Origin: an uncultured Ignavibacteriaceae bacterium
GTDB taxonomy: Bacteria; Bacteroidota; Ignavibacteria; Tepidaquicellales; Tepidaquicellaceae
Assembly (NCBI GenBank): GCA_964615795.1
Contig: CAZTQR010000005.1
Location: 12,025 to 76,024 of the forward strand
DNA length: 64,000 nt
Reading direction: 5' to 3'
Every line of letters begins with the position of its first letter. Position 1 is the stretch's first letter. Made by a program: the position numbers and the translations under genes. This document shows, piece after piece, positions 1 through 64,000 of the stretch. A model generated the notes under the pieces. The model was not told where the DNA came from. It worked only from the letters and a program-made list of their open reading frames with translations, and did no database searches.

Positions 1-3000
1 CCAAACAGCAGACTGACTACTGGCTGTCTGAACTCGAAGGCCGGCTTCCCGACCTTGACCTTCCTTTCGACAGGCCGAGACAGCCGAATCAGACATTCAG
101 CGGCGACACCGTTTACTTTGAAATTGAAGGAGAGCTTGCAGACAAACTGAAGACGGTTGCAAAAGAACACGGGGCTACAATGTTTGCGACTCTTCTTACC
201 TGTTACCTGATCTTTCTCCGCAAGCACACTGACAACGATGAAGTGCTGACAGGAATACCGGCGGCGGGAAGAGGTTTTCCCGGTTTTGAGAATGTAATGG
301 GATACTTCATCAATCCCCTTTCAATACGTGTCCGCCTTTCAGGCGAGATGAGCTTTTCCGAAGCGCTGTCATCAATAAAGAAGAAGATCCTCAATGCAAT
401 TGACAATCAGGACATTCCGTTTCAGGTGATAGTTGACAAACTTATGCACGGGAGAGACCCGTCGCGGAGCCCGGTCTTTCAGACCTTCTTCGGACTGCAG
501 AGAATGCAGGGCGATGCCCCGCTTCAGGAACTCATTGTTCCCGGCAACGGCAAGGCCGTGATAGACTGGGCCGGCATGAAGCTCAGGCCTTATCACATCA
601 GACAGCAGGAAGGACAGTTTGATATCACGGCAGAGTTTGCCGAAGGAAGCGAAGTCTTCTCGGGGGCGTTCAAATACAACACTGATCTGTTCGACAGGAA
701 GACGGTTGAAGAAATGGCCGATCATTTTCTTTGCATGCTGAATCAGATTGCAGAAGACGCGGGAAAGAGCATTTCAAAATTGAGTCTGGCCACAAAGGAT
801 GAATGTGATCTGATATTGAACAAGTGGAACAATACTGCAAAGGAATTCCGGGGCATTGACCTCATAGACAGGATGTTTGAGAAAGCTGTGCAGAAGTTTC
901 CCGGAAACATTGCAGTAGAATTTGAAGGGAATAAACTGAACTTTGAATTTCTGAACCGCAGGTCAGATGCGCTTGCTTCGAAACTTGGCTCAATGGGATT
1001 TGGCAGAGGGTCATTTGCGGCAATTTGCGTAGAGAGGTCTCCGGAAATGGTGATCTCAATGCTTGCCGTTCTCAAGGCAGGCGGCGCATACATTCCCGTT
1101 GATCCTGATTATCCTTCCGACAGAATTGACTACATGATAAGCAATTCAAACGCACAAGTGCTTATCACACAAAAGAAGTTCGGATCATTCGGGAAACAGA
1201 ATGACGCTATTCTGTTTACTGATGAATTTGATACTCTTCCTTATGAAAACTTTTCCGGACCTGACGGCAGGACTGCAGAAGATCCCGCATACGTTATCTA
1301 TACCTCAGGTTCCACAGGACAGCCCAAGGGTGTTGCGGTGCCGCACAGAGCTCTCGCAAATCACATGCTGTGGATGAAAGAGGCGGCAGAGTTCACATCC
1401 GCAGACAGCGTTCTGCAAAAGACACCATACAGTTTCGATGCATCCGTCTGGGAATTCTATCTCCCCCTGCTCAACGGCGGAAGGCTTGTACTTGCAAAGC
1501 CCGAGGGCCACATGGATACTGACTATCTCGTGAAGCTAACGGCTGAAGCGGGAATAACGCATATTCAGTTCGTACCTTCATTGCTGAAGTTATTCATTGA
1601 CGAACCTGCAGTAACCTCATGCAATTCGCTGAAGTTTGTGTTCAGCGGCGGTGAAGCGCTCACGAAGGACCTTGCCGACTCTGTGTTTGCTAAATTGCCT
1701 TCACGGCTTGTAAATCTTTACGGCCCCACTGAAGCGGCAATTGACTCAACGTTCTATGAATGCATGCGCGGCAACGTACCAAAGACGATCCCTATCGGAA
1801 CTCCGATCAGCAATATGAAAGCTGTCGTGGTTGACAAAACGCTGCAGATCCAGCCGCCCGGACTCGCGGGAGAATTACTGCTTGGAGGTGAAGGCATAGC
1901 GCTTGGCTATCTCAACAATCCCGGGCTCACCGATGAGAAGTTTACAGAGGACAATATTCTGCACACCAGCGGAAAACTCTACAGGACCGGCGACAAAGCA
2001 AAATTCAACAGAGAGGGTCTGCTCGAATATCTCGGAAGAATTGATCATCAGGTCAAGTTCAGAGGATTCAGGATAGAGCTGGGCGAGATTGAAGCCCGTC
2101 TCAGGAAGATGCACGGCGTGAAGGATGCGTACGTTGATATTCGGAAAGATAGTGCAGGCCGCGACATACTTGCGGCATACATAATTCCTTCGGAAGCGAA
2201 AGAAGACACCGCACGGGATTTGAAGAGCGGATTGAGAAAGTTCCTTCCTGAGTATATGGTGCCGGGACACTTCATTTTGCTTGAAGCATTCCCGGTTCTG
2301 CCCAACGGTAAGATTGACCGGAAGAACTTACCTGACCCCGAAACGGGCATTTCCAGGCAGTCGGAGTTCAGGGAAGCAAAGGGTGCAGTTGAAGAGAAAC
2401 TTCTTAAGATCTGGGAAGAAGTTCTCGGTGTGAAGGGAATAGGTGCGGACGATAATTTCTTCGAACTGGGAGGGGATTCGATACTGAGCATACAGATCAT
2501 TTCAAGGGCCGCGAAAGAGGGCATACGGATAACGCCTAAGCAGGTGTTCTCTCACCAAACGATCGCAGAACTCGCAAGCGAAGCGCAGGGAACTTCAGCA
2601 TCGGGCTCAGGCATGGAGCCTTACGGAGATCTTGTGCTTTCGCCCGTCCAGGAGAGGTTTCTCACAAAGAAAATGAAGAACCGTTCACATTACAACCACT
2701 CGCTTCTGATATCAGCACCCAAAGGCCTTGATATTGAGTCACTGTCGAAAGCATTGGAATTTGTTTTGGAGAGGCACGACCTTTTGAGAATGAAACTCAG
2801 TGAGAACGGTAAGGCATTTATTCCGCGCGAAACACCCGGAATATCTTTTGCGGAGTTTGACTTCAGCGGACTTGACTCTGTCACTGCTGAAGAATCTCTT
2901 ACCGGAGAAAGGGACAGACTGAACACGCTTATTGACCTGTCCTCAGGAAGACTCCTCAATGCCGCCTGCTTCAGAATGCCCGGAGGCAGTGACAGAATTC

Positions 3001-3998
3001 TTTTCAATGTTCATCACGTATGCATAGACGGAGTTTCATGGAGGATCTTTCTTGAGGACTTTATTGACGCATACAAAACCGCAGTTACAGGAAAGGAGAT
3101 CCGGCCCGCACAAAAGGGCACATCATTCCGCGAATGGACTTCAATGCTCAGCGCTTATGCAAGAGAAGGGAAAGCAGATATTCACATACCTTTGTGGAAT
3201 GCGGTTACGGATGACAGCAGTACTGGCGCGCTCACAGGAAACGATCTTTCCTCAAACACTTATTCAAACTCTGCAAGGATAACGGCTGAACTTGATGAAG
3301 AAAGTACAAGGCGACTTCTGAATGACGCAAACAGGGCATATAACACCGGCATCAACGACCTGCTGATATCTGCGCTTGTCCTGGCATTCGGAAAATCAAC
3401 CGGAGAGCATTCGCTGGCGATTGATCTTGAAGGACACGGAAGAGATGACATGGCTGAGGATGCCGATATCTCAAATACGATAGGATGGTTTACTTCTATC
3501 TATCCCGTAAAATTAAACGTGACTTCGGGGGTGGAGGAAACAATAAAGTCAGTAAAAGAAACACTGAGCAGGCACTCCCCTGCCGGCATAACTTACGGAA
3601 TGCTGAGGCACATGAACAGCGGCGTTTCAAAAGTGAGGGAAACAGATCCGAAGATCGTATTCAATTACCTCGGTCAGTTCAAGGACGAAATAGCCGAGGG
3701 GTGGAAATTCTCACATGACTCACTTAAACTGCATACCGGCGAAGATGAATTGCGGCAACATGCCATCGAAATGAATTCAATGGTTGCATCTTCGAAGTTC
3801 ATACTGGACATTGACTATCCGTCGCTCAGCATTGCAGAAGCCGCGGCCGCAGAGTTTTCCCGGAATTACATTGAATCGCTTAAGGAGATCATTGAACACT
3901 GCACAAACGCAGGAGGCACTACATACACCGCATCCGATTTTACCGCTTCCGGACTTGATCAGCAGGAACTTGACAATCTGTTATCAGAGCTGAACTGA
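1..3998 (+). CDS. Non-ribosomal peptide synthetase, 5'-truncated by the window edge: C(partial)-A-T-E
   Basis: The frame of the 180..3998 ORF stays open back to nt 3 (KQQTDYWLSELEGRLPDLDLPFDRPRQP.., a C-domain C-terminal half). A-domain cores: YTSGSTGQPKG, FDASVWEF, NLYGPTEA, YRTGDKA, GRIDHQVKFRGFRIELGEIE, NGKIDRK. PCP: GGDSILSIQ. The C-terminal domain has HHVCIDGVSWRIF (epimerisation-type HHxxxDG). The acidic tail DQQELDNLLSELN resembles a COM donor helix. Confidence 0.93.
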   Translation, partial: KQQTDYWLSELEGRLPDLDLPFDRPRQPNQTFSGDTVYFEIEGELADKLKTVAKEHGATMFATLLTCYLIFLRKHTDNDEVLTGIPAAGRGFPGFENVMGYFINPLSIRVRLSGEMSFSEALSSIKKKILNAIDNQDIPFQVIVDKLMHGRDPSRSPVFQTFFGLQRMQGDAPLQELIVPGNGKAVIDWAGMKLRPYHIRQQEGQFDITAEFAEGSEVFSGAFKYNTDLFDRKTVEEMADHFLCMLNQIAEDAGKSISKLSLATKDECDLILNKWNNTAKEFRGIDLIDRMFEKAVQKFPGNIAVEFEGNKLNFEFLNRRSDALASKLGSMGFGRGSFAAICVERSPEMVISMLAVLKAGGAYIPVDPDYPSDRIDYMISNSNAQVLITQKKFGSFGKQNDAILFTDEFDTLPYENFSGPDGRTAEDPAYVIYTSGSTGQPKGVAVPHRALANHMLWMKEAAEFTSADSVLQKTPYSFDASVWEFYLPLLNGGRLVLAKPEGHMDTDYLVKLTAEAGITHIQFVPSLLKLFIDEPAVTSCNSLKFVFSGGEALTKDLADSVFAKLPSRLVNLYGPTEAAIDSTFYECMRGNVPKTIPIGTPISNMKAVVVDKTLQIQPPGLAGELLLGGEGIALGYLNNPGLTDEKFTEDNILHTSGKLYRTGDKAKFNREGLLEYLGRIDHQVKFRGFRIELGEIEARLRKMHGVKDAYVDIRKDSAGRDILAAYIIPSEAKEDTARDLKSGLRKFLPEYMVPGHFILLEAFPVLPNGKIDRKNLPDPETGISRQSEFREAKGAVEEKLLKIWEEVLGVKGIGADDNFFELGGDSILSIQIISRAAKEGIRITPKQVFSHQTIAELASEAQGTSASGSGMEPYGDLVLSPVQERFLTKKMKNRSHYNHSLLISAPKGLDIESLSKALEFVLERHDLLRMKLSENGKAFIPRETPGISFAEFDFSGLDSVTAEESLTGERDRLNTLIDLSSGRLLNAACFRMPGGSDRILFNVHHVCIDGVSWRIFLEDFIDAYKTAVTGKEIRPAQKGTSFREWTSMLSAYAREGKADIHIPLWNAVTDDSSTGALTGNDLSSNTYSNSARITAELDEESTRRLLNDANRAYNTGINDLLISALVLAFGKSTGEHSLAIDLEGHGRDDMAEDADISNTIGWFTSIYPVKLNVTSGVEETIKSVKETLSRHSPAGITYGMLRHMNSGVSKVRETDPKIVFNYLGQFKDEIAEGWKFSHDSLKLHTGEDELRQHAIEMNSMVASSKFILDIDYPSLSIAEAAAAEFSRNYIESLKEIIEHCTNAGGTTYTASDFTASGLDQQELDNLLSELN

Positions 3999-4005
3999 AC
4001 AACAA

Positions 4006-7000
4006 ATGAGCACCGATACAAAAAAGAACATAGAGGACATTCTTGAGCTTACTCCGATGCAGCAGGGTATGCTTTTCCACACGCTGTACAACGAGGGCTC
4101 AGACGCTTACATAGAACAATTCTGCCTTGACCTTGAGGGCAGGATAGATTCCGCAAAGTTCAGGCAGGCATGGTCTGAAGTTGTTTCGCGGCATCAGGCG
4201 CTGAGATCTTCATTCCGATGGAAAGGAATTCAGAAACCTGTTCAGATAGTAGAGAAGGAATCACAACTGAACTGGAGAGATGAGGACTGGTCCGGAATGA
4301 AGATGGACGACGCTGAAGACAAGTTCACAGCGCTTAGGCTGGAAGACAGGAAGAACACCTTCGATATGGAGAAGTCCCCTGTCATGAGGTTTGTCCTGAT
4401 CAGGCTTTCTGAAGAAAGGCACAGACTGCTGTGGACATTCCACCACATACTCATGGACGGCTGGAGCTATCCGGTGATAATCGGAGAAGTGATCAGAGTT
4501 TACAGGGCTTTGCTTGAGGGCAGTGAACCTCAGCTTCCCAAACCCGTTCCCTACAAGAGCTACATAGCATGGCTCTCAAAGCAGGACAAACAGGCGGCTG
4601 AGAACTTCTGGAAGAAAGAGCTGTCCGGCTTTTCATCACCTTCGCGCTTCAAAGGCATCACGGGCGGCAAGGATCAGCTCGAGTCCATCGGCACGCATGA
4701 AGGGATTGAATATCTTTCCGAAGAACAATCATCTTTGCTTGCCGAGTTTGCAAGAAAGAATCAGATCACGCTCAGCACTCTCATTCAGGCGGCATGGGCA
4801 TACGTTATCTCCGCCTATTCAGGCGAAAGCGATGTGATCTTCGGCGGCACGATCTCGGGAAGGCCTCCCGCATTGCCTGAGGTTGAAAGAATGGTGGGGT
4901 TATTCATTAATACTCTTCCGGTAAGGATCAGGATAAATAATGAAGAAGCCGTAACAGCATGGCTGAAGTCAATACAGGACAAGTTTGCCGAGCGCGAACA
5001 ATTCTCCTACAGCTCGCTCGCGGATATTCAGTCATGGAGCCCGCTTCCAGGAAACACCCGGCTCTTTGACAACATACTGGTATTTGAGAACTACCCGAGC
5101 GATCCGGCTTTGGAAGATGCTTCCTCTCCGGTAAAGATTGCGCACATTTCGGCATTCGAGAAAACGAACTTTCCGATTGCCCTTCTTATTGCGCCCGGAA
5201 AACGGCTGAAGCTGACGATCGCTTATGATGAAAATGTCTTCTCGCATGATTTTGTGGAAGGAGTGCTGAACTCTCTTGTCGGCACGCTTAGCTCGATCAT
5301 CGCCGAAAGCACAAAGAAGGTCGGCGATATTACAATGCTCACTCCGCAGATGACAGAGAGGATCATCAATGAATGGAATTCCACCACCGCAGACATACCG
5401 GACGAATACTCCGTCAAAGCTCTTTACGAATCACTCACTTCCGGATTCGGCGACGCGACAGCGCTTGAGTTCGGCTCTCAGTCAGTTACTTATAAAGAAC
5501 TGAATGAAAGATCGAACAGTCTGGCAAATTATCTTGTGTCTCTCGGCGTAACTGAGGATTCATTCGTAGGGATAAGCATTGAGCGCTCACCTGAGATGAT
5601 AATAGCGCTGATCGCGATATTCAAGGCAGGCGCGGCCTATCTTCCGCTCGACAAATCTTATCCGGCGGACCGCATTGAATACATGATGGAAGACTCCGGA
5701 GTGAAGTTCGTGCTGACGAAGCGCTCAGACTCCGGCAAACTACCCGGCCGTGAGAGCGTGAAGTTCATTTATGTGGATGAGATCACCGGGGAACTTGAGT
5801 CTCATGGCACCGGGTCTCCGGCAATAAGCCCGTCTCCTGCAAGCGCGGCATACATGATCTACACTTCCGGATCGACGGGAAGGCCTAAAGGCGTGATCAT
5901 GCACAATCTTGCGCTCGTCAATCTGCTCAACTGGCAAATGAACGGACAAAAGTTTGAGCGGGGGCTCACTACCCTTCAGTTCACCACGCTCAGCTTTGAT
6001 GTTGCGTTCCAGGAAATATTTTCCACCCTTCTGACGGGCGGGAAGCTCGTGATACTCAGGGAGGAAGAAAGAAAAGACCTCTCAATCGTGCTCGAGACAC
6101 TCAGGACAAGGAAAGTTCAAAGGTTGTTCCTCCCCTTCATTGCACTTCAGGAGATCGCCGAACTTCACTCTTCAGCAAAGGACAAGATGCTCTACCTGCG
6201 CGAAGTGATGACGGCGGGTGAACAGCTTCAAAATACAAATGCAATTAAAGCTCTCTTTAAGGGACTTCCCGATTGCACATTCACAAATCAGTACGGCCCG
6301 ACCGAGGCGCACGTTGTAACCGCTTACACGCTTGAAGGTGATCCCGATCATTGGGTTTACAATGCGCCGATAGGCAGGCCCGTTTACAATACAAAGATCC
6401 ATATTCTCAATTCTGCAATGAAGCCTGTACCGCCCGGAGTGAACGGCGTTCTTTACATTGGCGGAATACAGGTAGCCCGCGGATACAACAGGAAGCCGGA
6501 GCTCACGGGTGAGAAGTTCATTCGCGATCCGTTCAGCAGTTCAGGATCTGACAGGATTTACAATACGGGCGACATTGCCAGATATCTTCCCGACGGTAAC
6601 ATTGAGTTTCTTGGCCGCGCCGACAATCAGATCAAATACCGCGGTTACAGAATTGAGCTCGGTGAAATTGAATCAGTGCTCAACGGCATAAGTAAAGTGA
6701 GCACATCAGCCGTTGTGATAAGAGACACTCCTTCCGGAGAAAAGCGTCTTGCAGCTTATGCCGTGCTGAAGCCAGGAGAAGAGTGCACAGCATCTGAACT
6801 CAAATCGCTTCTGTCTGAATCATTGCCTGACTTCATGCTTCCGGCTGATTATGTGTTTCTGAATGAGATGCCGCTTCTTCCGAGCGGAAAGGTTGACCTG
6901 CGATCACTTCCTGAACCCGAAAGGCAGACTGCCGGCGGAACTGACGGATACAAAGAGCCGAAGACTGAACTTCAACTGCAGTTGGTAAGGATCTGGGAAA

Positions 7001-8064
7001 AAGTTCTCGGCGTAAAGAATATCGGGATAAGCGACAACTTCTTTGACCTCGGCGGACACTCGCTTCTTGCTCTCAGATTGTTTGGTTACATCGAGAAGCT
7101 TACCGGCAAGAAGCTTGCGATCTCAACATTGTTTGCACACCCCACAATTGAACAGCTTTCGCAAATACTTATGACAGAAGGGTGGCGGCCGACATGGAAA
7201 TCACTTGTCGCAGTGAAGCCCGGAGGCTCCCGCCTTCCGTTCTTCTGCGTACCGCCGGGAGCAGGCACCGCACTGCATTTTCAGGCGCTTGTTAAGTATG
7301 TTAATGAAGACCAGCCGTTCTATGTGCTTGAATCGGTAGGGCTCGACGGCAAAGAGCCGCCTCATGACAATGTTGAAGAAATGGCGGAGCATTATGTGAA
7401 AGAGATAAGGACACTTCAGCCCGACGGGCCTTATCTCATAGGCGGAAGATGTTTCGGCGGCAGAGTGGTGTTTGAAATGGCACAGCAATTCATGAGGCAG
7501 GGGCAGGAAGTGGCATTGCTTGCGATCTTCGACACATGGCCTCCTTTCCGCGAAATGCCAAAGGCCTATGTGCCTCCAAAGAGAGACTTTAACCATTTTG
7601 TGAAGAGTTCACTTGCGCATATGAAATCGGGAGATTTCTGGCATGTAGTAAATAACTATGCGGGCAATAAGATTGGCAAAGCGACATGGAAGATCAAGAA
7701 CAAGCTGAAGTACACTTTCAGCAGTGAGAAAAAGAAGCTCTACAACAGGATCATGCTTTTGCATTTTGCGGCACAGGACAGGTACGTTGCCAAAAAGTAT
7801 CCGGGCAGGATCACCTTGATAGAATGCGCAACATTCAAACCGGAATTCAGAAAGGGTTGGGAGGAGCTGGCCGGCGGCGGGTTTGAGACATACGTCGTTC
7901 CTGATACTGATCATAAGACTATTGTTAGGGAGCCGAAGATCCGCGACTTTGCCGAGAAGCTGAATTTTGTGCTGGAGAAGACTCATAAAGAGATCGAATC
8001 ACGCGGCAGATCCAACGGAGCGTCAAACACTGTTGCCTCCCGCAAGAGTGTTGAAAACGCCTGA
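4006..8064 (+). CDS. Non-ribosomal peptide synthetase, terminal module C-A-T-TE (TE with Cys nucleophile)
   Basis: The N-terminus LTPMQQGMLFH and HHILMDGWS mark a C domain. A-domain cores: YTSGSTGRPKG, FDVAFQE, NQYGPTEA, YNTGDIARY, GRADNQIKYRGYRIELGEIE, SGKVD. PCP: GGHSLLAL. The C-terminal alpha/beta-hydrolase TE has the elbow G-G-R-C-F-G-G (TGT at 7450-7452), Asp in AIFDTWPP and His in PDTDHKT. The gene starts 7 nt after the upstream NRPS stop. Confidence 0.93.
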   Translation: MSTDTKKNIEDILELTPMQQGMLFHTLYNEGSDAYIEQFCLDLEGRIDSAKFRQAWSEVVSRHQALRSSFRWKGIQKPVQIVEKESQLNWRDEDWSGMKMDDAEDKFTALRLEDRKNTFDMEKSPVMRFVLIRLSEERHRLLWTFHHILMDGWSYPVIIGEVIRVYRALLEGSEPQLPKPVPYKSYIAWLSKQDKQAAENFWKKELSGFSSPSRFKGITGGKDQLESIGTHEGIEYLSEEQSSLLAEFARKNQITLSTLIQAAWAYVISAYSGESDVIFGGTISGRPPALPEVERMVGLFINTLPVRIRINNEEAVTAWLKSIQDKFAEREQFSYSSLADIQSWSPLPGNTRLFDNILVFENYPSDPALEDASSPVKIAHISAFEKTNFPIALLIAPGKRLKLTIAYDENVFSHDFVEGVLNSLVGTLSSIIAESTKKVGDITMLTPQMTERIINEWNSTTADIPDEYSVKALYESLTSGFGDATALEFGSQSVTYKELNERSNSLANYLVSLGVTEDSFVGISIERSPEMIIALIAIFKAGAAYLPLDKSYPADRIEYMMEDSGVKFVLTKRSDSGKLPGRESVKFIYVDEITGELESHGTGSPAISPSPASAAYMIYTSGSTGRPKGVIMHNLALVNLLNWQMNGQKFERGLTTLQFTTLSFDVAFQEIFSTLLTGGKLVILREEERKDLSIVLETLRTRKVQRLFLPFIALQEIAELHSSAKDKMLYLREVMTAGEQLQNTNAIKALFKGLPDCTFTNQYGPTEAHVVTAYTLEGDPDHWVYNAPIGRPVYNTKIHILNSAMKPVPPGVNGVLYIGGIQVARGYNRKPELTGEKFIRDPFSSSGSDRIYNTGDIARYLPDGNIEFLGRADNQIKYRGYRIELGEIESVLNGISKVSTSAVVIRDTPSGEKRLAAYAVLKPGEECTASELKSLLSESLPDFMLPADYVFLNEMPLLPSGKVDLRSLPEPERQTAGGTDGYKEPKTELQLQLVRIWEKVLGVKNIGISDNFFDLGGHSLLALRLFGYIEKLTGKKLAISTLFAHPTIEQLSQILMTEGWRPTWKSLVAVKPGGSRLPFFCVPPGAGTALHFQALVKYVNEDQPFYVLESVGLDGKEPPHDNVEEMAEHYVKEIRTLQPDGPYLIGGRCFGGRVVFEMAQQFMRQGQEVALLAIFDTWPPFREMPKAYVPPKRDFNHFVKSSLAHMKSGDFWHVVNNYAGNKIGKATWKIKNKLKYTFSSEKKKLYNRIMLLHFAAQDRYVAKKYPGRITLIECATFKPEFRKGWEELAGGGFETYVVPDTDHKTIVREPKIRDFAEKLNFVLEKTHKEIESRGRSNGASNTVASRKSVENA

Positions 8065-8067
8065 ACG

Positions 8068-8760
8068 ATGCCGCTCCTGAGCAATGAGATACAAATTCTG
8101 TGCTCGGATATTTCCCGCCCTTTGGAAAGTCCTGAAGACTCTGCAGGCCTGCTTGATGAGTCTGAGAAAGAAAGATACCGCAGGTTCAGGTTTGATGCTG
8201 ACAGGCTGAGGTTCCTTCACGGAAGATCGATCCTGAAGAAACACGCATCAAGACTTCTTGAAGCAGATCCAAATGAGATGATGATCTCATTCAATCCTCA
8301 CGGAAAACCGCTGTTCAGCAATCAGCCCCTCAAGTTCAGCATTACGCACTCCGGCAATGTTACTGCCGTGGCATTCTCGCATACGATAGAAATCGGCCTT
8401 GATTCCGAATGCATCAGGGAAATTGATGACATCAGCGGACTGTCGCTTAGATTTTTTTCGGATGCGGAGAACCAATATCTGTCAGGATTAAGTGACAAAG
8501 AAGTGCTGAAAGAAAACTTCTTTCGTGTATGGAGCGCAAAAGAAGCTTATGTGAAGGCGGCAGGAACGGGGCTGTCAACGGTGCTCAGCGATTTCTCGGT
8601 TGTGGACAGCAACGGACATTTCAGGCTCATGATGAATAATAACATTCAGCCATCTGCAGTCTTGCATGAGCTTTCGCTTGGAGAAGGCCATCGCTCATTC
8701 CTTTGCGCTTTGGATCCTCCCGAAGAACTGCAAATCAGCATTGAACAGATCACCTTGTGA
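8068..8760 (+). CDS. 4'-phosphopantetheinyl transferase, Sfp type
   Basis: 230 aa. Motifs FSITHSGNVTAVAF and WSAKEAYVKAAGTGL (W-x-x-KEA-x-x-K). The ATG follows 3 nt after the NRPS stop on the same strand. Confidence 0.85.
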   Translation: MPLLSNEIQILCSDISRPLESPEDSAGLLDESEKERYRRFRFDADRLRFLHGRSILKKHASRLLEADPNEMMISFNPHGKPLFSNQPLKFSITHSGNVTAVAFSHTIEIGLDSECIREIDDISGLSLRFFSDAENQYLSGLSDKEVLKENFFRVWSAKEAYVKAAGTGLSTVLSDFSVVDSNGHFRLMMNNNIQPSAVLHELSLGEGHRSFLCALDPPEELQISIEQITL

Positions 8761-8766
8761 ATGAAA

Positions 8767-8798
8767 GAGAGCGAAGCATAATGTCATGCCCCGCTCTC
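8767..8798. terminator. Candidate bidirectional hairpin between the convergent PPTase and carboxyltransferase genes
   Basis: GAGAGCG (8767-8773) pairs with CGCTCTC (8792-8798). An inner GCAT/ATGC stem lies at 8776-8779 and 8786-8789. On the minus strand it is followed by TTT. There is no long U-tract. Confidence 0.3.
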
Positions 8799-8829
8799 AG
8801 ATTGAATTTCTTCCGCCTGATGCCGCTTG

Positions 8830-10371
8830 TTACAGCGGAATGTTGCCGTGTTTCTTTCTTGGATTTGTATCAACTTTGTTCTCAAGCAGTTCAAAGTAGT
8901 AAATAAGCTTCTTTCTCGTTTGGCTCGGCTCTATCACATCGTCAATAAATCCCCTCTCGGCCGCGAGATAAGGATTGGCGAACTTCTGAGTGAACTCCGC
9001 AACCTTATCGGCAAGAGCCTTCACCTTGTCTTCCGAAGCATCTATTTCCTTCTTGAAAATAATTTCCGCCGCACCTTGCGCACCCATGACTGCGATCTCC
9101 GCAGTCGGCCATGCAAGATTGATATCCCCTCTTACGTGTTTAGAGTTCATAACGTCGTATGCACCTCCGTAAGCCTTTCGCAGGATCACGGTCACTTTCG
9201 GAACGGTCGCTTCGCAAAATGCATACAGAAGTTTTGCACCGTGCCTGATAACTCCGCGCCACTCCTGATCAGTGCCCGGCAGAAACCCGGGTACATCTTC
9301 AAGCACAAGAAGAGGAATGTTGAATGCGTCGCAGAATCTCACAAACCTCGCGCCCTTGATGGATGAATTGAGGTCAAGCACGCCTGCAAGCACAAGCGGC
9401 TGATTGGCAACTATGCCGATGCTCCTGCCGTTGAGCCTTCCGAATCCGACCACAAGGTTCTCTGCATATTCCTTATGAACTTCAAAAAATGAATCTTCGT
9501 CTATCAATGCATTGATGACTTCTTTTATGTCATAAGGTTTGTTGGGATTTTCCGGAATGAATGTATCAAGGAATGCAAGGTCCTTCTCTCCGCTGTTGTA
9601 TTCATACACAGGCGCAGTATCCATGTTGTTGAGAGGTATGTAAGATACCAGCTGTCTTATCATCTCATAAGCTTCCGCTTCATTATCAGCGGTGAAATGA
9701 CTGACTCCGCTCTTCACAGCGTGCGTCCTTGCACCGCCCAGGTCATCAAATGACACTTCTTCATGCGTAACTGCCTTTACAACATTCGGGCCTGTCACAA
9801 ACATGTATGATATCTTGTCAACCATCAGAACAAAGTCGGTGATTGCAGGTGAATAAACCGCGCCGCCCGCGCAAGGCCCGACTATCATGGATATCTGAGG
9901 CACAACACCGCTTGCCAGAGTATTCCTGAGGAAGATGTCGGCATATCCTCCGAGGGAAACAACCCCTTCCTGTATTCTCGCACCGCCGCTGTCGTTAATA
10001 CCTATCACGGGAACACCGATCTTCATTGCAAGGTCCATGAGCTTGACGATCTTCTTTGCATGGTACTCGGCAAGCGAACCGCCGTAGATCGTAAAGTCCT
10101 GTGAAAATACGCAAACATCCCTGCCGCCGATCTTGCCTGTCCCTGTTATGACGCCGTCAGTGTAAAATCTCTGCTTGTCCAGGTCAAAGTCATGCGACTG
10201 ATGCCTTACGAATATGTCTGTTTCGTGGAAGCTGCCTTCGTCAAGCAGCAGGTTGATTCTCTCACGTGCTGTAAGTTTGCCTTTTTTGTGCTGCGACTCA
10301 ACTTTCTTTACGCCGCCGCCAAGCATCGCCTCTTCACGTTTGGATCTCAGTTCTTCAATTTTCGAGTTCAT
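8830..10371 (-). CDS. Acyl-CoA carboxylase carboxyltransferase subunit (propionyl-CoA carboxylase beta / methylmalonyl-CoA carboxyltransferase 12S-like)
   Basis: 513 aa. [20 protein letters not shown].., [30 protein letters not shown], and a duplicated crotonase-like carboxyltransferase fold are typical of PccB/MmdA. Confidence 0.88.
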
Positions 10372-10464
10372 TTTTTCTTCAGATGTTTAGCTTAGTTCGA
10401 TTATACAAATATGTTGCTGTGAAACTCATTTGATATGAAACACTTTCATTAACGCATAGAAAGA

Positions 10465-11829
10465 TCAGATCCTCCTGATCTCAGCTCCAAGCCCTCTCAG
10501 CTTTTCATCAATGCTCTCGTATCCCCTGTCAATATAGACTGCTCCGTTCACAAGCGATTCACCCGTCGCTATCACACCCGCAATAAGGTATGAAAATCCT
10601 GCCCTCAGGTCAGGCACGTTTATTTCGGCGCCATGAAACGGCGTCGGACCTTTTACGACTGCGCTGTGATAGTAGTTTGTGTTGGCGAACCTGCACTCCA
10701 ACCCTCCAAGACATGTATTGTAAAGCTCGATCTCGGCTCCCATTTTCCTGAGCTCGTTCACATATCCGAACCTTTCTTCATAAACCGTTTCATGCACGAT
10801 TGATATGCCGTTTGCCTGCGTCATCAGGATCACAAAGGGTTGCTGCCAGTCTGTCATGAATCCGGGATGCACATTGGTCTCAATTGCAATTGACTTGAGT
10901 TCTCCTTCATAGAAAAACCGGATCCCGTTTTCTTTCACTTCATACTTTCCGCCGACCCTTCTGACTGCGTTGAGAAAAGTGATCAGATCATCCTGCACTG
11001 CATTCTCAATGAATACATCGCCTTTGGATGCAATTCCGGCACAGGCAAATGAAGCCGCCTGATTCCTGTCCGGTATTACATAGTGCTCCGCACCGTCAAG
11101 CTTCTCAACACCCTCAATAGTGATCTTACGGTCAGTGCTGATCTCAATTATGGCGCCCATCTTCTGGAGGAACTTTATGAGATCCAGTATCTCAGGTTCA
11201 ACAGCCGCATTTGTCAGGATTGTTCTGCCTTTGGCAAGAGAGCTTGCAATTATGATGTTCTCCGTAGCGCCAACGCTCGGATACTCCAGTCTTATGTTTG
11301 TGCCTTTCAGCTTGTCCGCTTCAAGAAGAAAGTAATCTTCCTTCACCGTCACCTTACAGCCCAGTTTCTCGAGAGAATCAATGTGAAAGTTCACAGGCCG
11401 TGACCCGATCCTGCATCCTCCCGGTACCGGTATCATTGCCTTGCCTGTCCTGTGAAGAAGCGGTCCGGCAAGAAGAATTGCTATGCGTGTCTTGTTCCCA
11501 AGTTCGCAGTCAATGCTGTTGGAAGTAATGTTACCGGTGGTTATTTCGAGTATATCCCGGTCAACTCTTATTTCGCTGCCAAGTGACCCGCAGATCTGAT
11601 TTGTCAGAATAAGGTCGCTTATCCTGTTCGGTGAATTGTGAAGTATGCTCTTCTTGTCTGAGAGAAGTGAAGCAACAACCAGTTTGGATGCTGAGTTTTT
11701 GGCTCCGCTCACTTTCACCGTGCCGTTGAGCGGATTGCCGCCTTTGATCAGAAATCTGGAATTGACTTCATCCGTATGCAAGCCGTTTGTGCCTAAGCTT
11801 TTGTCGTATTTGGCAGTCAGTCTTTCCAA
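10465..11829 (-). CDS. murA: UDP-N-acetylglucosamine 1-carboxyvinyltransferase
   Basis: [24 protein letters not shown] near the N-terminus. The catalytic-loop Cys lies in [16 protein letters not shown]. The C-terminus is [21 protein letters not shown]. The N-terminus may be over-extended (454 aa). Confidence 0.9.
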
Positions 11830-12770
11830 AATCCCATCTCGCCGAATTTCTTCACCCTCATATCAAGCAGTTTGTCTTTCTTAAGTTTTGAGACCTGATT
11901 CAGCTCCTCGATGAGCGCACGTTTCAGCAACTCTGCCGCCATGTCATGGTCTCTGTGCGCTCCTCCCGGCGGCTCCTCAATAATCCTGTCAATTATTCCG
12001 AGCTTCAGCATGTCTTCTGATGTGAGCTTCAGGGCTTGTGCCGCCTGCTCCTTGTAGTCCCAGCTTCTCCAGAGAATTGACGAACATGACTCCGGTGATA
12101 TCACCGAGTACCAGCAGTATTGCAGCATCAGCACCCTGTCCCCTACACCGATTCCAAGGGCCCCGCCTGAAGCACCTTCACCTATGATTGCCACAATTAC
12201 AGGTACCTGAAGTCTTGACATTTCAAACAGATTCCGCGCAATCGCTTCCGCCTGGCCGCGCTCTTCGGCCTCAATTCCCGGATAAGCTCCCGGCGTATCT
12301 ATGAGTGTGATCACGGGTTTGCCAAACTTCTCCGCAAGCTTCATGAGGCGAAGCGCCTTCCTGTAGCCCTCCGGATTAGGCATGCCGAAGTTTCTGTACA
12401 GATTCGATTTCGTGTCTCTTCCTTTCTGCTGTCCGATGATCATGACTGTCTGTCCATCAATATCCGCGAAGCCGCCGACAATCGCCTTGTCGTCGCCATA
12501 GTGCCTGTCACCGTGAAGCTCAATGAAGTTCTCGGTCATCAGGTAAATGTAGTCGAGTGAATAAGGCCTTTCGGGATGCCGTGCAAGCTGAACTATCTGC
12601 CACGGTGTCAGCTTGGAGAATATTTCTGATCTGAGCTTGTTGACCTTGTCTTCAAGTATTCCGATCTCATCGGAAATGTCAAACCTTGAGGACATGCTTC
12701 TCATTTCCTCGATCTTCTTCTCGAGCTCTATGATGGGAAGTTCAAAATCAAGCGTGGTCTGTACGGCCAT
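11817..12770 (-). CDS. accA: Acetyl-CoA carboxylase carboxyltransferase alpha subunit
   Basis: 317 aa. Motifs [40 protein letters not shown] and [10 protein letters not shown]. It overlaps murA by 13 nt. Confidence 0.9.
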
Positions 12771-12771
12771 A

Positions 12772-14727
12772 TCAGCTCCTGTTGTTTTTAAGGGTCAGAA
12801 AGAATGTCTTCAGAAGTATCTCCATGTCAAGTGCGGTTGATTGGTTTTTCGCGTAAAAGAAATTCAGGTTTTGCATCTCTTCTTCACTCATCGAGTCATA
12901 ATAATTCAGTTGTATGAGTCCCGTAAGCCCTTTCTTGCCGATGAACTGCGTATGTTCTTTCTTAAGCCAAACCGGATAACCGACCAGGCTGTATTTGCCG
13001 GAGAACACCTGCGGCAGGAGCAGCAATTTTGAAAAGGGCCCGGAAAGCGTCCTTCCGCCCAGGCTTCTGTACAGTTGAACTGCCGGATAGACAGTGGCCA
13101 GAAGTGGCGCGGAGAGCGCTATATCCATTATTCTTTTCAAAAATATATTCATTTTATTGTTAATATTATATTCAATTTCGATTAGATTGATCTCGTCGAT
13201 GCTGCTTGCATTAAGCTTTGAAAGTATGAGCTCCTTGTCTGAAGGAATGATCCTGAACCTGACGTTTCTGTTACGGAACCTCCACATGAGGTCAAGTATC
13301 TGCTGATTCGAGAAGCTCTCATCGGTGAATATCACTTCATGCACATTGTTGATCTGTATCTGCTCCTGAAGATCAAAGATCCTGTTCTTCTTTTCTCCAG
13401 CAAACCGGAGAATGTTGTATTTCGCGTTGAGCTTATCTTCGCTGTTCTGGCTCAGCTTGCCGCTTCCGACCACAAGCAGGTTGATCTTGTTAAGAAGGAT
13501 ATTCTTCTCCTTGAAGAACAGGAACATTGAATACACCCATCTCCAGGACAGAAGGAAAACAACGGCAAGTATTGTGGACGCAAGTATTACACTCCTTGAG
13601 AAGGCATATTCCTTGAAGAAGTATGTTATGGATGAATTGACGAAGAAGCCGGCAATCACTGCGTTGAACGCCCTTGCAAGAGAAAGCCTTTTCTTCTTTG
13701 TATAAAGTCCGAACAGGGCAAGCAGTATGATCCATACTATCACATAAACCGTGATAATGAAAAGATAGTCTTTGTTCGGGAAGATGTTGAACCTGATCCT
13801 TACTGCAAGTATGTAAGCGGCATAAAGAAGCACTGCATCAATGACAGGAAGCAGGAAATATCCCAGCAGTCTCTTGGAATATGATGCTGATGATCTTATT
13901 ATAATGCCGGCCTGAAGAAGTGGCGACAATAGCTTGGAAAACCCCGTCAGGTTCTTGCGCACAAAAATGCTCATTGCTCCGTAGAAATTGTTCACATACG
14001 ACAGGTGAGTCTTCCTTGTGCTCTCCCCCTTGAAATGAATAGTCGTCACTTCGGGATAGTAATATATCTTGTATCCGCTCTTTCGGATCTGAAAGCAAAG
14101 ATCCAGGTCTTCACCGTACATGAAATAGTCTTCATCAAAGTACCCTGATCTTTCAAATACTTTTCTCGGGATGAACATGAAAGCTCCGCAGATAGCATCC
14201 ACTTCGTGTGTCAGATTCTCGTCAAGATAAGTAAGGTTGTATCTTGCGAGCGTCTTGCTGTTGGGAAATAATTTTGAGAGCCCCAGTATCCTCGGAATGG
14301 CAACACCGGGTGTCGGGAAGCTCCTTCTGCAGGCAGAATCAAGCCTTCCGTTTGCAAGTATGAGCTTGGAAGTTACAGCTCCGGCATCCGGATGGTCCCT
14401 GCAGAATCCGATCATTCTTTCGAATGTGCCTTCTTCGAGAAGCGTATCCGGATTGAGTATGAGGACATATTCTCCTTCAGCTCTCTTCAGCGCTATATTG
14501 TTTGCCCTTGAGAATCCAATGTTCTGATCATTTTCAATCACCTCTACATCGGGATACTTTGACCTGATATGATCTGCACTGCCGTCTATTGAATTGTTGT
14601 CAACCAGGAAGATCTCAACCGTGAAATTACCTGATGCGGCCTTTTGCACGGATGATATGCAGTTGTCAACAAGGTCCCTGACGTTGTAGTTGACTATGAT
14701 TACCGATATGTCAACTTTTTCTCTCAT
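12772..14727 (-). CDS. Fusion protein: N-terminal GT2 glycosyltransferase + polytopic membrane region + degenerate phosphoglycosyl-transferase (bacterial sugar transferase) C-terminus
   Basis: The N-terminus [27 protein letters not shown] is GT2. Residues 270-400 are multiple hydrophobic helices. LLVVGSGK is a WbaP-like central domain. The C-terminus [50 protein letters not shown] aligns with the PGT at 16993..18369. It lacks the GPxxFxQxRxG..KFRTM segment and the DE of LDELPQ. Confidence 0.8.
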
Positions 14728-16127
14728 TCCTTTGCTGCAGAAGATTTCCTGTAATAATTAAAGTAAATGTCACCTGTTTCTTCCACACCTGTTCTCACTT
14801 CAAGCGTACCCGTGCCCACAACTCTGCTCTCATAAACATACCTGACCGAATCTTCAGTAATGTCCGGCTTGCTTTGCTTTTCAAGAGTAGGAAATGCATC
14901 AACAATGTAATCAGGCCTAAGAACTTTTCTTACATACTCTTCGTCCGATTTATCCCTTTCGCCCTTGCCGTACTTGCCGTGCCTTGAGATGTAATAATCA
15001 TTCAGGCCGAGTCTGTCGTATGATCTCATTCCGGAATAATACGGCATTATGCCTGCAGATTCAACCGCAAGCGTTTCACCGGGCTCTGCATTGCTCTTCA
15101 GCCATAACCCGGCCATTTTCATCGCATCATAGTAAAGCAGTGTTTTGCGAAGTCCGAGCATCGGAAAAGACCTGGAATCCAGCAGTACATTCACAGGATA
15201 TGCCGCCATTGCAATTATTAGCAGCCACTTCATCAACGGTATGCCCTGCAATGAATCGAGGAGTCTGTCAAGTCCGATGCCTGAAAGAACAAATATGAAC
15301 GTGATAACCGGCACAAAGAACCTCTGAACAGGGAGCATGTCTCCTCCTATCATTACAAGATAAAGAATGTGGATCAATATGACGGCGCTTATATACTTCA
15401 CTTTTGGATTCTGACGGAAATGAAAAGCGGCATATACCGGCAATACGAGAATAAAACCTCCGGCCATACTGTCCCTTACAAACTTGTAGCAGTAATACAG
15501 CCCTGTTAACTGCTGATTTTCAAAACCCGTCTTGGCGTAAAATGTGTTGGGGAAAAAATGGCCGAAGTGATCCCATCTCCAGAGGAAGTAAATGCCGTAT
15601 GGGACGGCAAATATCAGCAAGGGCAAAACTATTTTACTCATTCTCTGCGACTGACTGACAGGATCCCTGCCCGAGAAAACATACAGAAATACAATGCTTA
15701 TCATGAAATACATTACTCCTTCGGGTCTCGTAAGCGATGCGAACATAAATGCCACAGACATCATAACCGCGTATTTATAGTTGAGAGTATCTTCAAACAT
15801 GAATACGCACATTACTCCTGCAAGGACAAGCAGTGAAAAGAAAACAGTCTCCATCCCTGAGTAGCTCCAGATCACAAATCCCGGATTCAATGCAATCAGA
15901 AACGGTGCGGCAAATGATGATATTCCGGTCAGTCTGAAATGCCTGACAGAAATAAGATATGCCGCAATGATGATCAGCACTCCGCAAGAGATTGAGATTG
16001 CCCTTGCAGAAGTGAGCAGGTCGGCGCCGGCTCCCGAAAATCCGGCCATTATCACCACCCACAGAAAGTTTGTGTATCCTTCTATCACATCGCCTTCATT
16101 GTAAACAAGGCCTTTGCCTGCCGCCAA
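14724..16127 (-). CDS. Polytopic membrane glycosyltransferase, GT-C-like (function inferred); the true N-terminus probably lies upstream of 16127
   Basis: 467 aa and highly hydrophobic. The track start is TTG (16125-16127). The same frame is open up to 16289. It encodes ..LNSKSFILAGIILLYLIFVVKVGYVADDAFISYRYADN immediately upstream, which is a TM helix plus a DD loop. The gene sits directly downstream of a Dpm1-like polyprenyl-phosphate sugar synthase. Confidence 0.6.
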   Translation of the reverse strand: MAAGKGLVYNEGDVIEGYTNFLWVVIMAGFSGAGADLLTSARAISISCGVLIIIAAYLISVRHFRLTGISSFAAPFLIALNPGFVIWSYSGMETVFFSLLVLAGVMCVFMFEDTLNYKYAVMMSVAFMFASLTRPEGVMYFMISIVFLYVFSGRDPVSQSQRMSKIVLPLLIFAVPYGIYFLWRWDHFGHFFPNTFYAKTGFENQQLTGLYYCYKFVRDSMAGGFILVLPVYAAFHFRQNPKVKYISAVILIHILYLVMIGGDMLPVQRFFVPVITFIFVLSGIGLDRLLDSLQGIPLMKWLLIIAMAAYPVNVLLDSRSFPMLGLRKTLLYYDAMKMAGLWLKSNAEPGETLAVESAGIMPYYSGMRSYDRLGLNDYYISRHGKYGKGERDKSDEEYVRKVLRPDYIVDAFPTLEKQSKPDITEDSVRYVYESRVVGTGTLEVRTGVEETGDIYFNYYRKSSAAKE

Positions 16128-16266
16128 ATTATCTGCATACCTGTAGCTTATGAATGCATCGTCGGCAACATATCCGACTTTGACAACAAAGATAAGGTAA
16201 AGAAGAATGATGCCGGCTAATATGAAGGACTTTGAATTCAGGAAAGGAAGAGGATTATGTTTGCTG

Positions 16267-16992
16267 TTATAACTTGCCGAAGACAGACTTCAGCTTTAGT
16301 TTCCAGACCATAAAGTATGCTTCATAAACAACCTTCCTTGACATTTTAGACTCCCCTTCGCGCCTGTCAATGAAAAGTATCGGCACTTCAACGATCTTAA
16401 ATCCCTTCTTGTAGAATTTGAACTTCATCTCTATCTGAAATGAGTAGCCGTTGGATTTCACTTCATCAAGATTGATCTGCTTCAGTGCGCATACCTTGTA
16501 GCACATGAATCCCGCCGTAGTATCCTTGACCTTCAGCCCTGTGACCGTCCTTGTATAAACGGAGGCCATGTAGCTGAGTATGAGCCGGCTGAGAGGCCAG
16601 TTGAGCACAGAGATCCCGTTCACATATCTTGAGCCGATCACCATATCATATCCTTCATCAATCTTTGCGATGAAGTCTTTGAGATACTTCGGGTCATGCG
16701 AAAAGTCTGCGTCCATTTCAAACACAACATCGTATCCTCTTTCAATCGCATATCTGAATCCCGCAACATAGGCCGTGCCAAGCCCGAGCTTCTTTTCCCT
16801 CCTCATCACGTTCACCGCGGGGTTGTTCATAGATTCCACAAGGTCTGCGGTTCCGTCCGGAGAATTGTCATCCACCACAAGTATGTTGAATGCGTTTTCC
16901 CCGTTGCTGTTCGCAAGCACATCAGGAATTATCTTTGTGATGTTGTCCGCTTCGTTGTATGTCGGGATGATGACAAGAATGCGCTTCTGCAT
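16267..16992 (-). CDS. Polyprenol-phosphate glycosyltransferase (dolichyl-phosphate mannose synthase-like, GT2)
   Basis: 241 aa. Motifs ILVIIPTYNEADNI, VVDDNSPDGT, MDADFSHDP and IGSRY are the classical Dpm1/GtrB-like signature. Confidence 0.85.
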   Translation of the reverse strand: MQKRILVIIPTYNEADNITKIIPDVLANSNGENAFNILVVDDNSPDGTADLVESMNNPAVNVMRREKKLGLGTAYVAGFRYAIERGYDVVFEMDADFSHDPKYLKDFIAKIDEGYDMVIGSRYVNGISVLNWPLSRLILSYMASVYTRTVTGLKVKDTTAGFMCYKVCALKQINLDEVKSNGYSFQIEMKFKFYKKGFKIVEVPILFIDRREGESKMSRKVVYEAYFMVWKLKLKSVFGKL

Positions 16993-18369
16993 CTATACGC
17001 CTTTCATTCTCAGCATCACGAAGACCGTGTTTGCCATTATTTTCAGATCGAGTTTCAGACTCATGTTTTCAATGTAAAAAAAATCGTACTGAAGCTTTGA
17101 CCGGACATCATCCACCGAAGTGTCATATTTGTGCTTCACCTGAGCCCACCCTGTGATCCCGGGTTTCACAAGCATTCGCTTGTAATAATATGGAATTTCC
17201 TTTTTCAGAAGATCAACAAAATACGGACGCTCCGGCCTCGGCCCGACAATGCTCATTTCATTCTTCAATACGTTTATCATCTGAGGAAGTTCATCCAGTC
17301 TTGACCTTCTCAGAAATCTGCCTATGCCCGTAACCCTCGGGTCATTTCCTCCGGACCACTGCGGCCCTTCTTCCTCAGCACCCACCTGCATTGTCCTCAG
17401 CTTGTACATCACAAATTCCTTTCCTTTTCTTCCGACCCTTTCCTGTTTATAAAATGCCGGGCCTTTTGAACTGAGTTTAATTATGATAACTGAAATGACT
17501 ATCAGCGGCGAAAAAACTATCAGCGAAACAATTGCAAGAACAATATCTATGACCCTCTTTGCCAGCATCGCTGCCGGTGACATGATCACAGAGGCCACTT
17601 CGATCAAAGGGACTCCGTATATCTGATTTGTCTTCGCCATGCCACTTACGATCTCATACATGTCCGGCAGGATCTTTGTGTTCACTTTTTCGTCCGTGCT
17701 GTACCTCAGCACTTCGAACAGCTTCTCCTTGTCTTCCGGCTCAAGTGCGACCAGCACCTCATTCACATCATGGTCCCTTATGATCTTCTGCATGTTTTGG
17801 ATCGGGCCGAGAGATCCTTCACTGCTTTGGCCATCCTCAGAAACAAACCCAACTGCCTTGTATCCGAGTTCGGGAGCATTGTCAATCATCTCCTTAAGCT
17901 CATTAGCTTTCTTTCCCGTGCCCACTATCAGCGTATTTCTGAGCCCGATGCCCTTTCCAAGCAGGTCCTTCTGAATGCTTCTGATGATTATCCTGCCGGT
18001 ACCGACAAACGTGAACATCAGCACCCAGTATATCACTATGAGAAATCTTGAGATCGCGGGAGCGTTCTTCATGAAGTCATCAAGGAATATTGCAAAGAAC
18101 AGGAACAGGCATCCGAAAGACACCGCCTTGAAGACAAGAGTGAACTCATCGAATCTTGACCTTGCAAACCAGTGCTGATAAAGTCCCGCAAAGGAAAAAA
18201 TTATCAGCCAGTAAATATAGACTGCTATTGAGGGGGCGAGGAACTCCGGTGGGTTTGCATAGAAGATCCAGCCTGACTCAACGCGTATGTAATAGTAAAC
18301 CGCCCATGCCAGATTAATAGTGATAAGATCTGAAAGGAACAGCAAAAACCTTTCTGTTGCCCTGGACAT
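16993..18369 (-). CDS. Polyprenyl-phosphate sugar phosphotransferase (WbaP/EpsB-type initiating PGT)
   Basis: 458 aa. It has N-terminal TM helices and the central domain LIVGTGKKA. The C-terminus reads KRVIDIVLAIVSLIVFSPL..SKGPAFYKQERVGRKGKEFVMYKLRTM..DPRVTGIGRFLRRSRLDELPQMINVLKNEMSIVGPRPERP..KPGITGWAQV. Confidence 0.9.
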   Translation of the reverse strand: MSRATERFLLFLSDLITINLAWAVYYYIRVESGWIFYANPPEFLAPSIAVYIYWLIIFSFAGLYQHWFARSRFDEFTLVFKAVSFGCLFLFFAIFLDDFMKNAPAISRFLIVIYWVLMFTFVGTGRIIIRSIQKDLLGKGIGLRNTLIVGTGKKANELKEMIDNAPELGYKAVGFVSEDGQSSEGSLGPIQNMQKIIRDHDVNEVLVALEPEDKEKLFEVLRYSTDEKVNTKILPDMYEIVSGMAKTNQIYGVPLIEVASVIMSPAAMLAKRVIDIVLAIVSLIVFSPLIVISVIIIKLSSKGPAFYKQERVGRKGKEFVMYKLRTMQVGAEEEGPQWSGGNDPRVTGIGRFLRRSRLDELPQMINVLKNEMSIVGPRPERPYFVDLLKKEIPYYYKRMLVKPGITGWAQVKHKYDTSVDDVRSKLQYDFFYIENMSLKLDLKIMANTVFVMLRMKGV

Positions 18370-18387
18370 TCCGGCAAATATTCAGTT

Positions 18388-19104
18388 TCAGAAATTATAA
18401 CCCGCAGAAGCAGCGTCATTGTAAAACATCTTAACTGTGTCGAGAGAAAGTTCGTCAAGATCCATACCAACCATCCTGAACTTCTTGAACAGGTCATTGG
18501 TCACAGTGATAATGTGGCAACCGCATTCTTCCGCCTGAAAAATGTTCAGCAGTTCTCGTGAACTTGCCCAAAGAAGCTCTGCATTAGGCTTTGCCTTCAA
18601 AATCTCAAGAGACTCCCTCATTGCAGGTTTCGGGTCTCTTCCGGTATCGGCAACTCTTCCTGCAAAGACCGATACAATTGCAGGCGTAGAATTGTCAAGA
18701 GCATCTGTCACCTTCTGCACTTGAGCAGTTGTCATGATCGCGGTCACATTCAGCTTGTAACCTTCACCGCTGAGCTTGCTGATAAGACTGTATGACGGCT
18801 CACCCCTGGTGTTTGAAACGGGAATCTTAATGTAAACATTTTCACCCCATCCGCCGATAACTCTTGCCTGCCTTTCCATTGACTCAAAATCATCGGTAAA
18901 AACCTCAAACGATATCGGCAAATCCTTTATCTCGCCAAGGACCGCCTTTGCAAAGGTGACATAATCCTTCACACCATCCTTTTTCATAAGAGTCGGATTT
19001 GTGGTGAAGCCCTTTACAAGCCCTTCTTTGTATGTCTTCTTCATTTCCTCAAGATTCGCACCGTCGGCAAAGATCTTGATCCTGAGCTCGCTTATTGATG
19101 GCAT
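18388..19104 (-). CDS. Transaldolase / fructose-6-phosphate aldolase family (short type)
   Basis: 238 aa. Motifs IKIFADGANLEEMKK and GFTTNPTLMKK. The Schiff-base Lys context is ENVYIKIPV. It overlaps gmhB by 13 nt. Confidence 0.8.
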   Translation of the reverse strand: MPSISELRIKIFADGANLEEMKKTYKEGLVKGFTTNPTLMKKDGVKDYVTFAKAVLGEIKDLPISFEVFTDDFESMERQARVIGGWGENVYIKIPVSNTRGEPSYSLISKLSGEGYKLNVTAIMTTAQVQKVTDALDNSTPAIVSVFAGRVADTGRDPKPAMRESLEILKAKPNAELLWASSRELLNIFQAEECGCHIITVTNDLFKKFRMVGMDLDELSLDTVKMFYNDAASAGYNF

Positions 19105-19688
19105 TCTGCTTTCTTGTTTGCTTGGGTAATAATTTCTGTCGCATTTGATAAACTCCCGGCAGTTACGGTCGCATTGGTGCTCAGGGACGTGTCATCATCC
19201 TGTCCGCCTGTAAGCAGAATTGTCCTCATACCGGATCTTCTTCCGCATTCTATGTCCGAGCCCCTGTCACCCACAAACCAGGATTCGCTTCTGTCTATTT
19301 CAAATTCCTTCACGGCCGTATCCACGAACAATGTACCAGGCTTCCTGCATTCGCAGGTCACAGCATACTGCTCTACAATTCCGTCCGGATGATGATAGCA
19401 TGCAAAATAACCGGCCAGATCAATTCCCATTTCCTGCATAAGTGATCTGAACCTGTGTTCAACAGCTTTAATGTTCTCCATTGATGTCTTTCCTTTTGCA
19501 TGGTCCGGCTGGTTGGTTATTACAAACAGAAGATAGCCCTGGCTGATGAGCTTATTAAGGGCTTCTTCTGCGCCATGATCAAGCTCAAGCTCATCCGGTA
19601 AAAACGGCGGATGGAGCTCATCCCTTTGCTTGTCGTAAACAAGCTTGCTGATTGTACCGTCCCTGTCGAGAAAGACCGCCTTCCTCAT
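19092..19688 (-). CDS. gmhB: D-glycero-D-manno-heptose 1,7-bisphosphate phosphatase (HAD)
   Basis: MRKAVFLDRDGT (HAD motif I). The Zn-finger insert CYHHPDGIVEQYAVTCECRKPG is typical of GmhB. GDRGSDIECG is also present. I moved the start to the ATG at 19688, which forms an ATGA overlap with the gmhA stop. The track start at 19706 adds only 6 residues. Confidence 0.8.
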   Translation of the reverse strand: MRKAVFLDRDGTISKLVYDKQRDELHPPFLPDELELDHGAEEALNKLISQGYLLFVITNQPDHAKGKTSMENIKAVEHRFRSLMQEMGIDLAGYFACYHHPDGIVEQYAVTCECRKPGTLFVDTAVKEFEIDRSESWFVGDRGSDIECGRRSGMRTILLTGGQDDDTSLSTNATVTAGSLSNATEIITQANKKAECHQ

Positions 19689-20284
19689 TTTGAGGCAGAC
19701 TCCCACTTCATCTCATTGTGCTTCACCTTCGGGTGCGTCACAAGCAAATGCCAGATGTTCGCCTGAAATGATTCTGTATGCGGAGTTATCGTGCCTGCAT
19801 TCACCACCGGTATGATAAGGCATGCATCGGCAATCTTTGCAGTGTAACCGCCGTCTTTGCCCACTATTCCCAATACCGAAGCCCCGCATTCTTTTGCAAG
19901 CTTCAGGGCATTCACAAGATTCACACTTATGTTCTTTTCAAGACTTCCGCCTCCGACAGAAAAAACAAATATGCAGTCTTTGCTGTTGAGCTTGCTTCCT
20001 TTGAGCCAGTTTGAATAGCTTGTATCCCAGCCGTCATCGTTGATCCTCGCCGTGAGTTCCGATACGTTATCTGTGGGTGAATATGATTCTATACCGGCAA
20101 TCTTCCTGAAATCATTTACAGCGTGCGATGCATGTCCGGCTCCTCCGCCAACTCCAAGGAAGAAAAGCCTGCCGCCACGCTCTCTCACTGATGAGATAAC
20201 TTCCGCCATCTTCTCAATGGCATTCGTATCAAGACTTTGCGCAATGCTGATAAGTTCACCTATGTATTGCTGGCTGTAGTTCAA
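19685..20284 (-). CDS. gmhA: SIS-domain sedoheptulose-7-phosphate isomerase
   Basis: 199 aa SIS fold (GGRLFFLGVGGGAGHASHAVNDFRK, FVFSVGGGS). It sits between gmhB and the heptose-1-P nucleotidyltransferase with 4-nt overlaps on both sides. Confidence 0.65.
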   Translation of the reverse strand: MNYSQQYIGELISIAQSLDTNAIEKMAEVISSVRERGGRLFFLGVGGGAGHASHAVNDFRKIAGIESYSPTDNVSELTARINDDGWDTSYSNWLKGSKLNSKDCIFVFSVGGGSLEKNISVNLVNALKLAKECGASVLGIVGKDGGYTAKIADACLIIPVVNAGTITPHTESFQANIWHLLVTHPKVKHNEMKWESASK

Positions 20285-20994
20285 TCTGCGGACTGTTTAA
20301 TTTTTGTCAGATATTCACTTGTCTCATTCAAACCTTCAAAAGAACCGATCTCGTAAAACCTTTCCTTCACTTCAAATCCCGCGAGCTCATTCTTTTCAAG
20401 AAGACGGGAGTAGACTTCAGCAAGGTCAAATACTCTGCGGGTCCTGAATTCTTTAAAGCATTGCTCCGAAAGTATTCCGAGGCCGTAATCTATGTATTGC
20501 ATGTCAGGCGTACGGTTCACTTTGTCGTATGTGATGATCCTTCCGTCACGGTAGCATACATTGCTCTTGTCCCACTTTCCGTCATTGCGAAACACTGTCA
20601 TCAGCGCCGGCTTATCCTGTGAAAAAAAATATTCATTAATACTCTCAAAGTCAGTATTCAAATATGAATCGCCGTACATGACGAAAAATTCTCCCTGAAC
20701 TTTTTCCAGAGCTTTCATAACCGCGCCGCCGGTTCCCAGCAGTTCGTCTCCGTCAAAGGAGTATTCGAGTTCAACTCCGAATTTGCTTCCGTCACCTGCA
20801 TACTGCTCGATCATCTCTCCGAGATAGCTGGCGCACAGCACTATTTTGTCGATTCCTTTTGACTTTGCAAGCTCGAGCTGATGTGCTATGAATGGCCTGC
20901 CTGCAACTTCAAGCATTGACTTAGGGATTGTCTCTGTGACCGGCCTCAGGCGGGTTGCCTTTCCGCCGGCAAGCAATATAAGCTGTCTTATCAA
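20281..20994 (-). CDS. hddC: Sugar-1-phosphate nucleotidyltransferase, HddC-like (D-glycero-alpha-D-manno-heptose 1-phosphate guanylyltransferase)
   Basis: 237 aa. LLAGGKATRLRPVTETIPKSML is the NTP_transferase G-loop. Size and context match HddC. Confidence 0.65.
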   Translation of the reverse strand: MIRQLILLAGGKATRLRPVTETIPKSMLEVAGRPFIAHQLELAKSKGIDKIVLCASYLGEMIEQYAGDGSKFGVELEYSFDGDELLGTGGAVMKALEKVQGEFFVMYGDSYLNTDFESINEYFFSQDKPALMTVFRNDGKWDKSNVCYRDGRIITYDKVNRTPDMQYIDYGLGILSEQCFKEFRTRRVFDLAEVYSRLLEKNELAGFEVKERFYEIGSFEGLNETSEYLTKIKQSAD

Positions 20995-21007
20995 GCGATC
21001 CCGGGCA

Positions 21008-22009
21008 TTAGCTGTAAAAACCCGCTTTCACGCCTTCCCTCTCAAAGGCAAACCAGGTGGGATGAAGTCCGAACTTTTTCATTGAGCTGATGAACGACGC
21101 TTTGTTTCCGGGAACATAAAACAGCACGAACCCGCCTCCTCCCGCGCCTATCACCTTGCCTCCGAGCGCTCCGTTCTTTCTTGCGGACTCGTACACTTCG
21201 TCAATGAAGTCATCAGATATCTTTTTTGAGATGCCGCGCTTTAACAGCCAGTGCTCATGAAGCAGGTCGCCGAAATCGTCGATCTTATTCTTCTCAAGTA
21301 TCTTTCTTGTATAATGTCCGATCTCCTTTATCTTGTGAAGCCTGTCAATCACATTGTCATTGTTCTGCTTGGTCTTCCTGTTCTGGTCTTTGAGAATGTC
21401 ACCGGCGGAGCGTTTCTTGTTCAGATAGAAGAGGAACATATTGTTTTGAAGTTCTACAAATGCGCCGTCACTTATGGCTACAGGTTCAACGTCAACGGTT
21501 CCGTCCTTGTTGAAAGTATATGCGTTGAATCCGCCGAAACATGATGCATACTGGTCCTGCTTGCCGATCGGTTCTTTAAGTACATTGATCTCGATATGGC
21601 AGGCTCTCTCTGCAAGCTCCTGAAGCGGATGATATTCTCTTTTGTAGGAATAAAGTGCATTGAGCAAAGCAACCGTGAAAGTGGAAGAAGTCCCGAGCCC
21701 GCAGTTTGAAGGTACATCTGCAATGGAAACGATCTCGACCTGCTTCTTTACACCGGCATACTTAAGGGATTCCCTGAATATAGAATGCTCTATCTGCCGG
21801 ATGTCGTCAACAATTTCCGTCTTTGAATATGACAGCCGTATGGATTCCTCAAATCTTTTGTTGAGAAGTATGTGAACATATTTGTTGATTGCCGCGGCAA
21901 GCAGGAAACCTCCGAACTTCTCATAGTATGACGGAAGATCTGTTCCGCCGCCGCCCATAGATATCCTCACGGGAGCTCTTGAAATGATCAAACCGTGACC
22001 TCCTTCCAT
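21008..22009 (-). CDS. hddA: GHMP sugar kinase, HddA-like (D-glycero-alpha-D-manno-heptose 7-phosphate kinase)
   Basis: 333 aa. Motifs SRAPVRISMGGGGTD, PSNCGLGTSSTFTVA (GHMP motif II) and GAGGGGF (motif III). Confidence 0.7.
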   Translation of the reverse strand: MEGGHGLIISRAPVRISMGGGGTDLPSYYEKFGGFLLAAAINKYVHILLNKRFEESIRLSYSKTEIVDDIRQIEHSIFRESLKYAGVKKQVEIVSIADVPSNCGLGTSSTFTVALLNALYSYKREYHPLQELAERACHIEINVLKEPIGKQDQYASCFGGFNAYTFNKDGTVDVEPVAISDGAFVELQNNMFLFYLNKKRSAGDILKDQNRKTKQNNDNVIDRLHKIKEIGHYTRKILEKNKIDDFGDLLHEHWLLKRGISKKISDDFIDEVYESARKNGALGGKVIGAGGGGFVLFYVPGNKASFISSMKKFGLHPTWFAFEREGVKAGFYS

Positions 22010-22974
22010 GCAAACCTGCCTCTTGCCGTGTCTTCGAGTATTGACTCAACTGATTTTCTTATCGCTTCTGCAGACGAAAATCTGTTTTCCCATCCAAGCT
22101 CTCTGATCTTCGAAGAATCAAGCCTTACCACGGGCACATCGCCCTTCCATCCTCTGCTGCCGCCGGTGTATTCATAGTTCACGCCGGCGAGGTTCATGAG
22201 ATTCGTCACTTCATCTGCAATTTCAGTCACAGTGATGTGGTCGGGTGTGCTTACATTGAAATAGCTGTACCCTGAAAGATGTTTCTTCTCAATCAATCTC
22301 ATAGCATCAAGCACATCCGTCACATAGATGTAGGATTTGCTCTGCGTTCCGTCGCCGAGGATCTCAAGGCGGGTCTTGTCTTCAGTGAGCTTTCTGACGA
22401 AGTCGTAACCAACTCCGTGAGTCTGATTCGGCCCGACAACATTAGCAAATCTGAAAGCCGCCGCATTGAAACCGAACATGTGGCAGTACGAACAGATTAG
22501 AGCTTCGCACGACATCTTGCTTGCGCCGTAAGTTGATATCGGAAGCTGAGGGGAGAAATCCTCGTCTGTCACTGTTGCGCCCACATCACCGTATAGACCG
22601 CTTCCCGAAGCGTAAAGAATATTCTTCACGCCGGTCTTTCTCATTGCCTCCACAACATTGTTGGTAAGATATGTTCCCTCCCAGAAGTCAACATCCGGCT
22701 GTGTCATTGCCTTTGCTATATCGGGATTGGAAGCAAAGTGGTAAACAACATCTGACGACTCCATTGCTTCTGTCAGTTTTCCGAGGTCCTTTATGTCCTC
22801 CTTCACAAGAGTAAGCCGGCTGTCGCTGATCACATCTTCTATGTGCCACAACTTTCCGGATGACATATTGTCATATATCAGGATTCTGCAGTCCGGTTCT
22901 TCGCGGAGGATCCTTCTGGTAAGATGGCTTCCGATGAACCCTGCGCCTCCTGCGATCAAATATCTTATGCTCAA
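21988..22974 (-). CDS. NAD-dependent sugar-nucleotide epimerase/dehydratase (extended SDR)
   Basis: 328 aa. It has the Rossmann motif IAGGAGFIGSHL and the catalytic YGASKMSCE (YxxxK). It abuts the heptose genes. Confidence 0.8.
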   Translation of the reverse strand: MSIRYLIAGGAGFIGSHLTRRILREEPDCRILIYDNMSSGKLWHIEDVISDSRLTLVKEDIKDLGKLTEAMESSDVVYHFASNPDIAKAMTQPDVDFWEGTYLTNNVVEAMRKTGVKNILYASGSGLYGDVGATVTDEDFSPQLPISTYGASKMSCEALICSYCHMFGFNAAAFRFANVVGPNQTHGVGYDFVRKLTEDKTRLEILGDGTQSKSYIYVTDVLDAMRLIEKKHLSGYSYFNVSTPDHITVTEIADEVTNLMNLAGVNYEYTGGSRGWKGDVPVVRLDSSKIRELGWENRFSSAEAIRKSVESILEDTARGRFAWKEVTV

Positions 22975-22975
22975 A

Positions 22976-23821
22976 TCAGAAATGATGTCTTTTGAAATAA
23001 TACATGAACGGCTGAAGGCCCTTCCTCACAAACCCCGGCAGAAATGAGTACGCATATTGCGTGAGATTGAGCATGTATGCCTTTGCAAAGTGCGGGTAAT
23101 CGTCTTTGTATTTCTTAATGATCTGCAATACTTGCTTTGTATTTTGCCTTTGCTGAAGAAAAGATTTGTTTTGCCCTATTGCAAGATACTCGATGAAATA
23201 TTCCTTCATGTTGAAGAGTTTCCCCACCTTTCCGAACCTGAGCGCAAGGTCCATATCCTCAGCATGATTTATGTCATTGTAGCCGCCTATCCTCTCGAAA
23301 ACATCCTTTCTGAACATTACGGCAGTGTGCGCGATCGGATTAGAGTAGAGTGCATAATCTCGGATCTCCTCATCGGTCTCATTCTTAAGGTATTTGAACA
23401 TCTGATTGCCCTTTTCATCTACCAGTATACCGCCGCCGCCCACAAGCACGTAATCCTGATTCTCATCCAAAAACTCTACCTGAAGCTTTAGCTTGTCTTT
23501 ATGGCACCACCTGTCGTCATCATCAATTCTTGCAATATACCTGCCTCTTGCGGCCTTGATCCCTATGTTCAGGTAAGTGGCAATACCCTTGTTGCGAATT
23601 CTTGCGATCCTGTGATATCTGATCCTGCTGTCCTCTTCTTCAAGCTGTTTCATCATTTCCGCAGTCCTGTCGGTGGAGCCGTCATCCACAACTATCAGCT
23701 CCCAATCCCTGAATGACTGTTCCTGAACGCTCTTAATCGACTTCATCAACAGCTCAGCCCTGTTGTAAGTGGGCATAACGATGCTTACAACCGGGTGGCA
23801 ATCCTGCTCATTTGTGTCCAT
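22976..23821 (-). CDS. Glycosyltransferase family 2
   Basis: 281 aa. Motifs VSIVMPTYNRAELL, VVDDGSTD and RIDDDD (DxD). Confidence 0.85.
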   Translation of the reverse strand: MDTNEQDCHPVVSIVMPTYNRAELLMKSIKSVQEQSFRDWELIVVDDGSTDRTAEMMKQLEEEDSRIRYHRIARIRNKGIATYLNIGIKAARGRYIARIDDDDRWCHKDKLKLQVEFLDENQDYVLVGGGGILVDEKGNQMFKYLKNETDEEIRDYALYSNPIAHTAVMFRKDVFERIGGYNDINHAEDMDLALRFGKVGKLFNMKEYFIEYLAIGQNKSFLQQRQNTKQVLQIIKKYKDDYPHFAKAYMLNLTQYAYSFLPGFVRKGLQPFMYYFKRHHF

Positions 23822-24396
23822 TTACGGAAATTACCTATATGGCCTGAAAACTTAAAGCCAATACTGACAATTTGACTTAGATCCAATCAAGAGGGTATCA
23901 CAACAGGTACGATATCAAACTCGGCTCTTTATAACGTTTAGAGTTGTCCAGATCAAAGGAGCGGTTTCGGAGTTGGATATTGGGATCACAAAGATCACCT
24001 ATTAGGAGAGTTCTGGCTGGCAATTGTATTAAAGAGAAGCGGCAGTCTGAAGGAAATTAAACAAGATCAAGGATAGCAAAGCACGTCAAGGACGTTAATA
24101 CCTGACTCTTGATTTACTATTCTTTCATTTCGAAATCAAAGTATTTCATTTCTATCTTATCGGAAAAGATCATTGACCGGACTGTTTGGCTATGTATTTT
24201 CCCTTGCTTCGGGGTCAATTCATCTTCGGACTGCAAATACTGGCAACTAAGCAAACCTTCATATGCATTTAGAGAGAATTCAAAGATTCTTCATTTCGTT
24301 TCTTCGCATGGCTGAAGCACAGCTCATCCTTTAACTTACAATTTAAATAGAAGTCATCTGCCTGAACATCCATACTTCACGACTCTAGCACTCCTT

Positions 24397-25236
24397 TCAC
24401 CTTTTGGGAACCATCTGATAAACTTTCACATAATCAATCTCCATTACATATGGCTCTGAATCATCTACTTTGAAGCCATTAGCTTCCCAGTCCTTGACAG
24501 CCACATTCGCAATTATATAAAGTGGGGCAGTCGGGATACCTTTTGTATCCTCATAAACAGTATTGCCGTTCAGTTTCCATTTCATGATATTAGGTAAACA
24601 CTCAAATGACCAAACCATCCACTCATTGGAAAAATCACCCGTTAGTTCCTTTCCCTCATTGTAATAGAATGGGGCAGTTTTACCTTCATATATGCCACTA
24701 TAGTTTGGATAATCTATGCCCCAATGGTGATTGCATGATATTTTGTTCTCATTAATTCCAAAGTATTCAAATACGTCAATTTCCGGCAATCCGGGCCTTT
24801 GCTTTGCAACAAGCCAGAACGCAGGCCAAAATCCCTTCTTGAACGGGAATCTCGTTCTGATTTCCCATTTGCCGTAAGCTTGCGTGAAAGTTCTTGGAGT
24901 GTTGATCATCCCCGATGTGTATTCAAACTGCTTTTCACTTTCAGAATCCTTTCCATAAACTGATTCTTTCTTCGCAATTATTTTCAGCACTCCATCCTCC
25001 GCCACAATGTTTCTGGTCTGATACCACTGCACCTCCTTGTTTGACCAAATCGTCTTATTGCCCATATCAAAGTGCGTAAGCCACCTTGTGGTATCAAAAT
25101 TGTCAAAGTTATCTTCAAATGTGATCTTCCATTCATATTCAATATCTGACTCGTCGCTCAGAAATGAATTTGATACTATCGGGAGCAACCCTGCAAAAGT
25201 CAGGATAAAGAATGCCGCAATCATTGCTCTTCTCAT
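24397..25236 (-). CDS. Glycoside hydrolase family 16 (beta-glucanase/laminarinase-like), secreted or membrane-anchored
   Basis: The GH16 catalytic motif E-I-D-V-F-E is in LPEIDVFEYFG. The signal/anchor is MRRAMIAAFFILTFAGLL. I prefer the ATG at 25236 (the track start at 25323 adds 29 non-signal residues). Confidence 0.8.
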   Translation of the reverse strand: MRRAMIAAFFILTFAGLLPIVSNSFLSDESDIEYEWKITFEDNFDNFDTTRWLTHFDMGNKTIWSNKEVQWYQTRNIVAEDGVLKIIAKKESVYGKDSESEKQFEYTSGMINTPRTFTQAYGKWEIRTRFPFKKGFWPAFWLVAKQRPGLPEIDVFEYFGINENKISCNHHWGIDYPNYSGIYEGKTAPFYYNEGKELTGDFSNEWMVWSFECLPNIMKWKLNGNTVYEDTKGIPTAPLYIIANVAVKDWEANGFKVDDSEPYVMEIDYVKVYQMVPKR

Positions 25237-25611
25237 GGTATTTTTTGATTCAGTTTTTGCATAAATATTTGACTTATGTCCGGCACAAGGTGTTGATGGA
25301 ATTGACACTGAACTCAATTGCATACTCTGCTGACAGTATCTGTTATCTCAAAATCAGGCCGCTCATTCTGGAATTTGCGCACATTCGAAAGTACATATCA
25401 CAATGAAGTTTCTGTCAAATGTCATTTCACTCTTGCGATCGTCTGACCAGTTAGCTCAGATCAATAAGCATGCACCGGGTCTTCCCAATGCAAATGTGCT
25501 TGCTCTGTGAAGCTCATGGACATTTTCTGATAACAGACAAATTCAAATTAACTTTTTGACCTGAAAACAGAAACATATATGTTTGCAACTTTCGTCCGAT
25601 GCTATGAGACT

Positions 25612-26397
25612 CTATTGGATCGACCTTGAGATGCAAACCAGTTCATCAACAAGCATACTGTCCCTTATGAACAACAACTCGAATCCATTCTTTTCAAGGA
25701 GTTTCCTGAAATTATGCTTATCAAATCCCCAGAAGTGTTCCATTGGCCTTACCAAATGCCAGTTAGCCAAGCCTGTTCTTGCCCTCAAACTCGATGCTGA
25801 CGGGGTCTTCACAGCAAATATTCCATTTGGTTTAAGATACTTTCTGACCGAGAACAAGAAGTTTTCAATTTCCGGAATGTGTTCAATAACATGCTTCGCT
25901 GAAATGCAGTGGAAAGAGTGTTCATCAATTCGGGCTGCGTCGAGAGAGTTAGCACAAACAAATTCAACATTGTCCCTCTTAAACCTCTCCGAAAGCTCAT
26001 TTGAATAATCGATACCAAGAACTTTCCAACCCCTGCTTTTTGCTTCATATAGAACATCAGCCTCACCACACCCGAAATCAATAATGCTCTTACCCGGAGA
26101 GTACTTCTCTATGAGATTGAAAAACATTCTCAGCCGGTTCTTTCTGAAGGTTAGTATGCTTCTGATTTTTGCTATTTTCGGATTTTTATCTACCGTACTA
26201 TATCTTATCTCATAATATCTATTGTAATATTCGTTTAATTCTTTAACGGTTGGCATTGGACTGCACCAATTCAGTTTGCAATCCAGACATTCAATCACGG
26301 AATAGGGTGATCCGGCACTCGAATCTAAGGGCTTTCCTTTATTTAAGAGATTCTTCGAGCTGCATGCTGGACAACTTCGATACAATTCCCCGATCAC
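25612..26397 (-). CDS. Class I SAM-dependent methyltransferase with N-terminal Cys4 zinc ribbon
   Basis: CPACSS..CLDCKLNWC, then motif I IIDFGCGEADVL. 261 aa. It has a 4-nt overlap with the upstream GT4. Confidence 0.8.
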   Translation of the reverse strand: MIGELYRSCPACSSKNLLNKGKPLDSSAGSPYSVIECLDCKLNWCSPMPTVKELNEYYNRYYEIRYSTVDKNPKIAKIRSILTFRKNRLRMFFNLIEKYSPGKSIIDFGCGEADVLYEAKSRGWKVLGIDYSNELSERFKRDNVEFVCANSLDAARIDEHSFHCISAKHVIEHIPEIENFLFSVRKYLKPNGIFAVKTPSASSLRARTGLANWHLVRPMEHFWGFDKHNFRKLLEKNGFELLFIRDSMLVDELVCISRSIQ

Positions 26398-27548
26398 TTT
26401 ATTGTCTCCATTTTGCTTAAATAAAAATCATAATACTCTTCAGTATTCTTCTCAATATCAAATTTCTCTTTCACTGTATATATGGCATTGTTTTTGATTT
26501 CCTGAAGATTTTCTGAATTATCATAAATATAATTCAATTTATCCAAGAAATTCTTTTTATCATTTGCTTTGAATATGAACCCTGTAATTCCGTCCTGAAT
26601 GATCTCAGGTATCCCCCCTACGTCAGATGCAAGCACAATCTTTCTTTTGATCATCCCCTCAATTGTAACAAGACCAAACCCTTCCCATAAGGACGGTACA
26701 CATACAAGATCGGCAATTTCAATGAACGGCTCCGCATCTTCCCGGAATCCCAAGAGCTGCACTTGATCATTTAATTGCTCACTTCTGATTTGATTCTCAA
26801 TTTGCTTTCTCAAACTTCCTTCACCCAGAACAATAACCTTTGCTTTCCTTCTATTTTTCAAGAACTCCTTTGCAGAATTAAGAAAAAACGAGTGGCCTTT
26901 CTGGCGCTCAAGCCTTCCTGAGACTAAAATTACAAAATCGTCCCCTGACAAACCATATTTCCTTCTGAGTTTCAAAATACCTTCTTCGCTGAGCACATAT
27001 TTCTCCTTTTCAATGTTAACACCATTGTAAATGACTTTGGTGATCTTGTCAAAATTCTTGCTTCTGTTAACAAGATATCTCCTTACGACATCCGAAATTG
27101 AGATCAAATACGATCCGGAGTATCTGACAACGGCATTGTCAATCCTATCGAAAACAGACACCTTATCAATATCAGCACCTCCATGATGCGTTGAATAGTT
27201 ATGGCATGTTGAGATGATGAGCGGCACATTTGTCTGCCTTGCTGAGATTCTTCCGTAGAAATCTGCCTTCTGAAGGTGAGTATGAACTATGTCGGGTCTA
27301 ATTTCGATCAGCATCTTCTTTAATTTGCCGAATATTCTGAAGTTCACAAGGCCCTTTTCCTTTAGATCAATAATTTTAATGCCAGCTTCTTTGAATTTGC
27401 TCATGTATTCGCCTGAATCCAAAGTAATCACAAATACATCAGTATTCGCTTTTCGTTTGAGATTGAGAACAATGTCCAGCAGCAGTACCTGCGCACCGCC
27501 AAGGCTTAGATTCGAAATTATGTGAACAATTTTGAGCTTTTCACGCAT
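26394..27548 (-). CDS. Glycosyltransferase family 4
   Basis: 384 aa. It has the GT-B N-terminus LSLGGAQV and the C-terminal EGFGLVTIEGM (E-x7-E region). Confidence 0.85.
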   Translation of the reverse strand: MREKLKIVHIISNLSLGGAQVLLLDIVLNLKRKANTDVFVITLDSGEYMSKFKEAGIKIIDLKEKGLVNFRIFGKLKKMLIEIRPDIVHTHLQKADFYGRISARQTNVPLIISTCHNYSTHHGGADIDKVSVFDRIDNAVVRYSGSYLISISDVVRRYLVNRSKNFDKITKVIYNGVNIEKEKYVLSEEGILKLRRKYGLSGDDFVILVSGRLERQKGHSFFLNSAKEFLKNRRKAKVIVLGEGSLRKQIENQIRSEQLNDQVQLLGFREDAEPFIEIADLVCVPSLWEGFGLVTIEGMIKRKIVLASDVGGIPEIIQDGITGFIFKANDKKNFLDKLNYIYDNSENLQEIKNNAIYTVKEKFDIEKNTEEYYDFYLSKMETIK

Positions 27549-28615
27549 TAGGAGATTCTGTTAATGATGTCTGCAATTTCACTTCCTACTTTGTCCCAGC
27601 TCCTGAATGAATTTGATTTGCGATATGCTGAATCAGAGAATCTTTCGATTCGGTCTCTGTCTTCAGCCAATATGCGAATCTTTTCAGCCAATGCCCTTGG
27701 ATTTGCCGGCTCCACCAAGTAGCCATTCGATCCGTCATCAACTATCTCCCTTAACGAAGGTATGTTGGATGCAACAACAGGTAACGCATGAGACATTGCT
27801 TCTGCTGCAACCATTCCATACCCTTCCCAAAGTGAAGGAAAAACAAATAATGAAGACGATCTGTAATATTCCTGTAGCTCTACGTCACATACTCTTCCCC
27901 TGAAGAATATTATATCCGCCAGGTCCAGTTCCGATATCTTCATCATAAGACTCTTGAAATAGTCATCTGAATTTTGCGTACCCCCGATTATGTTCAGAAT
28001 AAACTTCTCTTTGTCGAGATATCTGAAAGCTTCTATTAGGTGGATAAGACCCTTCCTTTTCTCAATTGTTCCAATGTAAAGCAACTTGACGATGTTATCT
28101 CCATTTGTGTCCGTCTTTCGGTTTATCGGGCTGAAAATGGCATCCAGTCCAGGTGGAACTACCGGGATATTGTAGCTCTTCAAGAGTGAATGTTCTTGCA
28201 GGTCATTTTTCGTTGCATTGCTGACAGTCATAACAAAGTCTGAATGTCTGATGAAAAACTCTTCAAACTTCGCTCTGAAAAACTCAGGATTCTCATTCCT
28301 TACCAAATGATGTACAATCATGAAGTAATAATGCTTCTTAAAGATTCTGTTCAAAATCATTGGGATCATGAAATGCAGGAATGCCGTATTACTCAATACA
28401 ATGATTGATTTCCTTTTTACTTTGCAGCTGACAAATAATCCGTGCATGATCTTGAAGAGCTTGTTTCGGTTTCCAAGCTTCGAAAACTTTCCGTTTCCTG
28501 CCAGATAAACGCCCTCTCTTCTTTCCTTTACATAGTTGTAAACAATGTTATGATACTTTATTCCCCCGGTAGGTGCTTCAGGAAATTCAGGCAAATAGAA
28601 ATAGATCCTCCTCAT
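27548..28615 (-). CDS. Glycosyltransferase family 4
   Basis: 355 aa. The C-terminus reads PSLWEGYGMVAAEAMSHALPVVASN. Confidence 0.85.
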   Translation of the reverse strand: MRRIYFYLPEFPEAPTGGIKYHNIVYNYVKERREGVYLAGNGKFSKLGNRNKLFKIMHGLFVSCKVKRKSIIVLSNTAFLHFMIPMILNRIFKKHYYFMIVHHLVRNENPEFFRAKFEEFFIRHSDFVMTVSNATKNDLQEHSLLKSYNIPVVPPGLDAIFSPINRKTDTNGDNIVKLLYIGTIEKRKGLIHLIEAFRYLDKEKFILNIIGGTQNSDDYFKSLMMKISELDLADIIFFRGRVCDVELQEYYRSSSLFVFPSLWEGYGMVAAEAMSHALPVVASNIPSLREIVDDGSNGYLVEPANPRALAEKIRILAEDRDRIERFSDSAYRKSNSFRSWDKVGSEIADIINRIS

Positions 28616-29610
28616 ATCACATGGTCTGTATCAAACAATCTGCTCTTACCTGACGAATAAATCTTGAGCATCTTTTTATATTGGTTCATTTTCTTCTTTT
28701 CAACATTCTTGTATCTGTTCCTGAATCTAAGGGTCCCCATCCGCACTAGTATTCCTGCAGCATTAATAAATCTAAGCATGCTTCTTTTCAGAAATCCAAA
28801 ATGCAGATACGAATAGATCATTTTGCTCCGGTTCAGGTGATAAAAGTAAACCTCTTCCCCCTTCTCACTTTTGACGCTACTGTTGCCGAAATGCCTGACT
28901 ATCAAACCATACAAACAAGCAATCTTGAATCCGGCACTTTGGAGTCTGTTTTGGAAGTCGGTGTCTTCGTAATACAGGAAATATCTTTCATCGAAACCGT
29001 TAAGGGCATTGAAAGCATCCGCTCTTACCAGAAGAAAAGCTCCGGTAATCCAATCAACATAGACGAATTTATAGATTTCGGCCTTATAGTTCCCAAAGTC
29101 ATACAGCCTGTTAAGCTTTCTCGCGTTACCGATTCCTGATGCCTCAAAAAACTCCCAAATGAGGTTCGGGAATTCATTGAAGTTGTATGCAATATTATCC
29201 TCAAAATCCATAAGCAAAGGTGAACACGCTCCCAATTCAATATTCTCTTCCATGAAAGAACATAACTTATGTATTACGTCGTCGACAATCACAATGTCCG
29301 GATTCACAAAGATCAGATACTTGCCTTTTGCAAACTTTGCTGCGCAATTACACCCTGCACCAAAGCCGTCATTTACATTCCTGAAAATGAATCTGACATT
29401 TGGGAACATGGCTGGGAAATTCTCTATATCTCGAATAGTCGAGTTATTATCAGCCACTATGATCTCATAGTCAATTTGCTTTGTGAATTCAATGATTGAC
29501 TTCAGGCAATCCTTCAAGTGATCCGCAGTATTGTAGTTCACTATGATGATTGTGACCTTCACATTATATCCTGAATTCTTAGCCTCTTCAATTTCGAAAT
29601 TGAGACTCAT
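28612..29610 (-). CDS. Glycosyltransferase family 2
   Basis: 332 aa. Motifs VTIIIVNYNTADHL, VADNNS, FVNPD and YYEDTDF. Confidence 0.85.
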   Translation of the reverse strand: MSLNFEIEEAKNSGYNVKVTIIIVNYNTADHLKDCLKSIIEFTKQIDYEIIVADNNSTIRDIENFPAMFPNVRFIFRNVNDGFGAGCNCAAKFAKGKYLIFVNPDIVIVDDVIHKLCSFMEENIELGACSPLLMDFEDNIAYNFNEFPNLIWEFFEASGIGNARKLNRLYDFGNYKAEIYKFVYVDWITGAFLLVRADAFNALNGFDERYFLYYEDTDFQNRLQSAGFKIACLYGLIVRHFGNSSVKSEKGEEVYFYHLNRSKMIYSYLHFGFLKRSMLRFINAAGILVRMGTLRFRNRYKNVEKKKMNQYKKMLKIYSSGKSRLFDTDHVI

Positions 29611-30575
29611 TCAGAACTATGTCCAATCTTAGCAAATGACTCAATGTAAGCACTTGTTGTCTTGGAAAGTTTCATTATGGATGACCTTTTCTTTAATGTA
29701 CGGGGAAGGCTGAGAAAACCTGCCAGATATCCTTTAAGAGAATAGTGAAACTCCACAAACTTACCGGAAAGCAGTAGCGATATGAACGACTTGATTCTGA
29801 CTGCATTTGACAATGCCAGATATTTTGGCAGTAAATTCGTCGGTACATTCTTAAAAATCAGAGTTGTAAGGTTCTTCTCCTGCAGATAACTTTTCAATCC
29901 CCTGAATTTTCCTGAAGTTGCCCCAAGCTTATGAAAACAAACAGCCGAAGGGACATAATAGCACTTATGTCCTCCATGCTGTAATCTGAAATTGAAATCC
30001 ACATCTTCGTAATAAGAAACAAAATCTTCATCGAAAAATCCGACATCCTCAAATACTGCTCTGTCAAACATCACAGCTGCAGCACAAGCTCCAAATATAA
30101 ACTCAGACCTATCATATTGTCCTGTATCTTTGTTCCCAAATCCCCTTTTGTGCGGATATCCGTACCTGTTAATGAAATGTCCTGCTTCATCAATAGTATC
30201 TCTGTTGTTGAAGAGCAAGATCTTGCAGCCGACAGATCCAACTCCTTCATTAGCGAATCCTCTCAGCATTTCCTCAATCAGGTTATCACTGCACTCCGTG
30301 TCATTGTTCAATAGCATCACAAACCTGCAATCATTATCATGCAATGCAACCTTAACACCTTCATTTACCGCCCTTGCAAAGCCATAGTTCCTTTCAAGTG
30401 TAACAATCCTGACATCAGGATAATTAGCCTCGACAAACCTGACTGAAGTATCGGTCGAAGCATTATCAACCAAGACTATCCTGAGATCTTCAATCGTTTG
30501 ACGGCGTAGTGAATCAAGGCAGACCTTTAGATGGTGCAATCCGTTAAGATTTGGAATAACAACATATACACTCAT
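29607..30575 (-). CDS. Glycosyltransferase family 2
   Basis: 322 aa. Motifs VYVVIPNLNG, LVDNASTD, LNNDT and YYEDVDF. Confidence 0.85.
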   Translation of the reverse strand: MSVYVVIPNLNGLHHLKVCLDSLRRQTIEDLRIVLVDNASTDTSVRFVEANYPDVRIVTLERNYGFARAVNEGVKVALHDNDCRFVMLLNNDTECSDNLIEEMLRGFANEGVGSVGCKILLFNNRDTIDEAGHFINRYGYPHKRGFGNKDTGQYDRSEFIFGACAAAVMFDRAVFEDVGFFDEDFVSYYEDVDFNFRLQHGGHKCYYVPSAVCFHKLGATSGKFRGLKSYLQEKNLTTLIFKNVPTNLLPKYLALSNAVRIKSFISLLLSGKFVEFHYSLKGYLAGFLSLPRTLKKRSSIMKLSKTTSAYIESFAKIGHSSE

Positions 30576-30577
30576 CG

Positions 30578-31657
30578 CTAATCGCCGGAAATGATGTTAA
30601 GAAATTTTAGAACCGATTTATCCCAGCTGAATGACTTTCTCACGAGCACACTTCCATTCTCCGATAATTTCCTCAGAAGCAATTCATCCTCAACAAGCAT
30701 TTTCACTGCATTAAAGATCGTTTCCGGATTCTCCGGATCCGTATATATTACATCCTCGAAATTGGTTGCATATTCGGGCAGGAAGCCTACCATGGTGGAA
30801 ACAACTGCACATTTTGATGCCATTGCTTCTGCAATAGGCATACCAAAACCTTCTGTCTTACTGGAAAAAATGAATATGTCAGTTGCGAAGTAGATATCCC
30901 GGATCTTCTCTTCTTCAGGATCTTTGATAAATTCAACATACTCAGGAAGTTCATTATATTTGTCAAGTCCGAATGATACAAACCTCAAATTGTCAAATGA
31001 TCTCTTGAGCATCTCACATGCTACAATGGTTGACTTCACATTCTTTTTTTCAAGTCTGTAATCAACAAATGTAACGCACTTCTTATCAGAGTCGTATCTT
31101 TTTGAGATGTTATTATAGAGCTGAAAATCGAATCCATATGGGACGATCTCAGAATCAACTCCAAACTTCGTCTTTAGCAGATCATGCAAGTATTTTGTTG
31201 TCGTGATTATCGGAATTCCCAGGTTATATGACCTGTTGACTTCTGTCTCATCAGAATTCCAGATCTCATAGTCCTGAACAAAATAGAATTTCTTTCCTTT
31301 GCTTGCCTTAAGGTCTTTCAGGGAAGATGCTGTGTGCCAGATTGTTGCAATTGAAACATCGGCATCTCTGATGAAGCTGTTGTTTAGTAAGAAGACCTGC
31401 TTGATTTTGAAATTTCTTGAGTAAGAAATATCTTCGCAATCCCTTCTTTTTAAGAATTTCTTAACACCCCAGAACAAATGTTTAACGTTCATTACGTTGT
31501 TCACTTTTCCGTTGTAGAAATTATAATCAATAGTGGGATAATATACGATCACATCATGGCCCAAATTTGTCATGCGGTTACAGTATTCAAAAATAATCTT
31601 CATACCACCGGACTTGAATATCCCTGATACGAGAATATTTATCTTCAATTTTGTCAT
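30578..31657 (-). CDS. Glycosyltransferase family 4
   Basis: 359 aa. The C-terminus reads SSKTEGFGMPIAEAMASKCAVVST. Confidence 0.8.
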   Translation of the reverse strand: MTKLKINILVSGIFKSGGMKIIFEYCNRMTNLGHDVIVYYPTIDYNFYNGKVNNVMNVKHLFWGVKKFLKRRDCEDISYSRNFKIKQVFLLNNSFIRDADVSIATIWHTASSLKDLKASKGKKFYFVQDYEIWNSDETEVNRSYNLGIPIITTTKYLHDLLKTKFGVDSEIVPYGFDFQLYNNISKRYDSDKKCVTFVDYRLEKKNVKSTIVACEMLKRSFDNLRFVSFGLDKYNELPEYVEFIKDPEEEKIRDIYFATDIFIFSSKTEGFGMPIAEAMASKCAVVSTMVGFLPEYATNFEDVIYTDPENPETIFNAVKMLVEDELLLRKLSENGSVLVRKSFSWDKSVLKFLNIISGD

Positions 31658-33192
31658 TTTCTCAGTTTATTGTATATCTTTCTTAGAAAATCCAATTTAA
31701 AAATGAAAGTGATAATTAAGAAAATGCCGGCTGTCATGACTGCTGAAAATCCGATCGCCACAAGCAACCGCCAATCCTCAGCTCCCTCAGCAAAAGGCAG
31801 GATCTGCGATTTCGCCAGATAGCATAGAGACAATGTCAGTACAAACGACAATCCGACTTTTGAGACGTTTTTCCAGAAGGAATGAAATCTGCCAAGGAAT
31901 CTTCTTGCATAGCAGTTGAGAAGTACTCCATTCAATCCAAGCGTTACAAATGTTGCGACGGATATTCCATAATAGCCGAATATTTCAGTAAACATGAAGT
32001 TCAGAAAGATTCCCGTCAAATATGCAACACTGCTTAACAATGAAAGCCACTTGTACTTTTTCACTGCGAGGTACAGTGAAGTTGGAATTGTGAACAGTAT
32101 CCAGGAGAAAAAGGAGAGCACCTCCCAATAATATGGCTGTAGAATCTTATCAATGCCCGCAGAATCTATAGCACCGCGCTGATAGAAAAGCGTAAGAATT
32201 TCCCTTCCGCTGATCAGCATAAAGATGACTGCAGGACAGGCAATCACTAAGAGACTTAGAAGCGTATTCAGATATACTTCCTTGGTCACTATCTTCTTCT
32301 TGTATGAATACCCTTCAGCTATATCTGACAACAGTACGTTGAAAACCGAGTTGAATACAACCATCATTAAGACACCGGTGAAAGTCGATGCATAAGCTAT
32401 TGACGAAATTGCCCCTTCTCCGTATTCAGACGCGAAGACATTCCTTGAGTAGAAATAGATCTGGTTTATAAAGACAACCAGAAAGACAGAACCACTGCTT
32501 CTTATGATCTTCTTCGTAACATCGTCCGGCGATAAGCGAAAACCGGGAAATTGCCAGTTAAGCTTCAGGCTTCTTATGTTAACTATGAGAAGAATTGCTA
32601 CTAACACATTTCCGGCAGCCAGGCCAAACGCCAAATTGTAGATTATGCTGCCCTGATAGAATGGGACTATTATGGACGCAATCATCGCTACATTAATCAC
32701 AATTTGAATTATCAATGGAAATACAAAGTTCTTGAACGAATTGTATACCGACTGAAGGAAGGCCATAAGCACTTTTAGAAATATCAGGGGAAATATGATA
32801 GCAGCAATACTATAAGCCTCTAATTTTTTTTCCCCTGCAAATCCCGGCAATAGCAGGTCTATTATTTCCTTCCTGAAAATGATGGAGATCGTTGTCAGAA
32901 ACAAGCCAGCCAAAATGATTAGCTGAAAGAGATTTCCAAATGAATCTATGATCTTTGCTCTATCACTTCCTGCATTCAATGTGGAATACTCGCTGTTAAT
33001 TACTCCCCGCAATGAATCTATTCCAACAAGAACAATAATACCCTCCGGGATTGACACAACGGCACTGAATACATCTGCCTTGTCCGAAACTCCCATAAGT
33101 GAAGCAACGATAAGGTTTCTTACAACATCGAATAGCTTAACGAATGTTATTACAAGAAATGTCTTTGAGAATGCAGAGACAAGCTTACTCAT
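31654..33192 (-). CDS. MOP-superfamily lipid-linked oligosaccharide flippase (MurJ/MviN-like rather than classical Wzx)
   Basis: 512 aa with about 14 hydrophobic segments. The N-terminus VRNLIVASLMGVSDKADVFSAVVSIPEGI resembles the MurJ N-terminal signature. Confidence 0.7.
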   Translation of the reverse strand: MSKLVSAFSKTFLVITFVKLFDVVRNLIVASLMGVSDKADVFSAVVSIPEGIIVLVGIDSLRGVINSEYSTLNAGSDRAKIIDSFGNLFQLIILAGLFLTTISIIFRKEIIDLLLPGFAGEKKLEAYSIAAIIFPLIFLKVLMAFLQSVYNSFKNFVFPLIIQIVINVAMIASIIVPFYQGSIIYNLAFGLAAGNVLVAILLIVNIRSLKLNWQFPGFRLSPDDVTKKIIRSSGSVFLVVFINQIYFYSRNVFASEYGEGAISSIAYASTFTGVLMMVVFNSVFNVLLSDIAEGYSYKKKIVTKEVYLNTLLSLLVIACPAVIFMLISGREILTLFYQRGAIDSAGIDKILQPYYWEVLSFFSWILFTIPTSLYLAVKKYKWLSLLSSVAYLTGIFLNFMFTEIFGYYGISVATFVTLGLNGVLLNCYARRFLGRFHSFWKNVSKVGLSFVLTLSLCYLAKSQILPFAEGAEDWRLLVAIGFSAVMTAGIFLIITFIFKLDFLRKIYNKLRK

Positions 33193-34420
33193 TTTGCAGA
33201 GGCAAACTGAAATGGTATATGAATCCTAGAAAGATCATAAAGACCTGCATAACAAAATACTCCGGATAGACAAGAATATTTTCTACCATATTTTGCCCAA
33301 GCAAACCTAAGGTAATTGCCATCGACAATGAAATCTTGTTCTTGTATCTGCTGTACAAAGTGCTCTTTCTTTTGAGAAACACTTTCAGATAGAGCAACAA
33401 TATGAAAGCCGATACTCCAGCTGTAAATACAATTCCGAACTGAATCGAAAGAAGCAGAATGGAATTGTGCGGATCAGGAACTATCTCCCTGCTCCCAAAG
33501 AAGAACTTTTCACTTTGAAAAACTTCCAGGGCGTTGAAGACTCCGTATCCCCATAACATGTGTGAAGTGTCACGAAAAACCATGTCAATAGCTGTCGCCC
33601 ACAAGATGAATCGGGAAATTGAACTGTCTGACTTGCTAAGGATGAAATCGAACACCACGAGATACACTGCCGCAATCAGTGTGACAATTGTCAGAACGAA
33701 GATCTTCTTTGACCTGGAATATGTAAGCACCAGCAACGCAATGCATGTACCAAGATAACCTGCGCGGCTGAATGTGAACAATAGTGCCAGGAACAAGACA
33801 AGGCATATAATCACTGCAAACACCAAGCTGATCTTGCCGGCAAAGTATTTATACAAAACAATCGGGATAACTATGGTATAAACATTGGAGATTGTATTTG
33901 GATGCATGAAGAATCCTGTTGCCATCTTCGGATACAACTCATTGAAATTGATTCCTGCAAACAGAAGAAATAATGAAGACAATCCTATCAGCACTCCTGC
34001 TGCAAGGAACAAGTTTGTTGTTTTCTCAAATAGACGGTCATCCTGATAAAGCCTTCCCGCGAAATGGAAGAAAAAGATTGCAGAGATGAATAAGTAACTT
34101 AGTATCTTGAAAACAGCCTTTACGGACAGATTGCTATCAATTGTCTTAATGTTTACAAGAACAAAAAAAAGCACAAGAAAAATTGTGAAGGTGTTTAAGA
34201 TATTTAATTTCGGTAGTTCTTTGTTGAGGAAGTTGAAATCAAAAAATATAACAAGACTCAAGGCAGCAAGGAAGATTTGAAGGAAATATACAGCAGAGAA
34301 TACAATTCCTGCTCCGGCGATAACTGTAGATACAAATAGGCCGAAGAATAGGGTTGTAAGGATTAGGGTCTCAGGGATTGTGTACCTTACGTTAAGCTTA
34401 AGGCTATTAGTACGGACCAT
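33185..34420 (-). CDS. O-antigen polymerase / ligase-family membrane protein (Wzy-like)
   Basis: 411 aa and polytopic. It has the Wzy_C-like segment FTFSRAGYLGTCIALLVL. Confidence 0.7.
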   Translation of the reverse strand: MVRTNSLKLNVRYTIPETLILTTLFFGLFVSTVIAGAGIVFSAVYFLQIFLAALSLVIFFDFNFLNKELPKLNILNTFTIFLVLFFVLVNIKTIDSNLSVKAVFKILSYLFISAIFFFHFAGRLYQDDRLFEKTTNLFLAAGVLIGLSSLFLLFAGINFNELYPKMATGFFMHPNTISNVYTIVIPIVLYKYFAGKISLVFAVIICLVLFLALLFTFSRAGYLGTCIALLVLTYSRSKKIFVLTIVTLIAAVYLVVFDFILSKSDSSISRFILWATAIDMVFRDTSHMLWGYGVFNALEVFQSEKFFFGSREIVPDPHNSILLLSIQFGIVFTAGVSAFILLLYLKVFLKRKSTLYSRYKNKISLSMAITLGLLGQNMVENILVYPEYFVMQVFMIFLGFIYHFSLPLQNE

Positions 34421-34437
34421 CGCGGGGTGTCAGGACT

Positions 34438-35589
34438 TCACTTGGAGATATTCAACTTGACGTACCTCCACTTGTCCTTTAGTATAAAATACAGGAAAGT
34501 CATTACACCTGTTATGAACATCAAAATCAATACAGTTATTGCTCTTTTAGGCTTAACTTTCTTGTCTGGTACAGCGGGAGGATCAAGAACCAATACAGAA
34601 GGAGTTTCCCTTTTCTCTTCTATTCTTGCTTGCTCCAGAAGAGGGATCAGGGTTGTAAGTATTTTGTTTTGTATTTCTACATTCCGCTTTAGTCTCAAAT
34701 AGTTAAGAACTATTTCCGGTTTTCCCTTTAAAGTCAATACGTCTGTATCGTCGCCGTTGTTTTGAATGTTTGAAAGTTGCCTGGACAATTCCTCAATCTT
34801 CTGATTCTGAATCTTAATCTCTGACTCATCGGGAGCAAGAATCTTCTTCAGAATTTCAAGTTTTATCTCCTCCGATCTGATCTCGGATTCAAGTTCAATC
34901 TCTGCTTTGACTGCAGCCTGTACCTGCAAATCGGGAGCTATTCCAAATCGATCTTGATAGTCTCTGAGACTATCTTCTTTTGAGCTCAACTCCTGCTTTG
35001 CAAGTTCATATCTGCCTTCAATAAACTCTCTGTTGTTTCTCGCATTCAGCACATTCAACTCGGTATTGATACTGTTCAATTGGTTCACCATAAATTCAAC
35101 CATATCCTTTGCTTTGGCCGGATCTTTATCATAGATCCCGACCTCCAGTGTACCTGCAACCTTATCCTTTGTAACCTGCATTACTGTCTGGCGGAAGTAT
35201 TTTACAGCATCAAACATGTACTTGAATTTCTCCTCCTCCAATATATTAAAACTGACGATTGCAGCTTCAACACACCTGCGGCTCATCAGAATGTTCTCGT
35301 ATAATGCAAGCTCTTTCACTGTTGAACCACCACCCAGGCCGCTCAGCTCTCCGATATCAGGAACACCTTCAATTCCCATTAAACTGCTGATACCTGAAGA
35401 TTTTGATGTGGTCTTCAGAGTTGCTGAAGAATAGAAAATTGGGTCCATTGCAAAATAGACAACTAGAGCAGCCAGTATCCCCGACAACAATGTTATAAGA
35501 ACGATCTTCTTCTTATTCAAGAGAAAGATTCTGATCAAATCGTAATATGTATATTGTTTCGTATCTGAAATGGCCGTTGTTTCAGTCAT
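34438..35589 (-). CDS. Polysaccharide chain-length determinant (Wzz/PCP) without kinase domain
   Basis: 383 aa. It has an N-terminal TM (IVLITLLSGILAALVVYFAM), a long coiled-coil periplasmic region and a C-terminal TM (AITVLILMFITGVMTFLYFIL). There is no Walker A. Confidence 0.75.
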   Translation of the reverse strand: MTETTAISDTKQYTYYDLIRIFLLNKKKIVLITLLSGILAALVVYFAMDPIFYSSATLKTTSKSSGISSLMGIEGVPDIGELSGLGGGSTVKELALYENILMSRRCVEAAIVSFNILEEEKFKYMFDAVKYFRQTVMQVTKDKVAGTLEVGIYDKDPAKAKDMVEFMVNQLNSINTELNVLNARNNREFIEGRYELAKQELSSKEDSLRDYQDRFGIAPDLQVQAAVKAEIELESEIRSEEIKLEILKKILAPDESEIKIQNQKIEELSRQLSNIQNNGDDTDVLTLKGKPEIVLNYLRLKRNVEIQNKILTTLIPLLEQARIEEKRETPSVLVLDPPAVPDKKVKPKRAITVLILMFITGVMTFLYFILKDKWRYVKLNISK

Positions 35590-35592
35590 GAT

Positions 35593-37299
35593 TCACTTTC
35601 CGCTGTCCTTGATTAGTATGTATGTGGTCAATACTCCGAGTATCACTCCGGCAATCTGAGCTATCAGGGCAACATTCACTTCAAACGGCCTTTGGGTCTG
35701 CTTCGGAACATATACAAAATCTCCCGTCTCAACTATTGCTTCATCAGGTTTGTACCAGCCTCTGGAATTGAATTTGATTATCCGGGTATCGCCTTCTTCA
35801 GCTGCCAGACCATACCCGCCGGCCTTCTCAACATAGTAGTCAATATCCTTACCCTTCCTGAACGGAACGTAACCTTCCTGATTTACCTGACCAAATACAT
35901 AAACGATGTTCTTATTGTCGTTTATGTAAATGATGTCTTTGTCTTCCAGCAATACGTTTTCATTCTTGTCGTTGTTCTTAAAGAGCTTCTCAAAGTCAAC
36001 AACCACACGGTTTCGCTTTGACCTGATGTCAGTCTCAAAGTTTTCCATATCAATCTCGCTCATGATCAGATCACTTGCCCTCATATTAATGAGAATCTCC
36101 GCCGAATCCTTCGCCGCATATTCGGCATCATACGTTCTGAATAATATACACAATGGCAGGTACGCCTTGTCCGTAAATCCGCCGGCCATTTCAACTACGT
36201 CCTTAAGTTTTGTGTTCTTAAATGAGATCGGATAATACCCGGGACGTACTACTTCTCCAAGCACAAGCACAGAGATGTTCTTCTGGAAGTTAGTCTTGTA
36301 CTTTACAAAGAGCCTGTCAAACTTCTGTATCCTGTAATCCTTGTCATTCCTGAATGAGAGGTTGATCTGATCAAACTTTCCCGAAGATTCATAAGACCTG
36401 TAAAGCACAATGCTGTCAGGCTCCGCGTTCACATCAAATCCTCTTGCAATACCAACCACTGTTTCAAGATTGTCACCCTCCACATGCTCATAAGAACCGC
36501 CAAGCTGAACGGCGCCTCCGACATTTATGAAATTATTCTCAAGCCTGAGATAAGGTATCTTCAAAAGGTCTCCTTCAAGAAAGAAGGGATTGTGCTCATC
36601 ATTGTTGGTCAGAAAGTACTTGTAAATGTCAACTTTCTTTACAGTTCCGTCTTTTCTGACAAGCTCAATATTTCTCAGGGAGATCTGAGTGTTAAAGAAC
36701 TCCCTTTCGTTTGTCTTTTCATAAAACACTTTGGATGTGTTGAGCGTATCTACCAAGAGAACCTTGAGTATCTCCGAAACTCTGGTAACTGGCGAGACTG
36801 CAAAAGTGCCCTGTGTGAGGCCCGATACTTTAATAAGAAATGTTCTTGGAGTGCTCAATGTAAACGAAACACTGCTTGAGTAATAGCGGCTCTTTACGGC
36901 CGACACTACATCGTTCTTCGCCTTTGCTAATGTTTCACCGCTAACCCTCACTTCGCCGACCGTTGGAATAAGCACAGAACCTTCAGGGTTAACGACAAGG
37001 GGAAGCTGTTGAGTTACATATCCGTAAATTCCGAGCAGGAACATGTCATTCGGACCGACTACATAGTTGTTCGGGTCAATGGCACCTTCAATGGGAACAG
37101 TGGGAGATGCAGTTGTAGGGCTTATCTGATTCAGTATATCAGAAGCATCGGCATTGATACTTCCGATTCCGAAGTTCCCGGAGAGGCCGCTCTGCTGACT
37201 GCTCATCATCTCTTTTTCCCGGCTCGTCAGCTGAGAGTAAGCCTGTGCCGCAAAGAAAAAGAAAACAAGCGCAATTAATGCCACTCTGAAATTGCTCAT
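35593..37299 (-). CDS. Polysaccharide export protein (Wza/OPX family with SLBB repeats)
   Basis: 568 aa. It has a signal peptide, a Poly_export motif (YVVGPNDMFLLGIYG..GSVLIPTVGEVRVSGETLAKAKNDV) and repeated SLBB-like V-x-V-x-G-x-V segments. Confidence 0.8.
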   Translation of the reverse strand: MSNFRVALIALVFFFFAAQAYSQLTSREKEMMSSQQSGLSGNFGIGSINADASDILNQISPTTASPTVPIEGAIDPNNYVVGPNDMFLLGIYGYVTQQLPLVVNPEGSVLIPTVGEVRVSGETLAKAKNDVVSAVKSRYYSSSVSFTLSTPRTFLIKVSGLTQGTFAVSPVTRVSEILKVLLVDTLNTSKVFYEKTNEREFFNTQISLRNIELVRKDGTVKKVDIYKYFLTNNDEHNPFFLEGDLLKIPYLRLENNFINVGGAVQLGGSYEHVEGDNLETVVGIARGFDVNAEPDSIVLYRSYESSGKFDQINLSFRNDKDYRIQKFDRLFVKYKTNFQKNISVLVLGEVVRPGYYPISFKNTKLKDVVEMAGGFTDKAYLPLCILFRTYDAEYAAKDSAEILINMRASDLIMSEIDMENFETDIRSKRNRVVVDFEKLFKNNDKNENVLLEDKDIIYINDNKNIVYVFGQVNQEGYVPFRKGKDIDYYVEKAGGYGLAAEEGDTRIIKFNSRGWYKPDEAIVETGDFVYVPKQTQRPFEVNVALIAQIAGVILGVLTTYILIKDSGK

Positions 37300-38708
37300 A
37301 AGCCGAGGTACTTTATTGTATTGCTCAAAACGTCTCCGGTCTCGTCCTTTTCAAGCGTCTCACAGTAGATCCTCAAAAGAGGTTCGGTTCCGGATGCGCG
37401 GATGATCACCCATCCGTTTTCAAACTTCAGTTTGTATCCGTCAAGCGGGTCAATGTCAGTTATCTTCTTGCCTGCTATCACATCTCCTGCTTTCAGGTTC
37501 CTGCATTTCTCAAGGGCGGCAATTTTCTTTTCCTCAGTCGTGTGTAAGTCATTCCTTTGGTAATAGAACTCTCCGAACTCCTTTGCCAGATCGTTCTTGA
37601 TCTCCGAAATGCTCTTGCCGTATTCTGCCAGCATCTCAAGATACAAAAGCCCGTTGTAAATGCCGTCACGTTCAGGCAAATGCCCTTTGATTCCTATTCC
37701 TCCGCTCTCCTCCGCGCCTATAAGTACGTCATCTGTGATCATGATCTTGGAAATGTGCTTGAACCCGATGGGAACAGTTACCAGTTCTATTCCGTACTTG
37801 TCGCAAAATCTCTTGATCAGCTCGCTTGTGGAAAACCCTCTGACAACTTTTCCGGATAGCTTCTTTTTTTCGAAAAGATATTTGAGCAGCAATGCAAATG
37901 TCTTCTGAGCATCAAGGAACTCCCCCTTCTCGTCTATGATCGCTATCCTGTCCGCATCTCCGTCTGTAACAATTCCTATATCATATCCGCCCTTTTGCAT
38001 TTCGTTACAGATCTCATCAAGATTTTTTCTCACCGGCTCCGGTGCCCCGCCGCCAAAGGATGGATTGACTTCGCCGTGCAGTTGTTTGACCTCAATGAAG
38101 TTTGAGATCAGGTCCTGCCCCGCTCCGTACATAGCATCGTATATGACATTCAGCCCTGATGATCTGATCTTTGCAATGTCAATTCTTTCACCAATGTATT
38201 TGAGGTAATAACCTCTGCCGTCAAAATACTCCACCGCTCCTGTCTTGAGGAGTTCGTCAAGTGTCTTGACCGCAGGAGCTTCTTCTATGCTTTCAAGTTC
38301 TTTCTCGATCTTTGCTATTTCTTCCGGACTCATTGATCCGCCGAATTCATCTTTCAGCTTGTAGCCGTTGTATATGTAGGGATTGTGAGATGCAGTGATC
38401 ATCACCCCGAGCGCACAGCCAAGGTCCCTTGAAAGCAGTGAAACTGTCGGAGTCGTGACATACGAGTCGGTAAGAAGCACCTTGATGCCTTCTCCCGCTA
38501 TTACACAGGCAACTGATTCCGCAAACTGCCTTGACTGAAACCTCGTATCATATCCGATTACAAAACCTCTTCCCGACTTAGGGTGACTCTTAAAAATGCG
38601 CGCTGTGGCAAGAGCGACCCTCCTGACGTTGTGAAATGTGTAAGTGTCTGCAATTACACCTCTCCAACCGTCGGTGCCGAATTTTACAACTTCCTTACTT
38701 GACATCAA
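37296..38708 (-). CDS. Phosphoglucomutase/phosphomannomutase family protein
   Basis: 470 aa. It has the active-site loop ITASHNPYIYNGYK, the metal loop TDGDADR and the sugar loop GAEESGG. Confidence 0.88.
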   Translation of the reverse strand: MMSSKEVVKFGTDGWRGVIADTYTFHNVRRVALATARIFKSHPKSGRGFVIGYDTRFQSRQFAESVACVIAGEGIKVLLTDSYVTTPTVSLLSRDLGCALGVMITASHNPYIYNGYKLKDEFGGSMSPEEIAKIEKELESIEEAPAVKTLDELLKTGAVEYFDGRGYYLKYIGERIDIAKIRSSGLNVIYDAMYGAGQDLISNFIEVKQLHGEVNPSFGGGAPEPVRKNLDEICNEMQKGGYDIGIVTDGDADRIAIIDEKGEFLDAQKTFALLLKYLFEKKKLSGKVVRGFSTSELIKRFCDKYGIELVTVPIGFKHISKIMITDDVLIGAEESGGIGIKGHLPERDGIYNGLLYLEMLAEYGKSISEIKNDLAKEFGEFYYQRNDLHTTEEKKIAALEKCRNLKAGDVIAGKKITDIDPLDGYKLKFENGWVIIRASGTEPLLRIYCETLEKDETGDVLSNTIKYLGL

Positions 38709-38740
38709 ACTGGATTAGTTTTGGAAAATGTAAAGACTAA

Positions 38741-39181
38741 CTAAGCTGAGCCTCCTCTGTTAACCCGGACCCAGTCCTTTACATAATTGATTGTATCATA
38801 GGTGGGAGTGCCCGGAGTGAAAAGCTGGCCTACTCCCATTTTTTTGAGCTCTTCAATGTCCTGATCCGGAATAATTCCCCCGCCAAAAAGCAGAACATCA
38901 TTCAGGCCTTTGTTTTCCATCAGCGATTTGACCTTTGGAAAGACCGTCATGTGCGCACCGCTGAGAATGCTGATGCCGATTGCATCAACATCTTCCTGAA
39001 GAGCGGCTTCAACTATGGTCTCGGGAGTCTGTCTCAAACCTGTATAGATGACCTCTATTCCGGCATCTCTGAATGCCGCGGCTATAACTTTGGCTCCCCT
39101 GTCATGGCCGTCAAGGCCTACCTTTCCGATCAGGACCCGTATCTTCCTGTCAGCAGTGTTATTGTTTGTCATAATTGTCAT
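38741..39181 (-). CDS. Cobalamin-binding domain protein (methylmalonyl-CoA mutase small subunit / C-terminal domain-like)
   Basis: 146 aa. [16 protein letters not shown] carries the DxHxxG B12-binding motif. ISILSG and GGGIIP are also present. Confidence 0.85.
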
Positions 39182-39262
39182 TTAAGTTAAGCCAAATACA
39201 CTTTTACTTCAAGGGATTTTAGCCTCGCAAGCGATATTGCGGCTCCTTACCGGAGACCTGCT

Positions 39263-40243
39263 TCAGTTGCTATCCCCTGAAGCCAGTTCTTCCAGTTCTT
39301 TGTTGGAATGTTTCTGGTAGAAATATACCGCTATTATTCCCAGTAAGACCGCAAACCAGAGCGTGGCAACTCTGATTATGAATGTGGATGCTACAGATAT
39401 GTCCTTCGGTATATTCAGCAGTACCAAAAGCCCAGTAAGCGACGCCTCAGTGGCGCCGAGTCCGCCCGGAAGCATGGCAATCGATCCTACAAGCGTGGAG
39501 AAGCCGTAAATGAAAACTGCGCTGAGCAAACTTACGTCAATATGGGTTAATCCTGCATAGACCTTGAGTACTACATACAACCCCACACATTCCAGAAACC
39601 AGGCAAAAGCGCTGACGATCGTTGCTATTGCAAGCGGCTTTGGCCTGACCAGGATGTAGATGCTCTCGTAAGCGGTGTGTATCCTTTCGCTGACCTTCTT
39701 CAGATGTTTTGACCTCTCAAGCTGTAAGATGATCCACATCGAGAGTTTTCTTGAACTGATCACCCAGACACCTGCGAGGAAAAATAATCCGACGCCTATC
39801 ACAATTCCTTTCCCGTAATTGAACACGAATGCTCCCGCAAGGCAAAGAAGAACAACGGAGATGAAGTCTGTCAGCCGCTCGGCCAGTATTATCGGGGCTG
39901 ATTTGCTGATCGGGGTCCCATTTTCTTCTTTAAGCAGATAAGACTTCAGCAGTTCTCCCATCTTTCCGGGAGTTACACTCATGACGAATGTTGACATGAA
40001 AATGAGGAAGCTGGTCTTTTGGGGCAGTTCGATGCTCAGCAGTTTTCTGTAATACTCCCACTTGTAAAAGCGGATTATGTAGTTTCCGAATGACAGGAGA
40101 AGCACTAAAGGGAAATAAAGCCAGTTGAACTCGCTGAATGCTTTCAACAGCTTGTCGAAATCCGCATAAATGCTGAACAGAAGAAATACCAGGGCTCCGA
40201 ATGCAACCGAGATCAGGATCTTCCTCTTGTACTTTGCAAACAT
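39263..40243 (-). CDS. Flippase-like membrane protein (UPF0104 / lysylphosphatidylglycerol-synthase TM-region family)
   Basis: 326 aa with about 8 TM segments. FGNYIIRFYKWEYY and SVTPGKMGE are typical of this family. Confidence 0.65.
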   Translation of the reverse strand: MFAKYKRKILISVAFGALVFLLFSIYADFDKLLKAFSEFNWLYFPLVLLLSFGNYIIRFYKWEYYRKLLSIELPQKTSFLIFMSTFVMSVTPGKMGELLKSYLLKEENGTPISKSAPIILAERLTDFISVVLLCLAGAFVFNYGKGIVIGVGLFFLAGVWVISSRKLSMWIILQLERSKHLKKVSERIHTAYESIYILVRPKPLAIATIVSAFAWFLECVGLYVVLKVYAGLTHIDVSLLSAVFIYGFSTLVGSIAMLPGGLGATEASLTGLLVLLNIPKDISVASTFIIRVATLWFAVLLGIIAVYFYQKHSNKELEELASGDSN

Positions 40244-40246
40244 TCT

Positions 40247-40891
40247 TCAGATCACAGATTTGATGCACTCATAAAGCTTTACCAAAGGAAGGCCTACTAT
40301 GTTGTAATAATCCCCGGTGATCTTTTCTATGAAGAGGCATCCGAAGTCGTCCTGAATGCCGTATGCTCCGGCTTTGTCGAGCGGACTGTAATTGTTAACG
40401 TAAAAACTTATCTCGTCTCCGGAAAGCTCTCTGAACTTCACTGCTGTCTTTTCATAACCAAACTGTTCTTTGCCGTTGCCAAGATTTATGACGTTCACAC
40501 CGGTATAAACATGATGAGTCTTCCCGCTGAGCATTCGAAGATACTCCTTTGCCTGCTTCAGGTCACGGGGTTTGTTCAATGTCTTTCCCGATAGTACAAC
40601 AATGGTATCGGCGCCGATCACAATCTGTTTACTGCAATTGAAAGCAACTTCTCTTGACTTTGCCAGCGCGTTTGTCTTTACCGTTGCAACGGGATGATGC
40701 GAATCATCAATTTCACTTACGCCGCTGCCCAACACCTGAAAGTCAAGTCCGATCATGTCCAGCAGCCTGCTTCTTCGCGGAGACATTGACGCAAGCACAT
40801 ATTTTTTTGAAAGAATCTTCCTGACCGGCGCTGAGGTATTCTTCAATGGGTCAACAGCTCTTTGAGAGTTCGGCGATCTTTGCAACTGCAT
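40247..40891 (-). CDS. maf: Maf-family nucleoside triphosphate pyrophosphatase (start probably internal)
   Basis: Motifs LASMSPRRSRLL, GADTIVV and AGAYGIQD. The track start overlaps proS by 41 nt. The GTG at 40798 would give the usual MLASxSPRR N-terminus. Confidence 0.85.
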   Translation of the reverse strand: MQLQRSPNSQRAVDPLKNTSAPVRKILSKKYVLASMSPRRSRLLDMIGLDFQVLGSGVSEIDDSHHPVATVKTNALAKSREVAFNCSKQIVIGADTIVVLSGKTLNKPRDLKQAKEYLRMLSGKTHHVYTGVNVINLGNGKEQFGYEKTAVKFRELSGDEISFYVNNYSPLDKAGAYGIQDDFGCLFIEKITGDYYNIVGLPLVKLYECIKSVI

Positions 40892-42569
40892 CGCCCTTAT
40901 TCACAAGAAGCCTCTCTCCGGTCCTTCTGATCTTTATCTCTATGTTTCCGTTGGTAAGATTCTTCTCTCCCACTATTGCCTGAACAGGGATTCCGATCAG
41001 GTCGGCATCATTAAACTTCACGCCCGGCCTCACTTCTGCGCGATCGTCAAACAACACCTCGAGTCCTGTTTCCGCAAGCTCTTTGTAAAGCCTCTCACTT
41101 TCGTCCTTCACAATTCCTTCTGACTGGTTCAGAGAGATAAGCATCACATCAAACGGCCTCATCTCACCGCTCCAGATTATTCCCTTCTCGTCATTGTTCT
41201 GCTCTATGTATGCAGCAACGGTCCTTTCCACACCAATACCATAACTTCCCATGATGATCACATTCTCCCTGCCCTCTGCATCGAGAAACTTCGCATCAAG
41301 TGTTTCGGCGTATTTTGTTCCGAGCTTGAATATGTGCCCCACTTCGATCGCCTTTGTGACTTTGATCTTCGAACCGCCGTCAACTGTCAACTCACCCTCC
41401 TTTACCACTCTCAGATCCATGTATTCGATTCCCGGCACATCCCTATTAAGGTCAATGTTCTTTATGTGATAATCATTCCTGTTCGCGCCACTTATAAGCT
41501 CATTGGCATCTCTGAGCCGAAGATCTGCAACCACTCTGATCCCCTTTTCTGCGGCTCCCACCGGACCGATCGAACCTGCGTCAGCGCCCGTGATCTCAAG
41601 CAGTTCTTCGTTGTGCGCAGGCCTGATGTTAACGCCGTATTTTCCCTGAAGCTTTGCCTCATTCACTTCGTCATCACCGCAAACCAGCACCATGATAATT
41701 TCCGGCTTTTCCTTGCCCTGATTAACAAACACCCTGGACTTCGCAAGCCGTGATTTGTCTTCTGTTCCAAGAAATCCGGCCAGCTCATCTATGGTCTTTA
41801 TGTCAGGCGTGTGGAATTCTTCCGCCGGCTTGTCTGAAGCTGTTCTGCTCACAGGGACTGTCTGCGTAACGGCGACTTCAATATTGGATGAATACTTGCC
41901 GTCTTCGCTGTATGCAATATTGTCTTCGCCGACAGGTGATGGCACCATGAATTCCTCCGAATCGCTTCCTCCCATTGCTCCGCTGTGCGCCGATACAACT
42001 ACAAAACTCAGACCGCACCGTGTGAAGATGTTCCTGTATGCTCTCGCCATTGCATCGTATGACTTGTCAAGCCCTTCCCAAGTGGCGTCAAATGAGTATG
42101 CGTCTTTCATCGTGAACTGCCTTGCCCTAAGCACACCTGCTCTGGGACGTTCCTCATTCCGGAACTTCGACTGGATCTGATACCAGATCTTAGGCAGGTC
42201 CTTGTAAGAGATCAGGCTCGGCTTTGCTATAGACGTGAACACTTCTTCGTGTGTGGGAGCAAGTACAAGTTCCCTGTTCTTGAGCCTGAACATCAGGTCA
42301 CCGTAATCTTCAAGTCTTCCCGTCTGAGCCCAAAGTTCGTTGGGAGAAAGCACAGGCAACAGAAATTCATTGCCGCCTATCGCATTCATTTCCTGCCTTA
42401 TGATCTCTTCCGCCTTTCTGAACATCCTGTACCCGAAAGGCAGGTAAGAATAGACTCCGGCGGTGAGCTGTTTTATCATTCCTGCCCTAAGCATCAGCCT
42501 GTGTGATGCCGTAACGGCTTCAACCGGGTCTTCCCTGAGGGTAGGTATAAAGTATTGTGTAATTCTCAT
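40851..42569 (-). CDS. proS: Proline--tRNA ligase (bacterial type with INS editing domain)
   Basis: 572 aa. Motifs MRITQYFIPTLREDP, class II motifs FRNEERPRAGVLRARQFTMKD and GSYGIGVERT, and a C-terminal anticodon-binding domain. Confidence 0.93.
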   Translation of the reverse strand: MRITQYFIPTLREDPVEAVTASHRLMLRAGMIKQLTAGVYSYLPFGYRMFRKAEEIIRQEMNAIGGNEFLLPVLSPNELWAQTGRLEDYGDLMFRLKNRELVLAPTHEEVFTSIAKPSLISYKDLPKIWYQIQSKFRNEERPRAGVLRARQFTMKDAYSFDATWEGLDKSYDAMARAYRNIFTRCGLSFVVVSAHSGAMGGSDSEEFMVPSPVGEDNIAYSEDGKYSSNIEVAVTQTVPVSRTASDKPAEEFHTPDIKTIDELAGFLGTEDKSRLAKSRVFVNQGKEKPEIIMVLVCGDDEVNEAKLQGKYGVNIRPAHNEELLEITGADAGSIGPVGAAEKGIRVVADLRLRDANELISGANRNDYHIKNIDLNRDVPGIEYMDLRVVKEGELTVDGGSKIKVTKAIEVGHIFKLGTKYAETLDAKFLDAEGRENVIIMGSYGIGVERTVAAYIEQNNDEKGIIWSGEMRPFDVMLISLNQSEGIVKDESERLYKELAETGLEVLFDDRAEVRPGVKFNDADLIGIPVQAIVGEKNLTNGNIEIKIRRTGERLLVNKGDAVAKIAELSKSC

Positions 42570-42689
42570 GCGTCAAATTTTGAAGATACCTACATGCCGT
42601 TTGGATTTCAATTACATTAAATTTGTGGAAACTTTGTGTAAAGTGAGTTTGCATGGTAAACTTCTGAAAAAAACTTTGTATCTTGCGGC

Positions 42690-43160
42690 ATGATACAAAG
42701 AGTACTTTTTGTCTGCACAGGCAATACTTGCCGCAGCCAGATGGCTGAAGCATTTCTCAGAAAACTCGCACCTCAGATTGAAGTTGTCTCAGCAGGGATA
42801 GAACCCGAGACACGGATCAGGAAGGAGACAATAGAAGTAATGAGGGAAGCGGGCATTGACCTCGAAGGACAATACCCCAAGGATGTTTATGACTATGCCG
42901 ACAAACACTTCGACATAGTCATCAGCATGTGTGAGGAAGGCAATAAGATCCTCCCGAAACTTGTTGGCGACAAGAGCAAGATACTTCAGGTCGAATTTGA
43001 CGATCCGGCCTCCGCAAAGGGGTCACGGGAGCAGATAATGTCAGAGTACAGGGAAGTGCGGGATGCGATCAGCAAGGCGGTTGAGCACCTTTACATTAAT
43101 GACTTCAAGCCGAAGTCAAGAAGGAAGCTTGCCTCGTTACTGAATATCTTCTCTGTTTAA
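42690..43160 (+). CDS. Low-molecular-weight phosphatase family protein (ArsC/LMW-PTP-like)
   Basis: 156 aa. It has the P-loop VCTGNTCRSQMAE and the FDDPASAKGS region. The second and third Cys of the thioredoxin-coupled ArsC triad are not both present, so the substrate is left open. Confidence 0.75.
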   Translation: MIQRVLFVCTGNTCRSQMAEAFLRKLAPQIEVVSAGIEPETRIRKETIEVMREAGIDLEGQYPKDVYDYADKHFDIVISMCEEGNKILPKLVGDKSKILQVEFDDPASAKGSREQIMSEYREVRDAISKAVEHLYINDFKPKSRRKLASLLNIFSV

Positions 43161-43817
43161 AAGGCTGTTCAGGTCGGAGTATTTGGCGAGATAATCACTG
43201 CTTGCGGCCCTGATGACTTCGTATGCCTCTTCCCTGCCGTAAACGCTTGTGATCTCACACCTTTTTCCTTCGCTGCCCGGCGCATCTTTGTAAGTGAGGA
43301 AGTAATGCTTCAGCCGGTCAATGAACGACTGTGAGCAATCCCCGATGTCTCTCCACTCACTGAACACTGCATCATTGCTCATCACAGCAATTATCTTATC
43401 ATCAGCTTCATTGTTGTCAATCAGCCTGAATCCTCCGATCGGAATTGCCTGCAAGAGTATTCTGCTGTGATTCAGCGGCTTTTCCGTTACAACACATACA
43501 TCAAGCGGGTCATTGTCGCCGATGATACCGCTCCTTCCGGTCATCTTCATACAGTATTCCGCAGTGTTCTTACCGCACAATGTCTGAGGAATGAAACCGT
43601 AGGGCGTAGGGCATACGTTTGAATATTTCTGCGGACGGTCAACCTTCAGAAATCCGCTGTGCTTTTCAATTTCATACTTGACCGTGTCCGTCGGAACAAT
43701 CTCAATATAAGAAGTAACAATTGACGGCGATTGCTTGCCGATCGGAACTCCGTGCCAGGGGTGAGACATCATCAGCAGTCTGATCTTTCCCCAGATCTCT
43801 TCTAAATTCGTTGACAT
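43137..43817 (-). CDS. ppa: Inorganic pyrophosphatase (family I, long form)
   Basis: 226 aa. Motifs HPWHGV, YEIEK and GDNDPLDVCVV (the DxDPxD metal site). It overlaps the convergent phosphatase gene by 24 nt. Confidence 0.8.
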   Translation of the reverse strand: MSTNLEEIWGKIRLLMMSHPWHGVPIGKQSPSIVTSYIEIVPTDTVKYEIEKHSGFLKVDRPQKYSNVCPTPYGFIPQTLCGKNTAEYCMKMTGRSGIIGDNDPLDVCVVTEKPLNHSRILLQAIPIGGFRLIDNNEADDKIIAVMSNDAVFSEWRDIGDCSQSFIDRLKHYFLTYKDAPGSEGKRCEITSVYGREEAYEVIRAASSDYLAKYSDLNSLLNREDIQ

Positions 43818-43818
43818 T

Positions 43819-44433
43819 TCATTTTGATATAAATTCCAGTGACTTTCTTATAAGCTCTTCGGTAGAGATGCTTCCCCCGCCGGCCGACTTGAGCGCTTCT
43901 CTAATTATCTTTTCCGCATCTGCCCTTTGGTAGCCGAGATTGATCAGCGCATTCAGGGCCTCGAGCCTTGTCATATCGGCCTCAGCGGGAAATCCCTTCG
44001 GCGTTTCTCCTGTATCATCGTCCAGGCCGATCCTGAAGATCTTGTCTTTCAATGACATCGAGATCAGTTCAAGTTTCTTCTGTCCGAGCCCCGGCACCCT
44101 GACAGGAAATCCCTTCCCGCCTCCGGCAATTGCAACAACAATCTCATCAAAGCTCAGGCTTGAGAGAAAAGCATGTGCAAGTTTCGGGCCGATACCGCTG
44201 ACGCTGATCAGAAGCCGGAAGATCTCCCTCTCTCTCATATCGGTGAAGCCGAACAACTGCATCGAGTTCTCCTTTACATCAAGATAAGTGAGAATGCTGT
44301 ATTCCTTTCCGGTTTCGGTAAGAAGTTGAGATGCTGTAAGTGAAAGATAGACGTGATAACCAACACCGCCCGCCTCAATTACCGCTTCGCTCTTCTGCTT
44401 ATGAGTAAGCGTGCCTCGGATTGATGCTATCAT
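43819..44433 (-). CDS. ruvA: Holliday junction branch migration complex subunit RuvA
   Basis: 204 aa. MIASIRGTL.., helix-hairpin-helix LISVSGIGPKLA, and the C-terminal domain III ALINLGYQRADAEK. Confidence 0.9.
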   Translation of the reverse strand: MIASIRGTLTHKQKSEAVIEAGGVGYHVYLSLTASQLLTETGKEYSILTYLDVKENSMQLFGFTDMREREIFRLLISVSGIGPKLAHAFLSSLSFDEIVVAIAGGGKGFPVRVPGLGQKKLELISMSLKDKIFRIGLDDDTGETPKGFPAEADMTRLEALNALINLGYQRADAEKIIREALKSAGGGSISTEELIRKSLEFISK

Positions 44434-44984
44434 TTCCGGGATAAGATCCTTTCAGGATTATTGCGGATGAATTTTTCCCAGTCACCGGAAGAGCCGGCAT
44501 GATTTCCTCCCGGTTGTCTGAATTTATAAACGTGGCACAAGGCCACAGCCAGGGCATCAGTGCAGTCGTAATCGCTTAGCTCCTCCCGTATTCCGAGGAT
44601 CGCCTTTACCATGTAATGCACCTGTTGCTTCGAAGATGCTCCGCTGCCGGTCACAGATTTCTTTATTTCCCTTGGGGAATATTCGAAAACTTCGAGCTCT
44701 GAATTCAGCCCGGCAATTATGGCTACGCCCCGTGCCTGTCCGAGCTTCAGTGTTGACTGAATATTCTTTCCGTAAAATGCTGTCTCCACTGCAAGAAGGT
44801 CCGGCGAGAACTCTTCTATGCATTCAAGGCACTTGTCGTAAATTGTCTTCAGGCGTGATGTAAGCAGACTGGAAGATCTCAGATGCAGTGACTCAAAATG
44901 AATCAGCGAAGGCTTGCTTCCGGCAAAGTCAATTATGCCGATACCGGTAACCGCTGTGCCCGGATCAATGCCGAGAATTCTCAT
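44430..44984 (-). CDS. ruvC: Crossover junction endodeoxyribonuclease RuvC
   Basis: 184 aa. Motifs MRILGIDPG, AVETAFYGKN and DALAVALCH. It has a 4-nt overlap with ruvA. Confidence 0.9.
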   Translation of the reverse strand: MRILGIDPGTAVTGIGIIDFAGSKPSLIHFESLHLRSSSLLTSRLKTIYDKCLECIEEFSPDLLAVETAFYGKNIQSTLKLGQARGVAIIAGLNSELEVFEYSPREIKKSVTGSGASSKQQVHYMVKAILGIREELSDYDCTDALAVALCHVYKFRQPGGNHAGSSGDWEKFIRNNPERILSRK

Positions 44985-45008
44985 CGTGCGCCGTGGTCTG
45001 AGCCGGGC

Positions 45009-45737
45009 CTACTCGTCCGGGAAATCTGCGTTTGTGTAAACGTTCTGTACATCGTCATTGTCTTCAACTGCTTCAATGCACCTTATTATTTCATCCACTT
45101 TGGCAGGGTCAACAGCAATCAGGTCTTTTGCAACATACTGAAGCGACGCGCTTTCGATCTTGCAGCCTTTGTCTTCAATTGCCTTTCTCACTTTTTCAAA
45201 ATTCTCCATAGAGCTTACAACTTCAAAGAATTCGCCTTCAGTTTTGAGATCGTCTGCTCCGGCATCGAGTATGAGTTCCATAAGATCGTCTTCTGATACG
45301 CCGGGTTTTTCAACATTGACAACACCTTTCCTGTCAAACATCCATCCAACCGAGCCTGACTCACCAAGGCTTCCGTTGTTCTTCGAAATAATGTGACGAA
45401 GTTCGGCAACAGTGCGGTTCTTATTGTCGGTCACCGATTCAATGAGCATTGCAATTCCTCCGGGAGCATATCCTTCATAAGTGATCTCATCATACTTAAC
45501 GCCCTCCAGTTCACCGGTTCCTTTTTTGATCGCCCTTGTGATATTGTCCTGAGGCATATTGCTTGCCTTTGCGCTCTGTATTGCAAGCCTCAGCCGCGGA
45601 TTACCGTCGGGATCGCCGCCGCCGTCCCGCGCGGCTATAGTGATCTCCTTGATTATCTTGGTAAATACCTTGCCTCTGGCCGCGTCAGTTGCAGCCTTCT
45701 TCCGTTTTATTGTAGCCCATTTTGAATGACCTGACAT
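45009..45737 (-). CDS. YebC/PmpR family DNA-binding transcriptional regulator
   Basis: 242 aa. Motifs MSGHSKWATIKRKKAATDAARGK and GGDPDGNPRLR. Confidence 0.92.
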   Translation of the reverse strand: MSGHSKWATIKRKKAATDAARGKVFTKIIKEITIAARDGGGDPDGNPRLRLAIQSAKASNMPQDNITRAIKKGTGELEGVKYDEITYEGYAPGGIAMLIESVTDNKNRTVAELRHIISKNNGSLGESGSVGWMFDRKGVVNVEKPGVSEDDLMELILDAGADDLKTEGEFFEVVSSMENFEKVRKAIEDKGCKIESASLQYVAKDLIAVDPAKVDEIIRCIEAVEDNDDVQNVYTNADFPDE

Positions 45738-45765
45738 TTAGATATTCTCCGACAATTTGTTTAAC

Positions 45766-47556
45766 TTAATTTGGAATGAAGCCTCTCATATCCCGAATCC
45801 TGAGTTTCATATATTCGCGGTTGTTCCAGAAATTACGGTCAACGGAATAACAGATGTCGCAGTACTTACCGCTGACAATATCTTCACTGTATGCGGCGGA
45901 ATTGAAGAACACGCATTCAAAGAACTTGCCGCTGTCGGGATCCCACACTTTGAATATGTGCGTATCCGCCCTGGCCCTTCTGACTTCCCCCACAATCTTC
46001 AGGTCTCTTGTCACAAAAACCGGTGCAAGGTTTTCGGGGCCGTATGGTTCAAAGTATTTGAGTATCTTTATCACCTTGTCGTTCAGCTGCGAGAGTTTGA
46101 TCTCGCAATCAACATCAATTACCGGCTCAAGCTGTTCAACTGTAAGCCCCTTTGAAGCAACTTCATTGAACTGTTTCTTGAACTCGTCGATCTTTCCGAG
46201 CTCAAGTTCAAGTCCGGCCGCATAAAAGTGCCCTCCGAACTGCCTGAGTGAATCATTGCATTGCTTGAGTGCGTCGTAAATATTAAAGGAGTTGATGCTT
46301 CTTGCGCTTCCCTTTGCATAACCGTTCACTTCGGTAAGAACGATTGACGGAAGGTTGTATTTCTCGACAAGTCTCGCGGCAACAATTCCCACTACACCGG
46401 GATGCCAGTCTTTGTTGTAGATCACTATTGAATTTCCGTTCTCATAATCCGCAGATTCCTCGAACATCCTGAATGCGTCGTCAGTGATATTTTTGTCAAC
46501 ATCCCGCCTTTCTTCGTTCACCACCTGCAGTACTTTTGCAAACTCGGTAATTGTTTCTGAATCTTCGCAGGTCAGAAGCTGTACAGCGCGCTTTGCATCA
46601 CCCATTCTGCCCACGGCATTGATCCTAGGTGCAAGCGTAAAGACAATATTGCCCGTGGTAACGGGTTTGTCCTTGAGTCCGCTGAGCTCAAGAAGCTGTG
46701 CAAAAGAACTTCTTGGGGAAGTATTCAGCATCTTCAGTCCTTCCTTGACCAGTATCCTGTTCTCATCAACTATCGGAACAATATCAGAAGCTGTTGCAAC
46801 AGCAACAAGGTCCAGGTACTTGAAAGCCGCATCAGGCATGCCCATCCTTTGAGCTACTGCTGTTGCAAGCTTGAATGCAACGCCCGTACCGCACAGATCC
46901 TTGCATGGATATTCATCGTCTTTTCTGTGAACGTCAATAACTGCAAGAGCATCCGGGATAGTGTCGGGCGGTTGGTGGTGATCGCAGATTATGAACTCAA
47001 TACCCTTTTGCTTAGCATAGGCCACCTTGTCGCATGCGGTAATTCCGCAGTCAATTGAAACAATAAGTTTTATTCCAAGCGACTCCGCATGGTCAATCGC
47101 TTCAATGGAAATCCCGTATCCTTCGCTAATCCTGTCGGGGATGTAGATCTCCGGATTCAATCCGAACTCTTTCAGGAACATACTGAAAAGAGATACTCCG
47201 CAAGTGCCGTCAACGTCATAATCACCGAGGATCATGATCTTCTCTTTGGATTCTATGGCGCTGACAACTCTTTGGCAGGCGGCCTCACAACCCTTCATCA
47301 GGAAAGGATCGTAAAGTTCGTCAAGGTTGGATTTTTTGTGTTCTGTGGAACTGTAGAAGAATTTTCTTACAGCTTCCGGAGACACGATGTTTCTTAAGTG
47401 AAGGAGTCTGAGTATGAAGTCCGGCAGATCAAAGTTTGCCTTGAGGCTCCTCAGCTCATTCCGCAACGAATTCAGTTCTTCGTCATCAATAGACCCGTTC
47501 TCCCCGCAAACGGAAGTTCGCGGAGTTAACTCCTTTAGTTTCCAATTCTTTTTCAA
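45766..47556 (-). CDS. recJ: Single-stranded-DNA-specific exonuclease RecJ
   Basis: 596 aa. DHH motifs ILGDYDVDG, IVSIDCG and ICDHHQP, plus the DHHA1 motif GGHFYAAG. Confidence 0.92.
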   Translation of the reverse strand: MKKNWKLKELTPRTSVCGENGSIDDEELNSLRNELRSLKANFDLPDFILRLLHLRNIVSPEAVRKFFYSSTEHKKSNLDELYDPFLMKGCEAACQRVVSAIESKEKIMILGDYDVDGTCGVSLFSMFLKEFGLNPEIYIPDRISEGYGISIEAIDHAESLGIKLIVSIDCGITACDKVAYAKQKGIEFIICDHHQPPDTIPDALAVIDVHRKDDEYPCKDLCGTGVAFKLATAVAQRMGMPDAAFKYLDLVAVATASDIVPIVDENRILVKEGLKMLNTSPRSSFAQLLELSGLKDKPVTTGNIVFTLAPRINAVGRMGDAKRAVQLLTCEDSETITEFAKVLQVVNEERRDVDKNITDDAFRMFEESADYENGNSIVIYNKDWHPGVVGIVAARLVEKYNLPSIVLTEVNGYAKGSARSINSFNIYDALKQCNDSLRQFGGHFYAAGLELELGKIDEFKKQFNEVASKGLTVEQLEPVIDVDCEIKLSQLNDKVIKILKYFEPYGPENLAPVFVTRDLKIVGEVRRARADTHIFKVWDPDSGKFFECVFFNSAAYSEDIVSGKYCDICYSVDRNFWNNREYMKLRIRDMRGFIPN

Positions 47557-47578
47557 ATCTCATGGCTTTATTTATTTG

Positions 47579-47662
47579 TGCTCAAGGGGGGACTCGAACC
47601 CCCACCCGAATTCTCGGACTGCACCCTGAATGCAGCGCGTCTACCAGTTCCGCCACTTGAGC
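47579..47662 (-). tRNA. tRNA-Leu (anticodon CAG), class II with long variable arm
   Basis: Folded by hand. The acceptor stem is GCTCAAG/CTTGAGC, with a 3-bp D stem and the anticodon stem CTGCA/TGCAG. The anticodon loop is TT-CAG-GG. The variable arm is CCGA-GAAT-TCGG. The T arm is GGGGG-TTCGAGT-CCCCC and the discriminator is A. No CCA is encoded. Confidence 0.9.
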
Positions 47663-47669
47663 GCGAGGC

Positions 47670-47698
47670 AAGATAATGATATTGCATTGTTAATTCAA
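47670..47698 (-). promoter_or_regulatory. Candidate sigma70-like promoter for tRNA-Leu
   Basis: Minus strand: TTGAAT (47698-47693), a 17-nt spacer, then TATCTT (47675-47670), 7 nt before the tRNA 5' end. This is a pattern match only. Confidence 0.35.
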
Positions 47699-47750
47699 TT
47701 TGTAAAACTCCCCCTCGGCCAATGAGCAATCCCCCTTAACTACCGAAGGT

Positions 47751-47835
47751 TTTCCCACCGGAACTTCTGCCGCTGTGAATCTCCCTCCGCCGGAACATCG
47801 AGCTAAGAAATCCCTTCTCCGGACGAGTGCACGAT
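47751..47835. repeat. Three imperfect tandem units (26-30 nt) sharing a CCC..CCGGA(A)C core
   Basis: The three cores are tttcccaccggaac (47751-47764), aatctccctccgccggaac (47778-47796) and aaatcccttctccggac (47808-47824). A fourth degenerate unit begins with gaatctc at 47836. Confidence 0.4.
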
Positions 47836-48156
47836 GAATCTCATTATGTACAGGGAGGCAGGGGCTTTATGATCATCGGCTCCTTCATTATTCATGAACG
47901 ATTGATGATAAGCAGAATGACCGGCATTACCAAACTGAAGTGCGCGTCAGTTGCATTCACTTGTTTTCGAATGGTGTAATTGCAGTAGTTTGGGAAGCAG
48001 AAACAGATGGCAGTATGCAGGCTTCTTAATTGCTTTGCAGAATTTAGTGCCGGTTCAGCCCAGCCGGACTTGTTGCTTTGAAAGGAATTTTGCTGTAAGA
48101 GTATCAGCGGATTTTGTGAAACCAAAATTACTGAATGATACCAACAGCTATAAAAC

Positions 48157-48660
48157 TCACCCGCCTTTGCATATTTCTCCAATGAACTCAACCGCAGGAT
48201 ACGAGATGATGCTTCTTTCCCGGTATATGTTACTTACTGCGGAAGGGTCTTCTCCCACTATGCCGTTCTGAAGTATGACTGCTTTGAAGTTCCTTTCAAC
48301 TGCACCGTTGTATGTAAAAAGCACACAGTTCTCTGCGGCAAAGCCGCTTACAATTACAAGTCCAACATCATTTGCCTTCAACAAATCTTCCAGGCCGGTC
48401 TGCCAAAAGGCGTTCGATTTAGTCTTGCGAATTTCAAGATCCCCCGGCTCAATTTTGATCCCGGTTATGAATCCGTATTCCGTGATGTTACTTTCATTCT
48501 CGCCTTCCACATCTTTAACATGAACAATGACCTGACCGCGCTTTCGCATGATGTCAGCCACATAGTTGATATATTCTGACGCACCGTGTACATCCGCATC
48601 GGTTTTCCTTTTTTCCAGAAAGACCTTTTGCATGTCAACTATGAGCAATGCAACCTTCAT
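48157..48660 (-). CDS. Isochorismatase-family cysteine hydrolase
   Basis: 167 aa. It has VALLIVDMQKVF (catalytic Asp), Lys in IRKTKSNAF, and the nucleophile Cys in AAENCVLFT. Confidence 0.85.
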   Translation of the reverse strand: MKVALLIVDMQKVFLEKRKTDADVHGASEYINYVADIMRKRGQVIVHVKDVEGENESNITEYGFITGIKIEPGDLEIRKTKSNAFWQTGLEDLLKANDVGLVIVSGFAAENCVLFTYNGAVERNFKAVILQNGIVGEDPSAVSNIYRERSIISYPAVEFIGEICKGG

Positions 48661-48691
48661 ATCTTGTGGGTTTGATTGAATTTTGTGAATA

Positions 48692-48722
48692 GGGATTTAA
48701 CGTGACCTGAATTGCAAATCCC
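48692..48722. promoter_or_regulatory. Inverted repeat GGGATTT-N17-AAATCCC upstream of the isochorismatase-family gene
   Basis: The 7-bp arms lie at 48692-48698 and 48716-48722, 32-62 nt upstream of the start at 48660. The same AAATCCC core recurs at 47808 and 48874. Confidence 0.3.
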
Positions 48723-48918
48723 GATTCCGTTGAGGAAGTGTGAAAAGTACTGCTGGAACAAAAATCTCAGGATAAGGGACTTTCAGGTCTTCCTTCGTCC
48801 AAATGATCTCTGCAGGCAACTCAGAAGTTCTTTTGGTTATTCCTGCAAAATCATCTCAATTCTCAGATCCTGAAAATCCCTTCTCTGAAACTCCTTGATG
48901 TACCTTAAGAATACCTTT

Positions 48919-51171
48919 TTACTTAACCAGTGTCATCTTCATTGTCTCTGACCGGTTGCCGGCTTCGAGCCTGTAAAGATATACACCTGCAGAGAGCGAA
49001 GATGCGTTGAAGTCAACGCTGTAACTTCCCCTGTCAAGATATCCGTTGACAAGTTGTGTAACCTGCCTTCCAAGCATGTCATATACCTTCAGCGTAGCAA
49101 ATGTTCTTTCGGGCAGACTGAAGTTTATGAGTGTGGAGGGATTGAACGGATTCGGATAGTTCTGCATAAGTCTGAATTCCTCAGCATTGCCTGCGAATGA
49201 GTTTACTGAAGTGAGCGTCAGTGTTCCTTCAAAAGGCAAAAGGTTTGTTCCCGTTATCACTCCCGTTACAGGCAGAGATTCCGTGAGCAGTGACTTGTCT
49301 ATTGTGTAATTTCCAAGACTGTCAGTGTACCCTGATGCTTTAAGGAGGTCTGACTGATGAAGTGCAACGAGGCTTCCTTTGACATTCTCGCCCTCGGTTT
49401 TCACATTCACAGTGAAGAAGTTGCCGCTCAAAGATGAAGTCACTGAAACAGTCTTTGGAGCGCCGGAGAATGCTTCCTGCGACGGGTCGCCGAGCACCAT
49501 GAACTGATTGATCGTCTCGGTTACAGTTCCGTTTCCGTTGAAATACTGATATGCTTTTATCTTACCGAAGTTCAGCATTGAACCGAAATCCCTGATTCCG
49601 TGCCTGAAGTATGAATAGAGCATTTCCCTCCCGATCGTATCAGTCGTGTAAAAAGCGCACAGCTCGGTTGATGCAGCAATGTTTGATGCTGAATTGCCCC
49701 TCTCCCTTTCTATCCATGCTTCGCCGAAGCAGTTGTTTGTTGTTGAGTAGTCAAGGTCGGCATTTGAGCAGGCAATAGAAACTATCGAAGGCTGTTTCTT
49801 GCCAAAGTTGAGATTGACCATGTTGTTCATGCTCCATACGGGATCAGCCCACGAAGTTGACGAACCGTGGCCGATGAACCATATCCAGCTCACTCCCTGA
49901 TTTATCAAAGCGGTAATCTGAGACTGTGTGAATGAATTGTTCACAAGCTCGACATTGTCAAAGCCGCCTTCGTTTTCAAACACCCTCTTGGCAACCTGCC
50001 CGTTAACAGGGTCAATGCCGTCATTGCTGTGAAGTACTATTGCGCGCTTGTACCAGTCTGTCTGCTGTGTGTTCGGTTGTCTTTCGTACTGTATGAGTTT
50101 TGAGACTGCCGAGTCAAGTTCCGGCATTGTCTGAACCGAAATGCGCCCGACTACGATGTCCGGTAAGATGTCTGTTCCGTCAAGGCACTGATACGGATGG
50201 TCAGACTTTCCTCCTGTTGCTGTGAACCACGGGAACGTGTTCGTGCCGGATGCATCGCCGACAATAAGCACAAACTCAGGCCTGTCGGGTGAATTGTAAA
50301 GCTGTGTAAGATACGCCTTGACCTGCTCTGCGGTCGGTGAGGGAATGCCGGCTATCTCCGACTTTCTTACAACAGTTGTGGCAATTCCTTTTCTCTGTTT
50401 CCAGTCTCTGACCGGAAGCACTCCGTCATAGAGCGCATCGGCAACAAGCACCAGAAGCTTTGGTGCTACCGTAAAATGATCAGGTGCTTCATAATTCATT
50501 ATGAGCTGTTTGTACATCTTCTCAAAGCTCCTTGACAATCCGTATCCGTTCGATGTTACGTTATTCATTGAAGACTGGCCATCATATACGAGATCAAACT
50601 CGATGTTTGTGAAAGCTCTCACTGTAGCGTTCCCGGGATTGAACAGCAGCGGATGAATTGAAACAACGGCCACTCTCACATCCCTGAACACAGCGATCTC
50701 CTTAATGCTTACGGGTGACGCGGGGTTGTAAGAAACACGCGAATAATACTCCCCGCTTACCGGGCTTTCATCAAAAAGGCCGTTTGAATTCCTCAATGGC
50801 AGTGCCGAGTATGGGCTCACACTGATTCCCGCAAAGTCAACATAAGATGAATTTCTGATCTCGACTCTTACATTCTTGCCGTTGGGAATCTGAATGAATT
50901 TTGTTACGACGGGAAGTGAAGCTTCCCCCGGTTCTCCAAGTGAAACTGCGTCTTTCACACTAAGCTTTTGAAAGACTTGTGTGCCGTTTTGAACATCTTC
51001 TCTATAGAAGCCTGAGAGCTCTGCTGAAAGCGTAGTCCTTTCCGTATTTGAACTGCGAAGGCTCACATCAAATCCGTCACCGGGACGGCTGCCTGTCTTT
51101 ACAAAAATGCCGTCTGCGAAAGAACTTACAGTGATCAGCATTACAGATAAAGCTGTCAGAATCAGTTTCAT
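48919..51171 (-). CDS. Peptidase C25 (gingipain-like cysteine protease) with T9SS type-A C-terminal sorting domain
   Basis: 750 aa. The signal peptide is MKLILTALSVMLITVSSFA. The catalytic His is in WFIGHGSSTSW and the catalytic Cys in VSIACSNADLD. The C-terminal domain is NYPNPFNPSTLINFSL..AGVYLYRLEAGNRSETMKMTLVK. Confidence 0.85.
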   Translation of the reverse strand: MKLILTALSVMLITVSSFADGIFVKTGSRPGDGFDVSLRSSNTERTTLSAELSGFYREDVQNGTQVFQKLSVKDAVSLGEPGEASLPVVTKFIQIPNGKNVRVEIRNSSYVDFAGISVSPYSALPLRNSNGLFDESPVSGEYYSRVSYNPASPVSIKEIAVFRDVRVAVVSIHPLLFNPGNATVRAFTNIEFDLVYDGQSSMNNVTSNGYGLSRSFEKMYKQLIMNYEAPDHFTVAPKLLVLVADALYDGVLPVRDWKQRKGIATTVVRKSEIAGIPSPTAEQVKAYLTQLYNSPDRPEFVLIVGDASGTNTFPWFTATGGKSDHPYQCLDGTDILPDIVVGRISVQTMPELDSAVSKLIQYERQPNTQQTDWYKRAIVLHSNDGIDPVNGQVAKRVFENEGGFDNVELVNNSFTQSQITALINQGVSWIWFIGHGSSTSWADPVWSMNNMVNLNFGKKQPSIVSIACSNADLDYSTTNNCFGEAWIERERGNSASNIAASTELCAFYTTDTIGREMLYSYFRHGIRDFGSMLNFGKIKAYQYFNGNGTVTETINQFMVLGDPSQEAFSGAPKTVSVTSSLSGNFFTVNVKTEGENVKGSLVALHQSDLLKASGYTDSLGNYTIDKSLLTESLPVTGVITGTNLLPFEGTLTLTSVNSFAGNAEEFRLMQNYPNPFNPSTLINFSLPERTFATLKVYDMLGRQVTQLVNGYLDRGSYSVDFNASSLSAGVYLYRLEAGNRSETMKMTLVK

Positions 51172-51204
51172 TGCTATGTTGTTTGAGTTTTCGGTTACGT
51201 TAAT

Positions 51205-51777
51205 TCAGGTTTCTTTTGACATCACATCATTCATGAACGACATTATGTATTTGTCTATCCTTTCCTGAGCGAATTCATCCACTTCTATTTCGTCAATTTT
51301 GTTGCGCGGCTCGTCAGACTTAACAGATACCTTTGCAGTGATCTTGATATTGTCTTTTACCGGGCTGTAAGCGAACTGCAGAAACGGAGCGTTAACACCG
51401 AGCGTGATCTTGCTGTGCCCCTGCGGATAGAACAGTATTTGGATGAATATCCGCTTGTTCGGATCGCGGATAACGGCAAGCTCGTTTGAATAGTAATTGA
51501 GCGAACATCCCGACCTTCCAATTACCATGGAGATCTCCTTTATAAGAGGAATGATGTGGTTTGTAATAATGGATTTGAAACGCCTTGCATTCTCAGTATC
51601 CATGTGCTCAACGAGCTTACTCTGGTTGTTCTTCGACCTGCCGAGCACTTCATCTGTGAGACGCTCCAGTTCATGTTTCATTTCAAGGTTCATTCTGAAA
51701 CTATTGTGCAATAAATTACACTTATTATCGGAAAGTTGAAAGATGAATCTCACATGTGCACCTCTGTTTGCCTGCAT
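51205..51777 (-). CDS. Hypothetical protein (no recognisable domain)
   Basis: An ORF with coding-like composition. The track start at 51846 overlaps the upstream gene by 55 nt. The ATG at 51777 lies 14 nt after that gene's TAA. The ATG at 51693 (MNLEMKHELERL) is also possible. Confidence 0.5.
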   Translation of the reverse strand: MQANRGAHVRFIFQLSDNKCNLLHNSFRMNLEMKHELERLTDEVLGRSKNNQSKLVEHMDTENARRFKSIITNHIIPLIKEISMVIGRSGCSLNYYSNELAVIRDPNKRIFIQILFYPQGHSKITLGVNAPFLQFAYSPVKDNIKITAKVSVKSDEPRNKIDEIEVDEFAQERIDKYIMSFMNDVMSKET

Positions 51778-51791
51778 AACAGGGAGAGATA

Positions 51792-53603
51792 TTACACGGG
51801 CAGGCCGTTCATCCGCATGATCTCCAGCGCATTCGTTGTGGGACACGGTCCCGGAAGGATCTTGTATTCAAAAGACATCCTCCCGTCAATAATGTGTTCA
51901 CGGAAATGGTAATTCACCGCCTTATCCAGACTGTCTGCAAGCGCCGCAAGTTCAAGGTCATGTGTGGTCACAAAGCCGGTACAATTCAGCAACGAAAGCT
52001 TTGTCATGAATGCTATGCTTCCCTGCAGGCGTTCTTTATTGTTCGTACCTTTGAAAATCTCATCTATGAAGAACATCACTTCGCCGGCGTCAGGATCCCC
52101 GAGTATGTCGAGAAGCATCTTCAACCTCTTCACTTCGGAATAGAAATAAGAGATCCCGTCAAACACTGAATCGCTGACCTTGATGCATGTGAAAAGTTCA
52201 AATCCTGCGGAATGAAGCTGACTGCATGCCGACGGCGCACCGGAATATGCGAGGCAGAGATTGATTCCGGCGGTGCGGAGGAAAGTGCTCTTGCCTGACA
52301 TGTTCGAACCCGTAATGATCACGAGTTCATTTTCCTTTTTCATTTCAAAGTCATTGAGCTTTCGCTGTTCTCTCTTCATCAGCGGATGCCCGGCTTTCAG
52401 AACACTGAATTTACTGTTCTGTGACAGGCCGGCATAATTATAATCAGGATTCAGATCGGCAAAGTTGGCAAGTGCAAAGAAGCATTCGAGTTCGTTGAAA
52501 TTTCCCAGCCATCCGGCGATGTGTTCTTTCACACGCAGTGCGGAGTCCCTGAACTTTCTCTGAAGGACGAAATCGTAAGGAACGATGAGGTTTATCAGTA
52601 ACCTGAACACGGCATTTTCTCTGTAGGCCGAAGCGTCGGAAAGTTTGCGGAGGGAGTTCATTTCTTTTTGGAGGAGGCCCGAAGGGCCGAAAAAATCCGC
52701 GAAGCGGATTCGGGCGGCGGAGTTTTCCGGAAGCCCGGCACTGGCGAGAGTTCTGACCACCGAGTGGAATTTTGTGATCTCAGGTTCGATCTCGGCAAGC
52801 GCTGAAAGCGCTTTGCCGGTCTTTCCGGCGAATGCGAAAAATATGAACAGGTTGAGTATCAGGAAAAGGGCCGAAGGCCCTTCATACAAACCGATTGCCG
52901 AAAGTGTGCTTGTTGCAATGAATGCGGCCGAGAATACTGATGAAAGGACAACAGCCGCCAGGGGTGCCTCATAATTCATATCCGTATTGAATGCCCTTAC
53001 AGTTGCCTCACAGTTTATCTTCTTTGAAGAAGATAATCTTGCACGTAACTGAAATCTTCTTCTTAACCGTGTGTAAGCGGACAATTCCCTCACTATTTTC
53101 TGCCGGATCAGCAGTTCTTCGTAACCCGGAAAATCTCCGTGAATGAACTTTCGAAGAAGTGCCGAGCCTTCAAGTGAAACGGTGTTGTCAAGCAGGCAGT
53201 GCAGTGACCTGTGACCGTAAAGGTCCAGGTCACGTTCAATGAAATCCGGTTCTTCGGTCGCTCCTGCGTAGTAGCCGGGAAGTTTCTCCCAGTCAATATC
53301 CATCCTTGCAATGTCTTCATCCAGTATTGAAGCGTATGCCTTCATTCTGCGCATGCCTGAGAGAAGCTTATTATGGAAGTGAACGATGAGCGAAAATGCT
53401 CCAAGTGAAACAACCAGGGACACCCATCCCCAAAGAGTTGAAACGCTGAACAGATAAACTACCGCCAGCGTCAGCGCTATGAACCCAATCAAACGCGCAG
53501 CAGAGAACCGGTTGCTCTTCTTTGAATAAGATTCGAGCTTCTGCCCGCACCCTCGGGAGAGTCTTAAAAGACTCTCCCGCTTTGATTTAAATGCCGCATC
53601 CAT
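51792..53603 (-). CDS. MutS-related ATPase (MutS domain III/V only) with four predicted N-terminal TM helices
   Basis: 603 aa. It has Walker A ITGSNMSGKSTFLRT, Walker B FIDEIFKGTN and TTHDLEL. The TM pairs are LIGFIALTLAVVYLFSV/WVSLVVSLGAFSLIVHF and AAVVLSSVFSAAFIATS/ALFLILNLFIFFAFAG. There is no mismatch-binding domain I. Confidence 0.8.
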   Translation of the reverse strand: MDAAFKSKRESLLRLSRGCGQKLESYSKKSNRFSAARLIGFIALTLAVVYLFSVSTLWGWVSLVVSLGAFSLIVHFHNKLLSGMRRMKAYASILDEDIARMDIDWEKLPGYYAGATEEPDFIERDLDLYGHRSLHCLLDNTVSLEGSALLRKFIHGDFPGYEELLIRQKIVRELSAYTRLRRRFQLRARLSSSKKINCEATVRAFNTDMNYEAPLAAVVLSSVFSAAFIATSTLSAIGLYEGPSALFLILNLFIFFAFAGKTGKALSALAEIEPEITKFHSVVRTLASAGLPENSAARIRFADFFGPSGLLQKEMNSLRKLSDASAYRENAVFRLLINLIVPYDFVLQRKFRDSALRVKEHIAGWLGNFNELECFFALANFADLNPDYNYAGLSQNSKFSVLKAGHPLMKREQRKLNDFEMKKENELVIITGSNMSGKSTFLRTAGINLCLAYSGAPSACSQLHSAGFELFTCIKVSDSVFDGISYFYSEVKRLKMLLDILGDPDAGEVMFFIDEIFKGTNNKERLQGSIAFMTKLSLLNCTGFVTTHDLELAALADSLDKAVNYHFREHIIDGRMSFEYKILPGPCPTTNALEIMRMNGLPV

Positions 53604-53688
53604 ATTATTTCAACTTAGCTATATGCCATAAAAAAAGAAGCATACACTTTTGAACACAATATTTTAAGCAGGATTGATAATTTGAGCC

Positions 53689-54870
53689 GTGCTAAAAGTT
53701 GACGTGATCATAATCGGAGCCGGTGCCGCGGGGCTCATGTGCGCCATCACAGCGGGAAAGCGCGGCCTGAAGGCCGCTGTGATAGAACACAACGACAGGC
53801 CCGGCAGAAAGATCCTGATCTCGGGAGGCGGCAGATGCAACTTCACCAATATTCATACCTCACACGATAATTTTATCTCCGCCAATCCCGACTTCTGCAG
53901 ATCTGCTCTTGCTGGTTACTCTCCTGACGACTTCATTGCACTCGTAAAAAAACATGGGATCAATTTTTTCGAGAAAAAACTCGGACAGCTCTTCTGCCGC
54001 AGTTCTTCAAAGCAGATCGTAGATATGCTGATGAAGGAATGTGCCGGATCTTCGGCAAGCGTAAATTGCGGCGAAAGAGTGACCTCGGTTTCTAAAAATG
54101 AAAGGTTCTTTGTCACTACATCAGCCGCCGAGTACGCAGCAGATTCTCTCGTCATCGCAACCGGCGGCAAGTCAATCTCAAAAGCCGGAGCAACAGGATT
54201 CGGTTACGGGATCGCTAAGCAGTTCGGCCACAAAGTGATCGACACCAGGCCGGGACTCGTTCCTCTTATTCTTGCTGAAAATGATCTGAGAATGTTCGGA
54301 GCTTTGAGCGGAGTTTCGGTATCGGGGAGGGTTTCTGTAAGAAGAACATCATTTGAAGAGAATATCCTCTTTACTCACAGAGGGCTAAGCGGACCGGCAA
54401 TACTTCAGGTCTCTTCATATATCCGCGAAGGCGGGAAGCTCAATGTGAAATTTCTTGACCGTGAATTTCTTGCAAAGGAACTGGCAGGCATGAAGAGTTC
54501 GAGAGTCAGCACTGCAAACTTTCTTTCCGCTTATCTTCCTCAGCGGCTCATACCGGCTTTGATAGACGGGGCTATCTGCACAAGGCCTGTTAACATGCTG
54601 ACGTCAGAAGAGATGCGGATAATAGAAGCCAGCGCCTCGGAACGTGAATTTACGATCACGGGAAATGAAGGATTTGAAAAGGCGGAAGTTACGTGCGGCG
54701 GAGTTGACACAACTGAACTGTCATCAAAGACGATGGAATCAAAATTGGTAAAAGGATTGTATTTCATTGGCGAAGTTGTGGATGTGACCGGCTGGCTCGG
54801 CGGCTACAATTTTCAGTGGGCGTGGGCATCAGGGTTTGCCGCGGGCAATGCATTGCAGATCCAAAAATGA
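53689..54870 (+). CDS. NAD(P)/FAD-dependent oxidoreductase, HI0933/BaiN family
   Basis: 393 aa with a GTG start. It has the dinucleotide fold VDVIIIGAGAAGLMCA and the motifs GGGRCNFTN and FIGEVVDVTGWLGGYNFQWAW. Confidence 0.85.
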   Translation: MLKVDVIIIGAGAAGLMCAITAGKRGLKAAVIEHNDRPGRKILISGGGRCNFTNIHTSHDNFISANPDFCRSALAGYSPDDFIALVKKHGINFFEKKLGQLFCRSSSKQIVDMLMKECAGSSASVNCGERVTSVSKNERFFVTTSAAEYAADSLVIATGGKSISKAGATGFGYGIAKQFGHKVIDTRPGLVPLILAENDLRMFGALSGVSVSGRVSVRRTSFEENILFTHRGLSGPAILQVSSYIREGGKLNVKFLDREFLAKELAGMKSSRVSTANFLSAYLPQRLIPALIDGAICTRPVNMLTSEEMRIIEASASEREFTITGNEGFEKAEVTCGGVDTTELSSKTMESKLVKGLYFIGEVVDVTGWLGGYNFQWAWASGFAAGNALQIQK

Positions 54871-54910
54871 ACTGCGTCCGGAAGTTTAATTCCCGGCCGG
54901 CACTGCCCTT

Positions 54911-55861
54911 TCAAACTCTCGCCGCTTCGGGAAGCCTGTCCCTGTACTTGCTTATCTTCCACTCATGATCCTCCGCCTCCTCGCACTCTTTACTGCATGA
55001 CCTCTTATGAGATATCTCGCAATCTTCACAGCAGATGAACTGGAAATGACAGCTGAGATGTGCGCAGTTGACAAACCTGTCATGCGGCTTGCCGCAGTGA
55101 TAGCATTTTCCGACAAGTTTATAACCCTCCGCATGGTTAACTTCCACCGAGATCCTCTCATCAAATACATAACACTTGCCGTCAAACAGCGCGCCTCTTG
55201 TGGCGGGATCTTTTGAGTAATTGATTATCCCGCCCTTGAGCTGGCTCACATCGCTTATTCCCTCCTTCATCAGAAGCGCAGTGAACTTCTCGCATCTGAT
55301 CCCGCCGGTGCAGTAGGTCAGCACTTTCCTTCCGGCCATCAGATCCTTATTGCGTTTTACCCAGGAGGGAAATTCTTTGAAGGTCCTCACATCCGGCCTG
55401 ATCGCATTTCTGAAATGGCCAAGGTCGTACTCGTAATCATTTCGTGCATCAATTAACACGGTATCCTTATCAGACATTGCCTGCAGAAATTCTTCAGGCA
55501 TCAGATATTTGCCGGTTTCAGCATTTGGATCTATATCATATTCAGTGTGAAGAGTTACGATTTCATCCCTCGCTCTTACGAACATTTTCTTGAATGCATG
55601 CCCGTCGGCTTCATCTGTCTTGAATTCAATATCCGTGAACTCCGGGATCATTCTCATTGCGGCTATGTATGTGTCCGTTTGCTGAACTGTGCCGGACACT
55701 GTTCCGTTGATTCCCTCCGGAGCTACAAGAATTCTTCCTTTGATGTCAAGGGCTTTGCAGAAATTCAGGTGAAGCTCGGCAAATTTCTCCGGGTCATTCA
55801 GTTTCACGAACTTGTAGTAGAGCAATACTCTGTAAGGCTTTGTGATCTTCTTCATGTGCAA
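54911..55861 (-). CDS. trhO: Rhodanese-domain tRNA uridine(34) hydroxylase-like protein (UPF0176/YceA)
   Basis: 316 aa. It has LLYYKF near the N-terminus, the rhodanese active-site loop YCTGGIRCEK and a Cys-rich C-terminal tail. Confidence 0.8.
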   Translation of the reverse strand: MHMKKITKPYRVLLYYKFVKLNDPEKFAELHLNFCKALDIKGRILVAPEGINGTVSGTVQQTDTYIAAMRMIPEFTDIEFKTDEADGHAFKKMFVRARDEIVTLHTEYDIDPNAETGKYLMPEEFLQAMSDKDTVLIDARNDYEYDLGHFRNAIRPDVRTFKEFPSWVKRNKDLMAGRKVLTYCTGGIRCEKFTALLMKEGISDVSQLKGGIINYSKDPATRGALFDGKCYVFDERISVEVNHAEGYKLVGKCYHCGKPHDRFVNCAHLSCHFQFICCEDCEISHKRSCSKECEEAEDHEWKISKYRDRLPEAARV

Positions 55862-56038
55862 AATTAAGACTGGCGGCTGACAATTGAAAATTCAAAACTT
55901 TTCCGTCCGTTGCAGCAGTCCGCAGAAATACTGCCGGCATTTGCCATTTTCTGATGAGCCCGTTCAATTGCATTTTCTAGTTTAATATTTAATTGATAAC
56001 TTTTTGAAGTCATCTTAACCAACCATAATATAACAGTC

Positions 56039-56518
56039 ATGGCCTACACTCAGGCGGATGTGGATGAAGTGACAAAGGAGGCATCTGAGGAAATAGTAAA
56101 CCTGGTTTCTCCCGAAGAGTCAGAAATATTTGAGGAGATTTTCGCTTCCGTGACGGGTTCCGGAAGCCGTAAAGACACGCCTGACAGCATGCTCGGATTC
56201 GGCGTGGAAGCTCTGCAATTCCTGCAGACACCGGCTGTTATAGGGATGGTTAGCACCGTTGCGGGATTTCTTTTCAGCGAAGTGGTTAAGTCGCTGAAGG
56301 ATGAATCTTCGGTCATCATAAAAGCAAAGATAAAGAAGCTGTTTAAGAAGGGTAAGGAGGACCCCAGGGAACTTCTTCCTGCATTTACAAAGGATCAGTA
56401 TGCCACATTGAAGAAGATGGCATTTGATTCCGCGAAGAAGTTCGGCGCAACCGACGATGCGGCTGAGAAGATGTCTCTTGCACTGCTCGGTTCGATGAAT
56501 CTCCCGCAGGGAAAGTGA
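56039..56518 (+). CDS. Hypothetical small membrane protein (acidic N-terminus, one central TM, basic C-terminus)
   Basis: 159 aa. The TM candidate is PAVIGMVSTVAGFLFSEVV. The stop TGA (56516-56518) is followed by one base and then the ATG of the next gene. Confidence 0.55.
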   Translation: MAYTQADVDEVTKEASEEIVNLVSPEESEIFEEIFASVTGSGSRKDTPDSMLGFGVEALQFLQTPAVIGMVSTVAGFLFSEVVKSLKDESSVIIKAKIKKLFKKGKEDPRELLPAFTKDQYATLKKMAFDSAKKFGATDDAAEKMSLALLGSMNLPQGK

Positions 56519-56519
56519 C

Positions 56520-58142
56520 ATGAACCCACAGCAACGGCCGGACACTTCAGTCGCATTCAGGTTCCCGGCAGAAACAAGCATTTACTTCTTCCTGTTGATA
56601 CTCTCGGCGCTCTTTGTGTCTGTGAACATCTCACAGAATATTGAACGCAGCATTCAGGTCATGATGGAACCTGATGAAACTGATCAAGGCAAGCCACTGC
56701 TTCCTGAAATCCTCGGTGAACAAAGCGCTTCTCAGCTATTGCTCTCATATTCCAGGCCACTCGCAGTTCCTGCAATCACTGTAGTCTTACTTTTCTCTGC
56801 CACAGCATTGCTGTTCTTCGCATATCCTTTATTTATACTCAGAAAGGTCAGACAGCCTGCGATAGTTTCCAAAACGCTTGCCACAACTAAGGACTATGTT
56901 TCAGATATTGCCGCTGACTTCGGAGCAAAGGTAGTTGTAGTTCTTAACTCAACTTTGCTTTCCGCTAATGCGAGGGCTTTCGGTACCGGCCTTAAGAATT
57001 ACATAAAGCTCGATGCAGGGCTTGCCATGATTAAGATAAAGGCGGGTGACGTATTCCGGGCAATAGTCGGGCATGAGATCGGGCATGTGATCAACAAAGA
57101 CATTCCCAAGACTTACATTGCCGTTGTGATCTGGTATTCCGTTGCCGGACTGTTCGTCATTCCACTGTTCATCACGCTCGGGATCGTTTTCCTGCAGGGC
57201 ATTTTCGAAAAGGCACTTCCCGACGGACTTGATGCATCTGAGATCAGAAGGATACTGACGGTAAACATCCCGTTTCTTATCAAGCCGTTGCTTCAGTTGT
57301 TGCTTCTGCTGACGCTCATCATCTTTTTCCGAAACAGGGTTCTGCGCTCAAGAGAGTTCTATGCCGATCTCCGAAGCGCTGATATGGGCAACCGGGACGG
57401 GCTTCTGAAGATCCTGAACAGCGACAGGACTGAAAAGCCCGGCTTCATCAGGAGACTGCTCACATTTCATCCGTCTTCGGACGAAAGGGCTAAGGTTGTT
57501 GTTAACCCCCTGCTGTTGTTCCGGACTGACCATCTCGCATCCTTCTTCACGGGAGTTCTCAGTGCAGTCATAATCAATGCATCCTTCTTCCCGCTGATGA
57601 ACCTTACTCTGCTTCTGTCACTTCTTATTTTTCCGGATAAGGATTCTTCCGGAAGCATCGGAGACATGCTTCGGTTTTTCCTGGCTGTTGTTATTCCTCT
57701 TTCGGTTGTAATGATCCTTGCACTGGCATTTGCATCGCTTATTGCTTTCAGCATCGGACTGCATTCAATGAAGCAGGCGTATGCCGCAATGTTAAGCGGA
57801 ACAATTACAGGTAAAATGAAAGCGGATGCCTTGGTTATTCCGCTTATCTTCACGTTCGGCGCGGAGACGGGTTTCCTTCTTCAGCCGTTCTACAACCTTT
57901 CACCGTCAACACCAGTTCAGTTCCTGATTGCCGGACTCACGGATGTAATGCTGATTGCATCTTTGTCACTGGTCATTGCGTATTCTGGCTACGCGGGAAG
58001 AGCGCTCGCGACTGCGGATATTTCAATGCCGGCATTCGGAAGGAAAGTAAGAACAACTCTTGCGCTGGAGACTCTCGCTTTATCATTCGTTTGGCTAATG
58101 ACTGTTGCCGTAAGAATTTACATGACAGTACAAAATAAATAA
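56520..58142 (+). CDS. M48-family (HtpX/Ste24-like) zinc metalloprotease with extended polytopic C-terminal region
   Basis: 540 aa. It has HEIGH in IVGHEIGHVINKD and the third-ligand motif SREFYADLRSAD. TM helices flank the catalytic region, and a further hydrophobic region of about 230 aa follows it. Confidence 0.75.
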   Translation: MNPQQRPDTSVAFRFPAETSIYFFLLILSALFVSVNISQNIERSIQVMMEPDETDQGKPLLPEILGEQSASQLLLSYSRPLAVPAITVVLLFSATALLFFAYPLFILRKVRQPAIVSKTLATTKDYVSDIAADFGAKVVVVLNSTLLSANARAFGTGLKNYIKLDAGLAMIKIKAGDVFRAIVGHEIGHVINKDIPKTYIAVVIWYSVAGLFVIPLFITLGIVFLQGIFEKALPDGLDASEIRRILTVNIPFLIKPLLQLLLLLTLIIFFRNRVLRSREFYADLRSADMGNRDGLLKILNSDRTEKPGFIRRLLTFHPSSDERAKVVVNPLLLFRTDHLASFFTGVLSAVIINASFFPLMNLTLLLSLLIFPDKDSSGSIGDMLRFFLAVVIPLSVVMILALAFASLIAFSIGLHSMKQAYAAMLSGTITGKMKADALVIPLIFTFGAETGFLLQPFYNLSPSTPVQFLIAGLTDVMLIASLSLVIAYSGYAGRALATADISMPAFGRKVRTTLALETLALSFVWLMTVAVRIYMTVQNK

Positions 58143-58155
58143 TTTCATACACTGT

Positions 58156-58563
58156 ATGTTCAGATCAATTCAGGGAATCGGCGGAGTGTTCATTTATGCA
58201 AATGATGCTCCTTCAATGAGAAACTGGTATTCAAGAGTGTTCGGGCTTGTTCCCGACGATGCCGACAGCGAGATATTCTATGTGGAGTACAGGTACATGA
58301 ATTACAAAGACCCGCATATAAAGGAGAGTTTTTCCTGGGCTATCATTCCGGCAAAAGAAAAAATTGAGACCGGTGCTCAAAGGTATTTCATCAACTACCG
58401 CGTGAGCAGTATGGATGAATTCACCAATCATCTGGATGAGATTGGCATAGAATACAAGGAAGTCAAAGACTTTCCGGAGGGCAGGTTCACTTCCATCACA
58501 GACCCGGAAAACAATCTGCTCGAGATATGGGAACCATCTGAAAAATTTCTGACCTGGGAATAA
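58156..58563 (+). CDS. VOC (glyoxalase/bleomycin-resistance/dioxygenase) family protein
   Basis: 135 aa. The typical VOC beta-alpha-beta-beta-beta pattern is IGGVFIYANDAPSMRNWY..TDPENNLLEIWE. Confidence 0.7.
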   Translation: MFRSIQGIGGVFIYANDAPSMRNWYSRVFGLVPDDADSEIFYVEYRYMNYKDPHIKESFSWAIIPAKEKIETGAQRYFINYRVSSMDEFTNHLDEIGIEYKEVKDFPEGRFTSITDPENNLLEIWEPSEKFLTWE

Positions 58564-60090
58564 GTGATCGGCATTCTTAAAAAAACGCCCGTTGTAGTTT
58601 ACGTCATAGCGCTTGCCGGATTTGCAGTGCAGATGTGGGCGGGGCTTAATTATGGCATGTTCAGGGACGAGTTCTACTACATCGAATGCGCCCTGCACCT
58701 TGACTGGGGCTATGTTGATCATCCTCCGTTCTCCATACTCAAGCTTTGGGCATGGATTTCCATGTTCGGTGATTCACATGAAAGCATAAGGATCATCCCC
58801 TCGATCTTGTTTTCACTTATCATCCTCCTTTCATCAATCATTACACAATCCATGAAAGGAAGTCCTTTCGCTCAGGTCATCACGGCGCTCGCGGTATTCT
58901 CCTGTCCGCAGTATCTCGGACTTACCGGATTCTACTCAATGAACGCCTTTGATCTTTTCTTCTGGGCATTGCTGTTCCTCATCCTTGTATTCATCATCAA
59001 CACCGAGAACCGAAAACTGTGGCTGATCTTCGGACTTATTTTTGGATTTGCACTTATGAACAAGTTCACAATCGTTGTGCTGGCAATCTCAGTCAGCGCC
59101 GGAGTTTACTTCACTCATTTCCGGAAAATTACCAAGGACTTCTATTATAATATTTCAACTCTTGTTGCAATTTTGATCTTCCTGCCTTTCATTATCTGGA
59201 ACTACGCAAATGGCTTTCCGACAATTGAGTTCATGCGCAATGCATCACTCTACAAGAATACGAGCATGGGTTTGGGTGAATTCTTTCTGTCACAGATCAT
59301 GAGCATGGGTCCCGTGATCTCTCTTATTTGGCTCGGAGGATTGGGATACATCTTGCTTTCTTCAAGAATGGGCAGGTACAGGTTTTTCGGTTACATATAT
59401 ATTATTACGTTCTTCACACTCTCAGTTGTCAACAGCAAGCCTTACTACATGGCAGGTGCATACTTTCCGCTCATATCTGTAGGTGCAATTGCCGTGACTT
59501 CATTCTCAGCTCAGCGGCTGAACAGAAATCTGGGTTATACTTCGGTTGCACTTTTGCTTGCAAGCTTTGTTGTACTTTCACCAATGGCAATCCCTGTGTT
59601 GCCGCCTGAGCGGTTCATTGAATACTCATCCGCTCTCGGATTCAGGCCTCAGGAATCTGAAAAGCATGAACAGGGCGAACTTCCTCAGCACTTTGCTGAC
59701 AGATTCGGCTGGAAAGAACTTACAGAAGCAGTCGCGTCAGCTTATTACTCCCTGCCTGAAGACGAAAGAAAGTTCACAGCGATCTACGGGCAAAACTACG
59801 GCGAGGCGGGAGCAGTGACATACTTCGGAAAAAGCAAAGGCCTGCCTCCTGCGATCAGCGGGCATAACAGCTATTGGCTTTGGGGACCAGGCAATAATGA
59901 CATAAGGTCCTTGATCATTATCGGCGGAGAAAGGAAAGATCATCTTGAAGCTTTTGAAGAAGTTGAAGAGCATGGCAGGGTTTCAAGCAGGTTCAGCATG
60001 CCTTACGAAAGTGATCTTCCGGTTTACATAGCCCGCAAGCCGAAACTTGGGCTTAAGGAGTTATGGAATGAAACTAAGCATTACAACTGA
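58564..60090 (+). CDS. Glycosyltransferase family 39-like (ArnT/PMT_2) membrane protein
   Basis: 508 aa. The GTG start follows directly after the VOC stop. The first-loop motif is FRDEFYYIECALHLDWGYVDHPP. It has about 11 TM segments and a soluble C-terminal domain. Confidence 0.8.
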   Translation: MIGILKKTPVVVYVIALAGFAVQMWAGLNYGMFRDEFYYIECALHLDWGYVDHPPFSILKLWAWISMFGDSHESIRIIPSILFSLIILLSSIITQSMKGSPFAQVITALAVFSCPQYLGLTGFYSMNAFDLFFWALLFLILVFIINTENRKLWLIFGLIFGFALMNKFTIVVLAISVSAGVYFTHFRKITKDFYYNISTLVAILIFLPFIIWNYANGFPTIEFMRNASLYKNTSMGLGEFFLSQIMSMGPVISLIWLGGLGYILLSSRMGRYRFFGYIYIITFFTLSVVNSKPYYMAGAYFPLISVGAIAVTSFSAQRLNRNLGYTSVALLLASFVVLSPMAIPVLPPERFIEYSSALGFRPQESEKHEQGELPQHFADRFGWKELTEAVASAYYSLPEDERKFTAIYGQNYGEAGAVTYFGKSKGLPPAISGHNSYWLWGPGNNDIRSLIIIGGERKDHLEAFEEVEEHGRVSSRFSMPYESDLPVYIARKPKLGLKELWNETKHYN

Positions 60091-60098
60091 TTGTACGG

Positions 60099-60779
60099 CT
60101 ACATCGGAACCACTCTTTTATCAGTCCCGTCATTGACGATTGCAAAGATCCCGTCTCCCCTTTCGGGCCTTATTATGTGATTTCCTGTGAATTCGCCGAA
60201 GGCGGGTAGTGTAAGGGTCTTCTTTCTGAGATGAAAACACTGAAGAACGGCAGACTGCCGGGCTTTCCCGAACACTCTTACGGCCGGATGAACGTGGCCG
60301 TGGATTGAGATCTCTGAATCTTCATAAGCATCACCCGGAATGTGGGAAAGGCGAAAACCTCTCATCCTGTATTCTGCATGCGCTTCGAGCCCTAGCTCAT
60401 TCAAAGCTCCGTCTGAGATCCTGTCGTGATTGCCTCTCACTAAGTTGAATGCAATTGTGCTGAATGACTTTCTCCAGACTGCAAACAGCTCCGCATCTCT
60501 TTCATGCCCTATGTGAAACAGGTCTCCGAGTATTATGACCCTCACCGGGCACATTGTATTTATCAGCTTACCAAGTTTCAGAAGATCAGCCGAATAAAGC
60601 GATGAAGGAACTGCAATACCTTCCCGCCTGAAGTGCGACGATTTGCCGAGGTGTATGTCGGAAAGAAGAAGCTCCGATGTTTCCGGCAGAAAGACTGCTT
60701 TGTCCGGAAGAAGCAACGCTTCTTCACCTGCAAGCCTGATGTGGACTGAGCCTTCGAAGTTCACTTCAGTTGTCTTCAT
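60099..60779 (-). CDS. pdeM: Ligase-associated DNA damage response endonuclease PdeM (metallophosphoesterase)
   Basis: 226 aa. Motifs LLSDIHLGKSSHFRREGIAVP, ILGDLFH, RGNHD and GHVHP. It has a 14-nt overlap with the upstream helicase. Confidence 0.85.
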   Translation of the reverse strand: MKTTEVNFEGSVHIRLAGEEALLLPDKAVFLPETSELLLSDIHLGKSSHFRREGIAVPSSLYSADLLKLGKLINTMCPVRVIILGDLFHIGHERDAELFAVWRKSFSTIAFNLVRGNHDRISDGALNELGLEAHAEYRMRGFRLSHIPGDAYEDSEISIHGHVHPAVRVFGKARQSAVLQCFHLRKKTLTLPAFGEFTGNHIIRPERGDGIFAIVNDGTDKRVVPM

Positions 60780-63225
60780 ATTCGATCTGCATCTTTCTTA
60801 CTCTGTCTTCAAGTTTCTCGGTAGTCAGCTTTTCTCTTCCAAGCCGGTCAACGAGGATCGGGAAGGAGAAAGGAGATGGCCTTTCGGGATAAGTAATAAT
60901 AAGCTTCTGCTTCTGCATCCTTTGCAATGCGCTCATCATCCTGTAATACTCAAGCTGCTGCTGAAGCATTTCGTCATAGGCCTGCTTCAGCAGGAGGTTC
61001 TCCGGCTCGTATTTGCTGAATACTTCGAAGAGAAGTTCAGACGATGCCTGAAGGCTCTTGCCTGTTTTGTACTTTCCGGGATAGCCCTGAAAGATCAGCC
61101 CTGAGATCCTTGCAATCTGCCTGAACCTTCTCTTTGCAAGCTCTGTGCTGTTCATGCTCTGAAGAATGTCCTGCTCAAGATTATCAGTACTCAGCAAGCC
61201 GTTCTCAAGGGCCTGACGCAGTGGAATTTCCGAATCGCTGAGCAGTTCAAACCCGTAGTCGTTCATAGCAAATGAAAATGTCATAGGTTTAAGCCGCGAG
61301 ATCCTGCAACCGAACAGCGCCGCCAGTCCTTCGTGCGCAAGCCTTCCCTCAAAGGGATACACGAACATGTGATGACCTTCATCTGATTCGAACATCTCGA
61401 TCAGCAGTTCGTTCTTTCCGGGAACATGCGACAGTTCCGACTGCAATCTCACCAGCGGCTGAATGGCTGTGAGCTCCGGGCCTCCGGCTGTCGGCAAGAG
61501 GCATTCACCTAGTTTCAACCTCAGCAGTTCCGAAAGCTGGGAAGACAGCGGCATTCGCCCTCCCATCCAGCTCGGCACCCGGCTGCTTCGCCTTTTGGAC
61601 CGCTTTACGTAGGCAACCGACTCTCGGACTCTAAGAAGCTCAAGGTTTCTGCCGGCAAATGAAAAAACGTCGCCGGTTCTCATTGCGGCAATGAATTCCT
61701 CTTCCACAGTTCCAAGCGTACCGCCGTTCATAAGTTTTACTATCATGCTCATTTCACTTACTATGGTACCGATTGACAACTTGTGGAAAAGGAGCTTTCT
61801 CCTTTCGGTGATCCTGTAACGGCCTTCAGTGAACTCTACTTTGGAATACTCGTCGTAGTTGCGCAGAACCTCGCCGCCGTGCACGATGAAGTTCATGACC
61901 CAGCCCCATTCTTCATCAGTCAGGTCGCCGTAAGAAAAAGTATTCCTGATCTCGCTCAGAGCTTTCCCCGGCTCAAGTCCGTCTCCGGCCGCAAGTGTGA
62001 GAAGATACTGTATGAGAACGTCAATCGGCTTTAGCACGGGCTGACGGCTTTCAAGAAGCTCCGAGCCGACTGCGTGCTTTAGTGCCGCTCCTTCAACAAG
62101 TTCAAGCGAATGCGTAGGGACAAAAAATATTCTGCTGGTTGCATCAGGCCTGTGGCCGCTCCTTCCTGCACGCTGAAGAAACCTTGCAACACCCTTCGGG
62201 CTTCCGATCTGGATCACGGTGTCAACGGGATAGAAATCCACTCCGAGATCAAGACTTGAAGTGCAAACCACCGCTTTCAGCTTTCCTTTGTGAAGGCTTG
62301 ATTCAACCCAGTCCCGGATCCTTCTGTCAATCGAGCCATGATGAAGCGCAATGTTTCCGGCAAATTCGGGATGATGCTCAAGCAGTTTCTGATACCATAT
62401 CTCCGACTGCGATCTTGTATTCGTAAAGATCAGTGTTGAACCCGACTTGTTTATTACAGACACTACCTTCTCAAGCATCCTGATGCCGAGATATCCGGCC
62501 CACGGATATCTTTCCACTTCATCGGGTATCATTGAGCTGATCGAGATGCTCTTCTTCACTTCTGATCTGACGATCTTGCTTTTGCCTCTCTTACTGCCGA
62601 GCAGTACAAGCAGAGATTCTTTCAGATTTCCGATTGTTGCCGAGATGCCCCAAATTCTCGAGCGCGGGTTCACCGCCCTGATGCGCGAAAGTGCCAGCTC
62701 CGTCTGAACTCCGCGCTTGCTTCCGAGAAGTTCGTGCCACTCGTCAACGACAACGCATTCCAGCTGTTCAAAGAACTTCTCGTGCTCCTTTGAGGCGATC
62801 ATCAGGTGAAGGCTCTCGGGGGTTGTAATGAGCACCTGAAATTCATTCTTCTTCTGCTTTGCCTTTAATGCGGCTGATGTGTCGCCCGTTCTTGTGCTGA
62901 TCTTCCATTCGATCCCGAGCTCGGTGGCAGATTCCTTCAGTGCCCGCTCAATATCCTTTGAAAGTGCCTTGAGAGGCGTTACCCAAAGCAGTTTCAGCCC
63001 TTCGCCTCTTTTCGGCTTCAAGGTCCCTTCGCACAAATGTTTTGACAGAACTGCAAACCAAAGTGCAAAGGTCTTGCCGCTTCCGGTGGGTGCATTCAGA
63101 ATTCCGTCGTAGCCTTTCCTGTAGAGATCCCATACTTCTCTCTGAAAGAGAAACGGTTTCCAGCCCTTTGATTCAAACCATTCGTCAATGCTTCTGTCGG
63201 CCAGCGTGTAGTCTGTCTTCTTCAT
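60766..63225 (-). CDS. Ligase-associated DNA damage response DEXH-box helicase (Lhr-core-like)
   Basis: 819 aa. It has motif I NAPTGSGKT, motif II VVVDEWHEL, motif VI QRAGRSGH and a C-terminal DEAD-associated domain. Confidence 0.88.
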   Translation of the reverse strand: MKKTDYTLADRSIDEWFESKGWKPFLFQREVWDLYRKGYDGILNAPTGSGKTFALWFAVLSKHLCEGTLKPKRGEGLKLLWVTPLKALSKDIERALKESATELGIEWKISTRTGDTSAALKAKQKKNEFQVLITTPESLHLMIASKEHEKFFEQLECVVVDEWHELLGSKRGVQTELALSRIRAVNPRSRIWGISATIGNLKESLLVLLGSKRGKSKIVRSEVKKSISISSMIPDEVERYPWAGYLGIRMLEKVVSVINKSGSTLIFTNTRSQSEIWYQKLLEHHPEFAGNIALHHGSIDRRIRDWVESSLHKGKLKAVVCTSSLDLGVDFYPVDTVIQIGSPKGVARFLQRAGRSGHRPDATSRIFFVPTHSLELVEGAALKHAVGSELLESRQPVLKPIDVLIQYLLTLAAGDGLEPGKALSEIRNTFSYGDLTDEEWGWVMNFIVHGGEVLRNYDEYSKVEFTEGRYRITERRKLLFHKLSIGTIVSEMSMIVKLMNGGTLGTVEEEFIAAMRTGDVFSFAGRNLELLRVRESVAYVKRSKRRSSRVPSWMGGRMPLSSQLSELLRLKLGECLLPTAGGPELTAIQPLVRLQSELSHVPGKNELLIEMFESDEGHHMFVYPFEGRLAHEGLAALFGCRISRLKPMTFSFAMNDYGFELLSDSEIPLRQALENGLLSTDNLEQDILQSMNSTELAKRRFRQIARISGLIFQGYPGKYKTGKSLQASSELLFEVFSKYEPENLLLKQAYDEMLQQQLEYYRMMSALQRMQKQKLIITYPERPSPFSFPILVDRLGREKLTTEKLEDRVRKMQIEYEDN

Positions 63226-64000
63226 TCAGCATTAAGAAGTTCTTTCAGTGAGCTAAGTGTGCCTGCATCACGGGCTTGCTTATTCTTGTACCACTTTGAA
63301 ATTCTCGGAGACCGAAGTGCAAGTCCCGACTTTCGCCTTGCGGATTCAATCACTCCGTCAAACTCAATCTCTAATACGAGTTCGGGCTTGATTGTCCTTA
63401 CAGGACCGAATCTCTCTATCGTGTTCATCCGGATGTAACTGTCGATCTCCGTCAGTTCCGCTTTGCCCAGTCCCCTGCCTGTTCTGGCTATTGTCACCAG
63501 CTTCTCTTCGTGCCACACGGCAAACGTATATTCAGTCAGCAGTGCGGATGAGGCATCCGGCGCGGGACTTGCACATGTGAGCACTGCATCTATCCTGAAC
63601 GGCTCACGCTTCAGTTTAAACCACTTAGGATTCCTCTTTCCCGGATCATAGGTTGAATCAGCGCGCATAAGCAATATTCCGTCTGCGCCTTTCTTTGCTG
63701 AAAGACGCAGCATTCCGCTTAGTTCCTTCCACGATGCAAAGTTGATCCGGTGTGATATCGTTATCTCATCCGGGCTGAACTTCTCTGCAAATGTTTCCAG
63801 AAGTTCCCTTCGCTCAGTTAATTTCATTCTGCGCACATCTTTGCCGTTGCACTCAAGCATGTCGAAAGCTATGTAAACAGCGGGAGCTTCCTCCATAATT
63901 CGCGAAGACGGCTTCCTCAATGAAGCGCGGCGCTGAAGCGATGCAAATCCAAGCGGCATTTCATCTTTCATACATACGATCACTCCGTCAATGATCGTGC
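63222..64000 (-). CDS. ATP-dependent DNA ligase, C-terminal part (the N-terminus lies beyond the window)
   Basis: The ORF is open to the window edge. It has adenylation-domain motifs IV-V (DGILLMR, PKWFKLK) and an OB-fold with the C-terminal LRSPRISKWYKNK. It has a 4-nt overlap with the helicase start. Confidence 0.85.
   Translation of the reverse strand, partial: TIIDGVIVCMKDEMPLGFASLQRRASLRKPSSRIMEEAPAVYIAFDMLECNGKDVRRMKLTERRELLETFAEKFSPDEITISHRINFASWKELSGMLRLSAKKGADGILLMRADSTYDPGKRNPKWFKLKREPFRIDAVLTCASPAPDASSALLTEYTFAVWHEEKLVTIARTGRGLGKAELTEIDSYIRMNTIERFGPVRTIKPELVLEIEFDGVIESARRKSGLALRSPRISKWYKNKQARDAGTLSSLKELLNAE

Follow-up and report, generated by a model that had tools for sequence, protein, structure and literature searches.

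A predicted cysteine thioesterase of known subtype closes a conserved lipopeptide assembly line of Ignavibacteria

The locus raises the question of whether a terminal thioesterase (TE) of a nonribosomal peptide synthetase (NRPS), whose nucleophile elbow carries Cys in place of Ser, is a working enzyme, and whether this Cys announces an unusual chemistry of chain release. The window, i.e., the whole stretch of DNA that was analysed, comprises 64,000 nucleotides of an uncultured Ignavibacteriaceae bacterium. The original prediction placed the Cys at codon 1149 of the last NRPS gene, described such TEs as rare, and considered the release chemistry to be open.

The TE gene is the terminal NRPS of an operon whose order is conserved in Ignavibacteria: FAAL-PKS, C-A(Gln)-PCP-E, C-A(Pro-like)-PCP-TE, and a phosphopantetheinyl transferase (PPTase). 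The PKS is built as FAAL-ACP-KS-AT-DH-cMT-KR-ACP; the DH carries the HxxxGxxxxP and DxxxQ motifs and the KR carries LDD, and judged by such motifs the DH looks active and the KR appears to be of the B-type. The penultimate NRPS gene is present as its 3′ part, (C)-A(Gln)-PCP-E (positions 3..3998, + strand; Pfam AMP-binding, PP-binding, and Condensation), with a frame open from the window edge; related contigs carry the complete gene, which codes for 1549 aa. Its A domain has the Stachelhaus code DAWQFGLID(K), read as Gln, in line with the cited assignment of DAWQFGLIDK (PMC8313283). The E domain is recognized in the translation by the motifs HHVCIDGVSW, EGHGRD, and FNYLGQ. The final gene of the operon (8068..8760, + strand) encodes a Sfp-type 4′-phosphopantetheinyl transferase (PF01648, PF22624), found in the same position in the related loci L001-L003, L005, L009, L010, and L011. 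The genes further downstream, encoding carboxyltransferases, an EPSP-synthase-family protein, glycosyltransferases, and sugar-metabolism-type enzymes (transaldolase, HAD hydrolase, SIS domain), were considered as tailoring genes and judged unrelated to the cluster.

The terminal NRPS gene (4006..8064, + strand) encodes 1352 aa arranged as C-A-PCP-TE, as delimited by the ORF list and Pfam domains, and the core motifs of its C, A, and PCP domains are intact. The condensation domain (aa 10-453, 4033..5364, + strand; PF00668, E = 4e-96) follows an E domain and contains HHILMDGWS and the N-terminal LTPMQQGMLFH; from these motifs, we take it to be of the DCL type, which accepts a D-configured donor. 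The adenylation domain (aa 480-962, 5443..6891, + strand; PF00501, PF13193) has the code DVQFMAQVVK, mapped by hand via A4 and A5 motif anchors and identical in L005, L010, and L011. Compared with the Pro code DVQLIAHVVK, this code is presumably Pro-like or specific for another imino acid, so that the Pro-like last module of the original prediction is retained as a hand-mapped prediction. The literature search for DVQFMAQVVK and its variants as a terminal A-domain code gave no match. The match to LgrA in the PDB (600 bits), considered as a lead to Gly specificity, was set aside, as it merely sums two ordinary A-domain matches (284 and 314 bits). The PCP domain (aa 992-1054, 6979..7167, + strand; PF00550, E = 3e-14) has a GGHSL motif with the phosphopantetheine-attachment residue Ser1019 at nt 7060-7062. 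The predicted product of the assembly line is an N-(2-methyl-enoyl)-D-Gln-(Pro-like) lipodipeptide.

The type-I TE domain (aa 1059-1338, 7180..8019, + strand) is fused directly 3′ of this last PCP of the operon, its start being put at about aa 1067 by the Pfam comparison; it belongs to PF00975 and is an alpha/beta hydrolase whose lid has three helices. The profile match (aa 1079-1194) reaches E = 3.5e-24 and 86.7 bits against a cut-off of 26.4, and covers the N-terminal half only (profile positions 3-119 of 226); the divergence of the lid and the C-terminal half weighs against the reading as a functional type-I TE. The nucleophile, Cys1149, is encoded by TGT at 7450..7452 (+ strand) within the elbow G-R-C-F-G-G, surrounded by the peptide PDGPYLIGGRCFGGRVVFEMAQQF. 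In the phmmer alignments against the PDB, Cys1149 falls into the catalytic-Ser column of Skyxy-TE (GWSLGS), NocB (GGWSFGG), and EntF (GYSLGG), and is aligned with the Cys of AB3403 (GGWCFGG). A shifted register of the nucleophile was considered and rejected: every PDB alignment, like the model, points to Cys1149, and such a shift is excluded because the elbow contains no Ser.

The candidate acid of the triad is Asp1176 (GAC, 7531..7533, + strand; AIFDTWPP), located 27 residues past the nucleophile, after strand beta-6, the so-called position I. Its column contains Asp in 33 of the 38 homologues and is invariant in the alignment of the Cys clade. The candidate base, His1303 (CAT, 7912..7914, + strand; PDTDHKT), lies in the loop that follows the last core strand according to both alignment and model, and its column contains His in 30/38 homologues. 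The codon of His1303 lies just beyond position 7910, at which the TE had originally been taken to end. The AlphaFold2 model of the TE (pLDDT 91.2, pTM 0.84) places, in TE numbering, Cys91 between strand 85-90 and helix 92-106, Asp118 after strand 111-117, and His245 after strand 234-240, with one three-helix lid formed by helices 137-150, 153-179, and 183-201. The best Foldseek matches of this model are 7crn, 6ece, 4zxh, 6ojc, and the Pks13 TE (E 1e-18 to 1e-15), with a probability of 1.00 to the Skyxy, Vlm2, AB3403, NocB, and Pks13 TEs. Judged by the model topology, the three residues occupy the canonical strand ends, and Cys1149-Asp1176-His1303 is assigned as a canonical type-I TE triad. The profile, the alignments, and the predicted structure are therefore all in agreement with the original placement of the nucleophile and with its view of an active-looking triad.

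A rival explanation holds that the true codon is TCT or AGT, misread in sequencing or assembly, or that the TE is a decayed, inactive remnant; it is highly improbable. The TGT codon recurs in five other assemblies (L001-L004 and L006), among which L001-L004 encode the identical 1352-aa protein, found in all on 5 contigs that come from 4 samples; L008, which shares its MAG with L006, likewise has TGT. The 93% identical orthologue L005 uses TGC, a synonymous change, and the comparison of both genes gives 406 synonymous and 101 non-synonymous codon differences, or 85 and 18 in the TE region. This strong synonymous excess argues against error or decay, as do the intact C, A, and PCP core motifs and the orthologous clusters, which keep GGRC[FL]GG, LLAIFDTWPP, VPDTDHKTIV, and both A-domain codes although the identity of their PKS is down to 52-58%. 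Among some distant homologues, the His is missing or the elbow carries Gly, Ala, or Asp, and most of these are the second domain of a tandem TE-TE protein; for the TE of the window, no evidence favouring error or decay was found. The suspicion of a sequencing error, raised together with the original prediction, can thus be dismissed.

The distribution of Cys and Ser in related TEs places the substitution in a wider context. The best 150 representatives of 50%-identity clusters comprise 80 with Cys and 64 with Ser, and in several hundred related TEs, which end both NRPS and PKS modules, about half carry Cys. In the tree clade of the query, 41 of the 44 tips have Cys, 3 are degenerate, and none has Ser; the GRCFGG elbow is shared with P0042 (82% identity), P0043 (50%), and P0001-P0007. 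This all-Cys clade spans Ignavibacteria, Bacteroidota, and other mostly uncultured lineages. A search with the Cys-clade profile for a named or characterised member found none among the 120 matches listed, all of them anonymous environmental or MAG proteins. The rarity of Cys-TEs, as first claimed, holds among characterised enzymes but not in the sequence neighbourhood of the query. Free interchange of Ser and Cys, which had been named as an argument against a special role of the residue, occurs in the wider family, with at least 21 changes of the nucleophile state, but not in the query's clade, in which Cys is fixed. The sequence comparison thus indicates that Cys is fixed and under selection throughout a large, uncharacterised clade of environmental TEs, and in this Ignavibacteria cluster in particular, rather than a private innovation of the gene.

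ObiF and SulM had been put forward as the characterised Cys-TEs. Both indeed use Cys, but they are not the only cases, since AB3403, known by structure, BulbE, and the polymyxin TE do so as well, and the subtype of ObiF and SulM differs from that of AB3403 and BulbE. The first example of the latter is the termination module of AB3403 (ABBFA_003403) from Acinetobacter baumannii (PDB 4ZXH/4ZXI), which shares with the query the C-A-PCP-TE architecture, a natural elbow Cys (GGWCFGG), and the Asp after beta-6; Cys combined with a position-I Asp has been described for this enzyme (PMC11298585, PMC6668435). AB3403 is the third-best PDB match by sequence (E = 4e-16) and the fifth-best by fold. It differs in the residue before the Cys, which is Trp instead of Arg, and is ~32% identical over the N-terminal half. 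As a close relative of the query's clade it was rejected, being not specifically near in a placement that relies on identity ranks of an aligned fragment. It offers no functional analogy for the release step.

The second example is BulbE-TE of the bulbiferamide NRPS from Microbulbifer, with the triad Cys961/Asp988/His1097 (PMC11536411). By its published description, the Asp lies in the beta-6 loop, 27 residues past the Cys, as in the query, and its closest folds, the Pks13 and NocB TEs, are both among the best fold matches of the query TE. For BulbE-TE a 'second lid' insertion is described; the query model shows one three-helix lid. The substrates differ as well: BulbE-TE is an indolylamide macrocyclase closing a ureido-hexapeptide via the Trp indole nitrogen, while the predicted substrate of the query is a lipodipeptide without Trp. 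The TE of the polymyxin synthetase (PMB TE) likewise uses a catalytic Cys in lipopeptide release, though for an ordinary macrolactamisation of a decapeptide via a Dab side-chain amine. The best PDB match overall, Skyxy-TE of the skyllamycin NRPS (PDB 7CRN/7DXO; sequence E = 5e-20, fold E = 3e-18), is a type-I NRPS TE whose Asp follows beta-6, but it has a Ser nucleophile and acts as a bifunctional epimerase/cyclase on an undecapeptide.

ObiF and SulM, which form the beta-lactone of obafluorin and the beta-lactam of sulfazecin, are terminal NRPS TEs with a catalytic Cys, and this common residue is what suggests that the query could be a former of strained rings too. Such an assignment is very hard to sustain. 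In both enzymes, the Asp follows beta-7 (position II), and the fold and the triad resemble those of type-II TEs, the triad being like that of RifR and RedJ (PMC11298585, PMC6668435), whereas the query has Asp1176, and no Gly, at position I. SulM additionally shows the motif Gln-Cys-Asn, and its pocket is positively charged (PMC11298585); the corresponding residues of the query are Arg-Cys-Phe, so the SulM-type motif is absent. The terminal residue of the ObiF and SulM substrates bears the ring-closing nucleophile, as a beta-hydroxy-alpha-amino acid or 2,3-diaminopropionate, in contrast to the imino-acid-like code predicted for the query by hand mapping. Moreover, ObiF1 and SulM appear neither among the PDB sequence matches at E <= 1 nor among the best 50 fold matches listed. 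The original doubt about beta-lactone or beta-lactam formation is thus borne out, and by sequence and model the query TE is assigned to the AB3403/BulbE subtype, with Cys and Asp after beta-6, and not to the ObiF/SulM subtype.

We consider it probable, with good confidence, that the domain is a functional type-I chain-release TE in which Cys1149 would be activated by His1303 and Asp1176. By analogy to the family mechanism, the acyl-dipeptidyl chain would move by thioester exchange from the phosphopantetheine arm on Ser1019 of the PCP to Cys1149, and the acyl-S-enzyme would then be resolved by a nucleophile. Water is the single most likely candidate, as the default assignment, and hydrolysis would give a linear N-(2-methyl-2-enoyl-fatty-acyl)-D-Gln-(Pro-like) acid. 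Relative to an oxoester, an acyl-thioester would shift the preference from water towards weak N- or O-nucleophiles, and therefore a cyclising or transferring release is a real alternative.

According to this alternative, the Cys is present because the release requires a poor nucleophile in place of water, so that the chain is either cyclised or handed on to an amine or alcohol from outside. For cyclisation, the attacking group could be a hydroxyl installed by a P450 or the Gln carboxamide, and the product would be a cyclic or conjugated lipodipeptide. The published Cys-TEs of tested function, i.e., ObiF, SulM, BulbE, and polymyxin, all cyclise. BulbE-TE, with the same triad layout, depends on its Cys to use indole-N and alcohol nucleophiles and just hydrolyses after exchange of this Cys for Ser, and thioesters, compared with oxoesters, are more activated for aminolysis, not for hydrolysis (PMC11536411). 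The activity of the polymyxin TE falls 60-fold on the same exchange. In addition, Cys is strictly fixed in the query's clade, and a conserved P450 gene adjoins the cluster upstream of the PKS in L009, L010, L011, and L012. The two-residue chain, however, offers the carboxamide as its sole built-in nucleophile. Since the DH looks active and the KR appears to be of the B-type, no beta-hydroxyl is expected in the predicted chain. The presence of Cys in about half of the related TEs, at the ends of NRPS and PKS modules alike, also favours a lineage trait rather than a dedicated adaptation. On balance, a release that requires a poor nucleophile is possible but doubtful.

The TE of the window is therefore read, from its sequence and model, as a real, functional Cys-TE of an already known type, and it would be nothing out of the ordinary should the chain simply be hydrolysed. 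Cys-TEs are called uncommon and taken as a sign of unusual release chemistry, but this rarity is partly a sampling effect; in the metagenomic neighbourhood, Cys is the majority state and clade-structured, and therefore Cys alone is a weak predictor of exotic chemistry. The position of the Asp, after beta-6 or beta-7, is more informative, as it splits AB3403/BulbE from ObiF/SulM. The compact, conserved four-gene operon with its neighbouring P450 is tractable for heterologous expression, and it could supply a Cys-TE for biocatalysis, because thioester acyl-enzymes accept weak nucleophiles. A more far-reaching view, which we regard as unlikely, is that the all-Cys clade represents a dedicated non-hydrolytic release class coupling chains to poor nucleophiles, which would yield here a cyclic or conjugated enoyl-D-Gln-imino-acid lipopeptide with a new scaffold. 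If the non-hydrolytic reading were true, this would be, to our knowledge, the first assembly-line product known from Ignavibacteria.

The terminal nonribosomal peptide synthetase (NRPS) gene (4006-8064, + strand) encodes a protein of 1352 aa, in which ORF and Pfam analyses place Condensation, AMP-binding, PP-binding and Thioesterase domains. Its codon 1149 (nt 7450-7452) is TGT, within the peptide PDGPYLIGGRCFGGRVVFEMAQQF. The thioesterase (TE) matches PF00975 at aa 1079-1194 with 86.7 bits against a cut-off of 26.4, and phmmer alignments with PDB sequences pair Cys1149 with the Ser nucleophiles of Skyxy-TE, NocB and EntF and with the Cys of AB3403 (elbow GGWCFGG). The Cys was correctly placed at the nucleophile elbow by the original prediction. 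The PF00975 alignment of the TE (7180-8064) covers profile positions 3-119 of 226 only; the remaining sequence, comprising a lid of about 65 aa in three helices and the C-terminal half, has diverged too far for this profile, yet the fold is predicted with high confidence.

Asp1176 (AIFDTWPP, nt 7531-7533) lies 27 residues after Cys1149, and His1303 (PDTDHKT, nt 7912-7914) is found near the C-terminus, its codon just past the end first assigned to the domain. Across 38 aligned sequences, the triad columns contain Cys in 23 and Ser in 13, Asp in 33 and His in 30. The AlphaFold2 model built from the 38-sequence alignment is confident (pLDDT 91.2, pTM 0.84). In TE numbering it has the Cys where strand 85-90 gives way to helix 92-106, and the Asp and His after strands 111-117 and 234-240, respectively; a lid of three helices lies between these last two strands. 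The Foldseek matches of the model are type-I TEs (Skyxy, Vlm2, AB3403, NocB, Pks13). Such conserved Asp and His columns and canonical modelled topology support the proposal of an active Cys triad. Arg1148, adjoining the nucleophile, is conserved across the immediate subclade and might, speculatively, tune the thiol pKa. Several Cys-elbow homologues (P0023-P0025, P0029 with GYCMGG, P0013, P0030) have Pro or Phe at the catalytic His column (LPV-YPA, PG-YFA). Either the alignment is shifted in this divergent C-terminal half, or these TE-like domains lack the canonical base.

Five contigs, from four samples, encode the identical protein of 1352 aa. A sequencing error as the source of TGT is ruled out, since the related loci L001-L004, L006 and L008 carry TGT, and the orthologue L005 (Ignavibacteria bacterium SSF19), 93% identical as a protein, carries the synonymous TGC. 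Comparison with L005 gives 406 synonymous and 101 non-synonymous codon differences over the gene, 85 and 18 within the TE region. The terminal module is intact, and its TE, as modelled, has a Cys-Asp-His triad of canonical topology and is under purifying selection.

The Cys nucleophile is termed "less common" in the literature, and closure of the beta-lactone by ObiF and the beta-lactam by SulM requires it; in both enzymes, which resemble type-II TEs, the triad Asp has moved to the loop after beta-7, and SulM carries a Gln-Cys-Asn motif (PMC11298585; PMC6668435). Those two enzymes were the only characterised cases originally considered, a comparison that proved too narrow. AB3403, the only other solved Cys-TE as described in PMC11298585, keeps its Asp after beta-6, as does BulbE-TE (Cys961/Asp988/His1097; PMC11536411). 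BulbE-TE closes an indolylamide macrocycle; with Ser in place of its Cys, it is limited to hydrolysis or to cyclisation via a primary amine. In the polymyxin TE, the Cys serves an ordinary macrolactamisation, and its exchange for Ser lowers activity 60-fold. The TE described here differs from ObiF and SulM in three of the four testable features and shares the triad layout of AB3403 and BulbE; it adds an uncharacterised type-I Cys-TE to that known subtype.

The supposed rarity of Cys was not borne out. When 1.84 billion cluster representatives were scanned in full with HMMER, 34,116 matched at E <= 1e-3 and 1,679 at E <= 1e-30; in the best 150 of the 34,116, the Cys1149 column holds 80 Cys, 64 Ser and 6 other residues. 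In a neighbour-joining tree of 156 full-length TE domains, the TE falls inside a 44-tip clade with 41 Cys, three degenerate elbows (Gly or Ala) and no Ser; nearest neighbours share the elbow state in 134 of 149 cases, and the whole tree requires at least 21 state changes. Seeding a further profile search with the Cys clade brought in 97 new homologues, of which 37 have Cys, 59 Ser and one Thr. These elbow counts, the clade make-up and the neighbour agreement show that Cys is frequent in this region of TE sequence space and tracks phylogeny there. The Ser/Cys interchange among homologues that had been named as a possible refutation holds only at greater depth, with many changes; within this lineage Cys is fixed. 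No name from a characterised pathway occurs among the matches listed; the named sources are MAGs of Ignavibacteria, Bacteroidota, cyanobacteria, Anaerolineae, Nitrospiraceae, Binatia, Myxococcales and Thiomargarita. Many relatives among P0044-P0062 carry two tandem TE-like domains (e.g., P0045 at 589-861 and 979-1242; P0047; P0048). Cys or Ser is usual at the elbow of the first; in the second, the elbow is often degenerate, with Gly, Ala, Asp or Gln replacing the nucleophile, which points to a second TE that is non-catalytic or acts differently.

The window begins within the penultimate NRPS gene, and the whole cluster was reconstructed from related contigs. These supply a FAAL-ACP-KS-AT-DH-cMT-KR-ACP protein (2868 aa) and the full gene of a C-A-PCP-E protein (1549 aa), followed by the C-A-PCP-TE protein and an Sfp-type PPTase (8068-8760, + strand). 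The DH (HxxxGxxxxP, DxxxQ) and KR (LDD) motifs of the PKS predict a 2-methyl-2-enoyl chain without a free beta-hydroxyl. The penultimate A-domain code, DAWQFGLIDK, is a Gln code (PMC8313283). Later in this module comes a domain whose motifs identify it as a true E domain. The terminal C domain carries motifs of the DCL type. For the terminal A domain, hand mapping from the A4 and A5 anchors yields the code DVQFMAQVVK; it resembles the Pro code DVQLIAHVVK, sharing 7 of the 10 positions and having Gln for His at position 322, in line with the Pro-like last module first proposed. The clusters of L010 and L011, with PKSs 52-58% identical, keep the architecture, both codes and the TE motifs GGRC[FL]GG, LLAIFDTWPP and VPDTDHKTIV; L012 has the same architecture and Gln code as far as the contig reaches. 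The TE is housed in a conserved Ignavibacteria lipodipeptide cluster.

Outside the window, a cytochrome P450 gene lies upstream of the FAAL-PKS in all four contexts (L009 3-389; L010 4561-5805; L011 8688-9929; L012 7520-8773) and may encode a tailoring enzyme; in L009 and L010 the P450 and PKS genes are separated by a divergent gene for a BNR/sortilin-like protein of about 950 aa. Beyond the PPTase follow genes for carboxyltransferases, an EPSP-synthase-family protein, glycosyltransferases and sugar-metabolism-type enzymes, which are probably unrelated to the cluster. Directly 3' of the PPTase (8830-12770, minus strand), the EPSP-synthase-family gene lies between two carboxyltransferase genes (513-aa Carboxyl_trans and 317-aa ACCA proteins), an arrangement kept in L001-L003 and L005 that L010 and L011 lack in their downstream regions; the carboxyltransferases might serve the PKS by supplying malonyl-CoA. 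Further on (24000-36000, minus strand), an island of low GC (0.39-0.40 versus 0.45-0.50 elsewhere) encodes glycosyltransferases of the GT1, GT2 and GT4 families together with a methyltransferase, a MurJ-family flippase, a Wzy-like polymerase/ligase and a Wzz/GNVR chain-length protein. It is a polysaccharide locus of the Wzx/Wzy type and may have been acquired horizontally.

By the family mechanism, the predicted substrate, N-(2-methyl-2-enoyl)-D-Gln-(Pro-like), would pass by thioester exchange from Ppant-Ser1019 to Cys1149, and the acyl-S-enzyme would then be resolved. Hydrolysis to a linear lipodipeptide acid is ranked first, because this substrate offers no obvious good internal nucleophile. 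It is rated only slightly better than even against release by cyclisation or a weak nucleophile, as every Cys-TE with a tested function cyclises, the thioester intermediate favours weak nucleophiles, and the conserved P450 could add a hydroxyl. The finding would be of greater interest if the clade proved to perform such non-hydrolytic release.
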